Assembly: GCA_019828565.1 (NCBI GenBank)
Contig: JAHDYR010000011.1
Coordinates: 71,072 to 135,071, forward strand
Source of the DNA: Carpediemonas membranifera BICM
Lineage: Eukaryota > Protista > Fornicata
Length of the DNA: 64,000 bases
Reading direction: 5' to 3'
Shown: positions 1 through 64,000 of the stretch, piece after piece
How positions within the stretch are numbered: the first letter of the stretch is position 1
How the letters are laid out: every line of letters begins with the position of its first letter
Notes under the pieces: model-generated
Database searches by the model: none
The model's input: only the letters and a program-made list of their open reading frames with translations
Told to the model about the DNA's origin: nothing
Position numbers and translations under genes: made by a program

Positions 1-1641
1 CAGCGTGCTCTGGACATGCGGTTCTGCCCGTTCTGCTGGAGGCCAGCGGGCTGGCCTCGGCCCGGCAATCAGCGTCGATCTGACTTGGTCATTAGTGGAC
101 CACATGCCGCTGCGGTCCTCTCTCTGACATGTTCAGCGAGATGTGCGGCCGGATCCCATCCAATCGTGGCAGGTCTAGCCACCCCCAGGCGCAACCTGCT
201 GATGAGCGGCAAGCCAGAGCGTCAGGTCCTGTGTATGCGAGATGGCCGACGTGGTTCCGCGCGCGGCTTGCGCCTGCGGCGGCGGGCGAAAGGGAGGGTT
301 GGCTGAGTCACCACGGGCTTCGTGCCCGGTCTCTGACTCAGCTCTCTCCCCTTCCCCGCCTTCGACGCCCACGCCGGGGAGAGGAACTCGGACACTGCGG
401 TGTCGTCGATGTTCCTCTCCTCTGGCTGGGTGCAACCTGGAGGCTGAGTCTGGCGCGTGGGCCTGTCACCCTGCAGCGGGGCGGCTGCGGGCTGGGGCTC
501 GCCAGTCAGCTGCATCGGCAGGCTGCGTGGCTGAGAGACGCTTGGCGGAGTCGGTGGGGGCAGCATCGGCAGGGGGTGGGGCTCGGGGGCCTGTCACCCC
601 TGCGGGGCAGCTGCGGGCTGCAGCCCAGTGTGGGGCGGCAGCGGAGTCAGTGGGGGCAGCCGGGGCAGGGGTGGGGTCGGTAGACCGGTCATCCCGCTGG
701 GCGGCTGCGGGCTGCAGCCCAGTGTGGAGGGCGAGCAGCGTGAGTCGATGAGCAGCCAGCGATCTGTCAGTGGGCCTGTCATCTGCGGGGCGGCTGCGGG
801 CTGCGGCCAGTTGCGGCAGCCCGAGTCAGTGAGCCTGGGCGTGGGTCAGTGGGCCAGTCATCCCGCTGGGCGGCTGCGGGCTGCGGCCCAGTTGGGGCAG
901 CGGAGTCAGTGAGGGCAGCATCGGCGTGCTCGGGGGCCGGTCTCCCTGGCGTCGGGCGAAGGCATCGGCCCTCGCATACTCGCGGGCGATGCCCGCATTC
1001 GGTGGGCTGGCTGGGCGGGGCGCATGCTGGACCCGCTTCACCAAGGCGGTTACAGACGTCGTCCTCTGAGGGCCTCGGACAGTCTGAAGGAGGTTCATCC
1101 TTCTCGCTTTCACTGGGTCGATGGCGTGCTCGATCATACGCTCAAGAGCCTCGTTCGCACGTTCGATGGTGAGCGTTGATGTGAACGCCTGATCAGTGGC
1201 TGCAGCGTGCAGAATGGCGACAGCATTTGCGACGTGATCGTCGCGGCGGGAAGCTTTCACCTTGTGGCCGGGGCCGAAGCGATTTGTCGCCGCGTGAACG
1301 TAGTTGGTTATCCAAACCAAGTTGCTCACCGTGAAGAAACGCTTGTAATCCGAAATAAGGCTCAATAGACGTTCTTTGTTCATGCAGATCTCAATAAAGG
1401 CCTCAGTATCCTTCGGCCAAGAGTTCTTCGAGCTGGATGGATGGAAATCGTTAATCCACCGCAGAAGAGCAGCGAACAGCGCTAATCGCTTGTCAATAGA
1501 CGTACCAGGTCCTTCATCGGATGTATGGCAGGATTCGTCGCCTTGCGGCGGCGAATCGAGCAACTTTCCTCTGGATACCATGGCCGAATTTACTTCCTGA
1601 GGTTGTCCGAACGACACGCGACTCCGCGGAATTTCGAGCAA
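1..1641 (-). mobile_element. CRE-like non-LTR retrotransposon unit 0, 5' portion only (N-terminal domain plus repeat linker; rest lies outside the window)
   Basis: ORF 826..1641 is near-identical to the N-terminus of the unit at 31354..36600. The first ~900 nt are indel-rich relative to sister copies. Confidence 0.85.
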
Positions 1642-1777
1642 CTACTCTCGCGCAGGGGCAGGGGATGCGTTATGCGATGCGGCGATGGGGCGGGAGGCGC
1701 AGGGGGCTCGGGGACGACGCAGCCTAGAGTGGCCGAGTCAGCCGAGTCGCGACTCCGGCACATTTCTGGTGAGGCGA

Positions 1778-4700
1778 TTAGGGGCGAAGTTCGGCCCAGC
1801 GGGCCTTGCACTGAGTGACGTAGTCGCTCCAGACGGTCATGTTGCCCTCCCAAGTCTTGAGGAAGACCAGGTCGCGCATGGTTCCCGCCAGGTGCGGCCG
1901 TGCGATGGCGTCGCAAAACTGCACCGCCCAGTCCGCGGTCAGGCGGGACTCCGTGGCGCCGCCGACGGTGGTGGCGGCGACCAGGAAGGTGACGTCCCAG
2001 TTGGCGTACTCCTTGGTCTTCTCGAGCTCGGCGTCGCGGGGTGCAGCCCGCAGTAGAAGTCCACGTATACATCATCGTGTACCGCGTTTCCGACCACGTC
2101 GCGCTCGCCCCAGACCTTGAGGTCGGCCCGCTTGTGTGTGGGCGCTGCGGCGTTGGTGACACGGAACTGTGGGTGTGTGTCGCGGAGGTCGACCTCTGGA
2201 CGGCAACGGGGAATGGGCCGCCCGCGTAGGTCGTCCTGGGCTACCAGGTCGTGCACAGCCATCTTAACGTGGTCGTGGCGTGCGGTAATGGCGCCTTCCT
2301 TGAGGTGGGCGCACCCTAAGGCGTGGCGCCACGTGACATCCTGCTGGGCCAGCACAAAGGGGACATGTGACCGGCATTTCGCGGAATGGGGCGACATTGA
2401 GGTGTGCCCGGGCGATTGGGACGAACGCGCTGTCGCATGAGACGTGCTCGAGGTCCAGGGGGCTCAGGCTGGCCTCCTTCCTGAGGATTCCGGCGGCGGG
2501 TGCGGTGAGGGAGCTGCAGTCGGTGAGGCCCTGGGAGACCTCCTCGGGGTCTAGACTGAAGTCGTGGGGTGTCTTGGGGCGGTAATTGGCCGTCCAGGTC
2601 TCTGCCAACATCGTTGTGAGGTTCTTCTGTGGCTTTTCAGCCTCGATGTCGAACAGGTCCTGGGTGGTCTTGGGCCACCTCTGGCACCCATTGGGAGCGA
2701 CTAGCTCCTCCTCCATGGCCCTTGTGATGCCTAGGGCGTGCAGCTGGTGCGCTGCTCCTAAAAACGCACATTGCCAAATGAGAGAGGGAAGTGGAATCCG
2801 AAGCCCGTAGTCATCATAATCAAGTGCAAGGCGCTCTTTTGGGATATTTGAAACGTCCGTTTCTTGAAGTATGCGGCCGATAACGGTTCTCAGCGTGTGT
2901 TCGAGCCTTTTGGTTCGGCATTCGTGCCCGATCGGGCTCACGTTGCGAAATACTGCTGAAGCCATCGGTAGAACGCATGACCTGATCATGTTGATCGCTA
3001 CGGCGGCTGCTTTTGGCCCCACGGTCTCCGTCATTTCTGCGACGCGTTCGAGCGCCTCCTCCATGCGCGTGAAGATATCATCCACTGCCTGGGAGATGCC
3101 GGCGTCGTCTCCTACGGGGATTCCCAACGCGCGTCCGCTCCGTCTGCCAAGTGATCCGGCCTTCGTCAGGATGAGGCACTTCTGCCTGTTGACGCGCATA
3201 CCAACGGCCTTGCATGCTGCTTCCACTCGCACGTAGAACGTCTCTATCGAGCGTTGGTCCGCGTGGGCGGGCAAGAGACCGTACAAGTCATCTTGGTACC
3301 CGAGAATGGTGGCGCTCGGGAGCTGAGACCGGAGGCTCTTCAGGATGGGCATCATTGCCAGCGTGAAGAGTGCGGGCGAGAGCGGGTCACCCTGGTGGAT
3401 GCCCTCGCGGCTGTCAATGACCTTGCCAGTCGGCGTAAGCAGCTTGCCCTCTCTGTACATCGTAGTGAAGTATGGGAGTGCGGCTGGGGCATAGGCCTGC
3501 AGTACTGCATGAAGGTGAGCCCGGGACACTGTGCCATACGCATTGGACATGTCCACAGCACAGACCTTGTGGCCCGACTCGTAGGCCTCGGCGATCTTGT
3601 TGGTCATGATGTCCAGGCCGCAGCTCTCACCCAGCCCATACTGCTCTGGGCAGACCCCATCGTCCCGGAGGCGGGCCGAGACGGCTGAGGCAAGGACCTT
3701 CGCGGCAAGGCGTCGGAGAGACTCGCCCATAGCGATGGGTCTGACGCGATCTTGGCCCTTTGGTAGCGCGATGAGCCGTGCGTGCGCGAGGATGCTTGTG
3801 TACTCCTCTCCTGCGATGATATCTCTCACGAGAGGTAGCAGCGCCTGGACAAGCTTTGCCTTTCCGCAGTCTGTGGGCCAGTTTGAGATGCAAGAAGCTC
3901 AGCCCGGATGGGCCCGGTGCCGAGTCCGCCCTCATCCTTCCTAGGGCTTCGTCAACCGCCTCGAACGTGATCTCAAAGGACGTCAGTGCGTCGGTGTGGG
4001 GTGTGAGTGCCGGTGTCTGGGGATCGTGAAGTGGGGTGGCCTGCATTTCCTCCAGCTTCTGGTCGATCTCTCCCGGTGTCAGTGTCATTTCCGCCGAAAG
4101 CAGGACCTTCATGGCGCTTGAATAGTACCCTGCGGCGGCCTTCGAGTATGCAGCTCGCTCCGGAGAGCGGGCCCGGAGAGAAAACGCCCTTCTTCCCAGG
4201 GCGGTATACGGTCCGCGCGTGCCGAAGGACGGCGGCTAGCGCCTCTCGCTTCCGACTCTCCGGGGCGTTGGCAAGGGCCACGAGCAGCTGGATCAGCCCG
4301 TTCACAAACCTGGCTGCCGCCTTTCGCGAGGGCTTTGATCGGCCGATACGGCCGGCTTCAGCTGGATGGGGAAGGAACGCCAGTTCGAGGGGCAGGTCGC
4401 CTGCGATGGGGGTCAGTTGGTGGCATGGGGAGGAGTGCGGCTCTCGGTCTCCGCTGGGTCAGACTGGGTCTGGTGTGCGGTGGACCACCGGTTGTGGGGT
4501 CCTGCCGGAGTCCGCAGGCCTCCCCTCATGAAGTAGACCAACCTTGGTGTGAACTCGCGGAACCCTTTCGGGAAGCTGTAGGGTGGCCGCCTGTCCGGCT
4601 CGTCAGCGAAAATGCCTTCCAGAAGCTGTGTCCAGCGTTCGCGTGACATCCTGTGGACGCCATTCTGCCCGCCGGACACTTCTCCGACCCGGACTGCTGT

Positions 4701-6049
4701 CGTGAGTGTGGACCTTACCTGCTCGGCCGAGCCCCAATGAGACTCGACCAGGTGGGTCGGGATGTTTGCGGTGAACCTATGCCGGAGTCGATCCAGCTTG
4801 GCAAGGCTCAGCCACCCCTGGGTAGGCGTGGATGATGCTGGCCCAGGGTGCGCCTCCGTGATCTGGTTAAGAGCGCCAGGAGGGCCTGTGTACACAAATG
4901 TACGTGGTTCAGGGCCTTGGCTTGCCTGCGGCGGCGGGCGAAGGGGAGGGTTGGCTGAGTCACCACGGGCTTCGTGCCCGGTCTCTGACTCAGCTCTCTC
5001 CCCTTCCCCGTCTTCGACGCCCGCCAGGGAGAGGAACTCGGACACTGCGGTGTCGTCGATGTTCCTCTCCTCTGGCTGGGTGGGGGCAACCTGGGCGGGG
5101 GTCTGGCGCGTGGGCCTGTCACCCTGCGGGGCGGTTGCGGGCTGCGGCCCAGTTAGGGCGGCAGCGGAGTCGGTGGGGGCAGCCTGGGCAGGGGGTGGTG
5201 TCGGTAGACCGGTCATCCCGCTGGGCGGCTGCGGGCTGCGGCCCAGTTAGGGCGGCAGCGGAGTCGGTGGGGGCAGCATCGGCAGGGGGTGGGGCTCGGG
5301 GGCCTATCACCCTGCTGTTGACGGTCTGCGCGGCCAGCAGCTACGCGACACGCGTATGCTTCTGCCTCGAGGAAGGCAGTGCGGTCTCGCGCAGGGCTTG
5401 CCGGGCGGGCCTCCTCGACACGGCTGATCAGTTGGGCGTATGACTGACGCCCGGTCTTGGCGCGGCGAGCGGCGATCTCGGACGGGCGGAGCGGACGAGG
5501 GTGCTCCCTCATGAGCTGCTCATCGGTCCTTCTGCCCCGTATCACGCGCTCGAGGGCCTCGTTGGCACGATCAATCGAGATCGTAGCAGTGAACACCTGG
5601 TTGGTGGCTGCGGCGTGAAGAAGTGAAGTGGCATTGGCGATGTGGTCATCACGGCGGGATGCCTTCGGCTTATGGCCTGGCCCGAAGCGGTTTGTGGCCG
5701 CATGAACGTAGTCCGTGATCAAAGAAAGGTTGTTGATCGTGAAGAAGCGTTTGTTGTCCGTCACAAGGCGCAATAAACGATCTTTGTTCATACAAACCTC
5801 GATGAAGGCCTCAGCGTTCTTCGGCCACGAGCCTTTCGGGCAGTGCTGACGAATTTCGTCCATTACGCGCAGGAGCGCAGCGAACAGCGCTAGTTTCAGG
5901 TAATTCGTGTCACCTGGTCCGTCATCGGATGTATGGCAGGATTCGTCGCCTTGCGGCGGCGAATCGAGCAACTTTCCTCTGGATACCATGGCCGAATTTA
6001 CTTCCTGAGGTTGTCCGAACGACACGCGACTCCGCGGAATTTCGAGCAA
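1778..6049 (-). mobile_element. CRE-like non-LTR retrotransposon unit 1: single ORF with RT, CCHC knuckle and restriction-like endonuclease (frameshifted in this sequence)
   Basis: RT motifs SAPGPSG, RPIAMGESLRRLAAK, DMSNAY, GIHQGDPLSP, YQDD. C-terminal CPLC..HALGC, RHD and RADL motifs. Stop at 1778; likely ATG (MVSRGK) at 5989. Confidence 0.9.
5080..5310 (-). repeat. 93-bp (31-aa) coding tandem repeat, 2 copies
   Basis: PTDSAAALTGPQP-type unit. Confidence 0.8.
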
Positions 6050-6187
6050 CTACTCTCGCGCAGGGGCAGGGGATGCGTTATGCGATGCGGCGATGGGGCG
6101 GGAGGCGCAGGGGGGCTCGGGGACGACGCAGCCTAGAGTGGCCGAGTCAGCCGAGTCGCGACTCCGGCATTTTGTGGGGAGGGCAGA

Positions 6188-9100
6188 TTATTGGTGGTGC
6201 TCGGCCCAACGGGCCTTGCACTGGGAGACATAGTCCGACCAGACGCGGATGTTGTCTGCCCAGACCGAGAGGAAGGTGCGGTGCTTGACCCTGGGGACCA
6301 GGTGGGGGCGGGCGATCGCCTCACAGAGCTTCACGGCCCAGCACTCGGTGATGCGGGACTCAGTCTCGCCCAGAACCGTGCAGGCAGCAGGCACGAAGGT
6401 GACCTGCCAGTTGCGGTACTCGCGGAGCTTCTCTAGCTCAGCCTCCCGCGGGTGCAGGCTGACCACGAAGTCGACATAGACTTCCTCGTGGACACGGTTC
6501 CCGACCACGTCTCTCTCGCCTGCCACCATGAGGTCGGCCACCTTGCGTCTGGGCGCTTCGGTATCGGCCTGCTGGTAGCGGGGGTGACGAGAGGTGAGCG
6601 CGACCTCGGCCTGGCAACGGGCCATGGGTCGACCTCTAACGTCGTCGTCGGTCAACACGGCGCTCACAGCGTCTCTAACATGGTTGTGACGCTCGGTGTG
6701 GGCGGTTCCCTTGGTGTGTGGGCACGAGAGGGCATGCTGCCAGGTGCAGCGCTGGGCCTGACACAGGGGGCAAGTCTCGGGCCACTCTTCGAACGGGGCG
6801 ACATCCAGGTGTGCCCTGGCAATTGGGACAAATATTGAGCCAACAGGCTTCGATTCTAGCTCAATTGGGGTGAGTGCGGCCTCTTGCCGGAGAATTCCAG
6901 CCGCCGGGGCAGCGCGCTGGGAGGAGTCGTTCAGGGCCTGAGTGGCCGCATTGCGGTCCAAGTTGAAGTCAGACGGCGTTGATGGGCGGTGCTGGACTGT
7001 CCAGGCGTCTCTATGGTACTTTGTGAGTTGTTTCTGAGGCTTTTTGGCCTCCATCTCATAGAGTTCGTCCTTGGTCCTAGGCCACTCTTCGGCGCCTTCA
7101 ACGGTAAACAGGGCCTCGTCTAGGTGCACAGACCGGTCCGGAAGCAGCTGGTGCAGCTGGTGTTCCGTGCCCAAAAATGCGCATTTCCAGACGAGTGATG
7201 GGATTGGCATGCGGAGCCCGTAATCTCCATAATCGAGAGCCATTCTACGAGTTTTTGTCTTCCAGACCATCTCTTAGTTGCAGAATGTGCTCTACGCTGC
7301 GGCTAAGCATCTGCTCGAAGCGGGATGTCCTGCTTTCGTGCCTAATCGGCGACACAGCTCTGTAGATTGCGGATGGCATCGCAAGAATGCATGAACGAAT
7401 CATATTCAGCGCAACGCTGGCCGCAGAAGGCCCTACAGTCTCCACCATTTCCACGACGCGAGCAGTCGCCATCTCCATCTCCGAGAAGACATCATCGACA
7501 GCTCTTGCCTCACCATGAGCGTCACCAACAGGGATTCCAACGGCTCTACCGTTGACTACCCGCTGAATGGCACCCGGGGAGCCAGCAGCGCTGATCACCA
7601 TACACTTAGCCGTGTTCACGCGCATGCCGATGCGGCCACAAACCTCAGCCATCCGGTCGTAGAACCGATCAACTCGTGAGGCCGGCATGGACGCTGGCGC
7701 GATCAAGTAAGCATCGTCCTGATAGGAGACCATCCTGCACTCCTGGAACTCACCTCTGATCTGGTCCAGGACCGGCTTCATCGCCAGGGTGAACAGCAGC
7801 GGAGATATGGGGTCTCCTTGCTGGATGCCCTCCCGGGACGGGATGACAAGGCCTGTTGGTGTGATCATCTTGCCCCCGGCATACATCGTGTGCAGGTACG
7901 GTAGCAAGACCGGGGCCCACGCCTGTGCGACCTCAGACAGATGCTGCCGACTGACGGTTCCGTACGCATTGGACATGTCAACGGCGCACAGCTGCGCACC
8001 GCCGGCGTACGCTGCCTTCAGAATGTCACCCATGCAGTCCAGGCCGCAGCTCTCGCCCAGTCCGAACTGCCCCTCGCACACACCATCGCCAATAATCCTC
8101 AGCCCGACATCGTGGGCTAGGACCTTACCTGCGAGGCGTCTCAGGCTCTCGCCCATTGCAATGGGCCGGACCTTGGAGTCTCCCTTAGGCAGGGCAACGA
8201 GCCTCGAGTGCGACAGGATCTCAGTGTAGGGCTCCCCGTTGATGATGTCGTTGATCAGAGGCGTGACAGCAGCAACAAACTTGTGTTTGCGTAGGCGGTA
8301 GGCCAGCTTCAAGTGAAGGAAACTCAGGCCCGAGGGTCCCGGTGCCGAGTCTGCTTTGAGCCTGTCCAGGGCCCATGTCACAGACTCCGGGGTGACCTCA
8401 TATGACTCCAGCGCACCCGCCCGTTGCTGTGGGTGGAAGAGACGTGGGTCTGCCATTGGCTCGGCCTGCAGCTCCACCAGCTTCTCGTCAACCTCGGTCG
8501 GGCTGAGGTCCATGTCCTCAGACAGGAGGATCTTCAGGCCACTGGAGTAGTAGCCGGCCGAGGCCTTGGTGAAGGCCGAGCGCTCCTTGGTCCGGGTCCG
8601 CAGTGTCACCTGCTTCTTGGCGGGCTTGTACACCGTCTGACCATGGGTCATGATGGCAATAAGGCCACGCCGTTTCTGCTGGGCAGGCACCTCGTTCAGG
8701 GCCTCCAACAGGTTGATGAGACCCTTCACGAATGAGACCGCACCCTTCCTTGAAGGCTTCGACTTCCCAATCCTGCCGGCCTCCGTCGGGGAGGGGAGGA
8801 ACTTGAGGTCCTCTGGGAGCTCTGGAAGGATGGTCTCCGGCTGCGGGCGGGGAGCAGTGAGCCTTCTTCTGGCTGGCTGGGCCGTCCTTGGCTGCGGGAC
8901 AGCTGGGAGAGCGGGGTCGACTGGCATACCCAACCCTTCCCTCATGAACGCCACGAACCTGGGTGCGAACGACTTCAGGCCTTGCGGGAACGCATACGAA
9001 GGCCGGTTCCTCGGGTGAGCCGCAAAGACCTGCTCGAGGAGAGCCGTCCAGCGTGCTCTGGACATGCGGTTCTGCCCGTTCTGCCCCCTGGAGAGCCAGC

Positions 9101-10655
9101 GGACGGCGTCGACAGACGTCAGCGTCGCGACGACCTGGTCGTTGGTCGACCACATGTCTCTGTCTTCCCGCGGTACATGTGCGTCAAAGCTGCGGCGAAC
9201 AGCGTCGATGGTCGTGCGGTCGAGCCACCCTGTGAGCCGGTGGGCGGGGTCAACCTGCGGCGGCGGGCGAAGGGGAGGGTTGGCTGAGTCACCACGGGCT
9301 TCGTGCCCGGTCTCTGGCTCAGCTCTCTCCCCTTCCCCGCCTTCGACGCCCGCCAGGGAGAGGAACTCGGACACTGCGGTGTCGTCGATGTTCCTCTCCT
9401 CTGGCTGGGTGGGGGCAACCTGGGCGGGGGTCTGGCGCGTGGGCCGGTCTCCCTGCGGGGCGGCTGCGGGCTGCGGCCCAGTTGGGGCAGCAGCGGAGTC
9501 GGTGGGGGCAACCTGGGCGGGGGTCTGGCGCGTGGGCCGGTCTCCCTGCGGGGCGGCTGCGGACTGCGGCCCAGTTAGGGCGACAGCGGAGTCGGTGGGG
9601 GCAGCATCGGCAGGGGTGGTGTCGGTAGACCGGTCATCCCGCTGGGCGGCTGCGGGCTGCGGCCCAGTTAGGGCGGCAGCGGAGTCGGTGGGGGCAGCCT
9701 GGGCAGGGGTGGTGTCGGTAGACCGGTCATCCCGCTGGGCGGCTGCGGGCTGCGGCCCAGTTAGGGCGGCAGCGGAGTCGGTGGGGGCAGCCTGGGCAGG
9801 GGTGGGGTCGGTAGACCGGTCATCCCGCTGGGCGGCTGCGGGCTGCGGCCCAGTTAGGGCGGCAGCGGAGTCGGTGGGGGCAGCATCGGCAGGGGTGGGG
9901 CTCGGGGGCCTATCACCCTGCTGTTGACGGTCTGCGCGGCCAGCAGCTACGCGACACGCGTATGCTTCTGCCTCGAGGAAGGCAGTGCGGTCTCGCGCAG
10001 GGCTTGCCGGGCGGGCCTCCTCGACACGGCTGATCAGTTGGGCGTATGACTGACGCCCGGTCTTGGCGCGGCGAGCGGCGATCTCGGACGGGCGGAGCGG
10101 ACGAGGGTGCTCCCTCATGAGCTGCTCATCGGTCCTTCTGCCCCGTATCACGCGCTCGAGGGCCTCGTTGGCACGATCAATCGAGATCGTAGCAGTGAAC
10201 ACCTGGTTGGTGGCTGCGGCGTGGAGAAGTGAAGTGGCATTGGCGATGTGGTCATCACGGCGGGATGCCTTCGGCTTATGGCCTGGCCCGAAGCGGTTTG
10301 TGGCCGCATGAACGTAGTCCGTGATCAAAGAAAGGTTGTTGATCGTGAAGAAGCGTTTGTTGTCCGTCACAAGGCGCAATAAACGATCTTTGTTCATACA
10401 AACCTCGATGAAGGCCTCAGCGTTCTTCGGCCACGAGCCTTTCGGGCAGTGCTGACGAATTTCGTCCATTACGCGCAGGAGCGCAGCGAACAGCGCTAGT
10501 TTCTGGTAATTCGTGTCACCTGGTCCTTCATCGGATGTATGGCAGGATTCGTCGCCTTGCGGCGGCGAATCGAGCAACTTTCCTCTGGATACCATGGCCG
10601 AATTTACTTCCTGAGGTTGTCCGAACGACACGCGACTCCGCGGAATTTCGAGCAA
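6188..10655 (-). mobile_element. CRE-like non-LTR retrotransposon unit 2 (near-intact, one frameshift at ~7260)
   Basis: ORF 7245..10655 has RPIAMGESLRRL, GIQQGDPISP, YQDD. ORF 6188..7270 has CPLC-HALSC, RHNHVRD, KVADL, VYVDF, ELEKLREY (RLE). Confidence 0.93.
9410..9915 (-). repeat. 93-bp (31-aa) coding tandem repeat, 5 copies
   Basis: Five TGPQ units in ORF 7245..10655. Confidence 0.9.
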
Positions 10656-10793
10656 CTACTCTCGCGCAGGGGCAGGGGATGCGTTATGCGATGCGGCGAT
10701 GGGGCGGGAGGCGCAGGGGGGCTCGGGGACGACGCAGCCTAGAGTGGCCGAGTCAGCCGAGTCGCGACTCCGGCATTTTGTGGGGAGGGCAGA

Positions 10794-13700
10794 TTATTGG
10801 TGGTGCTCGGCCCAACGGGCCTTGCACTGGCTGACATAGTCACTCCAGATGCTGAGGTTGCCCTCCCAGGCCTTCAGGAAGGCCGTGTCGCGCATGGTTC
10901 CCGCCAGGTGCGGCCGTGCAATGGCGTCGCAAAACTGCACCGCCCAGTCCGCGGTCAGGCGGGACTCCGTGGCGCCGCCGACGGTGGTGGCGGCGACCAG
11001 GAAGGTGACGTCCCAGTTGGCGTACTCCCGGGTCTTCTCGGTCTCGGCGTCGCGGGGGTGAAGACCGCAGTAGAAGTCGACGTAGACGTCGTCGTGGACG
11101 ACGTTTCCGACCACGTCGCGCTCGCCCCAGACCTTGAGGTCAGCCCGCTTGTGTGTGGGGGCGTCGGCGCTCGTGACGCGGAACCTAGGGTGGGTGTCGA
11201 GCAGATCGAACTCGGGCTTGCAGTGGGGGATGGGGCGCCCGCGGAGGTCGTCCTGGGTCACGAGATCGTGCACAGCCATCTTGATGCTGTCGTGGCGTGC
11301 GTTGGTCGCGCCATCCTTCAGGTAGGAGCAGCCGAGGGCGTGGCGCCACGTGATGTCCTGCTGGCCACAGAGGGGGCAGGTGACCGGCATCTCGCGGAAT
11401 GGGGCGATGTTGAGGTGCGCCCGGGTGACGGGGACGAACACGCTGTCGCAGGAGGTCTGCTCGAGGTCGAGGGGGCTCAGCGCGGCTTCTTTGCGGAGGA
11501 GTCCGGCGGCGGGGGGCCTCGAGGGAGCTGCAGTCAGAGAGGCCCTGGGAGACCTCCTCGGGGTCTAGGCCGAAGTCGGCGGGTGTCTTGGGGCGGTACT
11601 TGGCCGTCCAGGCTTTTGCAAGCATCGTAGTGAGTGTCTTCTGCGGCTTTTCAGCCTCGATGCTAAACAGTTCCTGGATGGTTTTGGGCCACTCCTGGCA
11701 CTCTTCTGGAGAGAACAGCGCCGCCTCCATGTCCCGGGTGATGCCTAGGGCGTGCAGCTGGTGGGCTGCGCCCAAAAATGCACACTTCCAGATGAGCGAC
11801 GGAAGAGGGATACGGAGCCCGTAGTCGGCGAAATCGAGCGCTAGACGCTCTTCGGGTATCTTTGTGACGTCGGATACCTGAAGGATGCGTGCGATGGCAG
11901 CTCTCAGCTTCCGCTCCAGGCTTTTTGTGCGGCATTCGTGGCCAATCGGGCTCACGTTGCGAAAGATTGCCGAAGGCATCGGAAGAACGCAAGACCTGAT
12001 CAGATTGACCGCCACCGAGGCCGCTTTCGGCCCCACTGCCTCGGTCATCTCGGCCACCCGCACGAGCGCGTCCTCCATGCGCGAGAAGGCCGCGTCCACA
12101 GCGTTGGCAACGCCCGCGTCGTCGCCTACGGGGATACCGAGCACCCGTCCGCTTTTTGGCCCAGTGTCCCCGTCTTCGCCAGGACGAGGCACTTCAGTCG
12201 GTTCACCCGCATACCGACGGCTCCACACGCCGCCTCCACACGCGCGTAGAATGTATCGATCGTCCGCTGGTCTGCCTGCCGGGGCAGCAGCCCGTACACG
12301 TCGTCCTGGTAGCCGAGGATGGTCGTACTGGGAAGTTGCGACCGGAGGCTGCCGAGGAGGGGCGTCATAGCCAGCGTGAAGAGGGCTGGGGACAGGGGGT
12401 CCCCCTGGTGGATGCCCTCTCGGCTGGCTATGACGTGCCCGGTCGGGGTCAGCAGCTTGCCCTCGCCATACATGGTGGAGAAATAGGGGAGGGCGGCTGG
12501 GGCGTGCGCCTCGAGCACCACACGGAGGTGGGCGCGGGACACGGTTCCGTAGGCGTTAGTCATGTCAACAGCACAGACCTTGAGCCCTTCGTCGTACGCT
12601 TCCGCAATTTTCGCGGTCATAACGTCCAGGCCGCAGCTCTCGCCGAGCCCGTACTGCTCAGGGCAGACGCCGTCATTACGGAGACGCGACGAGGCGGCCG
12701 AGGCGAGGACCTTCGCGGCCAGGCGCCGGAGCGCCTCGCCCATGGCGATGGGTCTGACCCGATCTTCGCCCTTCGGCAGTGCGATGAGCCGTGCGTGAGC
12801 GAGGATACCCGTGTACTCCTCGCCGGCAATGATGTCGCGCACAAGGGGCAGGAGTGCCTGCACCAACTGGCCCTTCCGGAGTCGATGAGCGAGTTTCAGA
12901 TGCAAGAAGCTCAGCCCGGATGGGCCGGGGGCCGAGTCCGCTCTCATCTTCCCCAGCGCCTCGTCTACGGCCTCGAAGGTGACCTCAAAGGACGTGAGCG
13001 CGTCGGCGCGGCGTGTGAGAGCCGGCGTCTGGGGATCTCTCAGCGGGGCGGCCTGCATCTCCTCCAGCTTCTGGTCGATCTGACCCGGCGTGAGTGTCAT
13101 CTCCTCAGAGAGCAGGACCTTCATGGCGCTGGAGTAATACCCGGCGGCGGCCTTCGAGTATGCAGCTCGCTCTGGGGAGCGGGTGCGGAGGGAGATCCCC
13201 TTCTTCCCAGGGCGATATACTGTCCGCGCGTGCCGGAGAACGGCTGCCAGAGCCTCCCGCTTCCGGTTCTGCGGCGCGTTCGCCAGGGTCACGAGCAGCC
13301 GGATCAGCCCGTTCACGAATCCCGCGGCAGCCTTCCGTGAGGGCTTCGCCCGGCCGATGCGTCCGGCTTCCGCGGGGTGAGGCAGATATGACAGCTCGAT
13401 CGGCAGGTCGCCCGCGAGAGGGTCGGCCGGCGGCAGGGGCAGGAGCGCTGCTCTCGGTCTCCGTGGGGGCTGGCTGGGCCCGGCATGGGGCGGGGCCTCA
13501 GCACTAGGGTCCGGCGGAAGACCGCATGCCTCTCTCATGAAGAACACAAACCTCGGCGTGAACTGCCTGAACCCTTTGGGGAAGCTGTAGGGTGGCCGCC
13601 TGTCCAGCTCGTCAGCGAAAATGCCTTCCAGAAGCTGTGTCCAGCGTTCACGTGACATCCTGTGGACGCCATTCTGCCCGCCGGACACTTCTCCGACCCG

Positions 13701-15146
13701 GACTGCTGTCGTGAGTGTGGACCTTACCTGCTCGGCCGAGCCCCAATGAGACTCGACCAGGTGGGTCGGGATGTTTGCGGTGAACCTATGCCGGAGTCGA
13801 TCCAGCTTGGCAAGGCTCAGCCACCCCTGGGTAGGCGTGGATGATGCTGGCCCAGGGTGCGCCTCCGTGATCTGGTTAAGAGCGCCAGGAGGGCCTGTGT
13901 ACACAAATGTACGTGGTTCAGGGCCTTGGCTTGCCTGCGGCGGCGGGCGAAGGGGAGGGTTGGCTGAGTCACCACGGGCTTCGTGCCCGGTCTCTGGCTC
14001 AGCTCTCTCCCCTTCCCCGCCTTCGACGCCCGCCAGGGAGAGGAACTCGGACACTGCGGTGTCGTCGATGTTCCTCTCCTCTGGCTGGGTGGGGGCAACC
14101 TGGGCGGGGGTCTGGCGCGTGGGCCTGTCACCCTGCGGGGCGGTTGCGGGCTGCGGCCCAGTTAGGGCGGCAGCGGAGTCGGTGGGGGCAGCATCGGCGG
14201 GGGTGGGGCTCGGGGGCCGGTCACCCTGCTGTGTGGCTGCAGGCTGCGGCCCAGTTAGGGCGGCAGCGGAGTCGGTGGGGGCAGCATCGGCAGGGGTGGG
14301 GCTCGGGGGCCGGTCACCCTGCTGTGTGGCTGCAGGCTGCGGCCCAGTTAGGGCGACAGCGGAGTCGGTGAGGGCAGTATCGGCAGGGGTGGGGCTCGGG
14401 GGCCTGTCACCCTGCGGGGCGGCTGCGGGCTGCGGCCCAGTTAGGGCGGCAGCGGAGTCGGTGGGGGCAGCATCGGCGGGGGTGGGGCTCGGGGGCCGGT
14501 CACCCTGCTGTGTGGCTGCAGGCTGCGGCCCAGTTAGGGCGGCAGCGGAGTCGGTGGGGGCAGCATCGGCGGGGGTGGGGCTCGGGGGCCGGTCACCCTG
14601 CTGTGTGGCTGCAGGCTGCGGCCCAGTTAGGGCGACAGCGGAGTCGGTGAGGGCAGTATCGGCAGGGGTGGGGCTCGGGGGCCTGTCACCCTGCGGGGCG
14701 GCTGCGGGCTGCGGCCCAGTTAGGGCGGCAGCGGAGTCGGTGGGGGCAGCATCGGCAGGGGTGGGGCTCGGGGGTCGGTCTCCCTGGCGTCGGGCGAAGG
14801 CCTCGGCCCTCGCGTACTCGCGGGCGATGCCCGCATTCGGTGGGCTGGCTGGGCGGGGCGCATGCTGGACCCGCTTCACCAAGGCGGTTACAGACGTCGT
14901 CCTCTGAGGGCCTCGGACAGTCTGAAGGAGGTTCATCCTTCTCGCTTTCACTGGGTCGATGGCGTGCTCGATCATACGCTCAAGAGCCTCGTTCGCACGT
15001 TCGATGGTGAGCGTTGATGTGAACGCCTGATCAGTGGCTGCAGCGTGCAGAATGGCGACAGCATTTGCGACGTGATCGTCGCGGCGGGAAGCTTTCACCT
15101 TGTGGCCGGGGCCGAAGCGATTTGTCGCCGCGTGAACGTAGTTAGT
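10794..15146 (-). mobile_element. CRE-like unit 3, 3' part (interrupted at codons TNYVH by the element at 15147..21487)
   Basis: RT and RLE motifs in ORFs 12126..15146, 11185..12228 and 10794..11441. The N-terminus resumes at 21488. Confidence 0.92.
14090..14785 (-). repeat. 93-bp (31-aa) coding tandem repeat, 7 copies
   Basis: Seven TGPQ units; units 1-3 are duplicated as units 4-6. Confidence 0.9.
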
Positions 15147-16056
15147 AGAAAGAAAGAAATTTATGGTGCTTGGATTCTGACCCCGGACTGAGCTTGTTTC
15201 CCGTTGTCTTGGAGCTGAGTGCCCCGGGGTACTGCCTATTTCCCGTGGCAAACTGGTCAGCAGCGTTTGCCTTGGGCTTTCGGTGCTACTGTCTCCGCGG
15301 AAAGCCGATTCCAATCGCCCCAGAGGCCCTGCGGCCATCTCCGTGCAAATATGCTTTCCTGTCTCCCTGAAAGTCCGGCAACTATCCGGGGAGCCTGGGG
15401 GTCTGTCCTCGGGGCATTGACAGGCAGGATCGTCCTGCAGAACCTTGACTATGACACTCCTTGCTTCCCTGCAGTCCTTGTAGAGCCGTTCAGCCACGGC
15501 ACCCTCTCGTCTGTCCGGTTCCCCAATTCCATGCCCCCTCGACTCTGTTAAGAGGCCTACCCGAAGGCGGGGGAAAGTGACTAAGTCCATGCTGTCTACC
15601 CCGGTTAGGTGGCGTGGGTCAGGGCATGGGTGGTGTACCCCCAGGCACTAGGCCTGGTTGTCCTGTTACCCCTTACAACATTTCGCTTGCACTACATGTC
15701 CTTGGTTTCCCATGTCGTTAACAAGGGCGGCAGGGGCACCTGTGCCCCTCCGACCCCCGTGGCCAGTCCCTGCAGTTTCCTTGGGGTCCCAACGAGTGGT
15801 GCAACCATATGAATATGGATTTCCTTGACCTTATCCTTGCTCTGTCCTTGTTGCATGTCCTTTCTTTCTTATTTCTGGTCTGTCCTTCCTGTTCTTTCCT
15901 TGCAGTCGTTCCTTCCCTTGCTTTGGTTCCTGGCTACCGGGATACGTGGGGCCTTTCCTCACTGATCCCAGGAGCTTAGCACCAGCGAGGGTGGTCCATG
16001 GCTGATTCCTTGTCCATCCCTTCCCGGTCCTGGAGTCAGGGGTTCATGACATGCTT

Positions 16057-17175
16057 CTATTCCACCTTGAAGCTGTTGTAAACCTTTGCCAGTTCCCGTA
16101 GTCCTGCCGTGAGGCCTTCCCAAATGTCTATTTCTGTCCATGGGGTTCGCTGGAGTTCGCTCCACACTCCGTTCCCGAACACTTTGTCCCTTGCCTTTGC
16201 TCCCCTGTTGTTCACTGGGTCGCCCATGCATGCTCTTATAGTCTCTTCCCATTGGTCCGAGCTCTTGATCCTGTTCAGCTTTGAGACTGTGACTGGCCCC
16301 TCCTTCTTTTCATGGGCCAGGTGTGCACCTCGGGTATGGCCAGAGCCACGTCTCGCTCACTTCTGCCATAGTACCGTTGTTCCTTCCATGCTAGTGTGAT
16401 TCCATTGTGTGCTGAGCCCCATACCCCGACCTTCTGAGACTCTACCACCTCAATCTCCGCCCCCTGGATTCCTGGTGTTGTCACTGCAAAGTCCGGGGTT
16501 GATGTTCCTGATGTGAGCGTCCCAGACTTGGGTATGATGGCTTTGAGCCTGTGCTTCTCCATCATATCCTTCCACCGGGTGGATCTTTCCATCTGGCCTG
16601 GGTCGATGTTCCAGTCTCCCATAATTATGGCCTCCATGCTCCCTTTCATGTCCATGATCTTCTGTATAGTGTCCCTGAATCCATCCTTCTCCTGCTTGCT
16701 GTGGCCGGATGGAGGGCCATACACGTTGATGACTAGTATGTCCCTGCCGGTTCTCATTATGCTGGCTTGCACTCTTCCCGATAGGCTGTCCGTTATGCCG
16801 ATGTCCCACTTTGCAGTTGCGTGTGGGCTCACTCTCGTGCCGATGCCTTCCCTTGTTCCCTTCCATCTTGGCGCAGGTTCGTCATTGCCTGCTATGCCTA
16901 GTTGTCGGTTGATGCGGTGCTGACTTTTTGACATCCGCCTTTCGTTTTTCGTTGGCTAAGACCAGGTCCTCTTCCGTCTCCCTCCCTGCTAGTGCGTAGT
17001 CAAGGTCCATGAAGCAATGAACCCTCGTATTCGCCGTTCTCCATGTCTCTTGTATGAGTACTGCCTCTATGTCCTTCAACCTTAGCTGAATCGCCGTTGC
17101 CATAGACGCCGTGAAGTCCTTTCCTCTTCCTATGTGTCCCTCTGTGTTCAGACTAAGTATCTTGTAGGTTACCAT
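16057..17175 (-). CDS. AP-endonuclease (APE)-only ORF2, frameshifted
   Basis: ILSLN, LIQET, INVYGP, MGDWN, TPDFAV, SAHNGI. Ends SFKVE-stop at 16057. Confidence 0.85.
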
Positions 17176-17506
17176 TGCCTTTGTCCTGTTTCCTTATCCT
17201 GCGAATTCCCAGAATTTGGGAGCCCCAGCTTCCCGCTCCTCTCCTGCTATCCTTGTCCTAACAAGGGGCCTAGATGCCGGTCTCGGTGACCCTTGTCAGG
17301 CCAACCTTGTTACCACCTGGTGACCTTCCATTCTTCGGGCAGGGTACTTAGGAGGGGGACGATATGACGTGACCCCCCTTTGGCTGCCGCTACAGCCTAC
17401 CGGCAGTGCATTTCAGCTAATGCCGGGCCCTGGGTGGGAGCCAGGGCTTGTGAATTATAAAGAAAATGTTGCTTGTTCCTTGAAAGAATACTGCTTTACC
17501 ATGTCC

Positions 17507-20500
17507 TTACTCCTCCTCCGTGGACTCCCCACTGCCGCTGCAGCTGTCCTCGGCCTGACTCACTTGCTGTCCTTGTAGACTCTGCATTACCGTGATGAAC
17601 TGGGTCATCAGGTCCATGGGTGAGATCTGCTTGGCCTTCTTAGCCTTCTTGTGCTTGTGCCGGGGGATCGTGGGCTTCTCCTTGCTGGGCTTAGTCGCGA
17701 CGCCGGAGAGCACCAACCTTCCGTGGCCTTGCTCTTGCATGAGTCGGGCAGCCTTGAGCGCTGAGATCTCTTGTTGCGCCTCTGCCAACTGCTTTCGGAG
17801 CCGCAGCTTCTCCGAGTCCATGCCGGTTGCCTGTCTGCTTCCAGACTCCCAGTCCATGTCCTCTTCGTGCCTGCTTCTCTTTCCGCTGTCCGAGTCCATG
17901 ATCCTACTCGTGCTGCCCTCCTTGCGCTTGAGCGTCGTGGAGGAAGAGTGATCCTTGCTGTTGTCCATGCCTCCCTCTGAGCCTCTACCGGCCCAGGTGT
18001 TCCCGCTGAACGAGCCTCTCATCTGCGTTTCCGTGTTGTCCTGTCTCTCCCTGTCGTCTCCTCCGTGGTTACGATCCGAGGTCCTGTTCATGTTACCAGC
18101 TCTGTCGCCGGTTCTGTCGTCAGCTCTGACACCAGCTCTACCGCCGGCTCCGTGTCCTACCCTTCTGTCCTCTTCCCTGTCTCCATGCTGGTCGTGATGT
18201 CCTTGATCCGCGTCCTGGCCGAAGTGCCTGCCCACCATCCTGGTGCTAATCCGCCTCGCCTTTTCCTCCAGGCCGTTGTCGAAGAACCTACTTTGGTATG
18301 GCTGTTCGGACTTTCCGTCGATGGTGGGGACATACGTGATGCCTGGGACATTGACTGTGTTGGCTCTGGGCTCGTCCGGGATAGCTGCCGAGACTAGTCT
18401 GGCCCCTTCCTTGCGCATGCGGCTTAGGATGGTCCCAGCCTCGCTGACCCTGACCATGCCCCAGTCTCTCGGGATGAAGCTCGCCCCTAGGGTGATCCTA
18501 CCCCCTGTTCCTGGGGGCCTTGACGTTGACTATGACCTTCTCATAGTCCCTGAGGCTCTCTGCTAGGTCGTCGCAGCCCCAGACTCCTTGATGAGCCGTA
18601 GCCTCCTTCGAGGGCCACCACTCGTATAGCATGGCCATGGTTATGATGTCCTCCTCCCTTGCTGCCCCTAGGCCCTTCCTGACGCGTACCATGCGGAGCT
18701 GGTTAGCCGTGGCTCTTTCCATGATGGTCCATAGCGGGCTTCTCTCCAGTACACCTTCGTTGTCCATGATTGTGAGGGGGGGCCAGTAAGATGCCCTTCA
18801 TGCCCAACAGAACCTCCCCGAACCCGAAGCCGATGCCGAAGCGGTGTCCGTTGTCCGGGACTACGAGGATCCTGTCGCCGACTTCCCTGCTGACGTCCCT
18901 TGCGTCCCCCGATCGGGTACGTGCCGAAGATCTCAAAGGTGTCCCTCCTTGTCGCGAATTCCGGGCCTCCCATGATATCCATGCCCGGCTCCGCCTTCCC
19001 GACTGCTTCCATGGTCTTGTCGAGTGCCTTACCCATGTAGTGGTAGACGTCTGGGGTGCTCATCCTCTCCTTGCATAGGGCCCCTGATCCTGGCTGTGAA
19101 GACTACTGTATCCGCCAACCCACAGTGGTAGCAACCCGCGGTGTGTCTGTGGTACGGACAGACTCCCTTGGGCTCGCTCCTGTTCTGCCATCCATTTGAC
19201 CATGTTGTTACTGCTTCCAGGTAGTTGGCCTTGTCGAGGTTGTCCCTGAGGTTTTGGCCAGCCTCCTCCTTGCCGTTGTTCTCCAGGATCTCTGGTAGCT
19301 TCTTCTCGTCCACCAGCCTAGCTTGGAAGAATTCCCTGGTTCCTTGCTCCAGTCCATTTGTGGGGTTCGTGAGGAGGAAGCTTTCCATCTCCACCCCCTT
19401 TGCATACATGATTATCTTCCAACCCTCCGACCTTTCGATCCTTGCCAGCTGAGCCGCCAGGCGGTTGGCCCAGTCCCTGAAAGTATGTATGTGCTTCTCA
19501 TACTCGATCGGCGGCCGCCCCGTCCCGACCTCCACGAAGGTGGCCGGCGGCAGCCCCGTCACTGCCCATGCCGTGTACCTCGCTTGGTCCATGCTTGCTG
19601 CCGGTATGTCCTGGTAATACAGGCCATGCCCGTGTCCAAGAATGTCCCCAGTGCTGAGGTCAAAGAGTACGATCCCGCCCTCAACCGGGATGGCAGGGAT
19701 CCCTGCCTTCTTGACGCCAGGGTCTGCGCACTCGAAGTCGATGGCTCCGATCACCAGTCGTTTCTCCTTGTCCTTTCTAGGCATCCTCGGCGGCTGGCTG
19801 CTGACCTTGTTTGAGTCGACCTCCTCGTCCTGGTCGATCTTGCCTTGGTTGGCCCCCGACCATGTCCTTGTTCACTTCCAGGAGGCTGTCGTCGAGGCTT
19901 CTTCTGCCGGGCATGGTGGCCTGCTGGCGTCGTTCCTCCTTGTCCTTGACATGTTGCTCCTCGTCTCCGTCGATGACCGTGCTAGCGGACGACCTGTCCA
20001 GATCGGCATGTTCGTCCCTATTGCTGCGGACCGAGGTGGCCTTGAGCACTTCCAGCCTCACCTTCCGGAACGGCGGCTCGTTGCTAAGGGGGTCTCCTCC
20101 CCTTCGCCCAGGATATTGGTTCTGCCCTTCAGGTAGATCCCTGACTTGTTCCATGCTGCCTGCCATATGGCCGGGGCCTCCGGTGCCTGAAGCCTGAGGA
20201 TGTCCCTAGCCTCCTCCATGAAGCGGCTGATGGACCATGCTGACGTGTCGCTTAGCTCTAGGATGACCCTGTACTTGCCGTCCTCTTGCTCGTAGGCCAC
20301 TCTGGTGACCGGGCCTTGGTTTGCCGGATCCCATACCTTGTCGTAAGGCACGCCTTCTACGGCCTCGTCTCCATGAGCCCCTGATACCAGTATGAACGAC
20401 CCTTCGGCCTTCTTGACGCTGTCCCTGTCTACATCCCATTCGATGGGCCCATCTTCCTTCGGCTTGAGGATCGCCGTCTCGATGTCCTTCTCAGATGGCC

Positions 20501-21014
20501 ATCTTGCCATGCCAGTGAAGCCCGCTTTCAGCGTCTTGGGCTCCAGTGCCTGTGCCATGTCCTTTGCTTCCTCGTCTCTGGGGTTGAGCGCCTCTGTGAG
20601 CATGTAGAAAAGGTCGCGGAGGCCGTGGATGCCGCATGGGTTCCTGAGGATGATGTCCTTGTTGTCAGTGACGCCGGTTGCGAAGAGGATGCGTCTGGCG
20701 TTCATGATTACTTCCTTGCGTCCTTTGGAGTTCGCATTGAGCGACTTTCCTGTAAACTTGCCTGTTCTACGAAGAAGTAGAGTCCTTGAATCGTTCCTTT
20801 CAGCGAGGAAGCTGTCCAGTAGTTCCCTGATGTCCTCCCACTGCTTCTGCGTGGAATCCCTGATCCTTGTCGGTATTTCTACCTGCATTGTTGAGTGCAA
20901 AATTTCTCCCCTTTTCCTAGTCCATAAACTGGGTCGGAATTTTTGGGTCCGAAAGTCGGGCCACATGTACATATCCGGGTGAGGTCTCCGTCCAGGCCTT
21001 CCAGTTTCTCCCAT
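17507..21014 (-). CDS. ORF1 polyprotein (read as several frameshifted pieces) with central DEDDh/MAEL-like domain and C-terminal coiled coil
   Basis: Overlapping same-strand ORFs 20058..21014, 19777..20166, 19029..19784, 18668..19063, 18498..18767 and 17507..18457. Treating them as one ORF is inference. Confidence 0.65.
19029..19784 (-). CDS. Maelstrom/arenavirus-NP-like DEDDh 3'-5' exonuclease domain with ECHC zinc site
   Basis: Motifs IDFE, PVE, AKGVEME, LVDE, CPYH, HCGLAD. A homologue lies at 59848..61028. Confidence 0.75.
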   Translation of the reverse strand: MPRKDKEKRLVIGAIDFECADPGVKKAGIPAIPVEGGIVLFDLSTGDILGHGHGLYYQDIPAASMDQARYTAWAVTGLPPATFVEVGTGRPPIEYEKHIHTFRDWANRLAAQLARIERSEGWKIIMYAKGVEMESFLLTNPTNGLEQGTREFFQARLVDEKKLPEILENNGKEEAGQNLRDNLDKANYLEAVTTWSNGWQNRSEPKGVCPYHRHTAGCYHCGLADTVVFTARIRGPMQGEDEHPRRLPLHG

Positions 21015-21487
21015 TGTCCATGCTCCGAACTATATAGGCCATTCTTTCAAAAAGGCGCGGTCCTAAAAATGCGTCGCCCTTTTCTGAGTAGCGGGGCCTT
21101 TCTGTGTAGTTGTTGTTGCTTTGTTCGTAGTCTCCTTTTAGCCCCTATCGACGGCCCCTGTTTCCCTTCTGTGCTGCCCTTCCTTCCTTGTGGTCTTGAC
21201 AAAACCATGTTGCCGCCGGTGCTAGCACCGGCCCCCGACGGTTGTTTTCCTTATCCTTGTAAACATACGTTCCATGAAGACACTTTGATTCCTTGGTATG
21301 GGCGTGGAGCTCCCACTCGCGCCCAGCGGTATGCCCTGATAGCAACCCTTGAATGTTCAGACAGGAGGCCAAGGCCGCTCCTTCTGAGCTCCATGGGGCA
21401 CTGCCCTATCCATATAGGCCAGGCCTGTTGGTCCTTGTCCATCCATGATCGAAGTGTTTCCACTTTGCTGAAATCATTGGTGAACTG

Positions 21488-21785
21488 GTGAACGTAGTTA
21501 GTTATCCAAACCAAGTTGCTCACCGTGAAGAAACGCTTGTAATCCGAAATAAGGCTCAATAGACGTTCTTTGTTCATGCAGATCTCAATAAAGGCCTCAG
21601 TATCCTTCGGCCAAGAGTTCTTCGAGCTGGAGGGATGGAAATCGTTAATCCACCGCAGAAGAGCAGCGAACAGCGCTAATCGCTTGTCAATAGACGTACC
21701 AGGTCCTTCATCGGATGTATGGCAGGATTCGTCGCCTTGCGGCGGCGAATCGAGCAACTTTCCTCTGGATACCATGGCCGAATTT
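21488..21785 (-). mobile_element. CRE-like unit 3, displaced 5' coding part
   Basis: Encodes MVSRGK...WITNYVH, matching units 0/4/5. Cut at 21785 by the YR element. Confidence 0.9.
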
Positions 21786-21828
21786 GGCAAGGCCAGCGGA
21801 GCCAAAACTTCGGCGCGAGAGGTCGAGG

Positions 21829-22401
21829 ATGATTCGATACGATCTCAAAGACGGGATCGTGCGTCTCATAAGGGCGGTTCAGTTGTTCAAGAGCGAACTG
21901 AAACAGATGGGAGACGCCGCCCAAGAGATCGCAGAGCTCAAAGCCACCGTTCAACAGCTTCAAGACGCATTTACTGCCGGCGGCAACGTCCGAGAGACAG
22001 TAGATCTGCTTCGGCAAGAGACCACCATGACTTGGAAGCGTCCTGCTTCATCCACTATGCGCGAAGAGGCGGAGTTCCTCGAGGAGATCTACCGCAGCTT
22101 CAAGTTCAATCGAATCAGTGGCTTCGCCGTACTCGCTCGCATCTTCCTCCGTCACCGAGTCCTATGGGTGGACCGCTACGGCTACCTAGCCGCCTCTGCT
22201 GTCTCCACCGCGGGCATGGCCGCCCTTGCCGAGCGCCACGAGATGAACGAGACGGAGATCGAGACTCTCGTCCTCCGCACCCTGTCCAAGATCCCCCGCC
22301 TGACCGAGAAGAACACCAAGCCCGGCACCGGACATGACGGCGGCAACCGGGGTTTTCACGGGAAGAAGCCGAAGCGCGCCGGCACGAAGAACTCAAACTA
22401 A
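21829..22401 (+). CDS. Putative gag-like ORF1 (coiled coil, basic C-terminus)
   Basis: Position upstream of RT; 190 aa; identical in both copies. Confidence 0.65.
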   Translation: MIRYDLKDGIVRLIRAVQLFKSELKQMGDAAQEIAELKATVQQLQDAFTAGGNVRETVDLLRQETTMTWKRPASSTMREEAEFLEEIYRSFKFNRISGFAVLARIFLRHRVLWVDRYGYLAASAVSTAGMAALAERHEMNETEIETLVLRTLSKIPRLTEKNTKPGTGHDGGNRGFHGKKPKRAGTKNSN

Positions 22402-22765
22402 GTCAAAAGAAACCACCCATCAAGGATCCTCGCCCCGGTCCACAGGTCCTAACTCCTCATCCAACCACAAATCCCACTACTCCTCAATCTCCTCCCCTGT
22501 CACCGACGCCTCCTCCTCCCCCGTCCACAGCACCTCCTCCCCCGTCAGTTCCACCATTTCCCTGCATCAACAGGCAGTGGCGCCTATGGAGGCACTTGGG
22601 CGCGCCATCAGAGGTGGTTACGCGAGGGCGTCCCGATATCCCTAAGAGCGCACCCTCGTCATCCGCGCCTACCACCAACTCGCGCCAAGGACCGCAAGGC
22701 ATTCCGCGACCACCTGAAAACCCTCCTGAGCCTGGGCGCGGCAAGCCCATGCCGGTCTCCCCAGC

Positions 22766-24415
22766 TTGATCTCACCTATCTTCACTGTGCCGAAGACGCC
22801 ACCAGAGACGCGTCTGATCCACGACCTAAGGGCATTGAACGCAGTGTCAACGGAACATCGAACCTTTCGGCTGAAGGGAGTCAAGCAAGCGATGGCCCAG
22901 CTTCGCGAAGGAGACTACATGGCACGCTTGGACCTAGTCAAGGGCTACTACCAGTTAGGGGTCAGGGCCTCGGACAGCCCGCTGCTGGGTTTCGTGGTCG
23001 ACGGGAGACCCTATGCCTTCAACGTCCTACCCTTCGGCTGGGGCCCAGCGCCATTCTTCTTCCAAAGGGTGATGCTGACAGCAGCGCAGATCGTAGCACG
23101 GATGTTCCCAGGCATCAACTTGACCATCTATCTCGACGACTGGCTCCTGTCCGGGGACAAGAAGACACTGACCGCTGCGATGCCCGGCATACTACAGCTC
23201 CTAGAGAACCTCGGCCTGGTCATCAACAGGAAGAAATCGCAGCTCTCACCCACGCAGCAGACCGACTTCCTTGGCTTCGTCATGGACTCTGGCCGGCGGG
23301 GGATCGCTCTGCAGGACAGCAAGCGGCAGAAGTACCTCTCACGAGTCAGGGAGGCCTTGGCATCGGGGGCCACGACACACAGCATGCAGCGGTTGTTGGG
23401 CAATCTCGGCTTTGCAGCCATCATTTGGCCGGAGGGCCGAGCCGCTATCAGACCCCTCCAGAGAGCCCAACTGAAGGACCGCTACCGCACACTCATATCC
23501 GGCGAAGCGAGAGAAGCACTGATCCAATGGGAGCGCCGCTTATCACGGCCATCTCCGATAAGGTCCTTCCAAGAGCTGCTTCACCTGTGGGGTCTGTCTC
23601 CGACGCTCCACATCACAGCGATGACAGACGCCTCTCACTCAGGACTCGGCGGAGTGATCACAATCCCGGGCCGTCAACCCTTCACCTTCACCAGGCCGGC
23701 CCCGGTGGACGAGCACATCACATTGCTCGAGTTCCGAGCAGTGGAACAAGCAGTGAGACTGATCCTAGCAGAGCCGTTGACAGACGCGGAGGTCACCATC
23801 TACTCCGACTCGGTGGCAGCAGTCAGCTGGTGGAACAAGCAAGGCTCAACCAAGGCTCCGCAGTTTGTAGACTCAGTCATACGGGACCTGCTACCCACAC
23901 TGAGCGAAAGGGCCATCAGGATAAGGCTCCTTCACGTCTCTGGTCACTTGAACGTCCAAGCCGACGCATTGTCGAGGTCCGAAACGCTCTCAGCGCCTCG
24001 TCGGATCATCGACAGGATCACAGCCGAGTGGGGTCCCATGCAGAAAGAGATCTGGCCCTCCGAGTGGCTTGGAGCTCGAGTAGAACACAGCCCGTCGACG
24101 GTCGACGACAGCAGGTTCATAGACATGGACTGGTCGACAGGAAGGTGGCTAGCAGTGACACCCTTCGCGCTCCTATCAGCAGTATATGCAAAGCTGTGCC
24201 ACCTCCACATTGCAAGGACCACACAGCCGAGATCCCTACCAAGTGCCCTCGTCCTGCTAGTGTCCGACTGCAGATCGCCGACGGCAGTTGCGCTGAGAGA
24301 GCTGACTCCGCACCGCATGTTCTTCAGAGTCAAAGCGGAGGACGCGGACCTATCAGCGATCACCCCCTGCAGGCGGACGGCACATACCGATTGGCGGCCC
24401 TGTTTGTGGGAGTGA
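22766..24415 (+). CDS. RT + RNase H + degenerate methyltransferase-like domain
   Basis: SPIFTVPK, RLIHDLRALN, LDLVKGYYQ, LPFG, YLDD, TDAS, LEFRAV, SDS, NVQADALSR. Confidence 0.93.
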   Translation: MISPIFTVPKTPPETRLIHDLRALNAVSTEHRTFRLKGVKQAMAQLREGDYMARLDLVKGYYQLGVRASDSPLLGFVVDGRPYAFNVLPFGWGPAPFFFQRVMLTAAQIVARMFPGINLTIYLDDWLLSGDKKTLTAAMPGILQLLENLGLVINRKKSQLSPTQQTDFLGFVMDSGRRGIALQDSKRQKYLSRVREALASGATTHSMQRLLGNLGFAAIIWPEGRAAIRPLQRAQLKDRYRTLISGEAREALIQWERRLSRPSPIRSFQELLHLWGLSPTLHITAMTDASHSGLGGVITIPGRQPFTFTRPAPVDEHITLLEFRAVEQAVRLILAEPLTDAEVTIYSDSVAAVSWWNKQGSTKAPQFVDSVIRDLLPTLSERAIRIRLLHVSGHLNVQADALSRSETLSAPRRIIDRITAEWGPMQKEIWPSEWLGARVEHSPSTVDDSRFIDMDWSTGRWLAVTPFALLSAVYAKLCHLHIARTTQPRSLPSALVLLVSDCRSPTAVALRELTPHRMFFRVKAEDADLSAITPCRRTAHTDWRPCLWE

Positions 24416-24443
24416 CATCTTCACCATCTCCCTCGAGGGTGAC

Positions 24444-25308
24444 ATGTTAAGTGGATTCGTAGACAAGCGCCACGTCGCGGGTGTGCTCCAACAGTTCTCG
24501 GGTTTCTGGGGTGCCCTTCCACCTGACACTAGCAGCATCGAAGTCATAAGAGCATGGGCCAAGGACCAAGCCTCGAGGGTCACCAAGGATACAATCACCT
24601 CGAAGTGGAGCCTAATCCGTCGCTTCTTCGGCCGGGTGTCATCATGGGAACCACCGCTGGACGCCGACGCAGTCATCAAAGAGCAGGCAAGGAACGCTCT
24701 TGGGAAGCTTAGAGGGCCTGCTCTCCCGATTCGCGCGCACACTCTGGTTGACAGGCTTCGGGCTGCCCACCCTCAGTCTCGAGACGACGACCTTTGGAAG
24801 GAGGCTTTCGCCTTTGCACTGACCACCTACGCCACGACCTCCAGGCCAGGAGAGATCTATGCCCTGCATGTTGGTGACGTTAGAGCGGAGAGCGCGCCGC
24901 GGGCTAAGAATCTCCATCCACGGCACTAAGACCCGGCGAGTGGTCGTTGAGAAGCTCGTCCCGAGAGTCGACGGGGAGCTAGACCCGGCTCACTGGCTAT
25001 CTGAGGTCCTAGTCAATAGGATAGATGCAGGCGCGGTGGCCGAAGACCCTCTCTGGTCGCACCCCTACTCAGTCATTGAGGACCAGGTGAAGGGCATCAT
25101 CTCCACGCAGGCTCGGCTGCACGGTCTGCGCCGCGGGAGCGCGGCTGACCTGGTTCTGATGGGTATCCCTATCCCGGTTGTTGCGGCGAAGGGCACATGG
25201 GCTGACCAGAACTCATTGATCCGTTATGTGGAAGACGTGCTTCGCCTGGACTACAGCACGTCCGTAGCCCCGTTCAGAGCCTTATTAGAGAAGGATAAGA
25301 AGAGATAA
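24444..25308 (+). CDS. Tyrosine recombinase (2-nt indel at ~24895 relative to copy 2)
   Basis: SRPGE, TKT, HGLRRG, GTW, IRY. Confidence 0.88.
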
Positions 25309-25754
25309 GCCCCTCAAAGCCATTGAGGAGTGGCTGCGAGGGGTATGATTGTGGGCCTTAGTGAGGCTAATCATAAACCTTGATGGACAAGGTGATATTG
25401 GCTATTTGGAAGCCGTTAAGGCTTTAGAGTCTCTTTTAGGCTCGATGGTTCAATAATTGCGCATCAGATGAAGAAATTGCGCAACAAAAGTGAAAAATCG
25501 CTAGAACTCCTCAACGAAGCGCCGTTGAGGGCTATAGACCTCGTTTTGAGCTCTTTGTGTTGGCATATGCAATGAATTGCAGCCGGGGCACAGCTTGCAT
25601 GAAAGACATCGAGAGTGTCTTAAAGTGCACCGATCGGCTGCAATCGCTTGGGCGGCGACTGGTTCCCTGTGGGAATGGACGGAGTCTACCGGATCGTCAG
25701 CCTGTCTGACTGGCAAGGCCAGCGGAGCCAAAACTTCGGCGCGAGAGGTCGAGG

Positions 25755-26327
25755 ATGATTCGATACGATCTCAAAGACGGGATCGTGCGTCTCATAAGGG
25801 CGGTTCAGTTGTTCAAGAGCGAACTGAAACAGATGGGAGACGCCGCCCAAGAGATCGCAGAGCTCAAAGCCACCGTTCAACAGCTTCAAGACGCATTTAC
25901 TGCCGGCGGCAACGTCCGAGAGACAGTAGATCTGCTTCGGCAAGAGACCACCATGACTTGGAAGCGTCCTGCTTCATCCACTATGCGCGAAGAGGCGGAG
26001 TTCCTCGAGGAGATCTACCGCAGCTTCAAGTTCAATCGAATCAGTGGCTTCGCCGTACTCGCTCGCATCTTCCTCCGTCACCGAGTCCTATGGGTGGACC
26101 GCTACGGCTACCTAGCCGCCTCTGCTGTCTCCACCGCGGGCATGGCCGCCCTTGCCGAGCGCCACGAGATGAACGAGACGGAGATCGAGACTCTCGTCCT
26201 CCGCACCCTGTCCAAGATCCCCCGCCTGACCGAGAAGAACACCAAGCCCGGCACCGGACATGACGGCGGCAACCGGGGTTTTCACGGGAAGAAGCCGAAG
26301 CGCGCCGGCACGAAGAACTCAAACTAA
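25755..26327 (+). CDS. Putative gag-like ORF1
   Basis: Identical to 21829..22401. Confidence 0.65.
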   Translation: MIRYDLKDGIVRLIRAVQLFKSELKQMGDAAQEIAELKATVQQLQDAFTAGGNVRETVDLLRQETTMTWKRPASSTMREEAEFLEEIYRSFKFNRISGFAVLARIFLRHRVLWVDRYGYLAASAVSTAGMAALAERHEMNETEIETLVLRTLSKIPRLTEKNTKPGTGHDGGNRGFHGKKPKRAGTKNSN

Positions 26328-26690
26328 GTCAAAAGAAACCACCCATCAAGGATCCTCGCCCCGGTCCACAGGTCCTAACTCCTCATCCAACCACAAATCC
26401 CACTACTCCTCAATCTCCTCCCCTGTCACCGACGCCTCCTCCTCCCCCGTCCACAGCACCTCCTCCCCCGTCAGTTCCACCATTTCCCTGCATCAACAGG
26501 CAGTGGCGCCTATGGAGGCACTTGGGCGCGCCATCAGAGGTGGTTACGCGAGGGCGTCCCGATATCCCTAAGAGCGCACCCTCGTCATCCGCGCCTACCA
26601 CCAACTCGCGCCAAGGACCGCAAGGCATTCCGCGACCACCTGAAAACCCTCCTGAGCCTGGGCGCGGCAAGCCCATGCCGGTCTCCCAGC

Positions 26691-28340
26691 TTGATCTCAC
26701 CTATCTTCACTGTGCCGAAGACGCCACCAGAGACGCGTCTGATCCACGACCTAAGGGCATTGAACGCAGTGTCAACGGAACATCGAACCTTTCGGCTGAA
26801 GGGAGTCAAGCAAGCGATGGCCCAGCTTCGCGAAGGAGACTACATGGCACGCTTGGACCTAGTCAAGGGCTACTACCAGTTAGGGGTCAGGGCCTCGGAC
26901 AGCCCGCTGCTGGGTTTCGTGGTCGACGGGAGACCCTATGCCTTCAACGTCCTACCCTTCGGCTGGGGCCCAGCGCCATTCTTCTTCCAAAGGGTGATGC
27001 TGACAGCAGCGCAGATCGTAGCACGGATGTTCCCAGGCATCAACTTGACCATCTATCTCGACGACTGGCTCCTGTCCGGGGACAAGAAGACACTGACCGC
27101 TGCGATGCCCGGCATACTACAGCTCCTAGAGAACCTCGGCCTGGTCATCAACAGGAAGAAATCGCAGCTCTCACCCACGCAGCAGACCGACTTCCTTGGC
27201 TTCGTCATGGACTCTGGCCGGCGGGGGATCGCTCTGCAGGACAGCAAGCGGCAGAAGTACCTCTCACGAGTCAGGGAGGCCTTGGCATCGGGGGCCACGA
27301 CACACAGCATGCAGCGGTTGTTGGGCAATCTCGGCTTTGCAGCCATCATTTGGCCGGAGGGCCGAGCCGCTATCAGACCCCTCCAGAGAGCCCAACTGAA
27401 GGACCGCTACCGCACACTCATATCCGGCGAAGCGAGAGAAGCACTGATCCAATGGGAGCGCCGCTTATCACGGCCATCTCCGATAAGGTCCTTCCAAGAG
27501 CTGCTTCACCTGTGGGGTCTGTCTCCGACGCTCCACATCACAGCGATGACAGACGCCTCTCACTCAGGACTCGGCGGAGTGATCACAATCCCGGGCCGTC
27601 AACCCTTCACCTTCACCAGGCCGGCCCCGGTGGACGAGCACATCACATTGCTCGAGTTCCGAGCAGTGGAACAAGCAGTGAGACTGATCCTAGCAGAGCC
27701 GTTGACAGACGCGGAGGTCACCATCTACTCCGACTCGGTGGCAGCAGTCAGCTGGTGGAACAAGCAAGGCTCAACCAAGGCTCCGCAGTTTGTAGACTCA
27801 GTCATACGGGACCTGCTACCCACACTGAGCGAAAGGGCCATCAGGATAAGGCTCCTTCACGTCTCTGGTCACTTGAACGTCCAAGCCGACGCATTGTCGA
27901 GGTCCGAAACGCTCTCAGCGCCTCGTCGGATCATCGACAGGATCACAGCCGAGTGGGGTCCCATGCAGAAAGAGATCTGGCCCTCCGAGTGGCTTGGAGC
28001 TCGAGTAGAACACAGCCCGTCGACGGTCGACGACAGCAGGTTCATAGACATGGACTGGTCGACAGGAAGGTGGCTAGCAGTGACACCCTTCGCGCTCCTA
28101 TCAGCAGTATATGCAAAGCTGTGCCACCTCCACATTGCAAGGACCACACAGCCGAGATCCCTACCAAGTGCCCTCGTCCTGCTAGTGTCCGACTGCAGAT
28201 CGCCGACGGCAGTTGCGCTGAGAGAGCTGACTCCGCACCGCATGTTCTTCAGAGTCAAAGCGGAGGACGCGGACCTATCAGCGATCACCCCCTGCAGGCG
28301 GACGGCACATACCGATTGGCGGCCCTGTTTGTGGGAGTGA
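26691..28340 (+). CDS. RT + RNase H + degenerate methyltransferase-like domain
   Basis: Same motifs as copy 1. The frame is open upstream to ~26378. Confidence 0.93.
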   Translation: MISPIFTVPKTPPETRLIHDLRALNAVSTEHRTFRLKGVKQAMAQLREGDYMARLDLVKGYYQLGVRASDSPLLGFVVDGRPYAFNVLPFGWGPAPFFFQRVMLTAAQIVARMFPGINLTIYLDDWLLSGDKKTLTAAMPGILQLLENLGLVINRKKSQLSPTQQTDFLGFVMDSGRRGIALQDSKRQKYLSRVREALASGATTHSMQRLLGNLGFAAIIWPEGRAAIRPLQRAQLKDRYRTLISGEAREALIQWERRLSRPSPIRSFQELLHLWGLSPTLHITAMTDASHSGLGGVITIPGRQPFTFTRPAPVDEHITLLEFRAVEQAVRLILAEPLTDAEVTIYSDSVAAVSWWNKQGSTKAPQFVDSVIRDLLPTLSERAIRIRLLHVSGHLNVQADALSRSETLSAPRRIIDRITAEWGPMQKEIWPSEWLGARVEHSPSTVDDSRFIDMDWSTGRWLAVTPFALLSAVYAKLCHLHIARTTQPRSLPSALVLLVSDCRSPTAVALRELTPHRMFFRVKAEDADLSAITPCRRTAHTDWRPCLWE

Positions 28341-28368
28341 CATCTTCACCATCTCCCTCGAGGGTGAC

Positions 28369-29235
28369 ATGTTAAGTGGATTCGTAGACAAGCGCCACGT
28401 CGCGGGTGTGCTCCAACAGTTCTCGGGTTTCTGGGGTGCCCTTCCACCTGACACTAGCAGCATCGAAGTCATAAGAGCATGGGCCAAGGACCAAGCCTCG
28501 AGGGTCACCAAGGATACAATCACCTCGAAGTGGAGCCTAATCCGTCGCTTCTTCGGCCGGGTGTCATCATGGGAACCACCGCTGGACGCCGACGCAGTCA
28601 TCAAAGAGCAGGCAAGGAACGCTCTTGGGAAGCTTAGAGGGCCTGCTCTCCCGATTCGCGCGCACACTCTGGTTGACAGGCTTCGGGCTGCCCACCCTCA
28701 GTCTCGAGACGACGACCTTTGGAAGGAGGCTTTCGCCTTTGCACTGACCACCTACGCCACGACCTCCAGGCCAGGAGAGATCTATGCCCTGCATGTTGGT
28801 GACGTTAGAGCGGAGAGCGCGCGCCGCGGGCTAAGAATCTCCATCCACGGCACTAAGACCCGGCGAGTGGTCGTTGAGAAGCTCGTCCCGAGAGTCGACG
28901 GGGAGCTAGACCCGGCTCACTGGCTATCTGAGGTCCTAGTCAATAGGATAGATGCAGGCGCGGTGGCCGAAGACCCTCTCTGGTCGCACCCCTACTCAGT
29001 CATTGAGGACCAGGTGAAGGGCATCATCTCCACGCAGGCTCGGCTGCACGGTCTGCGCCGCGGGAGCGCGGCTGACCTGGTTCTGATGGGTATCCCTATC
29101 CCGGTTGTTGCGGCGAAGGGCACATGGGCTGACCAGAACTCATTGATCCGTTATGTGGAAGACGTGCTTCGCCTGGACTACAGCACGTCCGTAGCCCCGT
29201 TCAGAGCCTTATTAGAGAAGGATAAGAAGAGATAA
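28369..29235 (+). CDS. Tyrosine recombinase, intact
   Basis: Catalytic set R-K-H-R-W-Y: SRPGE, TKT, HGLRRG, KGTW, LIRY. Confidence 0.93.
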   Translation: MLSGFVDKRHVAGVLQQFSGFWGALPPDTSSIEVIRAWAKDQASRVTKDTITSKWSLIRRFFGRVSSWEPPLDADAVIKEQARNALGKLRGPALPIRAHTLVDRLRAAHPQSRDDDLWKEAFAFALTTYATTSRPGEIYALHVGDVRAESARRGLRISIHGTKTRRVVVEKLVPRVDGELDPAHWLSEVLVNRIDAGAVAEDPLWSHPYSVIEDQVKGIISTQARLHGLRRGSAADLVLMGIPIPVVAAKGTWADQNSLIRYVEDVLRLDYSTSVAPFRALLEKDKKR

Positions 29236-29674
29236 GCCCCTCAAAGCCATTGAGGAGTGGCTGCGAGGGGTATGATTGTGGGCCTTAGTGAGGCTAATCA
29301 TAAACCTTGATGGACAAGGTGATATTGGCTATTTGGAAGCCGTTAAGGCTTTAGAGTCTCTTTTAGGCTCGATGGTTCAATAATTGCGCATCAGATGAAG
29401 AAATTGCGCAACAAAAGTGAAAAATCGCTAGAACTCCTCAACGAAGCGCCGTTGAGGGCTATAGACCTCGTTTTGAGCTCTTTGTGTTGGCATATGCAAT
29501 GAATTGCAGCCGGGGCACAGCTTGCATGAAAGACATCGAGAGTGTCTTAAAGTGCACCGATCGGCTGCAATCGCTTGGGCGGCGACTGGTTCCCTGTGGG
29601 AATGGACGGAGTCTACCGGATCGTCAGCCTGTCTGACTGGCAAGGCCAGCGGAGCCAAAACTTCGGCGCGAGAG

Positions 29675-29997
29675 CATACTGTGAAAGTCGGCAGATAATC
29701 TACGATTTTTTCTAGATAATCTAGGGCCTAAAAACCCTAGATTATCTATTTCTTCCGGACCGAAAATGAAGTATTCATTGAATTTAAACAATTTACGGGA
29801 AAGTGAATACCTTCATTGCATACAAAAGCGCGTATGCAGAGAGCCTGCAAGAGGTCCAGTGCGGTCTAACCACTGATTTCGACTTCTTTGCGACGCAGGT
29901 TAAGGCAAAAGGATGAAACGAGCAATATCTCAAAATTGACACGTTGGAATCGGTACGAGAGTGATTTTGCAGACTGCTGACGGGATGTACATATGCG
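29675..29997. mobile_element. Single terminal fragment of a CATACTGT-ended DNA transposon
   Basis: Begins catactgt, like the TIR at 37369. AT-rich, with the hairpin tagataatctaggg..ccctagattatcta. No matching second end. Confidence 0.6.
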
Positions 29998-31215
29998 CAT
30001 GTTCAACGAATGTGCGGCGGATCCCATCAATCGTGGCAAGGTCTAGCCACCCCCCAGGCGCAACCTGCTGATGAGCGGCAACCAGAGCGTCAGGTCCTGT
30101 GTATACGAATGTACGTGGTTCAGGGCCTTGGCTTGCCTGCGGCGGCGGGCGAAGGGGAGGGTTGGCTGAGTCACCACGGGCATCGTGCCCGGTCTCTGAC
30201 TCAGCTCTCTCCCCTTCCCCGCCTTCGACGCCCGCCAGGGAGAGGAACTCGGACACTGCGGTGTCGTCGATGTTCCTCTCCTCTGGCTGGGTGGGGGCAA
30301 CCTGGGCGGGGGTCTGGCGCGTGGGCCTGTCACCCTGCGGGGCGGCTGCGGGCTGCGGCCCAGTTAGGGCGGCAGCGGAGTCGGTGGGGGCAGCCTGGGC
30401 AGGGGTGGGGTCGGTAGACCGGTCATCCCGCTGGGCGGCTGCGGGCTGCGGCCCAGTTAGGGCGGCAGCGGAGTCGGTGGGGCAGCATCGGCAGGGGTGG
30501 GGCTCGGGGGTCGGTCTCCCTGGCGTCGGGCGAAGGCCTCGGCCCTCGCGTACTCGCGGGCGATGCCCGCATTCGGTGGGCTGGCTGGGCGGGGCGCATG
30601 CTGGACCCGCTTCACCAAGGCGGTTACAGACGTCGTCCTCTGAGGGCCTCGGACAGTCTGAAGGAGGTTCATCCTTCTCGCTTTCACTGGGTCAATGGCG
30701 TGCTCGATCATACGCTCAAGAGCCTCGTTCGCACGTTCGATGGTGAGCGTTGATGTGAACGCCTGATCAGTGGCTGCAGCGTGCAGAATGGCGACAGCAT
30801 TTGCGACGTGATCGTCGCGGCGGGAAGCTTTCACCTTGTGGCCGGGGCCGAAGCGATTTGTCGCCGCGTGAACGTAGTTGGTTATCCAAACCAAGTTGCT
30901 CACCGTGAAGAAACGCTTGTAATCCGAAATAAGGCTCAATAGACGTTCTTTGTTCATGCAGATCTCAATAAAGGCCTCAGTATCCTTCGGCCAAGAGTTC
31001 TTCGAGCTGGAGGGATGGAAATCGTTAATCCACCGCAGAAGAGCAGCGAATAGCGCTAATCGCTTGTCAATAGACGTACCAGGTCCGTCATCGGATGTAT
31101 GGCAGGATTCGTCGCCTTGCGGCGGCGAATCGAGCAACTTTCCTCTGGATACCATGGCCGAATTTACTTCCTGAGGTTGTCCGAACGACACGCGACTCCG
31201 CGGAATTTCGAGCAA
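29998..31215 (-). mobile_element. CRE-like unit 4, 5' part only (RT/RLE region deleted)
   Basis: Near-identical to 34358..36600 apart from repeat number. Its left edge abuts the DNA-transposon fragment. Confidence 0.88.
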
Positions 31216-31353
31216 CTACTCTCGCGCAGGGGCAGGGGATGCGTTATGCGATGCGGCGATGGGGCGGGAGGCGCAGGGGGGCTCGGGGACGACGCAGCCT
31301 AGAGTGGCCGAGTCAGCAGAGTCGCGACTCCGGCATTTTGTGGGGAGGGCAGA

Positions 31354-34300
31354 TTATTGGTGGTGCTCGGCCCAACGGGCCTTGCACTGGAGACATAGTC
31401 CGACCAGACGCGGATGTTGTCTGCCCAGACCGAGAGGAAGGTGCGGTGCTTGACCCTGGGGACCAGGTGGGGCGGGCGATCGCCTCACAGAGCTTCACGG
31501 CCCAGCACTCGGTGATGCGGGACTCAGTCTCACCCAGGACGGTGGTGGCGGCTGGGATAAATGTAATAGCCCAGTTCTGGTACTCCCTGGCCTTCTCCAG
31601 CTCAGCCGCGCGCGGGTTGACTCCACAGTAAAAATCGACATAGACGTCGTCATGGACCACGTTGCCAACCACGTCACGCTCACCAGAGACCTTGAGGTCG
31701 GCCCTCTTGCGGGTGGGCGCTCTGGCAGACACCTGCCGGAACCTGGGGTGGGCCCGGGTGAGCCAGCGCTCGGGCTTCACGTCAGCCATTGGACGGCCAG
31801 ATATGTCATCGTCACTGACAACGGCCTGTACAACGTCCCGAATGTGGTCATGGCGGGCATCGTCGGCACCTCCGGTCTGGTTGGGGCACGAGAGGGCGTG
31901 CTTCCACGTGATGGCTTGCGCGTTGCACAGCGGGCAGACCTCAGGCAGCTCCTCGAATGGGGCCGTGTCGAGGTGCGCCCGCACAATGGGAACAAAGAGG
32001 GACCCCAGTGGAGCCGGATCGAGCTCCAAGGGCGTGAGGGAGGCCTCCTTGCGGAGTGCTCCGGCAGCGGGGCGGGGCGGCCAGCTGACTCCGGTAGAGC
32101 CTGAACGGCGGCATCTGGGCATAACTCGAAGTCAGCAGGCTGATTGGGGCGGAACTCAAGCACCCATGCATCTCTATGGAATTTGGTTAGCTTCTTCTGA
32201 GGCTTCATGGCCTCGATCTCATAGAGAGCCTCGACACTTTCAGGCCATACAGCGCTGCCATCGAGCTTGAAAAGCGACTCGTCAAGGTGAGGGACGGTCC
32301 TGTTGGGGCGTAGTGTGTGCAGTTGGTGTGTTGTGCCCAAAATGCACACTTCCACACGAGCGATGGCAAAGGCATACGAAGACCGAAATCATCGTAATCA
32401 AGCGCAATACGCTGCGTAGGAACTTGCAATCTGCCCATTTTCTGCAGGATGTCGCCAATCGCTCGAAGGATTTTCCTTTCCAGCTGAATTGTCCTTGATT
32501 GGTGGGGAACTGGAGAGACAGACCGATAGATTGCCGAAGGCATTGCCAAAACACACGATCTCAGCATATTGATGGCAACACCGGCCGAAACAGGACCAAC
32601 TGCTTCCACCATCGCAACGATTCTTTCGATGGCCGCTTCCATGCCACAGAACACTTCATCGACTACCGCAGCCTCGCCATCAGCATCCCCAATGGGGACA
32701 CCGACCGCCTTTCCGCACACAGCGCGCCGGATGTTCCCCGAAACCCCGAACTTCGAGATGACAACACACTTGGCCGCGTTGACCTTCATACCCACGCCGT
32801 TCGCCAGTGCGGCGCATCGAGCAAAGAAGGCATCAATACGTGTGCTTGGTGTGTCGCGGGGGGCGACAAGGTATGCATCATCCTGGTATGCAACCAGGTC
32901 GCAGTCCGGGAATTCAGACCGCAGCTGGTCTAGCACAGGTTTCATGGCCAGGGAGAAGAGGACAGGAGAGATGGGATCCCCCTGCTGTACCCCTTCCCTG
33001 GACGGAATGACGAGTCCTGTAGGGGTGATCAGACGACCCTGACGGTACATGACCTCAAGGTACGGCAGCAGGGCGGGAACCCAGGCCTCTGCGACGTCCC
33101 GGAGGTGCTGCCTGGACACCGTTCCATATGCGTTAGTCATGTCGACGGCACATACCTGGTCGCCTGCTGCATACCTCTCTGCCAGAAGGTCAGCCATACA
33201 GTCAAGACCACAGGGCTCGCCCAGTCCATACTGGCCAGAGCAGACCCCGTCCGCGGCAAGGCGCAGGCCAACCACGCGGGCCAAAGCCTTCCCGGCCACG
33301 CGGCGTAGACACTCGCCCATGGCGATGGGGCGCACGTTGCCCGCCCCCTTCGGTAGCGCAACTAGCCGGGCATGGGAGAGGATCTCAGTGTACCTTTCGC
33401 CACTGATGATGTCGAGCAAAAGCGGCGTTATTGCCCTGACGAACTGGCCTTTCCGCAGTCTATAGGCCAGCTTCAGATGTAGAAAACTGAGGCCCGATGG
33501 CCCAGGTGCCGAGTCAGTCTTCAGTCGATCGAGGACATGCGTGACGACCTCCTCTGTCAGCTCAAACGACTCAAGCGCACCCGGCATCCTGGGTGGGTGG
33601 AACAGGGTCGGGTTGAGCACCGGCTCCTCCTGCAGCGCCTCCAACTGCTCGTCAACTTCAGCCGGGGCCAGTGTGAGGTCTTCCGCAAGGAGCACCTTCA
33701 ACGCACTCGAATAGTAGCCGGCCGCTGCTTTGTTATACGCCGCAAACTCAGGTGTCCGGCTTCTGAGCCCGACCGGCTCCTTTGAGGGCCTGTACACCGT
33801 GCGCGGATGCTGTAGGACAGCAATGAGGGCAGCTCGCTTCCGCGAGGCGGGAGCCTCGTTGAGAGCTACGAAGCGGTTGATCAGGCCCTTCACGAACGGC
33901 AGTGCGCCCTTCTTTGACGGCTTGGCCTTCCCAATCCTTCCTGCCTCAGTCGGCGAGGGCAGGGAATCGGAGCTCCTCCGGCAGCTGCTGGGAGGAGGTT
34001 GCGTGCGGCTGTGCCTGGGGCCGAGCCGGGACCAACGGCGCACGACGGGCAGTGGGTCGACTCGACGACTGTCCTGGAACCGCGGGGATGGCCGGGTCAG
34101 GTGGCAATCCAAGTCCCTCGCGGATGAATGCCACGAACCTGGGTGCGAACGACTTCAGGCCTTGCGGGAACGCATACGTCGGCCGGTTCCTCGGGTGAGC
34201 CGCAAAGACCTGCTCGAGGAGAGCCGTCCAGCGTGCTCTGGACATGCGGTTCTGCCCGTTCTGCCCCCTGGAGAGCCAGCGGACGGCCTCGACTGACGTC

Positions 34301-36600
34301 AGCGTCGATCTGACTTGGTCATTAGTGGACCACATGCCGCTGCGGTCCTCTCTGGGGACATGTTCAACGAATGTGCGGCGGATCCCATCAATCGTGGCAA
34401 GGTCTAGCCACCCCCCAGGCGCAACCTGCTGATGAGCGGCAACCAGAGCGTCAGGTCCTGTGTATACGAATGTACGTGGTTCAGGGCCTTGGCTTGCCTG
34501 CGGCGGCGGGCGAAGGGGAGGGTTGGCTGAGTCACCACGGGCATCGTGCCCGGTCTCTGACTCAGCTCTCTCCCCTTCCCCGCCTTCGACGCCCGCCAGG
34601 GAGAGGAACTCGGACACTGCGGTGTCGTCGATGTTCCTCTCCTCTGGCTGGGTGGGGGCAACCTGGGCGGGGGTCTGGCGCGTGGGCCTGTCACCCTGCG
34701 GGGCGGCTGTGGGCTGCGGCCCAGTTGGGGCAGCAGCGGAGTCGGTGGGGGCAACCTGGGCGGGGGTCTGGCGCGTGGGCCTGTCACCCTGCGGGGCGGC
34801 TGCGGGCTGCGGCCCAGTTAGGGCGGCAGCGGAGTCGGTGGGGGCAGCCTGGGCAGGGGTGGGGTCGGTAGACCGGTCATCCCGCTGGGCGGCTGCGGGC
34901 TGCGGCCCAGTTAGGGCGGCAGCGGAGTCGGTGGGGGCAGCCTGGGCAGGGGTGGGGCTCGGGGGCCTGTCATCCCGCTGGGCGGCTGCGAGCTGCGGCC
35001 CAGTTAGGGCGGCAGCGGAGACGGTGGGGGCAGCATCGGCAGGGGTCTGGCGCGTGGGCCTGTCACCCTGCGGGGCGGCTGCGGGCTGCGGCCCAGTTGG
35101 GGCAGCAGCGGAGTCGGTGGGGGCAACCTGGGCGGGGGTCTGGCGCGTGGGCCTGTCACCCTGCGGGGCGGCTGCGGGCTGCGGCCCAGTTAGGGCGGCA
35201 GCGGAGTCGGTGGGGGCAGCCTGGGCAGGGGTGGGGTCGGTAGACCGGTCATCCCGCTGGGCGGCTGCGGGCTGCGGCCCAGTTAGGGCGGCAGCGGAGT
35301 CGGTGGGGGCAGCCTGGGCGGGGGTCTGGCGCGTGGGCCTGTCATCCCGCTGGGCGGCTGCGAGCTGCGGCCCAGTTAGGGCGGCAGCGGAGACGGTGGG
35401 GGCAGCCTGGGCAGGGGTGGGGCTCGGGGGCCTGTCATCCCGCTGGGCGGCTGCGAGCTGCGGCCCAGTTAGGGCGGCAGCGGAGACGGTGGGGGCAGCA
35501 TCGGCAGGGGTCTGGCGCGTGGGCCTGTCACCCTGCGGGGCGGCTGCGGGCTGCGGCCCAGTTGGGGCAGCAGCGGAGTCGGTGGGGGCAACCTGGGCGG
35601 GGGTCTGGCGCGTGGGCCTGTCACCCTGCGGGGCGGCTGCGGGCTGCGGCCCAGTTAGGGCGGCAGCGGAGTCGGTGGGGGCAGCCTGGGCAGGGGTGGG
35701 GTCGGTAGACCGGTCATCCCGCTGGGCGGCTGCGGGCTGCGGCCCAGTTAGGGCGGCAGCGGAGTCGGTGGGGGCAGCCTGGGCAGGGGTGGGGTCGGTA
35801 GACCGGTCATCCCGCTGGGCGGCTGCGGGCTGCGGCCCAGTTGGGGCGGCAGCGGAGTCGGTGAGGGCAGCATCGGCAGGGGTGGGGCTCGGGGGTCGGT
35901 CTCCCTGGCGTCGGGCGAAGGCCTCGGCCCTCGCGTACTCGCGGGCGACGCCCGCATTCGGTGGGCTGGCTGGGCGGGGCACATGCTGGACCCGCTTCAC
36001 CAAGGCGGTTACAGACGTCGTCCTCTGAGGGCCTCGGACAGTCTGAAGGAGGTTCATCCTTCTCGCTTTCACTGGGTCGATGGCGTGCTCGATCATACGC
36101 TCAAGAGCCTCGTTCGCACGTTCGATGGTGAGCGTTGATGTGAACGCCTGATCAGTGGCTGCAGCGTGCAGAATGGCGACAGCATTTGCGACGTGATCGT
36201 CGCGGCGGGAAGCTTTCACCTTGTGGCCGGGGCCGAAGCGATTTGTCGCCGCGTGAACGTAGTTGGTTATCCAAACCAAGTTGCTCACCGTGAAGAAACG
36301 CTTGTAATCCGAAATAAGGCTCAATAGACGTTCTTTGTTCATGCAGATCTCAATAAAGGCCTCAGTATCCTTCGGCCAAGAGTTCTTCGAGCTGGAGGGA
36401 TGGAAATCGTTAATCCACCGCAGAAGAGCAGCGAACAGCGCTAATCGCTTGTCAATAGACGTACCAGGTCCTTCATCGGATGTTAGGCAGGATTCGTCGC
36501 CTTGCGGCGGCGAATCGAGCAACTTTCCTCTGGATACCATGGCCGAATTTACTTTCCCAGGTTGTCCGAACGACACGCGACTCCGCGGAATTTCGAGCAA
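31354..36600 (-). mobile_element. CRE-like unit 5, full length (frameshifted)
   Basis: ORFs 33946..36600, 32205..34112 (RPIAMGECLRR, GVQQGDPISP, YQDD) and 31313..32122 (CPLC, RHD, RADL). Confidence 0.92.
34650..35905 (-). repeat. 93-bp (31-aa) coding tandem repeat, 13 copies
   Basis: Thirteen TGPQ units in ORF 33946..36600. Confidence 0.9.
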
Positions 36601-36738
36601 CTACTCTCGCGCAGGGGCAGGGGATGCGTTATGCGATGCGGCGATGGGGCGGGAGGCGCAGGGGGGCTCGGGGACGACGCAGCCTAGAGTGGCCGAGTCA
36701 GCCGAGTCGCGACTCCGGCATTTTGGGGGGAGGGCAGA

Positions 36739-37368
36739 TTATTGGTGGTGCTCGGCCCAACGGGCCTTGCACTGGGAGACATAGTCCGACCAGACGGTCT
36801 GGTTGTCCGCCCAGATGGACCAGAATACCCGGTCACGGATGGCGCCCACGAGGGCCGGCCTGCGAATCGCGGCACAGAGGCGGGCGACCCAGCACTCGGT
36901 CAGACGGGACTCAGTCTCGCCCAGAACCGTGCAGGCAGCAGGCACGAAGGTGACCTGCCAGTTGCGGTACTCGCGGAGCTTCTCTAGCTCAGCCTCCCGC
37001 GGGTGCAGGCTGACCACGAAGTCGACATAGACTTCCTCGTGGACACGGTTCCCGACCACGTCTCTCTCGCCTGCCACCATGAGGTCGGCCACCTTGCGTC
37101 TGGGCGCTTCGGTATCGGCCTGCTGGTAGCGGGGGTGACGAGAGGTGAGCGCGACCTCGGCCTGGCAACGGGCCATGGGTCGACCTCTAACGTCGTCGTC
37201 GGTCAACACGGCGCTCACAGCGTCTCTAACATGGTTGTGACGCTCGGTGTGGGCGGTTCCCTTGGTGTGTGGGCACGAGAGGGCATGCTGCCAGGTGCAG
37301 CGCTGGGCCTGACACAGGGGGCAAGTCTCGGGCCACTCTTCGAACGGGGCGACATCCAGGTGTGCCCT
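36739..37368 (-). mobile_element. CRE-like unit 6, 3' RLE end (interrupted by the 12-kb DNA transposon)
   Basis: Matches unit 2 at ~6190..6818. Continues at 49498. Confidence 0.9.
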
Positions 37369-37416
37369 CATACTGTTAGAATGGCCAGTTAATCCGGGGA
37401 TATACGGAGGATAAAC
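37369..37416 (+). repeat. Left TIR, 48 bp
   Basis: catactgttagaatggccagttaatccggggatatacggaggataaac. Confidence 0.97.
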
Positions 37417-38444
37417 GCAAATTCCTTATTCGTGCTTCAGGGCGTTCGAAGCAGCTGAAATGATAGATGCGAGTGCATTAATGACATATCCATGCTTGAT
37501 GTAACATGTGCGAGATTGGTGGTCGAGCAAATTGCCTCTCGCATTTTAAGGTCGAAGGCAAAAGTGGTCGTACGACCAAGTGGCCTTGTCAGCAAAGTCT
37601 GTGTGTTCTAAAGAGTATCCTCTGTTGTTTTTATGCGTCAACTCCTTCTCAGTCGCCGGGAACTAATGACTGAATCAACCAATCAAAAGAATGAAGCTGT
37701 CCCCCAGAAAGCAGGCCATACTACGGTGGTATATAGTCAGTATACATCATCGGAGTATGTTCGGTTTTCTGGGGGACAGATTCAATCTTCTGTATCTCAA
37801 AATTTGCAATTTTTTTATCGGCGATAAGATGGAATCAGAAGACTTGGCTCAGAGCTCAAGTGCACTTAGCTCCATAGAGCTGAGATCGGCAATTGGCATG
37901 ATCCACCGCCGCAGAAGGTGCCCAAAGAGGCGCTGACGTTGAGCGGTCGATCATGGCCGTTTAACACATCAACGGGGGCCTCATCCCATGCAGTATCCAT
38001 AACTTTTTACCATTTTCTTCTAGCTGCACTGGTTGGCAAATGAGCATTTTGTGTCGCCTTCATCATGGCAATATTCGAGATCAAATCCAGATTTGCTTTT
38101 TTTGTGCACAAGGAGCACAACAGCAAATTCGCAAGTAATGCAGATGAAAATCAGATGAATCTTAATCAGGCACTCTCATACACACACTGCTTTAGTTTCG
38201 GAGCCAACGTCCATAAACTGAAGGAGTTCTGAACATTGTTTCACCAATTGTGTGAAACTGGTGAAATTGTGAAATAGTGTTGAAACGGCCAGAGAAGAAG
38301 AAGGAACCCCGGCAGCGCAGTTGTAGCTGCTCTTATAGAGCTATAGCAACAGCCAAATTGTCTGATTTATCTCACAGACCGTTGCGCATGTACCTGCCTA
38401 GTTTTTGTACAAAAATCTTGTTTTTTTTAAACTCTACAGAAATC

Positions 38445-40987
38445 ATGGTTGCTCATATTGTGTTCGAGAGCCACATCGGTACAATATATGATGACCAGCC
38501 ACGCTCAGTTGAGCGCATGAATTACCTTCTTGGCTGTACCTACTTCGCCATGGTCGGAATTGGCCTCAACTCCGCCAGAACAAGACCTCAGCGCGAGCAA
38601 TTCTGCCAGCTCGTCCGCGAGATGGAGGAGGCGGACCTGATCTCCCAGCGCATTCACGACGCAAGGTTCTTCCGCCCTCCAGCAGACTCCCGTCCCTTCC
38701 AACGTGCCGCAACCGCACACGGAAATCAACACCCTCCTCACCCCTGTCTTCGTACGGGACGATTACCGCACCCACGCCATCCAGGAGCGTGCTGTGCAGG
38801 ACTACAACGACTCAGAGGAGCGCTCCGCCAACTTTTCTGAGATCATGGAGCTCACATCGATCCTGATGTACGTCCGCAATGGCTTCAACTCGACCCAAGA
38901 GCTCTTTAAGCTCATCAACAACATCTCCCGCCGGCTTGGAAAGCCGATCTCGAAGAACAAGACCGCGGAGGTGCTCATTAAGGACCTTGGCATTGACATG
39001 ACCAGAATATCTGGTGTCTCAGAGGCCCTCACTGAGGAGGAGCGCGCCTTCGTCAAGCATCTCGTGCCGTGCAGGTCGGTCTCAGGCAATACAACATGGC
39101 GGCGTACCATGTCCGGCACGCAGTCGCGACTTGAGCTCACGAACCGTTTGACTGTAGCCGACGGAGCCGAGCCGACTCCGTTTTTCGACCACGACCTCGT
39201 CGCCGACCACACTTGGGAGCGACCGACGCTCACCCTCCACTATGACAGCGAATCCGACGCTGTCCAGCACTACCAGTCCCTCAAAGGCAGTGTAGGTATC
39301 GCCCATTTGGGCAAGCGACTGAACAGCTCGACCTGGGACAAGGTGGAAACGGTGTGGTTCGATGGCGTGTACTATCTGCAGCAGGCAGTGCTTCACCCGG
39401 AGTGGCTCGAGTCTGACCAGACGAACTTCGAGCGTTGCTCTCGTGCCCTTCAGGACCCAGGCCATGTCGAGTTCCAACCACTAAAACTACTCCTGTGGCT
39501 CGACGCATGGAAGGGACATACCGCAACGTTCAAGATCCGCATCTACGACCCGTCAGGCTTCACGTTCCCTAACCGCATCACTCCCCCCTTCCGACTCGTT
39601 GAGTGTCTTGCCGGTGAGAAGGAGCTGACGGAGGAGGGAAAACCTTCAACTCGTTGAGGAAGAAGTCGAGCGGATCTATCAAGCCCTCATACCGATCAGA
39701 GGAACTGACCAGGTCACCACCTTCGACCAAGTCATCGTCATGGGCGATCACGCGGCCATCAGGAAGCTGTCATCCGGCATCGAGGGTAATGGAGGGCACT
39801 ATCCCCAGCCCTTCAACAGCATCCGTCGAGACCACAAGGCGCTGCACCCCATTCCGGCGCACTCTCGGGTCACCTTGCATGATTTGCTCGAGCAGAAGGC
39901 AGCGTTCCACGCCGTGCAGGCCGACCCCGACCGTGTGCAGGACCCGAAAGAGGAGTATGGCAACTTCTCCGACAAGAGGGCCATCTTCGAGAACCGGCCA
40001 GAGCCCCGAGTCATCCACACGGAGCGAGTTGTCTTTTTGTCCTCCGATCATGCACAACTCGCACCGCCTGCTCGAGCAAGTGGCACGGCTATGCGCCAGC
40101 TTCCCCGCTGATCGGAACGCAACTGCCGTAGACAAGCGCAAGCTCCAGCGCATGTCATCCAACCGCAGTATTGACCGCACTGTCGGGTGCAACGAGCAGT
40201 CTGCTGCCAGAGTTCGCATGGCGAACACCACGAACGAGGATTACGAGGCTCTTCCTGAGTCCGTCCAAGATATTGTGCGACTCATTGGCTATCTCCAGGC
40301 TCTTTACTACTCAACCGAGCCTGTCACCGACAGCAAAGTCGCATTCCACTTCTTGGCCGCGTCCATGTGCCACCTGTTCCACGTCATGCTCAGTCTGCAG
40401 GCACACCAGACAAAGCTGGCGTTGCTCCCTCCTGGGCAAGCAGACAAGGCGGAGAAGCCATGTGCCCAGACACTCTATGTCAACAGCAGGCTCACTGCCC
40501 AGCCTCTTCTTCACGATCATCTCCGAATTCCTCTTTTTTTACCTCCTCGAGGAGTTCTTTTGAGAGAGAGTTCATCAAGAACCAGGAGGTCCGAGCCGAG
40601 TTGCACAGGTCGGCCATGATCGAGAAGCTGTGTTTGACCGAGCAGACCACCCTCATCTGCACGTTCTTAACGGGTATTCGCTCGTTCGGTCGCCAGGACT
40701 ACTCAGTCCCCCCGCTGAACAGGCTTCGTCGTGTCCGAGTCCACCAATGCTGCAGACAAGCTCGCTCATGGTTCGCCATTCGCAGCCACATGGAGGCAAG
40801 GCACCAATTCCATGCCACGGCGGCGGTGGTGCGCCTCTTCCAGGAGCTCGTTGACGAGATGTGGCAGTACGTCAACGATTATACGGCTTTGGCATGGGAC
40901 GAAGAGTCTGGGGTGATGGTTTGCGAGTTGGCAGACATGGGTGAGGAGCTTGTTTGCTGCATTTGCGGTCATGCACGCGCTGAGTAG
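38445..40987 (+). CDS. Putative DDE transposase (CMC/Transib-like), split by ~5 single-base indels, mostly in homopolymers
   Basis: LLWLDAW (D), VMGDHAAI (D), PPIMHN, LYVNS, LLEEFFEREF (E) occur in the order expected for RAG1/Transib/CMC cores. Confidence 0.6.
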
Positions 40988-41112
40988 TGAGTAAAGGAGT
41001 TTTATTGGTCAGTACATCCCATTTGGTGTGTTTTCCCCCAACTACCAATATTTTTTTTCAACATTGGTAGTTTCACAATTTTCACATTACGTCACTTGTT
41101 TGGTGAAAAACA

Positions 41113-42038
41113 ATGGAAACGCCACTTCCGACATGGCTGACGATGAATTTATCGCAACACAAGGCCTATATTCAATATGTCAAGCTTTCAGACAAGTCTG
41201 AGCTCTTGCCGTCTGTCAGGGCCTTCTTCAACAGAGATCTGGCGACTTCGAACCTCGACTGTCTGAACTACTCATTCGTCATGTATGTCAGACCCACTAC
41301 ACTTCTTGTTAACACAGTCTCATCGCAATTCGTGGGGTTGAGATGGACAACATCAAGGCTGCATGCCTTCTCTTCCGCGAGTCGTACAGGGAGGGGCAGA
41401 CCCTGAGCGGACAACTGCACCAGGAGCGGTTTGTCATCGGCTTACGGACAGCCGTCTCCTGCAGAGGTCTTGGGTTCGCGAGGGTGCTTCTTAGCATAGC
41501 ATCTGCCGAAGAACTCGTCCGACTGCAGTGCGACAAGCGACTCCAGGACATGTATGCGTCCTTTGGCCTCAAGGAGTCATCGGACCCGTCGCAGGTCGAG
41601 CAGCTGGTGGACACGGGGGGCAACCCACTTGCCATTGTCACGATGGAGGGCACGATGGGTCCCAACAAGTGGACCAACCTCGGCAAGAGCCTGACAGAGT
41701 GCTGTGGGATGATAATGCAAGGCTCTACGTTGATCCGCGTGACCAACCATGGTAATAGACTTGATCAGCACGCTCATGGGATGCCTGCTTCCGACAAGAG
41801 GAGTGTTGACTCGTTCGTGGAACGCACCCGTGTGTCCGTGCGCCGTGAACGTGCGGCAAAACGGCCTAACGTCACCCGAATCAGGCAGAAGTTGATGATT
41901 ATCCGCCATTACAACCTTCGTTCTTTCACGCTGGTCAAAGAGATCAAGGAAACGAGGACCGAGATGCGTAAGGAGAAGAAAGCCAACTTCTGGGACAGTG
42001 AATGGAATATTTCCGTTGAGGATGACGAAGAAGTGTAA
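41113..42038 (+). CDS. Hypothetical cargo protein, two exons (intron 41283..41317)
   Basis: Removing GTATGT..AACACAG (35 nt) joins ORF 41113 in frame to ORF 41343..42038. Confidence 0.75.
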
Positions 42039-42062
42039 ATGAAATGAAAATAAAACAAGAAT

Positions 42063-42824
42063 TTATAGCTCCTGTGCCGAACACTCTAAGTAGTAATTCA
42101 TGATGGCTTGGTATACCTTGCGACGCAGCACATCACGCGATTCAGCCTCAGCACGTTCCGCATTCCGCTTGGCAATGACAGAAGTGAGCTGACTGAGTGT
42201 CTTAGCCTCCTTCTTCAGAACTCTGGTGGGTCTGGCGAAGATGAGATCCGCGTCGCGGTCACGGCAAGGCTTGCTCAGGACGAGCTTGACGTCATCGACC
42301 GTCACACCGCACGATGAAGCAGCGAAGGCATGGACCTTAGCCCGGTAGGCGATGGGAATGCGGTGAAAGGCATCATCCATCTCGCGGACAGTCGCGATGA
42401 GTGGGTCGTCCGTGTCCAGCTCATCTGTCTGGGCGTCAAGACTGAGGAGAGCCTTGAAGCGGTGACGCTTGTCCTCATCACCGCCTCCCTGCCACTTGCG
42501 GCTGATCTCTTCGACCGACTGGAGATTGCCGTAGAGCTTGTCCTTCTTCAAGGAGGCTACTTTCATCTTAGGGACCTCGGCGGCAAACTTCTGGCTGAAG
42601 TCGACAACCCATCCGTTTGCGCGGGTAATATCGTCATTATTAAGGAGGAAATTGCTGATAAAGGTCTGAACGATCTCGATGGGCGTCTTGTGAGCTTTTC
42701 GGGCTGTTTTCGTGGACTTGTTGGACTTGCTCTGGCTCTTTTGCTGCGCTTTCTTGCCAAGAGCCATTCTCCTCTCCTTTTGAGCTTCAGTGGCCTGTAT
42801 ATTGCCTTGTTTACTTCTTGCCAT
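42063..42824 (-). CDS. Hypothetical basic, helical cargo protein (253 aa)
   Basis: Clean ATG ORF with a Lys-rich N-terminus, convergent with its neighbour across an AT-rich gap. Confidence 0.7.
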   Translation of the reverse strand: MARSKQGNIQATEAQKERRMALGKKAQQKSQSKSNKSTKTARKAHKTPIEIVQTFISNFLLNNDDITRANGWVVDFSQKFAAEVPKMKVASLKKDKLYGNLQSVEEISRKWQGGGDEDKRHRFKALLSLDAQTDELDTDDPLIATVREMDDAFHRIPIAYRAKVHAFAASSCGVTVDDVKLVLSKPCRDRDADLIFARPTRVLKKEAKTLSQLTSVIAKRNAERAEAESRDVLRRKVYQAIMNYYLECSAQEL

Positions 42825-43505
42825 CGTTGTTTCCTTAAAATGCGTGTGAAAATGTGAAATGAACTGTGACTCTCGACATTGCTGCGCAGCTATGGTATTC
42901 CAACGGCACAGAACGGGTTTATAGCATGCATATGATCCATTCTGGTGCCTTTATCCTCTATAACCAACATCAGTCCATCAAAATGAATCTTGCAACAGAA
43001 TACTCATCCACACGCATCGAGAACGAAAAAGAAGCATATAACCAACATCAACAACCTAATAGAAGGCTGCATGCAAGCGTAGAGCTCTCCTAGTCAATTC
43101 TTCATTTTCACCACCATCGATCTCCACGTCAGGATGAAACCGTGCGCCCAAAAGCTCAGAGATGCCGTTATAGATGATATAACGACGTCTCTGAGCTTTT
43201 CAGCGATTTCAGTTTCTGGCCATGGATAAGCTACAAATCCTGTCAATGTTGTCCTCAGAGGACACTGAAAAATTTAATCTGTGTCCTCTGAGGACCAAAT
43301 TGACAAAATCGAAAATGGAGCGAGGAGATGTCCATCGAAAAACGGCCAAAACAGCGCAGGTGCAGAATGAGCTGAAAATCGGCCAAGGGGTAGCTCTTGG
43401 GTCTTTATGGCTGATCGGAGGTATTTACATGACAGCTGGCAATATTTATTGAGATAAAACGTATTTCATTTTTTTCGAGAAAGTCTTCTGAGGACCAAAT
43501 TGACA

Positions 43506-45681
43506 ATGGTTAACGAAGACATCATCTCTCTCGGCAAACTGAAGGAGACAATGCTTGCTCCTGACGATTCTGGTATGTCACTTTCATTTTCACGGTCCTA
43601 TTTACACAGATGATTCATTCCGTGCATACGACGCCCTTTCGTCCACAAAGAGCCGTATAACCTGGCTGCAAGATCACGGCATCGTCTCTGATGACCCTCT
43701 GTTCTTCGTTTGCGTCCGTCTGATCAGCATTCGTACGATCAACGTTGTTTTCGGGTTCCCGTTGAAGCGCACTTTAAGCCAGCACGTTCACGACTATGGA
43801 GTTGCCAAACTACGCGCGATATGTGACGCAACTAACCGCAACTACCTCTGCGAGGTCGACTTTGACTCTCCCGACACAATTGAGGCATTCCGACGGAAGT
43901 TTTGTGACCACTTCACCGCCAAATCTGTTCATAAGGCTCTAGTCGGCGTCTACTCGCTCCCTGTTGAGAAGCAGGTTGAGATTTACCGCGCATTCCACCT
44001 TGTGTTGCGCCACAAGGACTCGAAGAAACTCGATTCTCGTGTTCCGGCAGGCCAATTTGGCCAGTTTATCGCCCACGCCCAGCTCAGCAAGAAGCTGTCC
44101 TTCGCTGGCTCAGAGAAGCTGGCCGAGGAGTTGGCTAAGATCGGTTCGCTCGATCCGTCAGCTCCTCTGAAGAGGAAGATCGCTCGTCTTGAGAAGGAGC
44201 TCGCCTCATCGACTGCTGCTCTGATGAAGGTCCAAGAGGAGTTAGTCCGGGCCCAGGACCACTCAGCAGCAGCCACCAAGCCTTCTGCCGTCGTTGCTGC
44301 CCCTCAGCCGCTTCCGGTTGTCGACGCAGAGTCCACGACACACGATGAATTTTCCGACACTGACGAGTCCGAGTCTGATGACCACTCTGAACCGGCCGCC
44401 ATGCAGGGTGACGGCGTTCCTTTGCCCCAGACTGATCAAGACATCGACGTAGAGTCTGATGTGGACGACACAGACACCGTTGGTTCTCTCCTTCAGCAGC
44501 TAGACGACACCATTGCAGGCCTTGATGATGTCCCTGAGTCTGTGCGCTTGTTGGAGCAGTACGAGCCCTTGATAAAACGGCTTGCTGAGGAGAGGGAGGC
44601 GAGGGAGGCGCTTGAACAGGCTAACAGAGAGTCTGAGGAGTCCCAGAAGAGACTTGAAGCTGAGTTAGGTCAGCAGAAGGCCGAGGATCAGGCGATCCAT
44701 CAGTTTACTCAAGCAGAGTTGGCACGCGCGAGTGAGGCTGGGCTTGAAGCGCTCGCCGATGAACTCGAGGACAACTGGGCTGAGCTTGTCAGGCGCGCCG
44801 AGGAGGCAACAGTGGAGCTTGACCGCTACGTTCCTCTCGCTGCCTTGATGGTACTGTTCCAGAGGAACAATGTGACTGGAGCCTTATGGACTCGGATCAA
44901 TAGCACCATGATGAGGTACGGGGGCCAGAAGTTCATAACGGTCCCACCTCTCGACCTCGGTCTGTCGCCAGAGATGAAGGCTATCATCAAACAGCACTCT
45001 CCGACGCCTGCCAATGTTCCCCCTATGCAGATATACTTACGGAGCGACGTTGATAGGCAGAAGTACATCGACGTGGAGTACGACAAGGTAGGCGAGCGAG
45101 TTCTCAAAGATCGTAAGAGTTGGCGGAAGATTGCAGTCAACCCGGATGGATTGTGCATCGGCTACTGCCTGCAGAAGGTTGAGAATGGCGAGTTCGACAA
45201 GAAGTTTGCGGCAGAGGAAGTGGCAGCAGTGAGGGAGGAGGTGCGCGCCTGGGGATTCTCCGATGCTGGCGAGAGGCTGAGGCTTGAGACGTCTAACGTG
45301 TTCGTGCCCACCCTGATGTTCGACGATGCCACTGATTGGTACAGCAACTTTGGTGTCATGGCCTGGTCAGCTCTGAAGAGCAAGACTGTAGTCGTTATCT
45401 GGGTCAAGATGTTGACGTACCATGACAAGTATATTGTGCGGATGCATTTGACGGAAGTTTATGAGTCCGGCATGGTCCGGCGTGGATCTGATGAAGATGT
45501 GGCTGCGGCGCAAGCTATTGTGGTCGTCAAGGATGAGCATGCGACGCTATTTGTCCGCAAACGTTCAAAGGGTGGTAAGAGAAAGGCTCATACGACTTAT
45601 ATCAAGCGCAAGGCAGTCGATAAGGATCGCGAAAAGAGAGTTGTTGATGCCGAGGACGTTAAGCGTGGAGTTCCCGAGTAA
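43506..45681 (+). CDS. Coiled-coil/acidic protein with C-terminal OTU-like cysteine protease domain (intron 43573..43609)
   Basis: RKIAVNPDGLCIGYC resembles the OTU DGxC motif; distal VVKDEHATL supplies a His. The 37-nt GTATGT..ACACAG intron restores the frame from ATG 43506. Confidence 0.65.
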
Positions 45682-45708
45682 AAAAAGAGATGTTTTGACA
45701 TTTTTAAT

Positions 45709-46518
45709 TCATTTCTTCCGCTTCTTGAGTGCCGGATACTGCTCCAGGAACCTTGTGAGATAGTTTGGATGAGAAATGGGCAGACTCGGGAACCTAGCAA
45801 TGGTTAAGACCTCACCCGCATCAAAGAAGATCTCGCCGTAACTGATACGAAGAAACTCTTCGGCCTGAATGACGTTCGTCGACTCAACCGCAAGGACTGG
45901 AAGGTCCTTGAGCAAACGGTTGGTGAACTGGCAGTTGGTGTCACTCTCACTGTGGTTGATGAGGTGTACACCAATGCCTTCACCTTCGCCGGCGTCGACG
46001 TGAAGGTTGCTAGCGTCGAATGAAATGCTGTGTAAAGGCATAATGAACAATGAACAAACACCATGTTGCTGTTATTCGCGTGGTAGTCCTCGTCGGACAC
46101 AATCCTACCGGCGTAAATGCCGAGGAGCTTTCCGGGCTCAATTGCGGCAGTTGCAATGAGGCCTCTACCCACGTCCGTGTGGTCGGAAGCCAGACAAGGC
46201 TGCACCTCAACGGCAATGGAGGGGTGGGTCAGCCGGGTGGATAACCAACTCGGGGGGTTCGAGGGGAGGAAGGTCCTTCTCGGCCTCCTTAAGCTCCCTG
46301 ATCGACTCCTCGGGAGTGTTTGGGTAGATCGCGGCGACCAGATCCGGATGCAGTGCCTGAGTATGCACAACGGATTCAATGATGGAATCTTCGCTTGAGG
46401 AATCCTCCTGAGAATCATTTGAAGGCGCAGACGGCGGCGTCTTGCCCGCAGTGGACGTAATGGGTATTCTGATACCCCCAGGCTGCGGCTTTGGTGGGAG
46501 CGCCTTTCTTCTCGCCAT
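45709..46518 (-). CDS. SET-domain lysine methyltransferase (intron 46028..46059; one homopolymer indel at ~46225)
   Basis: GRGLIATAAIEPG, GIYAGRI, VDA, LINHS, EEFLRISYG. Confidence 0.88.
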
Positions 46519-46631
46519 CTGATTTTTTTTTGCAAACGGACACGCGGTATTTCTCGGGATTGATGGGGCCGTCTCACACCGTAAAGGACACACATACAAT
46601 ATCTTATCTGTAACACCAGAATGCTTGCTTA

Positions 46632-47729
46632 TTGTGGTCCATATCCTTCCCTATAGCTGGTTCGGCCAACTACCAGTGTTGGAAAAAAAGTGGTAGTTGC
46701 CAAATGGAGAGGAAATTTGGCAAATTCGGTACCAGACGCATCAGCGACCATCCTCTCACGTATGAATGCGTCTGTGGAATCACTAGGCCGCGTTCTGACC
46801 TTCGCAACCAGGGCCTGAAGGAATATGACGGAATCAGGTACACGCATGACTGCCCCTTCACCCTGAGCAAGCTTGTGAACCGCCGCATCGTTATCCTGCT
46901 CGAGCCAGTCCATGGCTTCGAAGCACCTACTTGTGCGAACCCGGTCTTCACTGTCACCGGGCTTGCTGGCTCCGAGGGGTACCACAAGCGCATGAAGGCC
47001 ATCCTCGATCTCGTCAGCGACGAGTGGCTCACCACGGTTGCCGTCAGTTTCGTCTCGACGACCCACCTCGGCTCCATACTGCAACAGTTGGCTGCAGAAT
47101 TCGCCAATTTCGAGACATTCTGGGTTGTTTCTGGCCACAGCGAGACCACAACGTCGAGAATGATCGTTAATGCGAGCGCTAACGAGTTCCTGTACCTTCA
47201 CGATATCGTACAGATGATCCTCTTCGCTTTCCGTGAGCCATCCCTCGTCACCACCAGCCGGGTTCGGCTCATCTACTTCGCCACCTGTACCGGAGCGGAC
47301 AATAGCGAGTTCTCTCTGCTTAAGCAGTCCATTTCGACCCAGGCATACGAGCATACGTGCATCATTCTCACTCCGGAGAAAATGCTTGCCAACGAACTCG
47401 TCCTGCAGGACTGCTTTTGGCTCTACCGCACTACATGCATGGACAACCCGCTCCACTTCGTCTCGCGTTACTTCTCCGGCTATGGGCTCGCACCTGGCAC
47501 AGCAGGGAGACGGGTTATCGCGAATGGATCAATGTCCATAACCCCGGGCGCGATTGAGATCCTCACAGCCACTCAGTTCCGCACGCCAATCCCTCTTCCC
47601 GAGATGGTCGACCTTGTTTCTGAGGTACTTGCATATAGACCACTGCAGAGATCTCCGGCGGATGTTATGGCCTCGCGCTACATTACTGAGATGACAGTTG
47701 CGCACAGAGCGGCACTGGAAGACACTTAA
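46632..47729 (+). CDS. Protein with Cys-rich N-terminus and possible caspase/CHAT-like His-Cys protease fold
   Basis: FWVVSGHS and LIYFATC, each after a hydrophobic strand. N-terminal ECVCG...HDCPF. Confidence 0.5.
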   Translation: MWSISFPIAGSANYQCWKKSGSCQMERKFGKFGTRRISDHPLTYECVCGITRPRSDLRNQGLKEYDGIRYTHDCPFTLSKLVNRRIVILLEPVHGFEAPTCANPVFTVTGLAGSEGYHKRMKAILDLVSDEWLTTVAVSFVSTTHLGSILQQLAAEFANFETFWVVSGHSETTTSRMIVNASANEFLYLHDIVQMILFAFREPSLVTTSRVRLIYFATCTGADNSEFSLLKQSISTQAYEHTCIILTPEKMLANELVLQDCFWLYRTTCMDNPLHFVSRYFSGYGLAPGTAGRRVIANGSMSITPGAIEILTATQFRTPIPLPEMVDLVSEVLAYRPLQRSPADVMASRYITEMTVAHRAALEDT

Positions 47730-47753
47730 AGTTCAAAAATCTCCCTATTTAAC

Positions 47754-48329
47754 TTACTCAATTGGCTTCATATCCGCCACCTTCTGGTAGACAGTCATAC
47801 ACTGGTCGCAGAACCTGACACGATAGTCCTGGCCGTCGAGATGGAACTCAGCATAGCTGAAGTGTTTCTCTTCGCAGAACCAGTTTAGGCACGCCCGGCA
47901 GACGCCAGTGTCCTTTGTCGACTTGTCTCCGTCCTTGATACACGCGTGACATCTGTTAGACCTTCCTGCCAGACTGCAAGCTGCGCAAACCTTTCTGTTC
48001 TTACCATCAATCCTCTTCTCTCTGACACACTGAAGATGCATGAACTGATGGCAGAGATAGCACGTTTCATACTCGTTTCTTTTCATGTTTGGGTTGAAGT
48101 ACCATTCAGGTGAGGCACAAACAGCGCATGCGAACAGTAACTTACGCTGATATAGCTTCAGAAACGTCGCTTGCTTGAGGGCGGGGACCTTATCGTTCAT
48201 TTCAACGGCCTTGGGTGACTGCTTGAGGAGATCAGTGACAGTTGTGGAGAGTGAAGCCGTCACCATCGCGGCAACCTCCTTCAAGTCAGCCTCTTCGAGC
48301 CTCGATCGCTTCTGAGCAGGCTCATGCAT
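47754..48329 (-). CDS. PHD-finger protein with a second Cys-rich zinc finger
   Basis: CAVC..CYLCHQFMHLQC..CAAC fits C4HC3, followed by CHAC..CRAC..C..H..CDQC. Confidence 0.8.
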   Translation of the reverse strand: MHEPAQKRSRLEEADLKEVAAMVTASLSTTVTDLLKQSPKAVEMNDKVPALKQATFLKLYQRKLLFACAVCASPEWYFNPNMKRNEYETCYLCHQFMHLQCVREKRIDGKNRKVCAACSLAGRSNRCHACIKDGDKSTKDTGVCRACLNWFCEEKHFSYAEFHLDGQDYRVRFCDQCMTVYQKVADMKPIE

Positions 48330-48336
48330 CTGCGCA

Positions 48337-48975
48337 TCAAAAATTAAGCTTCTTGACGGGGGAATCAGGCTTGATGGTAGCCAAGTCAGCTCTTTTTCTG
48401 AGCTTTGGTACCAATGTTGTCACTGGAGTCTTTGTGGGTGTCTCTGCGGGTGTTTCTGCTGGGGTACGTGGCTCAGGCTGGAGCTTGCGATGCTTGATCC
48501 TGATTACAACGGCTGGAGGCCATTGAATGCCGGTGCAAGTGATCAGACTGGAGACATCGTGGAGTCCAAGTCCCCGAAACAGCACAGACATCCTGTTTCT
48601 AAACTCCTGCAAGTGTTCAGCTGCATTTGCTCTGTCTCTGACAACCAGGTAGGGTATCTTTGTGCCAATGAGCTCTGTGCCACCCTTTCTACTTGCCACA
48701 AATGCCTGAATGGGCTCAGTAGTCGTGCGCCTGACGGAGTTTGCAATAGCAATCTTGCGAAAGCCGTTGCAGAGGCCCGATATCACATCCTGCATGCCAA
48801 GGAGAGCGCGATGAACGTCAGAGGTCGTCAGACCGATAGTTGGGATGTCCGCGACGTCGAAAAAGCATTCCAGGAAGCTAGTCACGAACAGCCGGCGGTA
48901 CTCTGTTCTCTTATCCGATCCGCAAGACGTGCCCTGCGAAATCTCAGCTTTCTTCGCAGTTTCACTGGTCGTCAT
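48337..48975 (-). CDS. Hypothetical cargo protein (possibly an upstream exon of the PHD gene)
   Basis: 212-aa ORF ending 7 nt before the PHD ORF start. Confidence 0.55.
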   Translation of the reverse strand: MTTSETAKKAEISQGTSCGSDKRTEYRRLFVTSFLECFFDVADIPTIGLTTSDVHRALLGMQDVISGLCNGFRKIAIANSVRRTTTEPIQAFVASRKGGTELIGTKIPYLVVRDRANAAEHLQEFRNRMSVLFRGLGLHDVSSLITCTGIQWPPAVVIRIKHRKLQPEPRTPAETPAETPTKTPVTTLVPKLRKRADLATIKPDSPVKKLNF

Positions 48976-49449
48976 ATTCTCATCTTAAACTGCGCAGGTG
49001 TTGACGACAATGTTCCGGTTATCCACGAACGAAAGGCTTAATCATATGACCAGTTGCCTCCATGAAGTCGGCAAGATACAAGATTCTGTTCGAGAAATAC
49101 GAAATCACATCACTGGGCTGAATTGCGAGGGTTTGGTGAATGAGAGGCTGAATGACACACAACACGTTCTGGAAGAGATAGGAGATATGTTTATAGATGT
49201 AATACAGCAACTTAAAGACCACTAACACGTTATTATCACTTTGAATAAGCAATGAATGGTTATGCAACATCAGCACCTACCTACGAATCACAAGAATGCC
49301 CCTAGCACGTCGTATGCAAGCAAAAATGAGACTTACCCGTACCTTCCGCACGTTTCTCTACGTTTCACCAACGTTGGTGAAACGTGTGAAATAGTGAAAA
49401 AGATACGGGTGAATCTCATTTTTTCTTGCAGTTTCTTGTGCAAAAGGGT

Positions 49450-49497
49450 GTTTATCCTCCGTATATCCCCGGATTAACTGGCCATTCTAACAGTATG
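49450..49497 (-). repeat. Right TIR, 48 bp
   Basis: Exact reverse complement of 37369..37416. Confidence 0.97.
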
Positions 49498-49572
49498 CTG
49501 GCAATTGGGACAAATATTGAGCCAACAGGCTTCGATTCTAGCTCAATTGGGGTGAGTGCGGCCTCTTGCCGG
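49498..49572 (-). mobile_element. CRE-like unit 6 continuation (75 bp) between the DNA transposon and the Gypsy LTR
   Basis: Identical to unit 2 sequence ctggcaattgggac...cttgccgg (~6816..6890). Confidence 0.9.
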
Positions 49573-49665
49573 TGTGGCGACAACAGTATTTACACATAAC
49601 CTGCGAAGCAGGGGTGAGTGTGCCCGTAGTTATAAATAGCAATAATAATAACTGAGGCACTGACA
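49573..49665 (-). repeat. Putative 3' LTR, 93 bp, preceded on the minus strand by a polypurine tract (49666..49677)
   Basis: TGT...ACA termini. Begins exactly where the CRE sequence breaks. A G-run polypurine tract is adjacent on the minus strand. The partner LTR is not in the window. Confidence 0.7.
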
Positions 49666-50048
49666 CTACCCCCCTCGAGCTGTAAGTGGGGCGTATGAAT
49701 GATGGTGCCGAAGATATGTTTTGATGTCATCAAATCTTTCGGTCAGATCTCGAGTATATTCTCCACGATATTCGCCAGGAGTCTGGGTTCGAGTCCCGGG
49801 ATGGTCACTTTTGTCGAACAGCGGATCAATTGATGAGCGAGTTGTTCGTGATGACGGTATGATGTCCAGAATGAGCCTGGTGTGTTCGAAACGCGAAGGA
49901 TACTTGTTAGAAAGTCCTTCTTTCCCCCCTTTTCCTGCTATCGGTTCTCGATGAGGGAATGCATGATGTTCCTGTTCGAACTGCGTTCGTTCGGATGAAT
50001 GTTTGTACAATAAGCAACATCAACATGAGAGTAGGATGGGCTGATGTT

Positions 50049-53000
50049 CTATAGTCGCTTTTCCAGCTTTGAGCGCTCGTCGGGCGGTAGCGTCAACAAG
50101 TAACTGTCTAATGCGACGAGCTGGCGGTTCTCTGCATCTAGAGGTTCCCACGTAGCCTCTGAGCGTTCGAATCCTGCCCAGAGAATCTTGATCAGGCCTG
50201 GTTCCTTCCTCAGGTCGTGATCCAGGATGGCTTCGACGACAAGTTCGTCGTGATCCAGGGCCGCCATTTTGAGGGCCGCCTCTGGGCTGACGGGCGCTGC
50301 GATCATGCGCTCCCCGTGGATGTGGACCACCTTCTTCGTAATGAGGTCCTTCAGTCGGTAGACGTTGGGGTCTTCGCCACGACCCAGGACCTTAAGTGGT
50401 CCCCGGAGGAAGGGTGAGAGCTTCTGGGGCTTCCTGCTCGGGATGATAAACGCAAACTCGTGCGGCTTCCACCTGTGGGTGGTCTTGAAGTGATCTCCCC
50501 GGCGCTTAGCCGCGTTGTACTCCTCCACAGCATGCTTGCTCAGTGCGCGGATGCGGCCGAGGGCCTCGATGTGACTGGCGAGAGCTGTAGATGCGCGCTC
50601 GGGGTCGGTGTAGCTGCGTGGGGTCTTCAAGTGTCGAGGGCTGATGCCCAGTAAGGCCTCGAGGGGTGATATTCCCCCCAGAGTGCGATGTGGAGCGGAG
50701 TTGACGAGGAATTGGGCCATATAAAGCCATCGTTGCCATTTGTTGGACTCTGCTTCCATCATGAGTTTGCGTAGAGCGCGCACGGCCGTGCCATTCGCTC
50801 GCTCAACTATACCCGAGCTCTGTGGATGGTAGGCTGTAGCAATGTGGTGCTTGAGGGTCAATTCACTCGTAAGCTTCTCCATAAGCTTGTTGCGGTACTG
50901 GGATCCTCCATCGGTGTGGATCTCCTGAGGAATGCCGAAGCGGCCAGCGAATGCGAGTAGGGCCTGTGCGGCTGAGTCTGCCGACGTGTCCCGGACTGGA
51001 ACTAGGTCGACGTACTTGGTAAAGGAGTCAATGATGGTGATGATATATCGATTGCCCCGAGTGGATTCGGGCAGGGGCCCGATCGTGTCCAGCTGGACTG
51101 TCTCGAACGGCTCTACCCTCTGCGTGCTATGCCACGCGGTCTGGCGCGCTTGGATCTGTCGAGTCTTCAGACATGCCGGACAGGTCCGAACGAAGGCGTC
51201 GATGTAGGGGTCAATGGTCTCGCGTTGAGCTGGCGTTGCCAGCCTGCGGATGATTCTGGCTGATGGGTGGCCGGCGGATCCTCCATGAAGGGTCCGGAGG
51301 ATGGCGCGGGCGTCTTCTGGTATGTCGTCAGTGGTCAGGAAGCAGCAGCGACTAAGAGCGTCTGCTACAGCGTTGTCCTCCCCTGCCACATGTGATATCT
51401 CCGCGGGGAACTGCTGGAGGGTGATCCTCCAGCGCATTACCTTCGGTGAGCAGTCCGAGCGCTTCATGAGGTAGACGATATTGCGATGGTCCGTGTGGAC
51501 GTGTAGGTCCGTGGCCATGGTGAACAGGGGCTGCATGTCTGATCTGGTGAGTGCACTAAGGATACCATACAGTTCCTTATCATAGGTGCACCAGCGGCGT
51601 TGCACATCAGTTAGTCTCTTGGAGAATAACGTGACGGGCTGATGTTGGCCGTCCGCAGCGATCTGGTATAGAATACCGCCGACCGCGTTGTCGGACGCGT
51701 CTGTATAGAGATGCCAGGGTAGACCCGGGTCCGGCTGGGTGAGGGTGATGGCCTCCGCTGTGGCCTCCTTGAGGCTCTGGAGGGCCTGTTCTTGTGGATC
51801 ACCCCACTCCTCGGCCTTGATTGCGTCATAGAGCGGGCCAAGAAGCTCCTGTGCGCGCGGAAGGTGCTCAGCGATGTAATTGAACATGCCAGCGATGCGT
51901 CGCATGTCCTTGACAGAGGTGGGAGATGTGATGTCGTTGAGGGCCTTGGCTCTCTCGGGGTCCACGCTGCGACCTTGCTCCGAGATGTCGAAGCCGACGA
52001 CCTTGACCTTACGGGAGGCGAACTTGCACTTCGCGAGGTTAAGTCTCAAGTCATGGCGATCGAGTAGCACTAAGGTGTGCTCTAGCGTCTGGAGGAATTC
52101 CTCCTGTGTCTTTGCGTGGATGAGGATGTCATCAATGTAGACCATAACACCCTTGTGAAGCACGGGTGCGAGGACTCCTTGCATGACTCTTTGGAAGTGA
52201 GACGGCGCATTTGCTAGGCCGAATGGCACCCGCACGAACTCGTCATACGCGTCTGGGGTGATCATAGCCGTCTTGCGGACGTCGTCCGGGTGGACTGGGA
52301 CTTGATGATACCCGGACGTGAGGTCCAGCGCCGCGAAGAAGCGTGAGCCGGATGCTTCCCGTACAAACGACTTCAAGTCGGGGAGGGGGAAGTGGTCCTT
52401 GACTGTGATCCTATTGAGAGCTGTATAGTCAATACACAGTCTGATGGCGCCGGATGCCTTGTCTACGACGACAATGGGAGAGGCAAACGGTCCCTGTGAG
52501 GCCCGTGTGATACCTGCCGATCGCAGGCGCTGCAGCTCTTCTCTGACTTGCTCACGGCGTCTGGGATTGAGGCGGCGGGGCTTGGCTTGCACGAGGTGCT
52601 GTTCGTCCACTAGCGGGATGCGCATGGCGGGCACCTTGGCTCCTCCGGGCGCCAGGCCGTCAAAAACGTGAGGGTGCTGCACCAATATCGCTGTGATCGG
52701 TTGCTTAAGCTCCTCGATCTCAATGTTGGGCTGTACGTCGTCGGCCAGCAGTAATTCTTCTGCTGGTCTGAAAGGAATATCGTCCCCTTCGTCTGCTGCG
52801 GTTTCTTTCACGAGCTTAACAAAAAGGCCATCGGAAGTGAGGCATCCGAGGCTTCTCAGAATATCGCAGCCTATGAGGATCAGGGGGGTTTTCCCTGGTA
52901 TGATGTCGAGGTTGGCAGTGAAGCGGGTCTCGTGGCCAGCTAGGGCCACTCGGAGGTCCGCGGAGGTCCGGCCATTAGCGGTGGCCACTGACTGGTCTGC

Positions 53001-53105
53001 CAGTAAATAATGCCGCGTAGGGCCCGTTGAATGGGGTAGGGCGAGATCCTTTGCTAGTCCCTCCGAAACTCCTGAACGTCTGGCGCATGAATCAATGTGG
53101 AACAC
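50049..53105 (-). CDS. pol: Gypsy Pol polyprotein
   Basis: IDSCA (protease), RLCIDY, YIDD, TDAS, H-H-C-C integrase zinc finger, QLD..HTDGG..VER, and VEAILDH..WAGF..ATWEP (chromodomain). Confidence 0.96.
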   Translation of the reverse strand: MFHIDSCARRSGVSEGLAKDLALPHSTGPTRHYLLADQSVATANGRTSADLRVALAGHETRFTANLDIIPGKTPLILIGCDILRSLGCLTSDGLFVKLVKETAADEGDDIPFRPAEELLLADDVQPNIEIEELKQPITAILVQHPHVFDGLAPGGAKVPAMRIPLVDEQHLVQAKPRRLNPRRREQVREELQRLRSAGITRASQGPFASPIVVVDKASGAIRLCIDYTALNRITVKDHFPLPDLKSFVREASGSRFFAALDLTSGYHQVPVHPDDVRKTAMITPDAYDEFVRVPFGLANAPSHFQRVMQGVLAPVLHKGVMVYIDDILIHAKTQEEFLQTLEHTLVLLDRHDLRLNLAKCKFASRKVKVVGFDISEQGRSVDPERAKALNDITSPTSVKDMRRIAGMFNYIAEHLPRAQELLGPLYDAIKAEEWGDPQEQALQSLKEATAEAITLTQPDPGLPWHLYTDASDNAVGGILYQIAADGQHQPVTLFSKRLTDVQRRWCTYDKELYGILSALTRSDMQPLFTMATDLHVHTDHRNIVYLMKRSDCSPKVMRWRITLQQFPAEISHVAGEDNAVADALSRCCFLTTDDIPEDARAILRTLHGGSAGHPSARIIRRLATPAQRETIDPYIDAFVRTCPACLKTRQIQARQTAWHSTQRVEPFETVQLDTIGPLPESTRGNRYIITIIDSFTKYVDLVPVRDTSADSAAQALLAFAGRFGIPQEIHTDGGSQYRNKLMEKLTSELTLKHHIATAYHPQSSGIVERANGTAVRALRKLMMEAESNKWQRWLYMAQFLVNSAPHRTLGGISPLEALLGISPRHLKTPRSYTDPERASTALASHIEALGRIRALSKHAVEEYNAAKRRGDHFKTTHRWKPHEFAFIIPSRKPQKLSPFLRGPLKVLGRGEDPNVYRLKDLITKKVVHIHGERMIAAPVSPEAALKMAALDHDELVVEAILDHDLRKEPGLIKILWAGFERSEATWEPLDAENRQLVALDSYLLTLPPDERSKLEKRL

Positions 53106-54273
53106 GTACTCTTGGCAAAGAAAGAAAGAATTTAATGTGTCCTGCTACTCGTCCTGCTGTGTAAGCTGAATGTCACAGTTTGTGTCACCCCTTCGAGGAA
53201 CGCCTAAGCGTGTTGGTACCTCTACAGAGCACACCTAACACTTCCTAAGAGGGCGTGAACAACGGCCGTCAAGGCCTAGCTGGTACGCTAGAGGGATCCT
53301 ATACATGGCCACATTAATACCCCCAAAGTTAGGCTAACCCAGGTCTTACTCTTAGGGGCCCTTTGGGTCCCAGGTCTGCCTGGCACCTACAAAGCCTTGC
53401 CCTGCACGCTGCTGTCAGGGACCTTCCGTACGTTTCCCCTCTCCCCCGGGTCCCCTAGGGAGGTCCTGGAGTTTCCTCGACCCGCTCGCCATGTTTCAGG
53501 CACCCGCCAGGGCGGGGTCGGGTCTAGAGTTCGCCGTACCAGCTGGGCCGGGTTAGGAACCCACCGACGCCGCGTAGGTAGACTTCCACGGACTTGCCGG
53601 CTGCGTTCGGGCTCATCTAGCGCTGTCCGATTTCACTCCAGGTTCCCATTATCGGGGGGGAGCTCCCAGGGGCGGTTGCCACGTCTTCCAGTGTTCCTGG
53701 CTAGGCGCCGGGCCACATCAGGATGGCCCTGCCTTCCCGGCAGGTTACCGACGGAGTGGGTAGCTTCTTGCGTCATCCAGTACCTCCGCCAGTCTGCCAT
53801 GCATCATCCTCCTGGTGCGCCCCCACTGTGTGGGGAGGGGGTACCCCCTTGCGCGCCGGAGGGATGCGCCGGACTGCTTGTCCGGACGCTTGCGCCCTAC
53901 TGGCCCAGCTGTTTTGCCAGGCCTTCCCTATTTCGTGCTTGTTGTATGCGGTTGTCCCTTAGTGGTCCTTTGCAGCCTTCCCTCCGCCTGGCGCTACCGG
54001 AACATGTGGTGTTGTCCTCATTGGTTCCAGGCCCGCTGCGCTTGGGGTCGGTGCTCGGGCCACCTTTCCAGGCCGCCCTGTGGGTTGGGCCTGTCCCCTC
54101 TTGGTGGTGGGGGAGTTGTTTCAAGTGTGATGCAGGCATCAGAGTGCTCCCTTGCTGCGTGGGTTGGGTTGGGTGTGCGGCCGGGCGCTACCGGAACATG
54201 TGGGGGGAAAACACCTCCCGCCGGTTCCAGGAATGTTCCGCCCTGTGCCTTGTCTTCACCCAGGGCTTTCCTC

Positions 54274-57200
54274 CTAAGGGTCTGGGCCTGTTCTGAGGTT
54301 CATGAGGGCCTTTTTCCCGCATAATAGACCCTCCTTCACTGTTTCATCCTCCTGTTGCAGTAGCCAGTGGAGCTCCAATATGGCCCTGGAGTTATACCAC
54401 TCCCCATCTGGGCCGTGCCGCAGCCTACTTGCCATGGTGTGTGTTGCCGCAGCTTCCCAGCACTGCTCCCACCCACTTGGGCGGCCGACGCCCTGGCACT
54501 CCGCTATGATGTGGCTTTGTGTTCCTAGCGGTTGGTCTTCCAGCCACCCGGCTACTGCAACTAGCGCCTGCGCCTGGGGGGGGTATAGTTGGAGGTAGTT
54601 GATCAATTCGCGTTCGGCTGCGAGTGTGCATATCGGGCATATTCTTTTGGATACGGTCGCAGAGCATTTCCTGCCCAGGGTACCTCCTGCTTATGATGAG
54701 CGCGGCTCCTCGAGTTGTGTGGCTGTTGCTAGCGGAGGGGAGCGTGTTGGAGGCTGTTGCAACTACCCTCTTCAGCTCCCTCCTGAGCATCATCTCCCCT
54801 CTGATAATCTTTTGGTTTCTTGGGTGCTCTCCCGCCTGCCATTGTTTGCATTGCCTCCGCAGCTAGCACTTCGGCGGCCGCCTTGGCTGTTCGGCTACCT
54901 TTGGTGGCGATGTCTCGTGCTGTCATCTTCCATCCCCCGGCTATTGCTCTGGGTCTGGGTCCGTGAAGGTCGCTAGGGGCCAGATCTAGTACGTTGTCTG
55001 CCCACTTGTTCAGCTTTCCGATAACGGACTTGGGGTTCGCTCTTCCCCAGTCGAAGTCCGCTAGGGGCGATGGGCGGTCAGGGTCCCGGGCCGATTCGCG
55101 GATTCTAACCGCTCTTACACCCATGTCCGCTTCCCAGCACATCCATCCCATCATCAGGCGGGCGACACCCCCTCCACCGGGTCCGGTTCCCGCCATGAGT
55201 CCTCGCCAGTCGTTCCAAAGCCTTCTGCCTCCTGGGACTTGGCCCCAGATTTCGATTCCGAATTCGATCTTTGGCCATAGGAAGGTGCGGAGGATGGACT
55301 CGGAGACAGCCGCGGGCGTGGAGCCTTTAGTCCATCCCACTCTCCGGGCGAGGGCGATGTACTTGTTCGACTGTTCTCTTTTCTTTGCGATGCATGCGCT
55401 GAGCGGATGAGGGCCACTTGCTATCCAGAGTCCCAAGTATCGGCCTGACTCCGCTGCTCGGGTGGCCTCCCCTTGAATTCGCACTTCCGCATTTGGATTG
55501 GTACTTATGACGATGTTCTTTCCTGGGCTGATACACAGCTTGTGTGCCACTATCACTTCCACCATTGCGGCGGTGAGGGACTCCGCATCATTTTTCTTTC
55601 TTTGCCGAGATGCTCGTATCGTCTACGAACATTGCTATGATGCCATTCCCGGGTCTGTGGTGGGTGGGGGAAGCTTCGGGTCTGGTATCTCGCCGTACTG
55701 TATTCTGAGTGACGCCTGGCTAATCCAGTTGGCCGTAAATAGTATGAATAGGGTGGGGGCGACCACGCAACCTTGCTTGACTCCTAGGTTCGTTTCGGAC
55801 CATAGGTCGGATCCCCTTACCGCAATGTAGGTCCTCTCCATTGTGCTTTGTACTGCTCTGACTAGGTGGGGGTGTACACCCATATTGATCAGCTTGCTGA
55901 CTAGGATGTCCCTGGGAACCGTGTCGTACGCCTTTGCAATGTCGAGCAGCACGCTGGTCCGGTCTCCTTCTTGGTGCAGTTGGGTTAGGAGGGCGATGTG
56001 GTCTATGACTGTCTTTCCCTTCATGAAGCCGATCTGCTCTCTGGGGGTGTGCCTCTCAACTGTTGGTTTGAGCCTCCATTTGAGTACCTTCCCATATGCT
56101 CGGTAGAGGAGGGGGGGTGAGTGAGATGGGTCGGTAGGATCCTGGCAGTAGCTTATCTTTCCCTACTTTGTGTATCGGGGAGATGGAGGCGTACTTCCAC
56201 GTGGTGGGTAGTTCCCCAGACTCGTATACTTTCTGGAAGAGGCATGTGATTGCCCTGTAGGCCGCCTGGGGGAGGTCTCTCAGACATTCGCCCGTGATAC
56301 CATCCGGGCCTCCTGCCGATGATTTCTTCAGGGACTTGATGGCGGCCGTGACCTCCTCCTCCGTGGGGGGTTGATCAGTTGTTTGGGCCGCCGGGATCTG
56401 GTCCCAACTAGGTGCTATGCCACTACTGACTTGGGCGTATTGCCTCTGCAGCTCCCTAGCTATCTCGTTTTCCCTTGTTAAGATCGACCTCTTTCCTCTG
56501 AGCATCGCCGGTAGCCCTGCGTGTTGTTTCTCGTTCCAGAACCTGTGGACCTGGTTTGCTATGACCTTCTTGGTGGTCTTATACCCTGCCCTTGCGCTGT
56601 TTTCCACCTGCTGCGTCCACTCCTCCTTGAAGCTTTTCCATGACTTCTGGAGCTCGTTGTTCAGGGTCCGCTTGATTTCCGCGGCCCCCGCTTTGTTCCA
56701 TCGGGCTAGGATGAGTTGCTTCCATACGTTCTCCGGGATCCTTTTTGCGATCTCCCTGGTCTGACGTTCCTAGCGGAAGTTTGAAATCCCACCGATAAGA
56801 GTTCCCGTATTTGGTACTCGATTGTATCTACATGGAGCTCCACATCGGGTTGCGGCCATTCCCTTGCCCTTTCCCCGTTGCGCTCTGGGAGGACATTCCA
56901 GGTGGTTGTTCCTGGGATTTCCAGCTTGGGTTTGGCCGGTTGTTTCTTCCAATGCGGTTCGTCCCAGGTTAGCTCCACTGCCCTATGGGGGGAGCCCCAA
57001 TGCCCCATCTCAGCTTTGTCAATGACTCTAGCTTTGGCCCTCGTGATCCCCCCAGATACAGCTGCATAATCCAGCGTCGAGGTGGTATTCCCACTCATGT
57101 ATGTGTGAGACGAGGGGAAAACTAGGTCTAGATTGTTTCGCTGTAGTGTGGCGCTGGTGGCATGGCGCAGGCTCCGCGGGTCACGGTTCCAGTCCCCCAT

Positions 57201-57648
57201 GATGATTATCTCGAAGCCGTGGTACTCTCTGACGATGTTTTCCAGCTGTTGGTCGAAGCGGTCTAGCTCCCGCTGCGCTGCGGTCACTTGGAGGGGCGTA
57301 TATGTTGATGACTGCGATAGCCCTTGAGGTTTCGAGGATGCTAACTTGAACTCGGGGGTTCGTGCCGTCAGATACTCCTACATCCCAGGTTGCCTGTGAA
57401 TGTGGGCTGATCACCGTGGCTACGCCTAGGTTAATCTTGCCCTTTCGAGCCTTGATGGGTTTGGCGTGCCCTGCACATGCGTATTGTAGGTCCGCCCAAC
57501 AGGGGACTACGGAGTTACCGTACCTGAATGTTTCCTGCAAGAGGAGGGCGTCCGGGCTCGTGTGCTTGCGAAGCGCTACCGCTATAGATCCGCTGTAGTC
57601 TTCATTGCCCGTTAAGTGTCCTTGGCTGTTAAGGGAGACTATTCGCAT
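54274..57648 (-). CDS. LINE ORF2: AP-endonuclease + reverse transcriptase (frameshifted in this sequence)
   Basis: IVSLN, LQET, NIYAP, GDWN, TLDY, SPHRAV; GPDGI, YRPISL, LDIAKAYDTV, GVKQGCVVAPTLF, MFVDD, RYLGL. Confidence 0.92.
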
Positions 57649-58375
57649 TCAGGTTGTTACTGCCTTAACCTGCACTCCTTATTCTGCACTACCTGCACAC
57701 TTTCATCTTGTTGTTGGGGTTTAGCATCTGCATAGTTGCCTTCCCAATGGGTGAGCGCCTATGTCGTCGTTGTTTAGCACGTTGGGTGGGCCGCTTCCCG
57801 CCCTGTGGGTTGTTGGTGGGCGGCCCGGGTAGGCGTCTTCTTTGCCCTTGATATTTCTCCAGGACCCAGAAGCATGCGCCATTCACATGGGGTGCTTGGC
57901 CAGAACGGCTGCTTCCTCCAGAGTCCCCAGACGTGGCCCAGGTTCCCTCTTGGAGCTGACCTAGGGTGTACCACCCCTTTCACTGGCCGCGCCCTCGCGG
58001 TGCTTGTCGGGACTTTCGTGCCAGTCTCTATAGCGCTTCTGGCCTCGCACATTGGCAGCATCGTTACCTAACTACGCATAGGTGGGAGCGACTCCTTTCG
58101 GCGCCCCTCCCAAGGCTGGAGTTCCAGCCTGCCGGACAGGCGGGTCCTCGATGGCGTTCCAACTGCCTCTTACCCGCCCCCCGGTCCCTGCGGGGAACAG
58201 GGGTTTTAAGAAAAGAAAAGTCACCCGGGCATTGGCGCCAGTACAGCCCTTCTGGCGGGCTCCAACGCTGCACCTATTCCGGCGCCTTCACTTCACCTAG
58301 TCCTACACTAACGTGCTATATATACACATCCCTTTAGACTCTGCACTCTTCCCTCCACTGCTTTGGTATGGCTCG

Positions 58376-61300
58376 TTACTCATGCATCTCTTGATCTGGT
58401 TCGTCGCTCTCGTGCTCCATTCCGATGCGTAGGAGCTCTTCTTCCTCGTCGCTTCCGTTGGCGGCGGCAAGCGCCTCCTCAAGCCTGGCCTCGAGGACTC
58501 TGTTTGTTTCACGGAGCCTGAGGCTGGCTCTTTTGAAGGCCTCCGATTTCTCGGCGATGCGCTGGAGGCGCTGGCGCTCGCTCGCTCCTCTTGCTAGGGC
58601 TTCCCTTTCCTTGGCCAGCTGGCCTTGGAGGTGGGTAACCTCGTTGTTCAGCCGGGGAGACTTCCTCTTCGTAATGGCTCATGATCCGCTGCCGCTCTTC
58701 TTCAGCTCTTCGCTCCACCTCCGCTTGGAAGAGGGCTTGGATGTAGGCACCCATCTGATCGACCGTGCCCAGTCTTGGGTTTGGGGGCCTCTTCCCTTCG
58801 GGGCCGCCCGGCGGGGGCCGGTGCTCGAAAGCCTGGCTCAGAGGCATCGCCGGGGGGGTTGGCCTCTTTGTGAGGCGTGAGGATCGCCTGTCCCGGGGCC
58901 GGGTGGGGGGGGTTCATTCCTCTGGGAGTGGGGTAAGCAGGGCTTACCTGGTGCGCATTAGGGGTGATGATTGCCCTTGGGGTGGGGTGGGCGGGGGTTA
59001 CCTGGCGCGGGTTGGGGGTGGGGTTTGTTTCCCCTTGGAGCCTGCTGGGGGAGGGGGTGGCGTTCACCTTCCTTTGAGATGGGTTCGGGGTGGGGACCTG
59101 TCGGTTCTCGGTGAGCGGGCCCTCAAGCAGCCCTAGGGCCGGCCACTCCATGCCTTGGTGAATCTCGTTGGTGAGCCTCTCCCGGTGCTCTTCGAGGCAG
59201 GCTCTAAGCGCGGCCCTTGCCGCGGTCACAGCCTCTTTTTGCTCTCGCTGCGACCTGTGCCCGTCGTTGTTCTGGGTGTACGGGAAGTCCCACAGGCGGA
59301 TGGGGGGTAGTCTCATCATGGGACTGCATCCCAGGGCCAGGGTGCCGTCGTATTGGGGGTTCGCCCAAGGCGCTCGGGCGGCGTCTTCCAGGCTCCCCTC
59401 CTTGTTCTACTGTGCGGATGCCCCAGTCTAGGGGAAGAACCGAGGGGAAGAAGTTGACATAATGCCTGGGCCCTCTATCTTGGCGCCGGAGTTCCGCGCT
59501 TACGATGAGTTTCGGGACGCCCGCTGGTGCTCTATCGCCGATGTTCACCAGGCAGTGGGTGAGCCGGTGTCTCAGCTGCTGGGCTGAGCCCCCATGCATC
59601 ATGTCATGCTTATGGAGCGGGACCAGCGAGGCTGCCTGGGATAGGGTCAGGAGCTCGGGGTGGAGTTTGACCGGGAGTTGCTCCATGACCCTGGGGGTCC
59701 AGGGTGGTACGGTTGCCATAGAAGTCTGGCCAGTAGCCCTTCTCCCTTGCTACGCGGCGCCTACCGTTCCACTCGGATAGGAGCTCCACGACCAGGGGTC
59801 TCGTGCTTGGGCAGGAGTCCGGGCTGAGAACGGCTACGCCCCTCCTTTCAAGGACCCTTAGGATTCCTTTTCCTGTGCTGAACTCTTGCGCGGTCGTGTT
59901 GGCCATGTGGATTTCCTTCGGACGCGGCTTGGTGGTAAAGATCACGTGCTGTAGTTGCCCCCAGGGGTGTGATGACCTCTCGCCCTCTATGGCGGTTGAT
60001 CTCTACAGCCAGGTCTGGGACCCCGTGTCCTACTCTAATGATGGGGCTTTGTGCCCCCGTCACTTTCCCTCCTCGTGCGATTAGTTCCGCTCCCACATCA
60101 GCCCAGGTCCACGGGTTATACAGCATGTGGATGGCCAGGGAGAGTCTTGTGTAGAAGAGCGATACATCCGCAAGCGCACAGTGACAGTAGGCTGGTGCGT
60201 TTCTGTGATAGGGGCACAGCCCCTTGGGTTCCCTTCTCCTTTGCTGGTCGCGGGTCCAGACCTTGGCCTGCTCGGCTGCCTTCTGGTCCTCCTGTGGGAG
60301 GGTCTCTCGGACCGGGCGGTCCTCCTGGGAGGGGGGGTAGAAGAGGGTGAGGGTGCTATTGAGACGGGGGTACACCGCATCTAGGCCGGCTTCATCGATT
60401 AGGTGGGTGGCTACCCATGCCCTGGCCGTGGAATCCGGTACGTATTTGGCGCTCGTGAGGACACTTCGTTCAGCTTCCACCCCTTTGGCAGTCAGGTGGA
60501 TGAACGCGTTATGGTGTCCTTCGAGACGCCGGAGGGCATCGATCATTTCCGCGCACCATGTGGTGCTGTTTGGGAATGTGCTTTCGAATCCCTGGGGGGC
60601 CTGCCCAGTGGTGATGTCGACGAAGGTGGCTGGGGGCAACCGTGGAGAATTCTTGAGCTCATCAGAGCCTGGTCGAGGTCGGCCACCCGAATATCTTCGC
60701 CTAACATCCCGTGCAGACTGGCGACGATATTCCCGTTGGCGGGGTCAAAGACTATGACCGCCCCTTCGCATATGACGGCCTCATCCCCCGCCTTGGATGC
60801 GGGTTTGGACGCTTCGAAGTCAATGCACCCGATCAGCATCCTCTTGCCCTGCGGGTTGGTGAGCGGGCAGGACGGGGGGAGTCTGCTGTTGGCTGACAGT
60901 TCTCTACCCCTTGGCGGGTTGACGTCACTATCACTGCCAGGGACTCTTCTGGCCGAGTCGTCGGCGTTGGGCCGGGGGCCATCTTGGGTACCCCCGGTCT
61001 CCGAGCCCGCACTTTCGCCGCTGGGCATGGTGGCGGGGTTCCCCCGCTAGTTGGGTTCCAACCTGCTTCGCCCCCCAATGAACGAGGGGGCGACTGGATC
61101 GCCCATGTTGGGTTGGCCAGTGGTCGGGTCGCCGCCGTTGTGCGGGGCAACGCCCAGGTTGCCCCTGGTGGGTGGGTCCGTCCTTGGGCCGCCGTTGGGC
61201 GGGCTATCACCTGCACTTGCTCTGCCATTATTCGGTGGGGGGGTGACCGGGTTGCCCTCGTGGGGTGGGTTGTCGGTTTGCTCGTTGCCCTTGGGCGGGC

Positions 61301-62722
61301 CGTCCCCTGTGGATTCGGTGGCGAGCAGCTTGGTACCCTGGTCCGCCATCCAGATGTTTGCGATCCTGCTAACGAGGGTGGAAGCGTCGCAGAGGTCCGG
61401 GTGGATGAACTCAGGGGCCGGCATTGGCCGGGTAGTAGTATCCCATGCGGCCCACAGCTCTTTGAAGCCCGGAACCGTCCAGCGAAGCACTAAGTCTTCG
61501 GCCTCACTGCGCGCTAGCTCGTCGCCGGCAATGCTGAGGGCTGAATCCGTGGGTGTCCTGCTAACCAACACAGGTCTGGTCACCCCATCGGTCCTGCTGT
61601 AGACAGCTATCGCGGAGAACATGCCACCTTCCCAGGGCTTGACGGCCTGTCCGTCAAGGGGGGGGAAGCCTCCTGCTGGGGGTCTGGGGCTAAGGGGGAC
61701 GGGGGCATCCTCCCAGGCCCGACCTAGGGCCGCCCACTTGTTGTTGACGTTGTTGTGGGCTCTGTCCGCACCTGGCGCTTTCGCTGAGCCGGCTGTGGCT
61801 TGGCCGCCTGCCTTGAGGAGCCAGGCGGCGCTCTGCTGGCCGAACCTTGTCCTGATCCCAGGCCCTGTGAGGCTTTGGTGACCTGCGGCCTTGAGAGTGC
61901 TGGCAACTAGCTCGAACAGCAAGGATCTAGCCGGTGGCGGGCTTGATACCTTGAAGTTGGCGGCGTTATCCCTCGAGAAGATCACTGTGGTGTTGTTGCA
62001 CTTGGCGAGGATGGAATCGGCTGCTCTTCGGACTTTTTGCCACTCTTCGGTCGTAGCTAAGCGTTTTCCAAGCTTGGTGAGCTCTGTTCCAGCTTCGTCT
62101 ACATCATTCCCCCGGCCCATGGCTTGTTGGGGGAACTTTGTGTTTGTGGCCGAAATTGGTCTCGAAAAGTCGGAGGGGGAAAGTCGGCATGAATCCCCCG
62201 GGGGGGAGCCCTCCCTGCCCGCCTCGCCTGTAGGCGCCGTTGCCGGCGCTCGTAGGCTGGGAAACCCGGGGTCAGGGAGTAATCGGCCTTGGAGGTGAAC
62301 ATCACGAAGGCCGGCCCGCATCGGGGCAGTGGCCGGCGCTGTTGGTCCTCGCGGTGGATTTTCCAGGCCGCCTGGCTTACCCACCATGGCCTTCCGGTTA
62401 TCAGGGCGTAGTGGTATAGCAGGATGTCATTTTCTAGCATTTGGGTAGCCGTTATTTCCCTTTCTCGGCTGGGATTCTGCCACCACTGTAGCTGGTGATC
62501 CACTCCTGGGGGGAAGGGATCCTTTATCTTGCTATACCCTTTTAGGTCGCCGTACATCCGGATCAAGTCGGCGATTTTCTCGGTTCTCGTGCGCTCCTTG
62601 CGTAGAGGAGGCCCTATGGGATGCTCGGGGAGGAGATCTTCTGCTCGGGCAACGTACCCGCCCTGTGGGTTCCTGGGAAACGCGTCCATTGCCGGCCGGT
62701 GGCTCGGATGAGGAGTGTGCAT
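58376..62722 (-). CDS. LINE ORF1 polyprotein (frameshifted pieces) with central MAEL-like nuclease and C-terminal coiled coil
   Basis: Chain of overlapping minus-strand ORFs with the same layout as 17507..21014. Confidence 0.6.
59848..61028 (-). CDS. Maelstrom/arenavirus-NP-like DEDDh exonuclease domain
   Basis: IDFE, ICE, PPATFV, AKGVEAE, LIDE, EPKGLCPYHR, HCALAD across ORFs 60543..61028 and 59848..60639. Confidence 0.78.
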
Positions 62723-62757
62723 TTTAGTGCTCCATCACCTGATCACACCATAGCCTT

Positions 62758-63549
62758 GTGGCGTTGCACGTTGGCCTTTCCGAGCAGGGGCGGGGAGGTG
62801 TGGCCTATTGCCTGAGATGCGGGGTCGGTTGCGAACCTTGTAGCCATAATATGAGTTCACCACATTTGGTTCCTGTTACACCCATTAGCCCGCCTGGCGA
62901 CTACCACCAAGGCCCAGGCATTGCCGCGGCGGAGCCCCAGACCCCTAGAGAGGGCTGGGGGTCGGATTCTTCCACCACATCGTCCTCTGTGGAGGAGCTG
63001 CCCCCCGGGTCATTGGCATTGCCTTCCTCCCGCAGCGCCCGCGCCTCTGCTCCCAACCTGGTGGGATGGGGCCTCAGGAGTCCTCAACGCCGACTCTTCC
63101 GCTCCTTCCAGGGGAAGGCCGTCCCCCGCCGCCTCCAGCTGGCCCGGTCCCCTGCTTCCCCCGGTCCTCACAACGGCGAGGGCGCTGCCCCGTTTGTCAC
63201 GCCATTGGCTTCCTCCCCAGCTGGGGCTCGCACCGTTCGTCAGCCTGTGGCTCCACTTGCGTCAGCCCTCGACGCTCTCAGCACTTTGGATCGCATCGCC
63301 ATGGACTGGCACTCGTGTGCCTATGCCTTCGTGGACATGCTCCATGAGGGGACCGACGAGGATCAGCCTGTCGAGAACCTACAGGCCATTTTGGCATTCC
63401 AGCGCACTTCTCAGTCCCAGATGGTTATGTATCGCAGCAGCAGGGGCGCTCTTGAGCGGGCCCTTAGGCAGTATGTCCCTTCGGTTTCCCATTTCCTTGC
63501 CGACGGAAGCCCCTCAGTGGAGTTCCTGGGCGCCGGGACTCCTCAGTAA
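62758..63549 (+). CDS. Hypothetical ORF divergent from LINE ORF1 (likely ATG 62851)
   Basis: 263-codon ORF with a helical-looking C-terminal third. No recognised motif. Confidence 0.35.
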   Translation: MALHVGLSEQGRGGVAYCLRCGVGCEPCSHNMSSPHLVPVTPISPPGDYHQGPGIAAAEPQTPREGWGSDSSTTSSSVEELPPGSLALPSSRSARASAPNLVGWGLRSPQRRLFRSFQGKAVPRRLQLARSPASPGPHNGEGAAPFVTPLASSPAGARTVRQPVAPLASALDALSTLDRIAMDWHSCAYAFVDMLHEGTDEDQPVENLQAILAFQRTSQSQMVMYRSSRGALERALRQYVPSVSHFLADGSPSVEFLGAGTPQ

Positions 63550-64000
63550 ACACCCAGGGTTGAATGGGGGGTTGAGACCATGTTGCTGCTGTTCCTTGCG
63601 GTATCTGCCTACCACTCGGGTTGCTGGGCCCCGGCATTCTCCCCCTTCTCCCAGCGGGGAGCGCGGCCACAGGGCGCCATTTGGGTTTCCCTCCAGTTGC
63701 GCGTCATTCCTACTAAATTCATGAGTTCATACCTTGGTTTCGGCTTGGTTGCAGTGGTGAGGGCCCTTGGCATGTTGCTGGGGGCTCCTCTGGACGTTCT
63801 TTGCCCTGTGGGTTGAGGAACGTCCGGGCGGTAAGCTTCCCTTGGTCTTTTGGATGGTAATATCCCATCAGACCGCTCACCGGGGGCTCCATGCCCATAC
63901 GGGTTTCGTTGCCCCAGAGGGTGCACTTTAGGGAGCACAGAGAACCAACCCAAGCACAGCGCCCGTCCGCTAGCGGGTTATACAAGGCAGGCAGGGTGGT

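Follow-up and report, generated by a model that had tools for sequence, protein, structure and literature searches.

The central domain of the ORF1 protein (ORF1p) of LINE retrotransposons in Carpediemonas membranifera is probably a DEDDh 3′-5′ exonuclease with an E-C-H-C site, which would have entered ORF1 a single time, before the split of the LINE families, and would afterwards have been inherited with the element and maintained by purifying selection. The domain was examined starting from an ORF at 19029-19784 (minus strand) of a 64,000-nt stretch of the genome (here termed the window), which was assigned as the putative central ORF1p domain of an APE-type LINE and as a DnaQ-like DEDDh 3′-5′ exonuclease with a predicted E-C-H-C zinc site as in Maelstrom (MAEL) and the arenavirus nucleoprotein (NP). 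The evidence includes the homology of the domains, their fold, the invariance of the catalytic and zinc positions, divergence in step with the endonuclease, and a dN below that of the rest of ORF1 (lineages X50 and X51).

The element that carries the ORF is a copy of LINE family A, which is organized on the minus strand in the order of 5′ UTR, ORF1, APE-only ORF2, and 3′ UTR with a (TTTC)n end. The features of this copy are as follows.

15132..15146 (no strand assigned): target-site duplication on the 3′ side of the element, plus-strand letters GTGAACGTAGTTAGT
15147..21487 (minus strand): RT-deleted LINE family A copy, with another retroelement as its host site
15148..16059 (minus strand): 3′ UTR, 98-99% identical to full-length family A elements
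16060..17175 (minus strand): ORF2 remnant with APE endonuclease and linker, 372 codons in the intact copy L041
16125..16128 (minus strand): junction left by the 2,322-bp internal deletion in which the RT was lost, compared with full-length L040 (positions 4565/6888)
17507..21014 (minus strand): ORF1, in six frames here and intact as 1,167 codons at L041:1658-5158
19029..19784 (minus strand): 251-codon ORF with the predicted DEDDh/Maelstrom-type exonuclease domain, ORF1 aa 411-645 and then out of frame
19731-19742 (minus strand): IDFE motif
19680-19688 (minus strand): PVE motif
19533-19550 (minus strand): PPATFV motif
19383-19403 (minus strand): AKGVEME motif
19305-19316 (minus strand): LVDE motif
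19146-19175 (minus strand): EPKGVCPYHR motif
19110-19127 (minus strand): HCGLAD motif
21488..21502 (no strand assigned): target-site duplication on the 5′ side of the element, a 15-mer identical to the copy at 15132

The limits of 15147 and 21487 proposed in the initial annotation were confirmed, as they are made exact by the 15-nt target-site duplication found directly on both sides and as the copy was 99.45% identical to L041:1184-7508 over 6,343 nt (14 mismatches and 11 indels). Target-site duplications in the absence of LTRs, as is typical of APE-type LINEs, were found for both the window copy (15 nt) and L041 (17 nt). The 251-aa ORF was found not to be a gene; it is the middle fragment of the 1,167-aa ORF1, which is cut by two (19857 and 19084) of the 1-bp homopolymer indels detected in the window copy at 20092, 19857, 19084, 18910, 18782, and 18505. 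These indels look like long-read assembly errors, and short-read (Logan) contigs did not contain the additional base at about 18776 and 18906. Family A was contained in the Logan contigs, where the window copy was inseparable from 40+ sisters and its expression not readable; among the RNA-labelled runs on record, none contained the window stretch. Since the repeat copies are full of homopolymer indels, ORF-based readings and transposon gene models are misleading in this assembly; the '251-aa ORF' is one example and the 'RT-less family' another. Two supposed families of '78%' and '72%' identity were rejected, as frameshifts had hidden that both belong to family A, with 99% identity at the DNA level.

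The initial annotation had also held that one of the two families in the window lost its RT, which is wrong for family A. Downstream of the APE in the window copy, no RT similarity was detected by tblastn; the ORF2 remnant was found to match Pfam Exo_endo_phos_2, with tblastn in agreement, and the deletion junction to fuse the APE and linker to the last ~30 codons of full-length ORF2. Of 43 sister copies at ~99% identity, at least 20 had an RT segment ~3 kb downstream, and identical deletion breakpoints were shared by the window copy, L041, and L043, which represent three independent insertions. With its RT deleted only recently, the window copy is non-autonomous and presumably depends for mobilisation in trans on full-length relatives of 99% identity. 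Because family A still has its RT, the argument that the domain was retained in spite of RT loss carries no weight, and because the deletion is too young, this retention is uninformative on selection. Over 700 nt, the family A 3′ UTR shared 74% identity with the 3′ end of the RT-bearing family B.

A second LINE, of family D, is present in the window with the following features.

53640..62930 (minus strand): LINE of family D, 99.5% identical to L047 with 30 homopolymer indels
55152-56739 (minus strand): RT
56892-57648 (minus strand): APE
60142..60878 (minus strand): predicted ORF1 exonuclease domain, ~32% identical to the family A domain
60813-60824 (minus strand): IDFE motif
60619-60636 (minus strand): PPATFV motif
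60469-60489 (minus strand): AKGVEAE motif
60391-60402 (minus strand): LIDE motif
60202-60231 (minus strand): EPKGLCPYHR motif
60166-60183 (minus strand): HCALAD motif

The family D domain is split at 60631 by a C5/C6 homopolymer difference. Seven motifs had been described as common to the two elements; all seven were found in family A and six in the second LINE, the exception being 'PVE', which reads ICE (60765-60773) in family D with the Glu alone in common. The two window domains were found to be homologous by BLASTP, both in the C-terminal 166 aa (E = 7e-24, 30% identity) and in the N-terminal 94 aa (E = 1e-18, 37% identity). When the full family A ORF1 was compared with the second LINE by tblastn, no match was detected outside of ORF1 aa 408-643, in agreement with the earlier statement that the elements have little similarity elsewhere in ORF1.

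The domain was further found in at least seven families of the C. membranifera genome, where it occupies more than 160 places, as well as in at least four lineages of a second assembly (GCA_002919055.1 / SRR4018424), whose organism, judged by its best domain identity to the C. membranifera genome of 34%, is not Carpediemonas; a DNA search also came back empty, which on its own is no proof. Alignment of nine intact lineages (five of C. membranifera and four of GCA_002919055.1) revealed 23-68% identity (mean 33%) with 25 of 240 columns invariant, including all ten catalytic, zinc, and D159 residues described below. An uninterrupted ORF1 of 1,129-1,250 codons was present in the intact family A copy L041 and in the four GCA_002919055.1 lineages, while in families B-E the frames were open across the domain. 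The domain occupied one constant position in ORF1 in every lineage and was the only part that aligned between distant ORF1s. An ORF2 with an N-terminal APE followed by RT, the arrangement of a LINE, was found in families B, D, and E, lineages X50 and X51, and full-length family A; RNase_H (PF00075) had only 3 matches genome-wide. The domain tree was congruent with the APE tree, as (X50,X51), (D,E), and (A,B) were recovered in both with strong support, and its internal branches were long (0.85-1.9 substitutions per site). When X50 was compared with X51, the sole pair with measurable dS, the lowest dN and dN/dS of ORF1 were those of the domain (N-terminal half: dN 0.23, dN/dS 0.13; 0.33-0.66 elsewhere in ORF1); the values, calculated by NG86, are rough since dS was saturated or undefined for most pairs, the window families included. 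In comparisons inside families A, B, and C, blocks elsewhere in ORF1 were as conserved as the domain. The retention of the ten residues in nine lineages, the tree congruence, and the slow evolution of the domain (X50/X51) argue, in line with the initial annotation, that it is an inherited core part of the retroelement lineage and not a recent, one-off capture.

The fold of the domain was modelled with AlphaFold at a pLDDT of 77.7 in isolation and of 85-95 within the full ORF1 model, of which it was the sole confident part; for the loop at 205-221, the pLDDT was 64-68 when the domain was modelled alone and 74-92 in the context of ORF1. The order of elements in the model fits an RNase H-like β1-β2-β3-αA-β4-αB-β5-αC arrangement of five strands with strand 2 antiparallel. 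Matches at Z ≥ 8 were obtained to 291 PDB chains, every one a DEDD exonuclease (top Z 11-13), and the domain is thus modelled to fold as a DEDDh exonuclease. The highest scores by VIA-align were those of Bombyx MAEL (5af0_C, Z 13.0, 187 aa, rmsd 3.6) and 9nhc_F (Z 12.6). MAEL structures ranked first (Z 13.0, 12.6, and 12.2) and gave the longest alignments (187-197 aa versus 162-179 aa for others), yet other DEDDh enzymes were within 1 Z unit, including 3′hExo, ERI2, RNase T, epsilon, and the DinG exonuclease domain (Z 11.5-12.2); because of this tie, the fold alone cannot single out MAEL. By Foldseek, TREX1, 3′hExo, REXO2, and MAEL were detected at an E of about 1e-4 with TREX1 and 3′hExo at the top. 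LCMV and Lassa NP scored Z 9.2-10.7 and had the highest sequence identity among the structural matches (16-19%). Neighbours in the atlas and by protein language model were RNase_T and Rv2179c-like, with the arenavirus nucleoprotein at rank 26 of the latter, and a viral fold library yielded generic phage and giant-virus DEDDh exonucleases only, with no arenavirus signal.

Sequence searches were more restricted in outcome. Among 12 alignment members, no match to PF13017, PF00929, or another DEDDh family was found in Pfam at E ≤ 10, and phmmer and profile hmmsearch against the PDB returned nothing relevant for the domain. PF13017 had no match across the whole genome at E ≤ 10, a search for which the control genomes were unable to give a positive. 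An exhaustive phmmer search of 1.8 billion representatives returned 13 matches, all from Carpediemonas or GCA_002919055.1, and when a profile was searched against 5.8 billion proteins, a Carpediemonas model was the one match. In these searches, a sequence or HMM link of the domain to MAEL, arenavirus NP, or any DEDDh family was absent.

The predicted catalytic residues are D16, E18, E134, H220, and D225, with D159 likewise invariant. The ExoI D-x-E pair (D16 and E18) lies within strand 9-21 and is invariant in the nine lineages. At the ExoII position is an invariant Glu (E134) instead of Asp, within helix 132-139 that follows strand 122-128, where the equivalence is by secondary structure only; the second invariant acid, D159, comes after strand 5. 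The last core helix (222-237) begins at the ExoIII H-x4-D motif (H220 and D225, both invariant). A zinc tetrad of E35, C209, H212, and C221 is predicted from the sequence pattern, with E35 in strand 32-42 followed by C209-x2-H212-x8-C221 and then x3-D225, invariant in the nine lineages. The C-x2-H-x8-C-x3 spacing is equal to that of Bombyx MAEL (C290/H293/C302/R306), of which E137 on strand 2, C290, H293, and C302 are the zinc ligands and R306 occupies the position of the ExoIII Asp (PMC4408791). The MAEL / arenavirus NP affinity proposed in the initial annotation fits both this spacing and the fold search.

Given that the same residues are kept in two active enzymes, the MAEL protein of the amoeba and the NP of Lassa virus, we infer that the LINE domain is an active Mg2+/Mn2+-dependent 3′-5′ exo(ribo)nuclease. 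Our preferred reading is that the nuclease would work within the LINE ribonucleoprotein on the nucleic acids of the element itself, where (i) it could trim the 3′ end of a read-through transcript to the (TTTC)n terminus for target-primed reverse transcription; and (ii) it could also clear template RNA, a role suggested by these LINEs being without an RNase H domain. The same enzyme may possibly serve in counter-defence instead, by destroying the double-stranded or small RNAs that guide Argonaute silencing of the LINE, a proposal we regard as tentative. The exonuclease of arenavirus NP destroys dsRNA and thereby blinds innate sensing, and ERI-1 degrades siRNAs. The C. membranifera genome was found to encode two Piwi-domain (Argonaute-type) proteins, and the closest relatives of the LINE domain by motif are Lassa/LCMV NP, whose exonuclease suppresses innate signalling (PMC7968707), and MAEL, a factor of small-RNA pathways; the rank of 26 for the arenavirus nucleoprotein noted above points in the same direction. 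However, the structural and language-model links to NP were weaker than those to generic DEDDh enzymes, and a diffusible anti-silencing factor would aid competitors, whereas each family has its own copy fused into ORF1p, such that a cis-acting role fits better.

The domain could instead be a generic DEDDh exonuclease (ERI1 / RNase T / TREX-like) that was acquired by the LINE and gained its Cys/His residues independently, with no kinship to MAEL or NP. The small Z difference (<1) between MAEL and 3′hExo, ERI2, RNase T, epsilon, or DinG, the top Foldseek ranks, the RNase_T and Rv2179c-like neighbours, and the lack of a genomic PF13017 match are consistent with such an origin. We consider it unlikely, since the Glu on strand 2 and the C-x2-H-x8-C with its last Cys beside the ExoIII His have the MAEL spacing in 9 of 9 lineages, the cellular DEDDh enzymes surveyed are without zinc fingers (PMC7968707), and the structural alignments were longest with MAEL. 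Distinctly improbable in our judgment is the broader proposal that the LINE nucleases link cellular Maelstrom with arenavirus NP, that animal Maelstrom, a transposon-silencing factor, is a domesticated and inactivated ORF1 nuclease, and that the LINE domain is an anti-silencing weapon; if this were true, the E-C-H-C DEDDh domain would have travelled on retroelements and the LINE domain would degrade Argonaute-guiding RNAs. We give still less credence to a catalytically dead RNA-binding module of ORF1p, as in animal Maelstrom. Animal MAEL domains without DEDD residues bind single-stranded RNA (PMC4408791), and ORF1p needs an RNA-binding domain, with an RRM or zinc knuckle looked for and none found; however, the five DEDDh positions are invariant in lineages of 23-68% identity, while inactive MAEL loses them (e.g., Bombyx N124 and R306). 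That a host gene was captured recently and separately by each of the two window families is hardly tenable, as no support for it was found in the part of the 160+ genomic matches inspected, and the congruent trees with their long internal branches, the constant position in ORF1, the failure of the Pfam MAEL model to match anything in the genome, and the same architecture in a second organism all stand against it.

LINE ORF1 proteins are RNA-binding chaperones, and in some clades esterases, and no earlier report of a MAEL-type exonuclease in LINEs was found in the literature searched. To our knowledge, an intact DEDDh site together with the Maelstrom/arenavirus zinc site has so far been seen only in a few protist proteins and arenavirus NP. 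A conserved 3′-5′ exonuclease within ORF1p would add a new accessory activity to target-primed retrotransposition, or else represent a counter-defence encoded by the retroelement. The LINE domains would also provide abundant, naturally diversified sequences for tracing the origin of the Maelstrom and arenaviral exonuclease, and a tractable protein for testing the role of a nuclease in a retroelement particle.

When compared with known systems, the predicted LINE domain shares the DnaQ-like fold with the protist MAEL exonuclease (Entamoeba histolytica EHI_192630) and animal MAEL (5AF0, 4YBG; PF13017), and likewise the Glu on strand 2 and the C-x2-H-x8-C with its last Cys beside the ExoIII His. 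It resembles the amoeba protein in retaining the DEDD(h) catalytic residues alongside ECHC, and exoribonuclease activity is known for protist MAEL that combines DEDD with ECHC (PMC4408791). The LINE domain differs from MAEL in that (i) it has no detectable sequence or HMM similarity to it; (ii) its ExoII acid is Glu; and (iii) it lies in the middle of an ORF1p of 1,129-1,250 aa and is multi-copy and mobile, whereas MAEL is part of a host protein with HMG or other partners. Arenavirus NP (Lassa, LCMV; Arena_ncap_C) similarly combines DEDDh and an E-C-H-C zinc site within one domain and places the nuclease within the nucleic acid-coating protein of an RNA-templated replicator; however, its Z scores were lower, the spacing of its zinc ligands is different, as are its host and replicon type, and its known role is in dsRNA removal and immune evasion. 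An accessory DnaQ-superfamily 3′-5′ exonuclease is also shared among element families in bdelloid rotifers, namely in ORF3 of the Juno and Vesta LTR elements and the Athena/Terminon Penelope-like elements (PMC5408684), some copies of which were noted by the authors to have a Cys-His-Cys motif. This bdelloid enzyme is DEDDy (RNase D-like), encoded by a separate ORF3, and acquired several times, whereas the LINE domain would have been inherited from one entry. The SGNH esterase ORF1 of CR1, L2, and RTEX offers a precedent for a clade-conserved enzyme domain inside LINE ORF1p, although it is a lipid/ester hydrolase and not a nuclease. Finally, the window copy resembles HAL1-type elements as an RT-lacking deletion derivative that is present at three or more sites and dependent on full-length members, but differs from them in retaining ORF1 and APE and in the very young age of its deletion, with 99% identity to the parent.

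The initial annotation held that two distant retroelements in the window keep the same seven nuclease motifs and otherwise show little likeness in ORF1. All seven motifs (IDFE, PVE, PPATFV, AKGVExE, L(V/I)DE, EPKGxCPYHR and HCxLAD) were found within a single ORF of the family-A LINE (15147..21487, minus strand), while the domain of the second LINE (family D; 53640..62930, minus strand) carried six of them, with ICE in place of PVE:

19029-19784, minus strand: 251-codon ORF, all seven motifs inside
60543-61028 and 59848-60639: family-D domain, in two frames

The two domains were joined by BLASTP over both the N-terminal (E = 1e-18, 37% identity) and C-terminal parts (E = 7e-24, 30% identity). 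Of the full family-A ORF1, set against the entire window, aa 408-643 alone aligned with the second LINE. The initial observation holds. The only named database relatives of the window were Carpediemonas hypothetical proteins (e.g., J8273_1798).

The 251-codon ORF is a fragment of a longer ORF1, its ends being due to single-base indels at 19857 and 19084. The window element (21487..15148, minus strand) was 99.45% identical over 6,343 nt to an intact copy on another contig (L041:1184-7508), from which it differed by 14 substitutions and 11 indels, 10 of the latter one base long and within runs of G, C, A or T. The intact copy reads as follows:

L041: uninterrupted 1,167-codon ORF1 (domain at aa 411-650), then a 372-codon ORF2

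Similarly, the family-D window copy was 99.5% identical to its relative L047, with 30 indels, nearly all single-base at short base runs, and this comparison revealed a C5/C6 difference at 60631 that splits the domain. Among 29 family copies (104 kb; loci L001-L029), 128 indel events, 74 of them in homopolymers, were detected against 247 substitutions, a ratio that looks technical, of the kind that errors in long-read assembly usually leave in repeats; the homopolymer indels are probably unpolished long-read error. Extra bases near 18776 and 18906 were absent from short-read contigs, which is only suggestive because these contigs possibly derive from sister copies. Such indels break the ORFs of repeat copies and generate odd public gene models: J8273_1798 spans frameshifts by 'introns', and part of the domain has ended up in a model named 'Splicing factor U2AF' (P0006).

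A similarity search did not find an RT after the APE of the window copy, and the family had been annotated as having lost it. This reading was overturned by an element (L040) that is 99% identical in DNA and has an extra 2.3 kb encoding RT. The features concerned were:

L040:2000-10000, minus strand: full-length family-A relative
16125-16128 in the window, L041:6540-6543 and L043:2148-2151: junction of a 2,322-bp deletion (breakpoints 4565/6888 of the full-length element)
12126-15590 (1,154 aa) and 21251-21805 (184 aa), minus strand: chimeric read-through ORFs across insertion junctions
About 12179-12776: RT of the surrounding retroelement (Pfam RVT_1)
L041:1-1197 and 7496-8680 (genome contig region G000:C27:63000-72999): sequence flanking the intact family-A copy

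Three independent insertions, each at its own site and with its own target-site duplication, carried the identical deletion; therefore, the deleted form was itself retrotransposed. At least 40 occurrences of the RT segment (97-100% identity) were counted, and the segment lay about 3 kb downstream of the domain in at least 20 of 43 family-A copies (a lower bound, with 40 of 130 candidates scored). Family A is autonomous, and the deletion subfamily is non-autonomous with a 3′ UTR common to its parent. At 0.2-1% divergence, the subfamily is too young to support the proposed argument that selection kept its nuclease. The window copy is nested in another retroelement with a Pro/Thr/Ala-rich tandem-repeat region, and the intact copy interrupts the RT gene of a family-D LINE, where it has a target-site duplication of 17 nt (CACCTAGTCAGAGCAGT).

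An AlphaFold model of the domain, built on a 12-sequence alignment, had a mean pLDDT of 77.7; in a full-ORF1 model the domain region reached 85-95 and the remaining ORF1 was poorly predicted. At E values around 1e-4, Foldseek matched the domain model to TREX1, 3′hExo/ERI1, REXO2, DnaQ and MAEL. VIA-align ranked the Bombyx Maelstrom MAEL domain first (5af0_C, Z 13.0, 187 aligned residues, rmsd 3.6; 9nhc_F, Z 12.6); Drosophila MAEL scored 11.6 and the generic DEDDh enzymes (DinG exonuclease domain, epsilon, ERI2, 3′hExo, RNase T and TREX1) 11-12; LCMV and Lassa NP scored 9.2-10.7, yet had the highest residue identity (16-19%). An ESM-atlas shape search and language-model neighbours pointed to RNase_T / Rv2179c-like exonucleases; arenavirus nucleoprotein ranked 26th among the language-model neighbours. 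The predicted fold is beyond reasonable doubt that of a DEDDh exonuclease, but as modeled it does not by itself separate MAEL from other DEDDh enzymes.

Predicted catalytic residues (numbered along the 251-codon ORF) were located in the model as (i) D16-x-E18 on strand 1; (ii) E134 at the start of the helix after strand 4, the ExoII position; and (iii) H220-x4-D225 at the start of the last core helix, the ExoIII position. E35 lies on strand 2. In Bombyx MAEL, a structural zinc is held by E137 (strand 2), C290, H293 and C302, and strand 1 carries D122 and N124 (Chen et al., PMC4408791). The Carpediemonas C209-x2-H212-x8-C221-x3-D225 has identical spacing with the predicted catalytic Asp kept, whereas Bombyx MAEL has R306 at this would-be ExoIII position. 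Both DEDD and ECHC motifs occur in Lassa NP and in an amoeba MAEL protein that is an active Mg/Mn-dependent exoribonuclease (PMC4408791), and none of the cellular DEDDh enzymes covered by PMC7968707 has a zinc finger. Based on this zinc-motif spacing and on the lack of a zinc finger in those enzymes, we file the domain as putatively MAEL / NP-type, a kinship to which none of the sequence-based tests found a link.

The domain is widespread in the 24-Mb genome, with at least 163 tblastn matches to the ORF in families of ~100%, 50-54%, 35% and 31-33% identity. Separate '78%' and '72%' families were rejected, because frameshifts gave copies of family A these apparent identities. Querying the genome with a foreign homologue revealed one more family, of at least 17 copies, whose open frames reach 1,418-1,748 aa and might represent ORF1-ORF2 fusions. 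When 1.8 billion representatives were searched exhaustively by phmmer, only 13 proteins matched, and those not from Carpediemonas all belonged to assembly GCA_002919055.1:

G000:C8:229895-230524, C6:526713-527342, C9:344541-345170 and at least 14 more (Carpediemonas genome contigs): further LINE family with the same domain, ~31% identical to the foreign homologue
L049-L055 (GCA_002919055.1, run SRR4018424): four or more diverged LINE lineages, all with the domain in ORF1, on short contigs

The best domain identity between this assembly and the Carpediemonas genome was 34%; it therefore comes from an organism other than Carpediemonas membranifera. Its elements have an ORF1 of 1,203-1,250 aa containing the domain, then an ORF2 with APE and RT. 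Of the Carpediemonas families, D has both APE and RT, and an RT was detected in B and E (Pfam RVT_1, E about 1e-32). One contig of the foreign assembly has a chromo-domain ORF downstream (L050:9824-10660). A 151-nt contig of a microbial-mat metagenome run (X4) was identical to window 19612-19762, part of the domain, which hints that C. membranifera or a very close relative inhabits microbial mats.

Nine lineages with uninterrupted frames were compared, A-E from Carpediemonas and X49-X52 from GCA_002919055.1. Domain identity was 23-68% (mean 33%), and 25 of 240 columns were invariant, including D16, E18, E35, E134, D159, C209, H212, H220, C221 and D225, with H53 conserved in eight lineages. The hypergeometric P of 2e-10 for the invariant residues is only indicative because conservation partly guided their choice. 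The groups (X50,X51), (D,E) and (A,B[,C]) were recovered by maximum likelihood from the domain as well as from the APE endonuclease; internal branches were long and support was mostly 95-100%, the APE tree giving 81/85 for (D,E). Such trees are expected if the domain was acquired once, long ago, and then diverged together with the element, and they argue against recent separate captures, which had been named as one finding that would undo the proposal of purifying selection. The dN/dS check suggested for that proposal is weak for the two window families, since dS is saturated between most families; it was measurable for X50/X51, in which the N-terminal half of the domain (72% identity, dN 0.23) had a dN/dS of 0.13, compared with a dN of 0.41-0.79 and, where dS was computable, a dN/dS of 0.33-0.66 for the remaining ORF1. 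Between distant families the domain was the sole alignable part of ORF1; among A, B and C, certain other parts of ORF1 were equally conserved. Two further conserved blocks of these three families lie at aa 75-255 and about 770-850 (L041 numbering). No recognised fold was found for either block, one being an N-terminal helix/strand region (pLDDT 58-79) and the other bearing a 'FIPRxWG' motif. A long C-terminal helix modeled at aa 1063-1093 may form a coiled coil.

The residues and fold of an active DEDDh exonuclease are present in the middle of ORF1p and inherited with the LINE. Amoeba MAEL and Lassa NP, which have the same residue set, are metal-dependent 3′-5′ exoribonucleases (PMC4408791, PMC7968707). 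In place of poly(A), these LINEs have a fixed (TTTC)n terminus, and they lack an RNase H domain, as profile PF00075 matched only three times genome-wide. The element's RNA is coated by ORF1p, and the nuclease may act in cis within this RNP, where it would trim the transcript 3′ end to the priming terminus and/or remove the template RNA. Because of the fixed end and the missing RNase H domain, we favour this role, giving it about an even chance. Counter-defence against Argonaute-based silencing is the main rival, possible though doubtful, and has in its favour two Piwi-domain (Argonaute-type) genes, which make an RNA-silencing pathway in C. membranifera probable:

G000:C7:87108-88037 and C65:23790-24737: Piwi-domain genes

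That the domain is an inactive RNA-binding module is unlikely given its invariant catalytic residues.

In the searchable literature, we found no enzymatic LINE ORF1s other than esterases and no report of LINE ORF1s with a domain of MAEL or DEDDh type; retroelement DnaQ-type exonucleases are known there only as the DEDDy ORF3s of bdelloids. Whereas the latter are borne by LTR and Penelope-like elements (PMC5408684), the elements described here are LINEs with a new type of ORF1 enzyme, which would put a nuclease of MAEL type into a new and mobile setting.

Follow-up and report, generated by a model that had tools for sequence, protein, structure and literature searches.

Exonucleases that combine the DEDDh catalytic set with an E-C-H-C zinc finger (ECHC) are known from Maelstrom (MAEL), a host anti-transposon factor, and from the C-terminal exonuclease (ExoN) of the arenavirus nucleoprotein (NP), a viral immune suppressor (PMC7968707, PMC7412275). 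Entamoeba MAEL is an RNase (PMC4408791), Lassa NP degrades dsRNA in immune evasion (PMC7412275), and trypanosome RIF4, whose Maelstrom status and ECHC site we infer from PMC2628886 and PMC3359990, prefers dsRNA and handles retroposon siRNAs (PMC3359990). Exonucleases also occur on mobile elements: bdelloid LTR and Penelope-like elements carry DEDDy ORFs, as the preliminary description of the present locus had noted for rotifer retroelements, and the authors remark on a Cys-His-Cys motif reminiscent of Maelstrom in Vesta2 and Vesta5 (PMC5408684, PMC5718144). DEDD nucleases are likewise described in KolobokD DNA transposons (PMC9587614) and in RNA viruses (10.1101/2022.02.15.480533). Few transposon-encoded silencing suppressors are known: a 2019 review counts three cases, all in plants and all narrow in action, and none of the three is a nuclease (PMC6719617).

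The window, that is, the whole stretch of 64,000 nucleotides of Carpediemonas membranifera DNA analysed here, contains two LINEs, LINE-A and LINE-B, with a predicted exonuclease domain of this type in ORF1 (Table 1). In LINE-A, the five motifs singled out in the preliminary description (IDFE, ICE, AKGVEAE, CPYH and HCALAD) all lie on the minus strand within 60824-60166, upstream of an ORF2 on the same strand that comprises APE, reverse transcriptase (RT) and CCHC segments and ends at a stop at 54274, in agreement with the APE-RT LINE context proposed for them. The RT finds R2 and L1 ORF2 as its best PDB matches and is thus of the non-LTR type. The interval 59848..61028, previously taken as ORF1, is not a free-standing ORF; the domain itself stands, as the middle (~60130-60845) of a longer ORF1, which comprises roughly 1,200 codons and extends from ~62120 to 58376. 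This ORF1 is ordered as an N-terminal domain, a Pro/Gly linker, the nuclease, a divergent post-nuclease region with PLDWG, and a coiled coil, and outside the nuclease its resemblance to the rest of the family is weak and confined to short motifs. The sense strand of LINE-A is A-rich throughout, and its 5' end may lie outside the window, in which no Rfam family was found.

Table 1. Features of LINE-A and LINE-B in the window
Feature	Position	Strand	Details
LINE-A ORF1, estimated span (uncertain start codon)	58376..62120	-	several frame breaks
LINE-A nuclease domain, N-terminal piece	60639..60845	-	ExoI D-x-E, first zinc ligand Glu, conserved HG
LINE-A IDFE	60824-60813	-	ExoI D-x-E
LINE-A ICE	60773-60765	-	first zinc ligand Glu
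One-base frame break at five-C run (coding strand)	60632..60641	-	sister copy P0016 in frame here
LINE-A nuclease domain, C-terminal piece	60130..60639	-	LPPATF, ExoII Glu, CPYH, HCALAD
LINE-A AKGVEAE	60489-60469	-	ExoII Glu
LINE-A CPYH	60216-60205	-	
LINE-A HCALAD	60183-60166	-	
LINE-A ORF1 C-terminal coiled-coil-like segment	58379..58678	-	simple heptad score; DUF2205 E 0.023, below cut-off
LINE-A ORF1-ORF2 spacer, ~730 bases	57649..58375	-	pyrimidine tract and GC-rich hairpins
LINE-A ORF2 APE endonuclease, two frames	56950..57648	-	Pfam Exo_endo_phos_2, E 9e-7
LINE-A ORF2 reverse transcriptase	55420..56162	-	RVT_1 E 8.7e-18; DIAKAYD, GVKQG, MFVDD, YLGL; frame breaks
LINE-A RT motif MFVDD	55632-55618	-	
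LINE-A ORF2 C-terminal CCHC-type knuckle	54496..54639	-	CPIC...HIIAEC; read by eye, without Pfam match
LINE-B ORF1	17507..20888	-	several frame breaks, outside nuclease
LINE-B nuclease domain, unbroken	19065..19763	-	sequence used for folding
LINE-B ORF2 start with APE	16060..17175	-	APE Pfam E 2.2e-7

LINE-B provides a second, divergent instance within the same window. Its domain matches the two LINE-A pieces at E 1e-23 and 4e-19, and while blastn finds no similarity between the two elements at the DNA level, their nuclease and APE proteins are clear matches. The RT of LINE-B itself is absent from the window, where a different retroelement family comes next. Across the six frames of the window (127,996 residues), the pattern C-x2-H-x7-H-C-x3-D occurs twice against 0.004 occurrences expected, once in the LINE-A nuclease and once in LINE-B at 19160. 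A profile from which the window rows and two sister copies were left out still finds the LINE-A pieces, at E 1.9e-39 and 1.2e-15.

The LINE-A copy is interrupted by frame breaks. IDFE and ICE share one frame and AKGVEAE, CPYH and HCALAD another, and the indel suspected near 60640 proved to be a one-base break where five Cs follow one another. Compared with sister copies, the window has eight one-base frame differences, and all eight have, within a context of 25-39 bases, a run of at least 4 identical bases, as opposed to 34-47% of random windows. Such breaks are compatible with long-read error and with slippage alike; nanopore reads were used in the published assembly of C. membranifera (PMC8516963). 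The LINE-A sister P0016 reads through both the 60640 break and an apparent stop at 61047. A reading of TAG as Gln (code 6) was rejected because P0016 crosses this stop with a pair of one-base shifts that cancel each other out. Likewise rejected was a programmed frameshift at GLPP, with LINE-B and ten proteins (P0001, P0003-P0008, P0010, P0013 and P0018) in frame through the C-run, as was a third, independent ORF downstream of the nuclease protein, given that P0018, P0020 and four proteins of 1129-1250 aa span the junction. The locus L002 breaks in the same C-run as LINE-A.

Searches for relatives returned a small family. Among 1.84 billion representatives there were 14 matches at E up to 0.001, one of which (P0017) was dropped as a bacterial repeat protein; the other 13 comprise seven named C. 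membranifera proteins and six proteins from NCBI contigs of 3.7-10.8 kb, and P0001 was added from a separate search. These represent ~12 lineages that are 19-68% identical, with all named ones from C. membranifera, and word-based searches yielded proteins of that species only. No relatives of the domain were found in phages or in IMG/VR. Over the part that matches, P0005 and LINE-B are 98% identical, and P0016 is 89% identical to LINE-A over 534 aa, shifted stretches included, as would be expected of a window from C. membranifera. In a tree of 12 rows, with two N-terminal-only rows omitted, the six rows from C. membranifera form a group with support of 87/87, which is below the starred level. 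Within these searches, the domain family is old but narrow in range.

The four whole ORF1s, the proteins of 1129-1250 aa mentioned above, begin with an N-terminal domain and a linker. The nuclease comes next, then another conserved domain that terminates in IPR(E/D)WG or a similar sequence, then a coiled coil, and finally a tail of low complexity. A Pfam scan of 12 family proteins found no RRM, zinc knuckle, PHD, esterase or HMG box. At L001 and L002, APE begins ~300-370 bases after ORF1, before the contig end (E 3.7e-9 and 9.8e-13). The pairing of the domain with APE and RT that the preliminary description anticipated in other copies was found for APE in four of four loci with DNA, and for RT in one of the four, the other three ending or being interrupted before RT. 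Neither of the outcomes that were to refute the preliminary description, no DnaQ/MAEL/NP match and no APE/RT beside the domain in other copies, was obtained.

Conservation in this family is concentrated on the residues expected of an active, zinc-binding DEDDh exonuclease. In alignment A5, whose 14 rows include partial ones, the ExoI D-x-E corresponds to D9 (8/9 rows) and E11 (9/9), ExoII to E127 (12/12; Glu, not Asp) and the ExoIII H-x4-D to H213 (11/12) and D218 (12/12), the exceptions being a Tyr for the first Asp in P0006 and a Leu for the His in P0012. The assignments made from LINE-A in the preliminary description, including the Glu at ExoII and all four zinc ligands, therefore extend to nearly invariant positions. 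The zinc-type ligands are E28 (9/10, the sole exception being the ragged start of P0018) and C202, H205 and C214 (each 12/12), and the zinc loop has 8 residues (C-x2-H-x8-C) in 12 of 12 rows. H46 is present in 9/10 rows, and a His before GxPP in 3/10 only. The former may fit the first extra His of the MAEL EHHCHC signature. The nuclease is also the best-conserved part of ORF1, with a mean pairwise identity among six long ORF1s of 36%, against 21% for the N-terminal domain and 19% for the post-nuclease region. Between L001 and L002 it shows the lowest dN to dS ratio of eight segments (0.27 and 1.05; a single pair, with dS near saturation), followed closely by the N-terminal domain (0.28 and 0.88). 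A catalytically complete form has been retained in about a dozen deeply separated lineages.

Structure modelling was performed with the LINE-B domain only, rather than with the broken LINE-A domain. The AlphaFold model from 14 rows (pLDDT 82.6, pTM 0.81) has an RNase H-like core of three strands followed by alternating helix and strand, the topology of DnaQ/DEDDh enzymes, with E28 on the second strand and E127 in a helix (125-132) that follows the strand at 115-121. Foldseek ranks Drosophila MAEL (4ybg) first (E 1.1e-4) and 3'hExo next (1.3e-4), and the top structural matches are nearly all of the DnaQ fold. In VIA, MAEL structures score Z 10.3, 9.8 and 9.8 over 166-172 residues (rmsd 3.7-4.0), 3'hExo 10.8 over 164 (rmsd 4.3), RNase T 10.6-10.9 and the DNase-type Plex9.1 and DinG 10.6, whereas Lassa and LCMV NP reach Z 7.5 over 137-138 residues at 17-18% identity. 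An earlier, weaker model (six rows, pLDDT 60.7) gave generic DEDDh matches with oligoribonuclease first and arenavirus NP not listed. As judged from the model and these matches, which support the DnaQ/DEDDh fold suggested in the preliminary description, the domain very probably has that fold and is catalytically competent.

The zinc ligands, rather than the fold scores, are what point to Maelstrom, since MAEL ties with 3'hExo, RNase T and TREX1-like enzymes and no subfamily is singled out. The C-x2-H-x8-C-x3-D spacing of the domain is that of Bombyx Maelstrom, in which the ligands are E137, C290, H293 and C302 and R306 lies in the catalytic pocket (PMC4408791). By alignment end points and ungapped counting, which is not a residue alignment, C202, H205, C214 and D218 fall on Bombyx 290, 293, 302 and 306, and E28 and H205 on Drosophila MAEL E131 and H291 (PMC4408791). 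Counted in the same way, D9, E11, H213 and D218 fall on the Lassa NP catalytic residues D389, E391, H528 and D533 (PMC7412275), as those of any DEDDh enzyme would. The Pfam Maelstrom profile matches none of the 14 rows and none of the 12 proteins, nor is there a match to the arenavirus Pfam family; nothing relevant to the nuclease was found in the PDB by single sequence or profile, and a full-ORF1 profile against the PDB found no NP. Because sequence matches to Maelstrom or NP are lacking, the domain is classed as Maelstrom-like and not as a member of the family. Maelstrom-like fits better than NP-like because of the Maelstrom zinc-loop spacing, the missing Lassa basic arm and the lower NP score. 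Of the joint Maelstrom/NP type originally proposed, the Maelstrom half is therefore the better supported, on spacing and fold; the suggested bearing on the origin of the MAEL/NP fold amounts to one new branch. On motif spacing and modelled fold, the domain probably has a zinc site and probably shares its descent with Maelstrom.

Regarding function, the reading that we favor, at a probability of roughly 0.4, is that the domain works as an active DEDDh 3'-5' exoribonuclease of the Maelstrom type, with an ECHC zinc site, and degrades element-derived dsRNA or small silencing RNA. Since the ORF1 proteins of LINEs are plentiful and cover the element RNA, a nuclease carried by one would sit where element duplexes form. 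Tentatively, the ORF1 protein would oligomerise via its coiled coil and coat the element RNA, bringing many nuclease domains close to sense-antisense duplexes and siRNA 3' ends, which they would chew back before Argonaute loading. RNA is the probable substrate by analogy, since Entamoeba MAEL, Lassa NP and trypanosome RIF4 all act on RNA. Several points speak against this reading. Packed onto the RNA of its own element, such an exonuclease would have to leave that RNA intact. Our literature search found no report of a Carpediemonas Dicer or Argonaute and no evidence of RNAi in Carpediemonas, and related diplomonads are described as lacking both proteins (PMC11437800). The known transposon-encoded suppressors are, moreover, few and narrow in action (PMC6719617). 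Given that the domain is small, with intact natural versions and clear point mutants, destruction of silencing RNA by a LINE is directly testable.

The main alternative, somewhat less probable, is that the nuclease serves transposition, by trimming the 3' end of a read-through transcript to the need of the RT or by removing the RNA template or DNA flaps at integration. Such a role would not require host RNAi; ORF2 is not followed by an evident tail of poly(A) or simple repeats, the Pfam scan found no RNase H family in the ORF2 pieces, and the 3'-end trimmers 3'hExo/ERI1, RNase T and RNase AS are among the closest folds. However, LINEs elsewhere are not known to need a nuclease domain of this kind to transpose, and few enzyme copies would suffice for the task, so that ORF2 would be a better place for it than the abundant ORF1. 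The same role has been proposed for the bdelloid DEDDy ORFs (PMC5408684), and degradation of DNA intermediates for KolobokD (PMC9587614). Against it, the ECHC enzymes of the cases consulted here belong with conflict over small RNA or immunity (PMC4408791, PMC7412275, PMC3359990). If true, this alternative would amount to a new step in LINE RNA processing.

It is unlikely that the domain descends from a generic DEDDh exonuclease, of phage, bacterial or ERI1-like type, that gained its zinc site independently of Maelstrom. The tied fold scores and the missing MAEL profile match would allow this, as would Atlas feature matches to prokaryotic clusters and to an Rv2179c-like cluster at 0.93-0.94. 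However, the four ligands share the type, order and spacing of those of MAEL, including the Glu on the second strand, the searches returned no phage or IMG/VR relative, and the phage proofreading ExoNs examined in PMC7968707 are reported there to have no zinc finger.

It is improbable that the domain acts chiefly in RNA binding or as a chaperone, replacing an RRM or zinc knuckle, in the manner of non-cutting metazoan Maelstrom, for although neither module was found in the 12 family proteins, Bombyx MAEL binds ssRNA and is inactive (PMC4408791), ExoII is Glu and P0006 and P0012 each depart at one catalytic residue, the five catalytic positions are otherwise invariant at identities down to 19%, inactive MAELs lose such positions (PMC4408791), and the Glu has precedent in nidovirus ExoN, which has D/E at ExoII (PMC7968707).

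Retrotransposons add a third setting for this predicted enzyme type, beside host defence and viral immune suppression. A broader proposal, which at present we regard as speculative and on balance unlikely, is that LINEs have weaponised an active Maelstrom-type exoribonuclease, giving a silencing suppressor drawn from the host's own anti-transposon family, fused to an RNA-coating protein as in arenaviruses, and a mobile reservoir for passage between hosts, retroelements and RNA viruses. No description of a Maelstrom-type or any other DEDD domain in a LINE ORF1 was found in the openly accessible literature that was searched. To the extent covered by these searches, a lineage of LINEs whose ORF1 carries a predicted active Maelstrom-like exonuclease is undescribed, as is the ORF1 architecture that goes with it.

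The closest known counterparts in fold and residues are the protist Maelstrom exoribonucleases (Entamoeba EHI_192630 and, by inference, RIF4), which share the DEDDh set, the ECHC ligands and the fold. The LINE domain differs from them in lying inside a retrotransposon ORF1 and not in a host gene, in its Glu at ExoII, in showing no HMG box, and in being too divergent for Pfam or PDB profile matches. The C-terminal exonuclease of arenavirus NP (Lassa, LCMV) similarly combines DEDDh and ECHC residues, and the protein that contains it presumably coats the genomic RNA. However, its fold score lies below that of MAEL and the viral context is absent here, and the 8-residue zinc loop in 12 of 12 rows is without the basic arm K516-R519 of Lassa NP (PMC7968707). 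The esterase ORF1s of CR1, L2 and RTEX elements also place an enzyme domain in an ORF1 with a coiled coil (PMC5408684); in the present elements, the enzyme is a nuclease, ORF1 reaches ~1,200 aa, and RRM, PHD and esterase domains were not found. The bdelloid Juno, Vesta and Athena DEDDy ORFs, among which a DEED variant occurs, and the DEDDh ORF of KolobokD likewise put a 3'-5' exonuclease on a mobile element. In those cases, the ORFs are separate, reside in LTR, Penelope-like or DNA elements, and are RNase D-like DEDDy or TREX/ERI1-like, whereas the LINE domain has the DEDDh set with a full ECHC site and is fused into the ORF1 of an APE-type LINE.

The spacer between ORF1 and ORF2 was compared in four nuclease-bearing elements, comprising LINE-A and LINE-B, the two minus-strand APE-type LINEs of the window, and L001 and L002, two loci outside it in which an ORF1 of the same family is followed by an APE start. 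The motif GGTAAAG lies shortly past the stop codon in three of the four spacers; a pyrimidine tract is present as well, along with GC-rich hairpins. A fold common to the spacers of L001 and L002 has three of its 41 pairs altered on both sides, and the spacers in the window fold only weakly (z about -1.7). It is possible that these spacer features serve as a signal for translating ORF2 or for splicing.

Beyond the nuclease, ORF1 has two more domains that are kept from family to family, one N-terminal and one post-nuclease, and neither matches any Pfam family or PDB sequence. The protein P0009 (KAG9395705.1) carries the name 'Splicing factor U2AF' at source but belongs to the nuclease-bearing ORF1 family, of which it is a fragment. 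Two ORFs in the 5' region of LINE-A have no Pfam match, and nothing matching them was found in the 5' regions of L001 and L002.

Feature coordinates in the window, the two outside loci and the ORF1 protein P0007
Feature	Location	Strand	Source
ORF1-ORF2 spacer	L001 5230-5600
ORF1-ORF2 spacer	L002 4630-5000
ORF1-ORF2 spacer	window 17176-17506
ORF1-ORF2 spacer	window 57649-58375
ORF1 N-terminal and post-nuclease domains	P0007 1-235 and 576-790; L001 1842-4210
Sense ORF, 211 codons, LINE-A 5' region	window 62099-62734	(-)
Antisense ORF, 268 codons, LINE-A 5' region	window 62743-63549	(+)
Ty3/gypsy-type pol, intact, 1031 codons	window 50049-53144	(-)	Pfam
DIRS-like element, two 3.96-kb copies in tandem	window 21785-29674	(+)
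Another non-LTR-type RT element, at least 4 copies	window about 1-15650 and 29900-37400	(-)

Other retroelements neighbour these LINEs. The Ty3/gypsy-type pol directly follows the 3' end of LINE-A and encodes protease, RT, RNase H, integrase and chromodomain (Pfam). The DIRS-like copies are 99.9% identical and carry RT, RNase H and tyrosine recombinase domains. Long ORFs (maximum 1173 codons) characterize the additional non-LTR-type element, with a 93-base tandem repeat inside the ORF; Pfam detected its RT and no endonuclease.

Among viral proteins, two from fungal dsRNA viruses are weak structural matches (BFVD ranks 18 and 22; E 3e-3 and 5e-3) to a low-confidence model of the LINE-B nuclease domain (m723b97b68a53; window 19035-19763).
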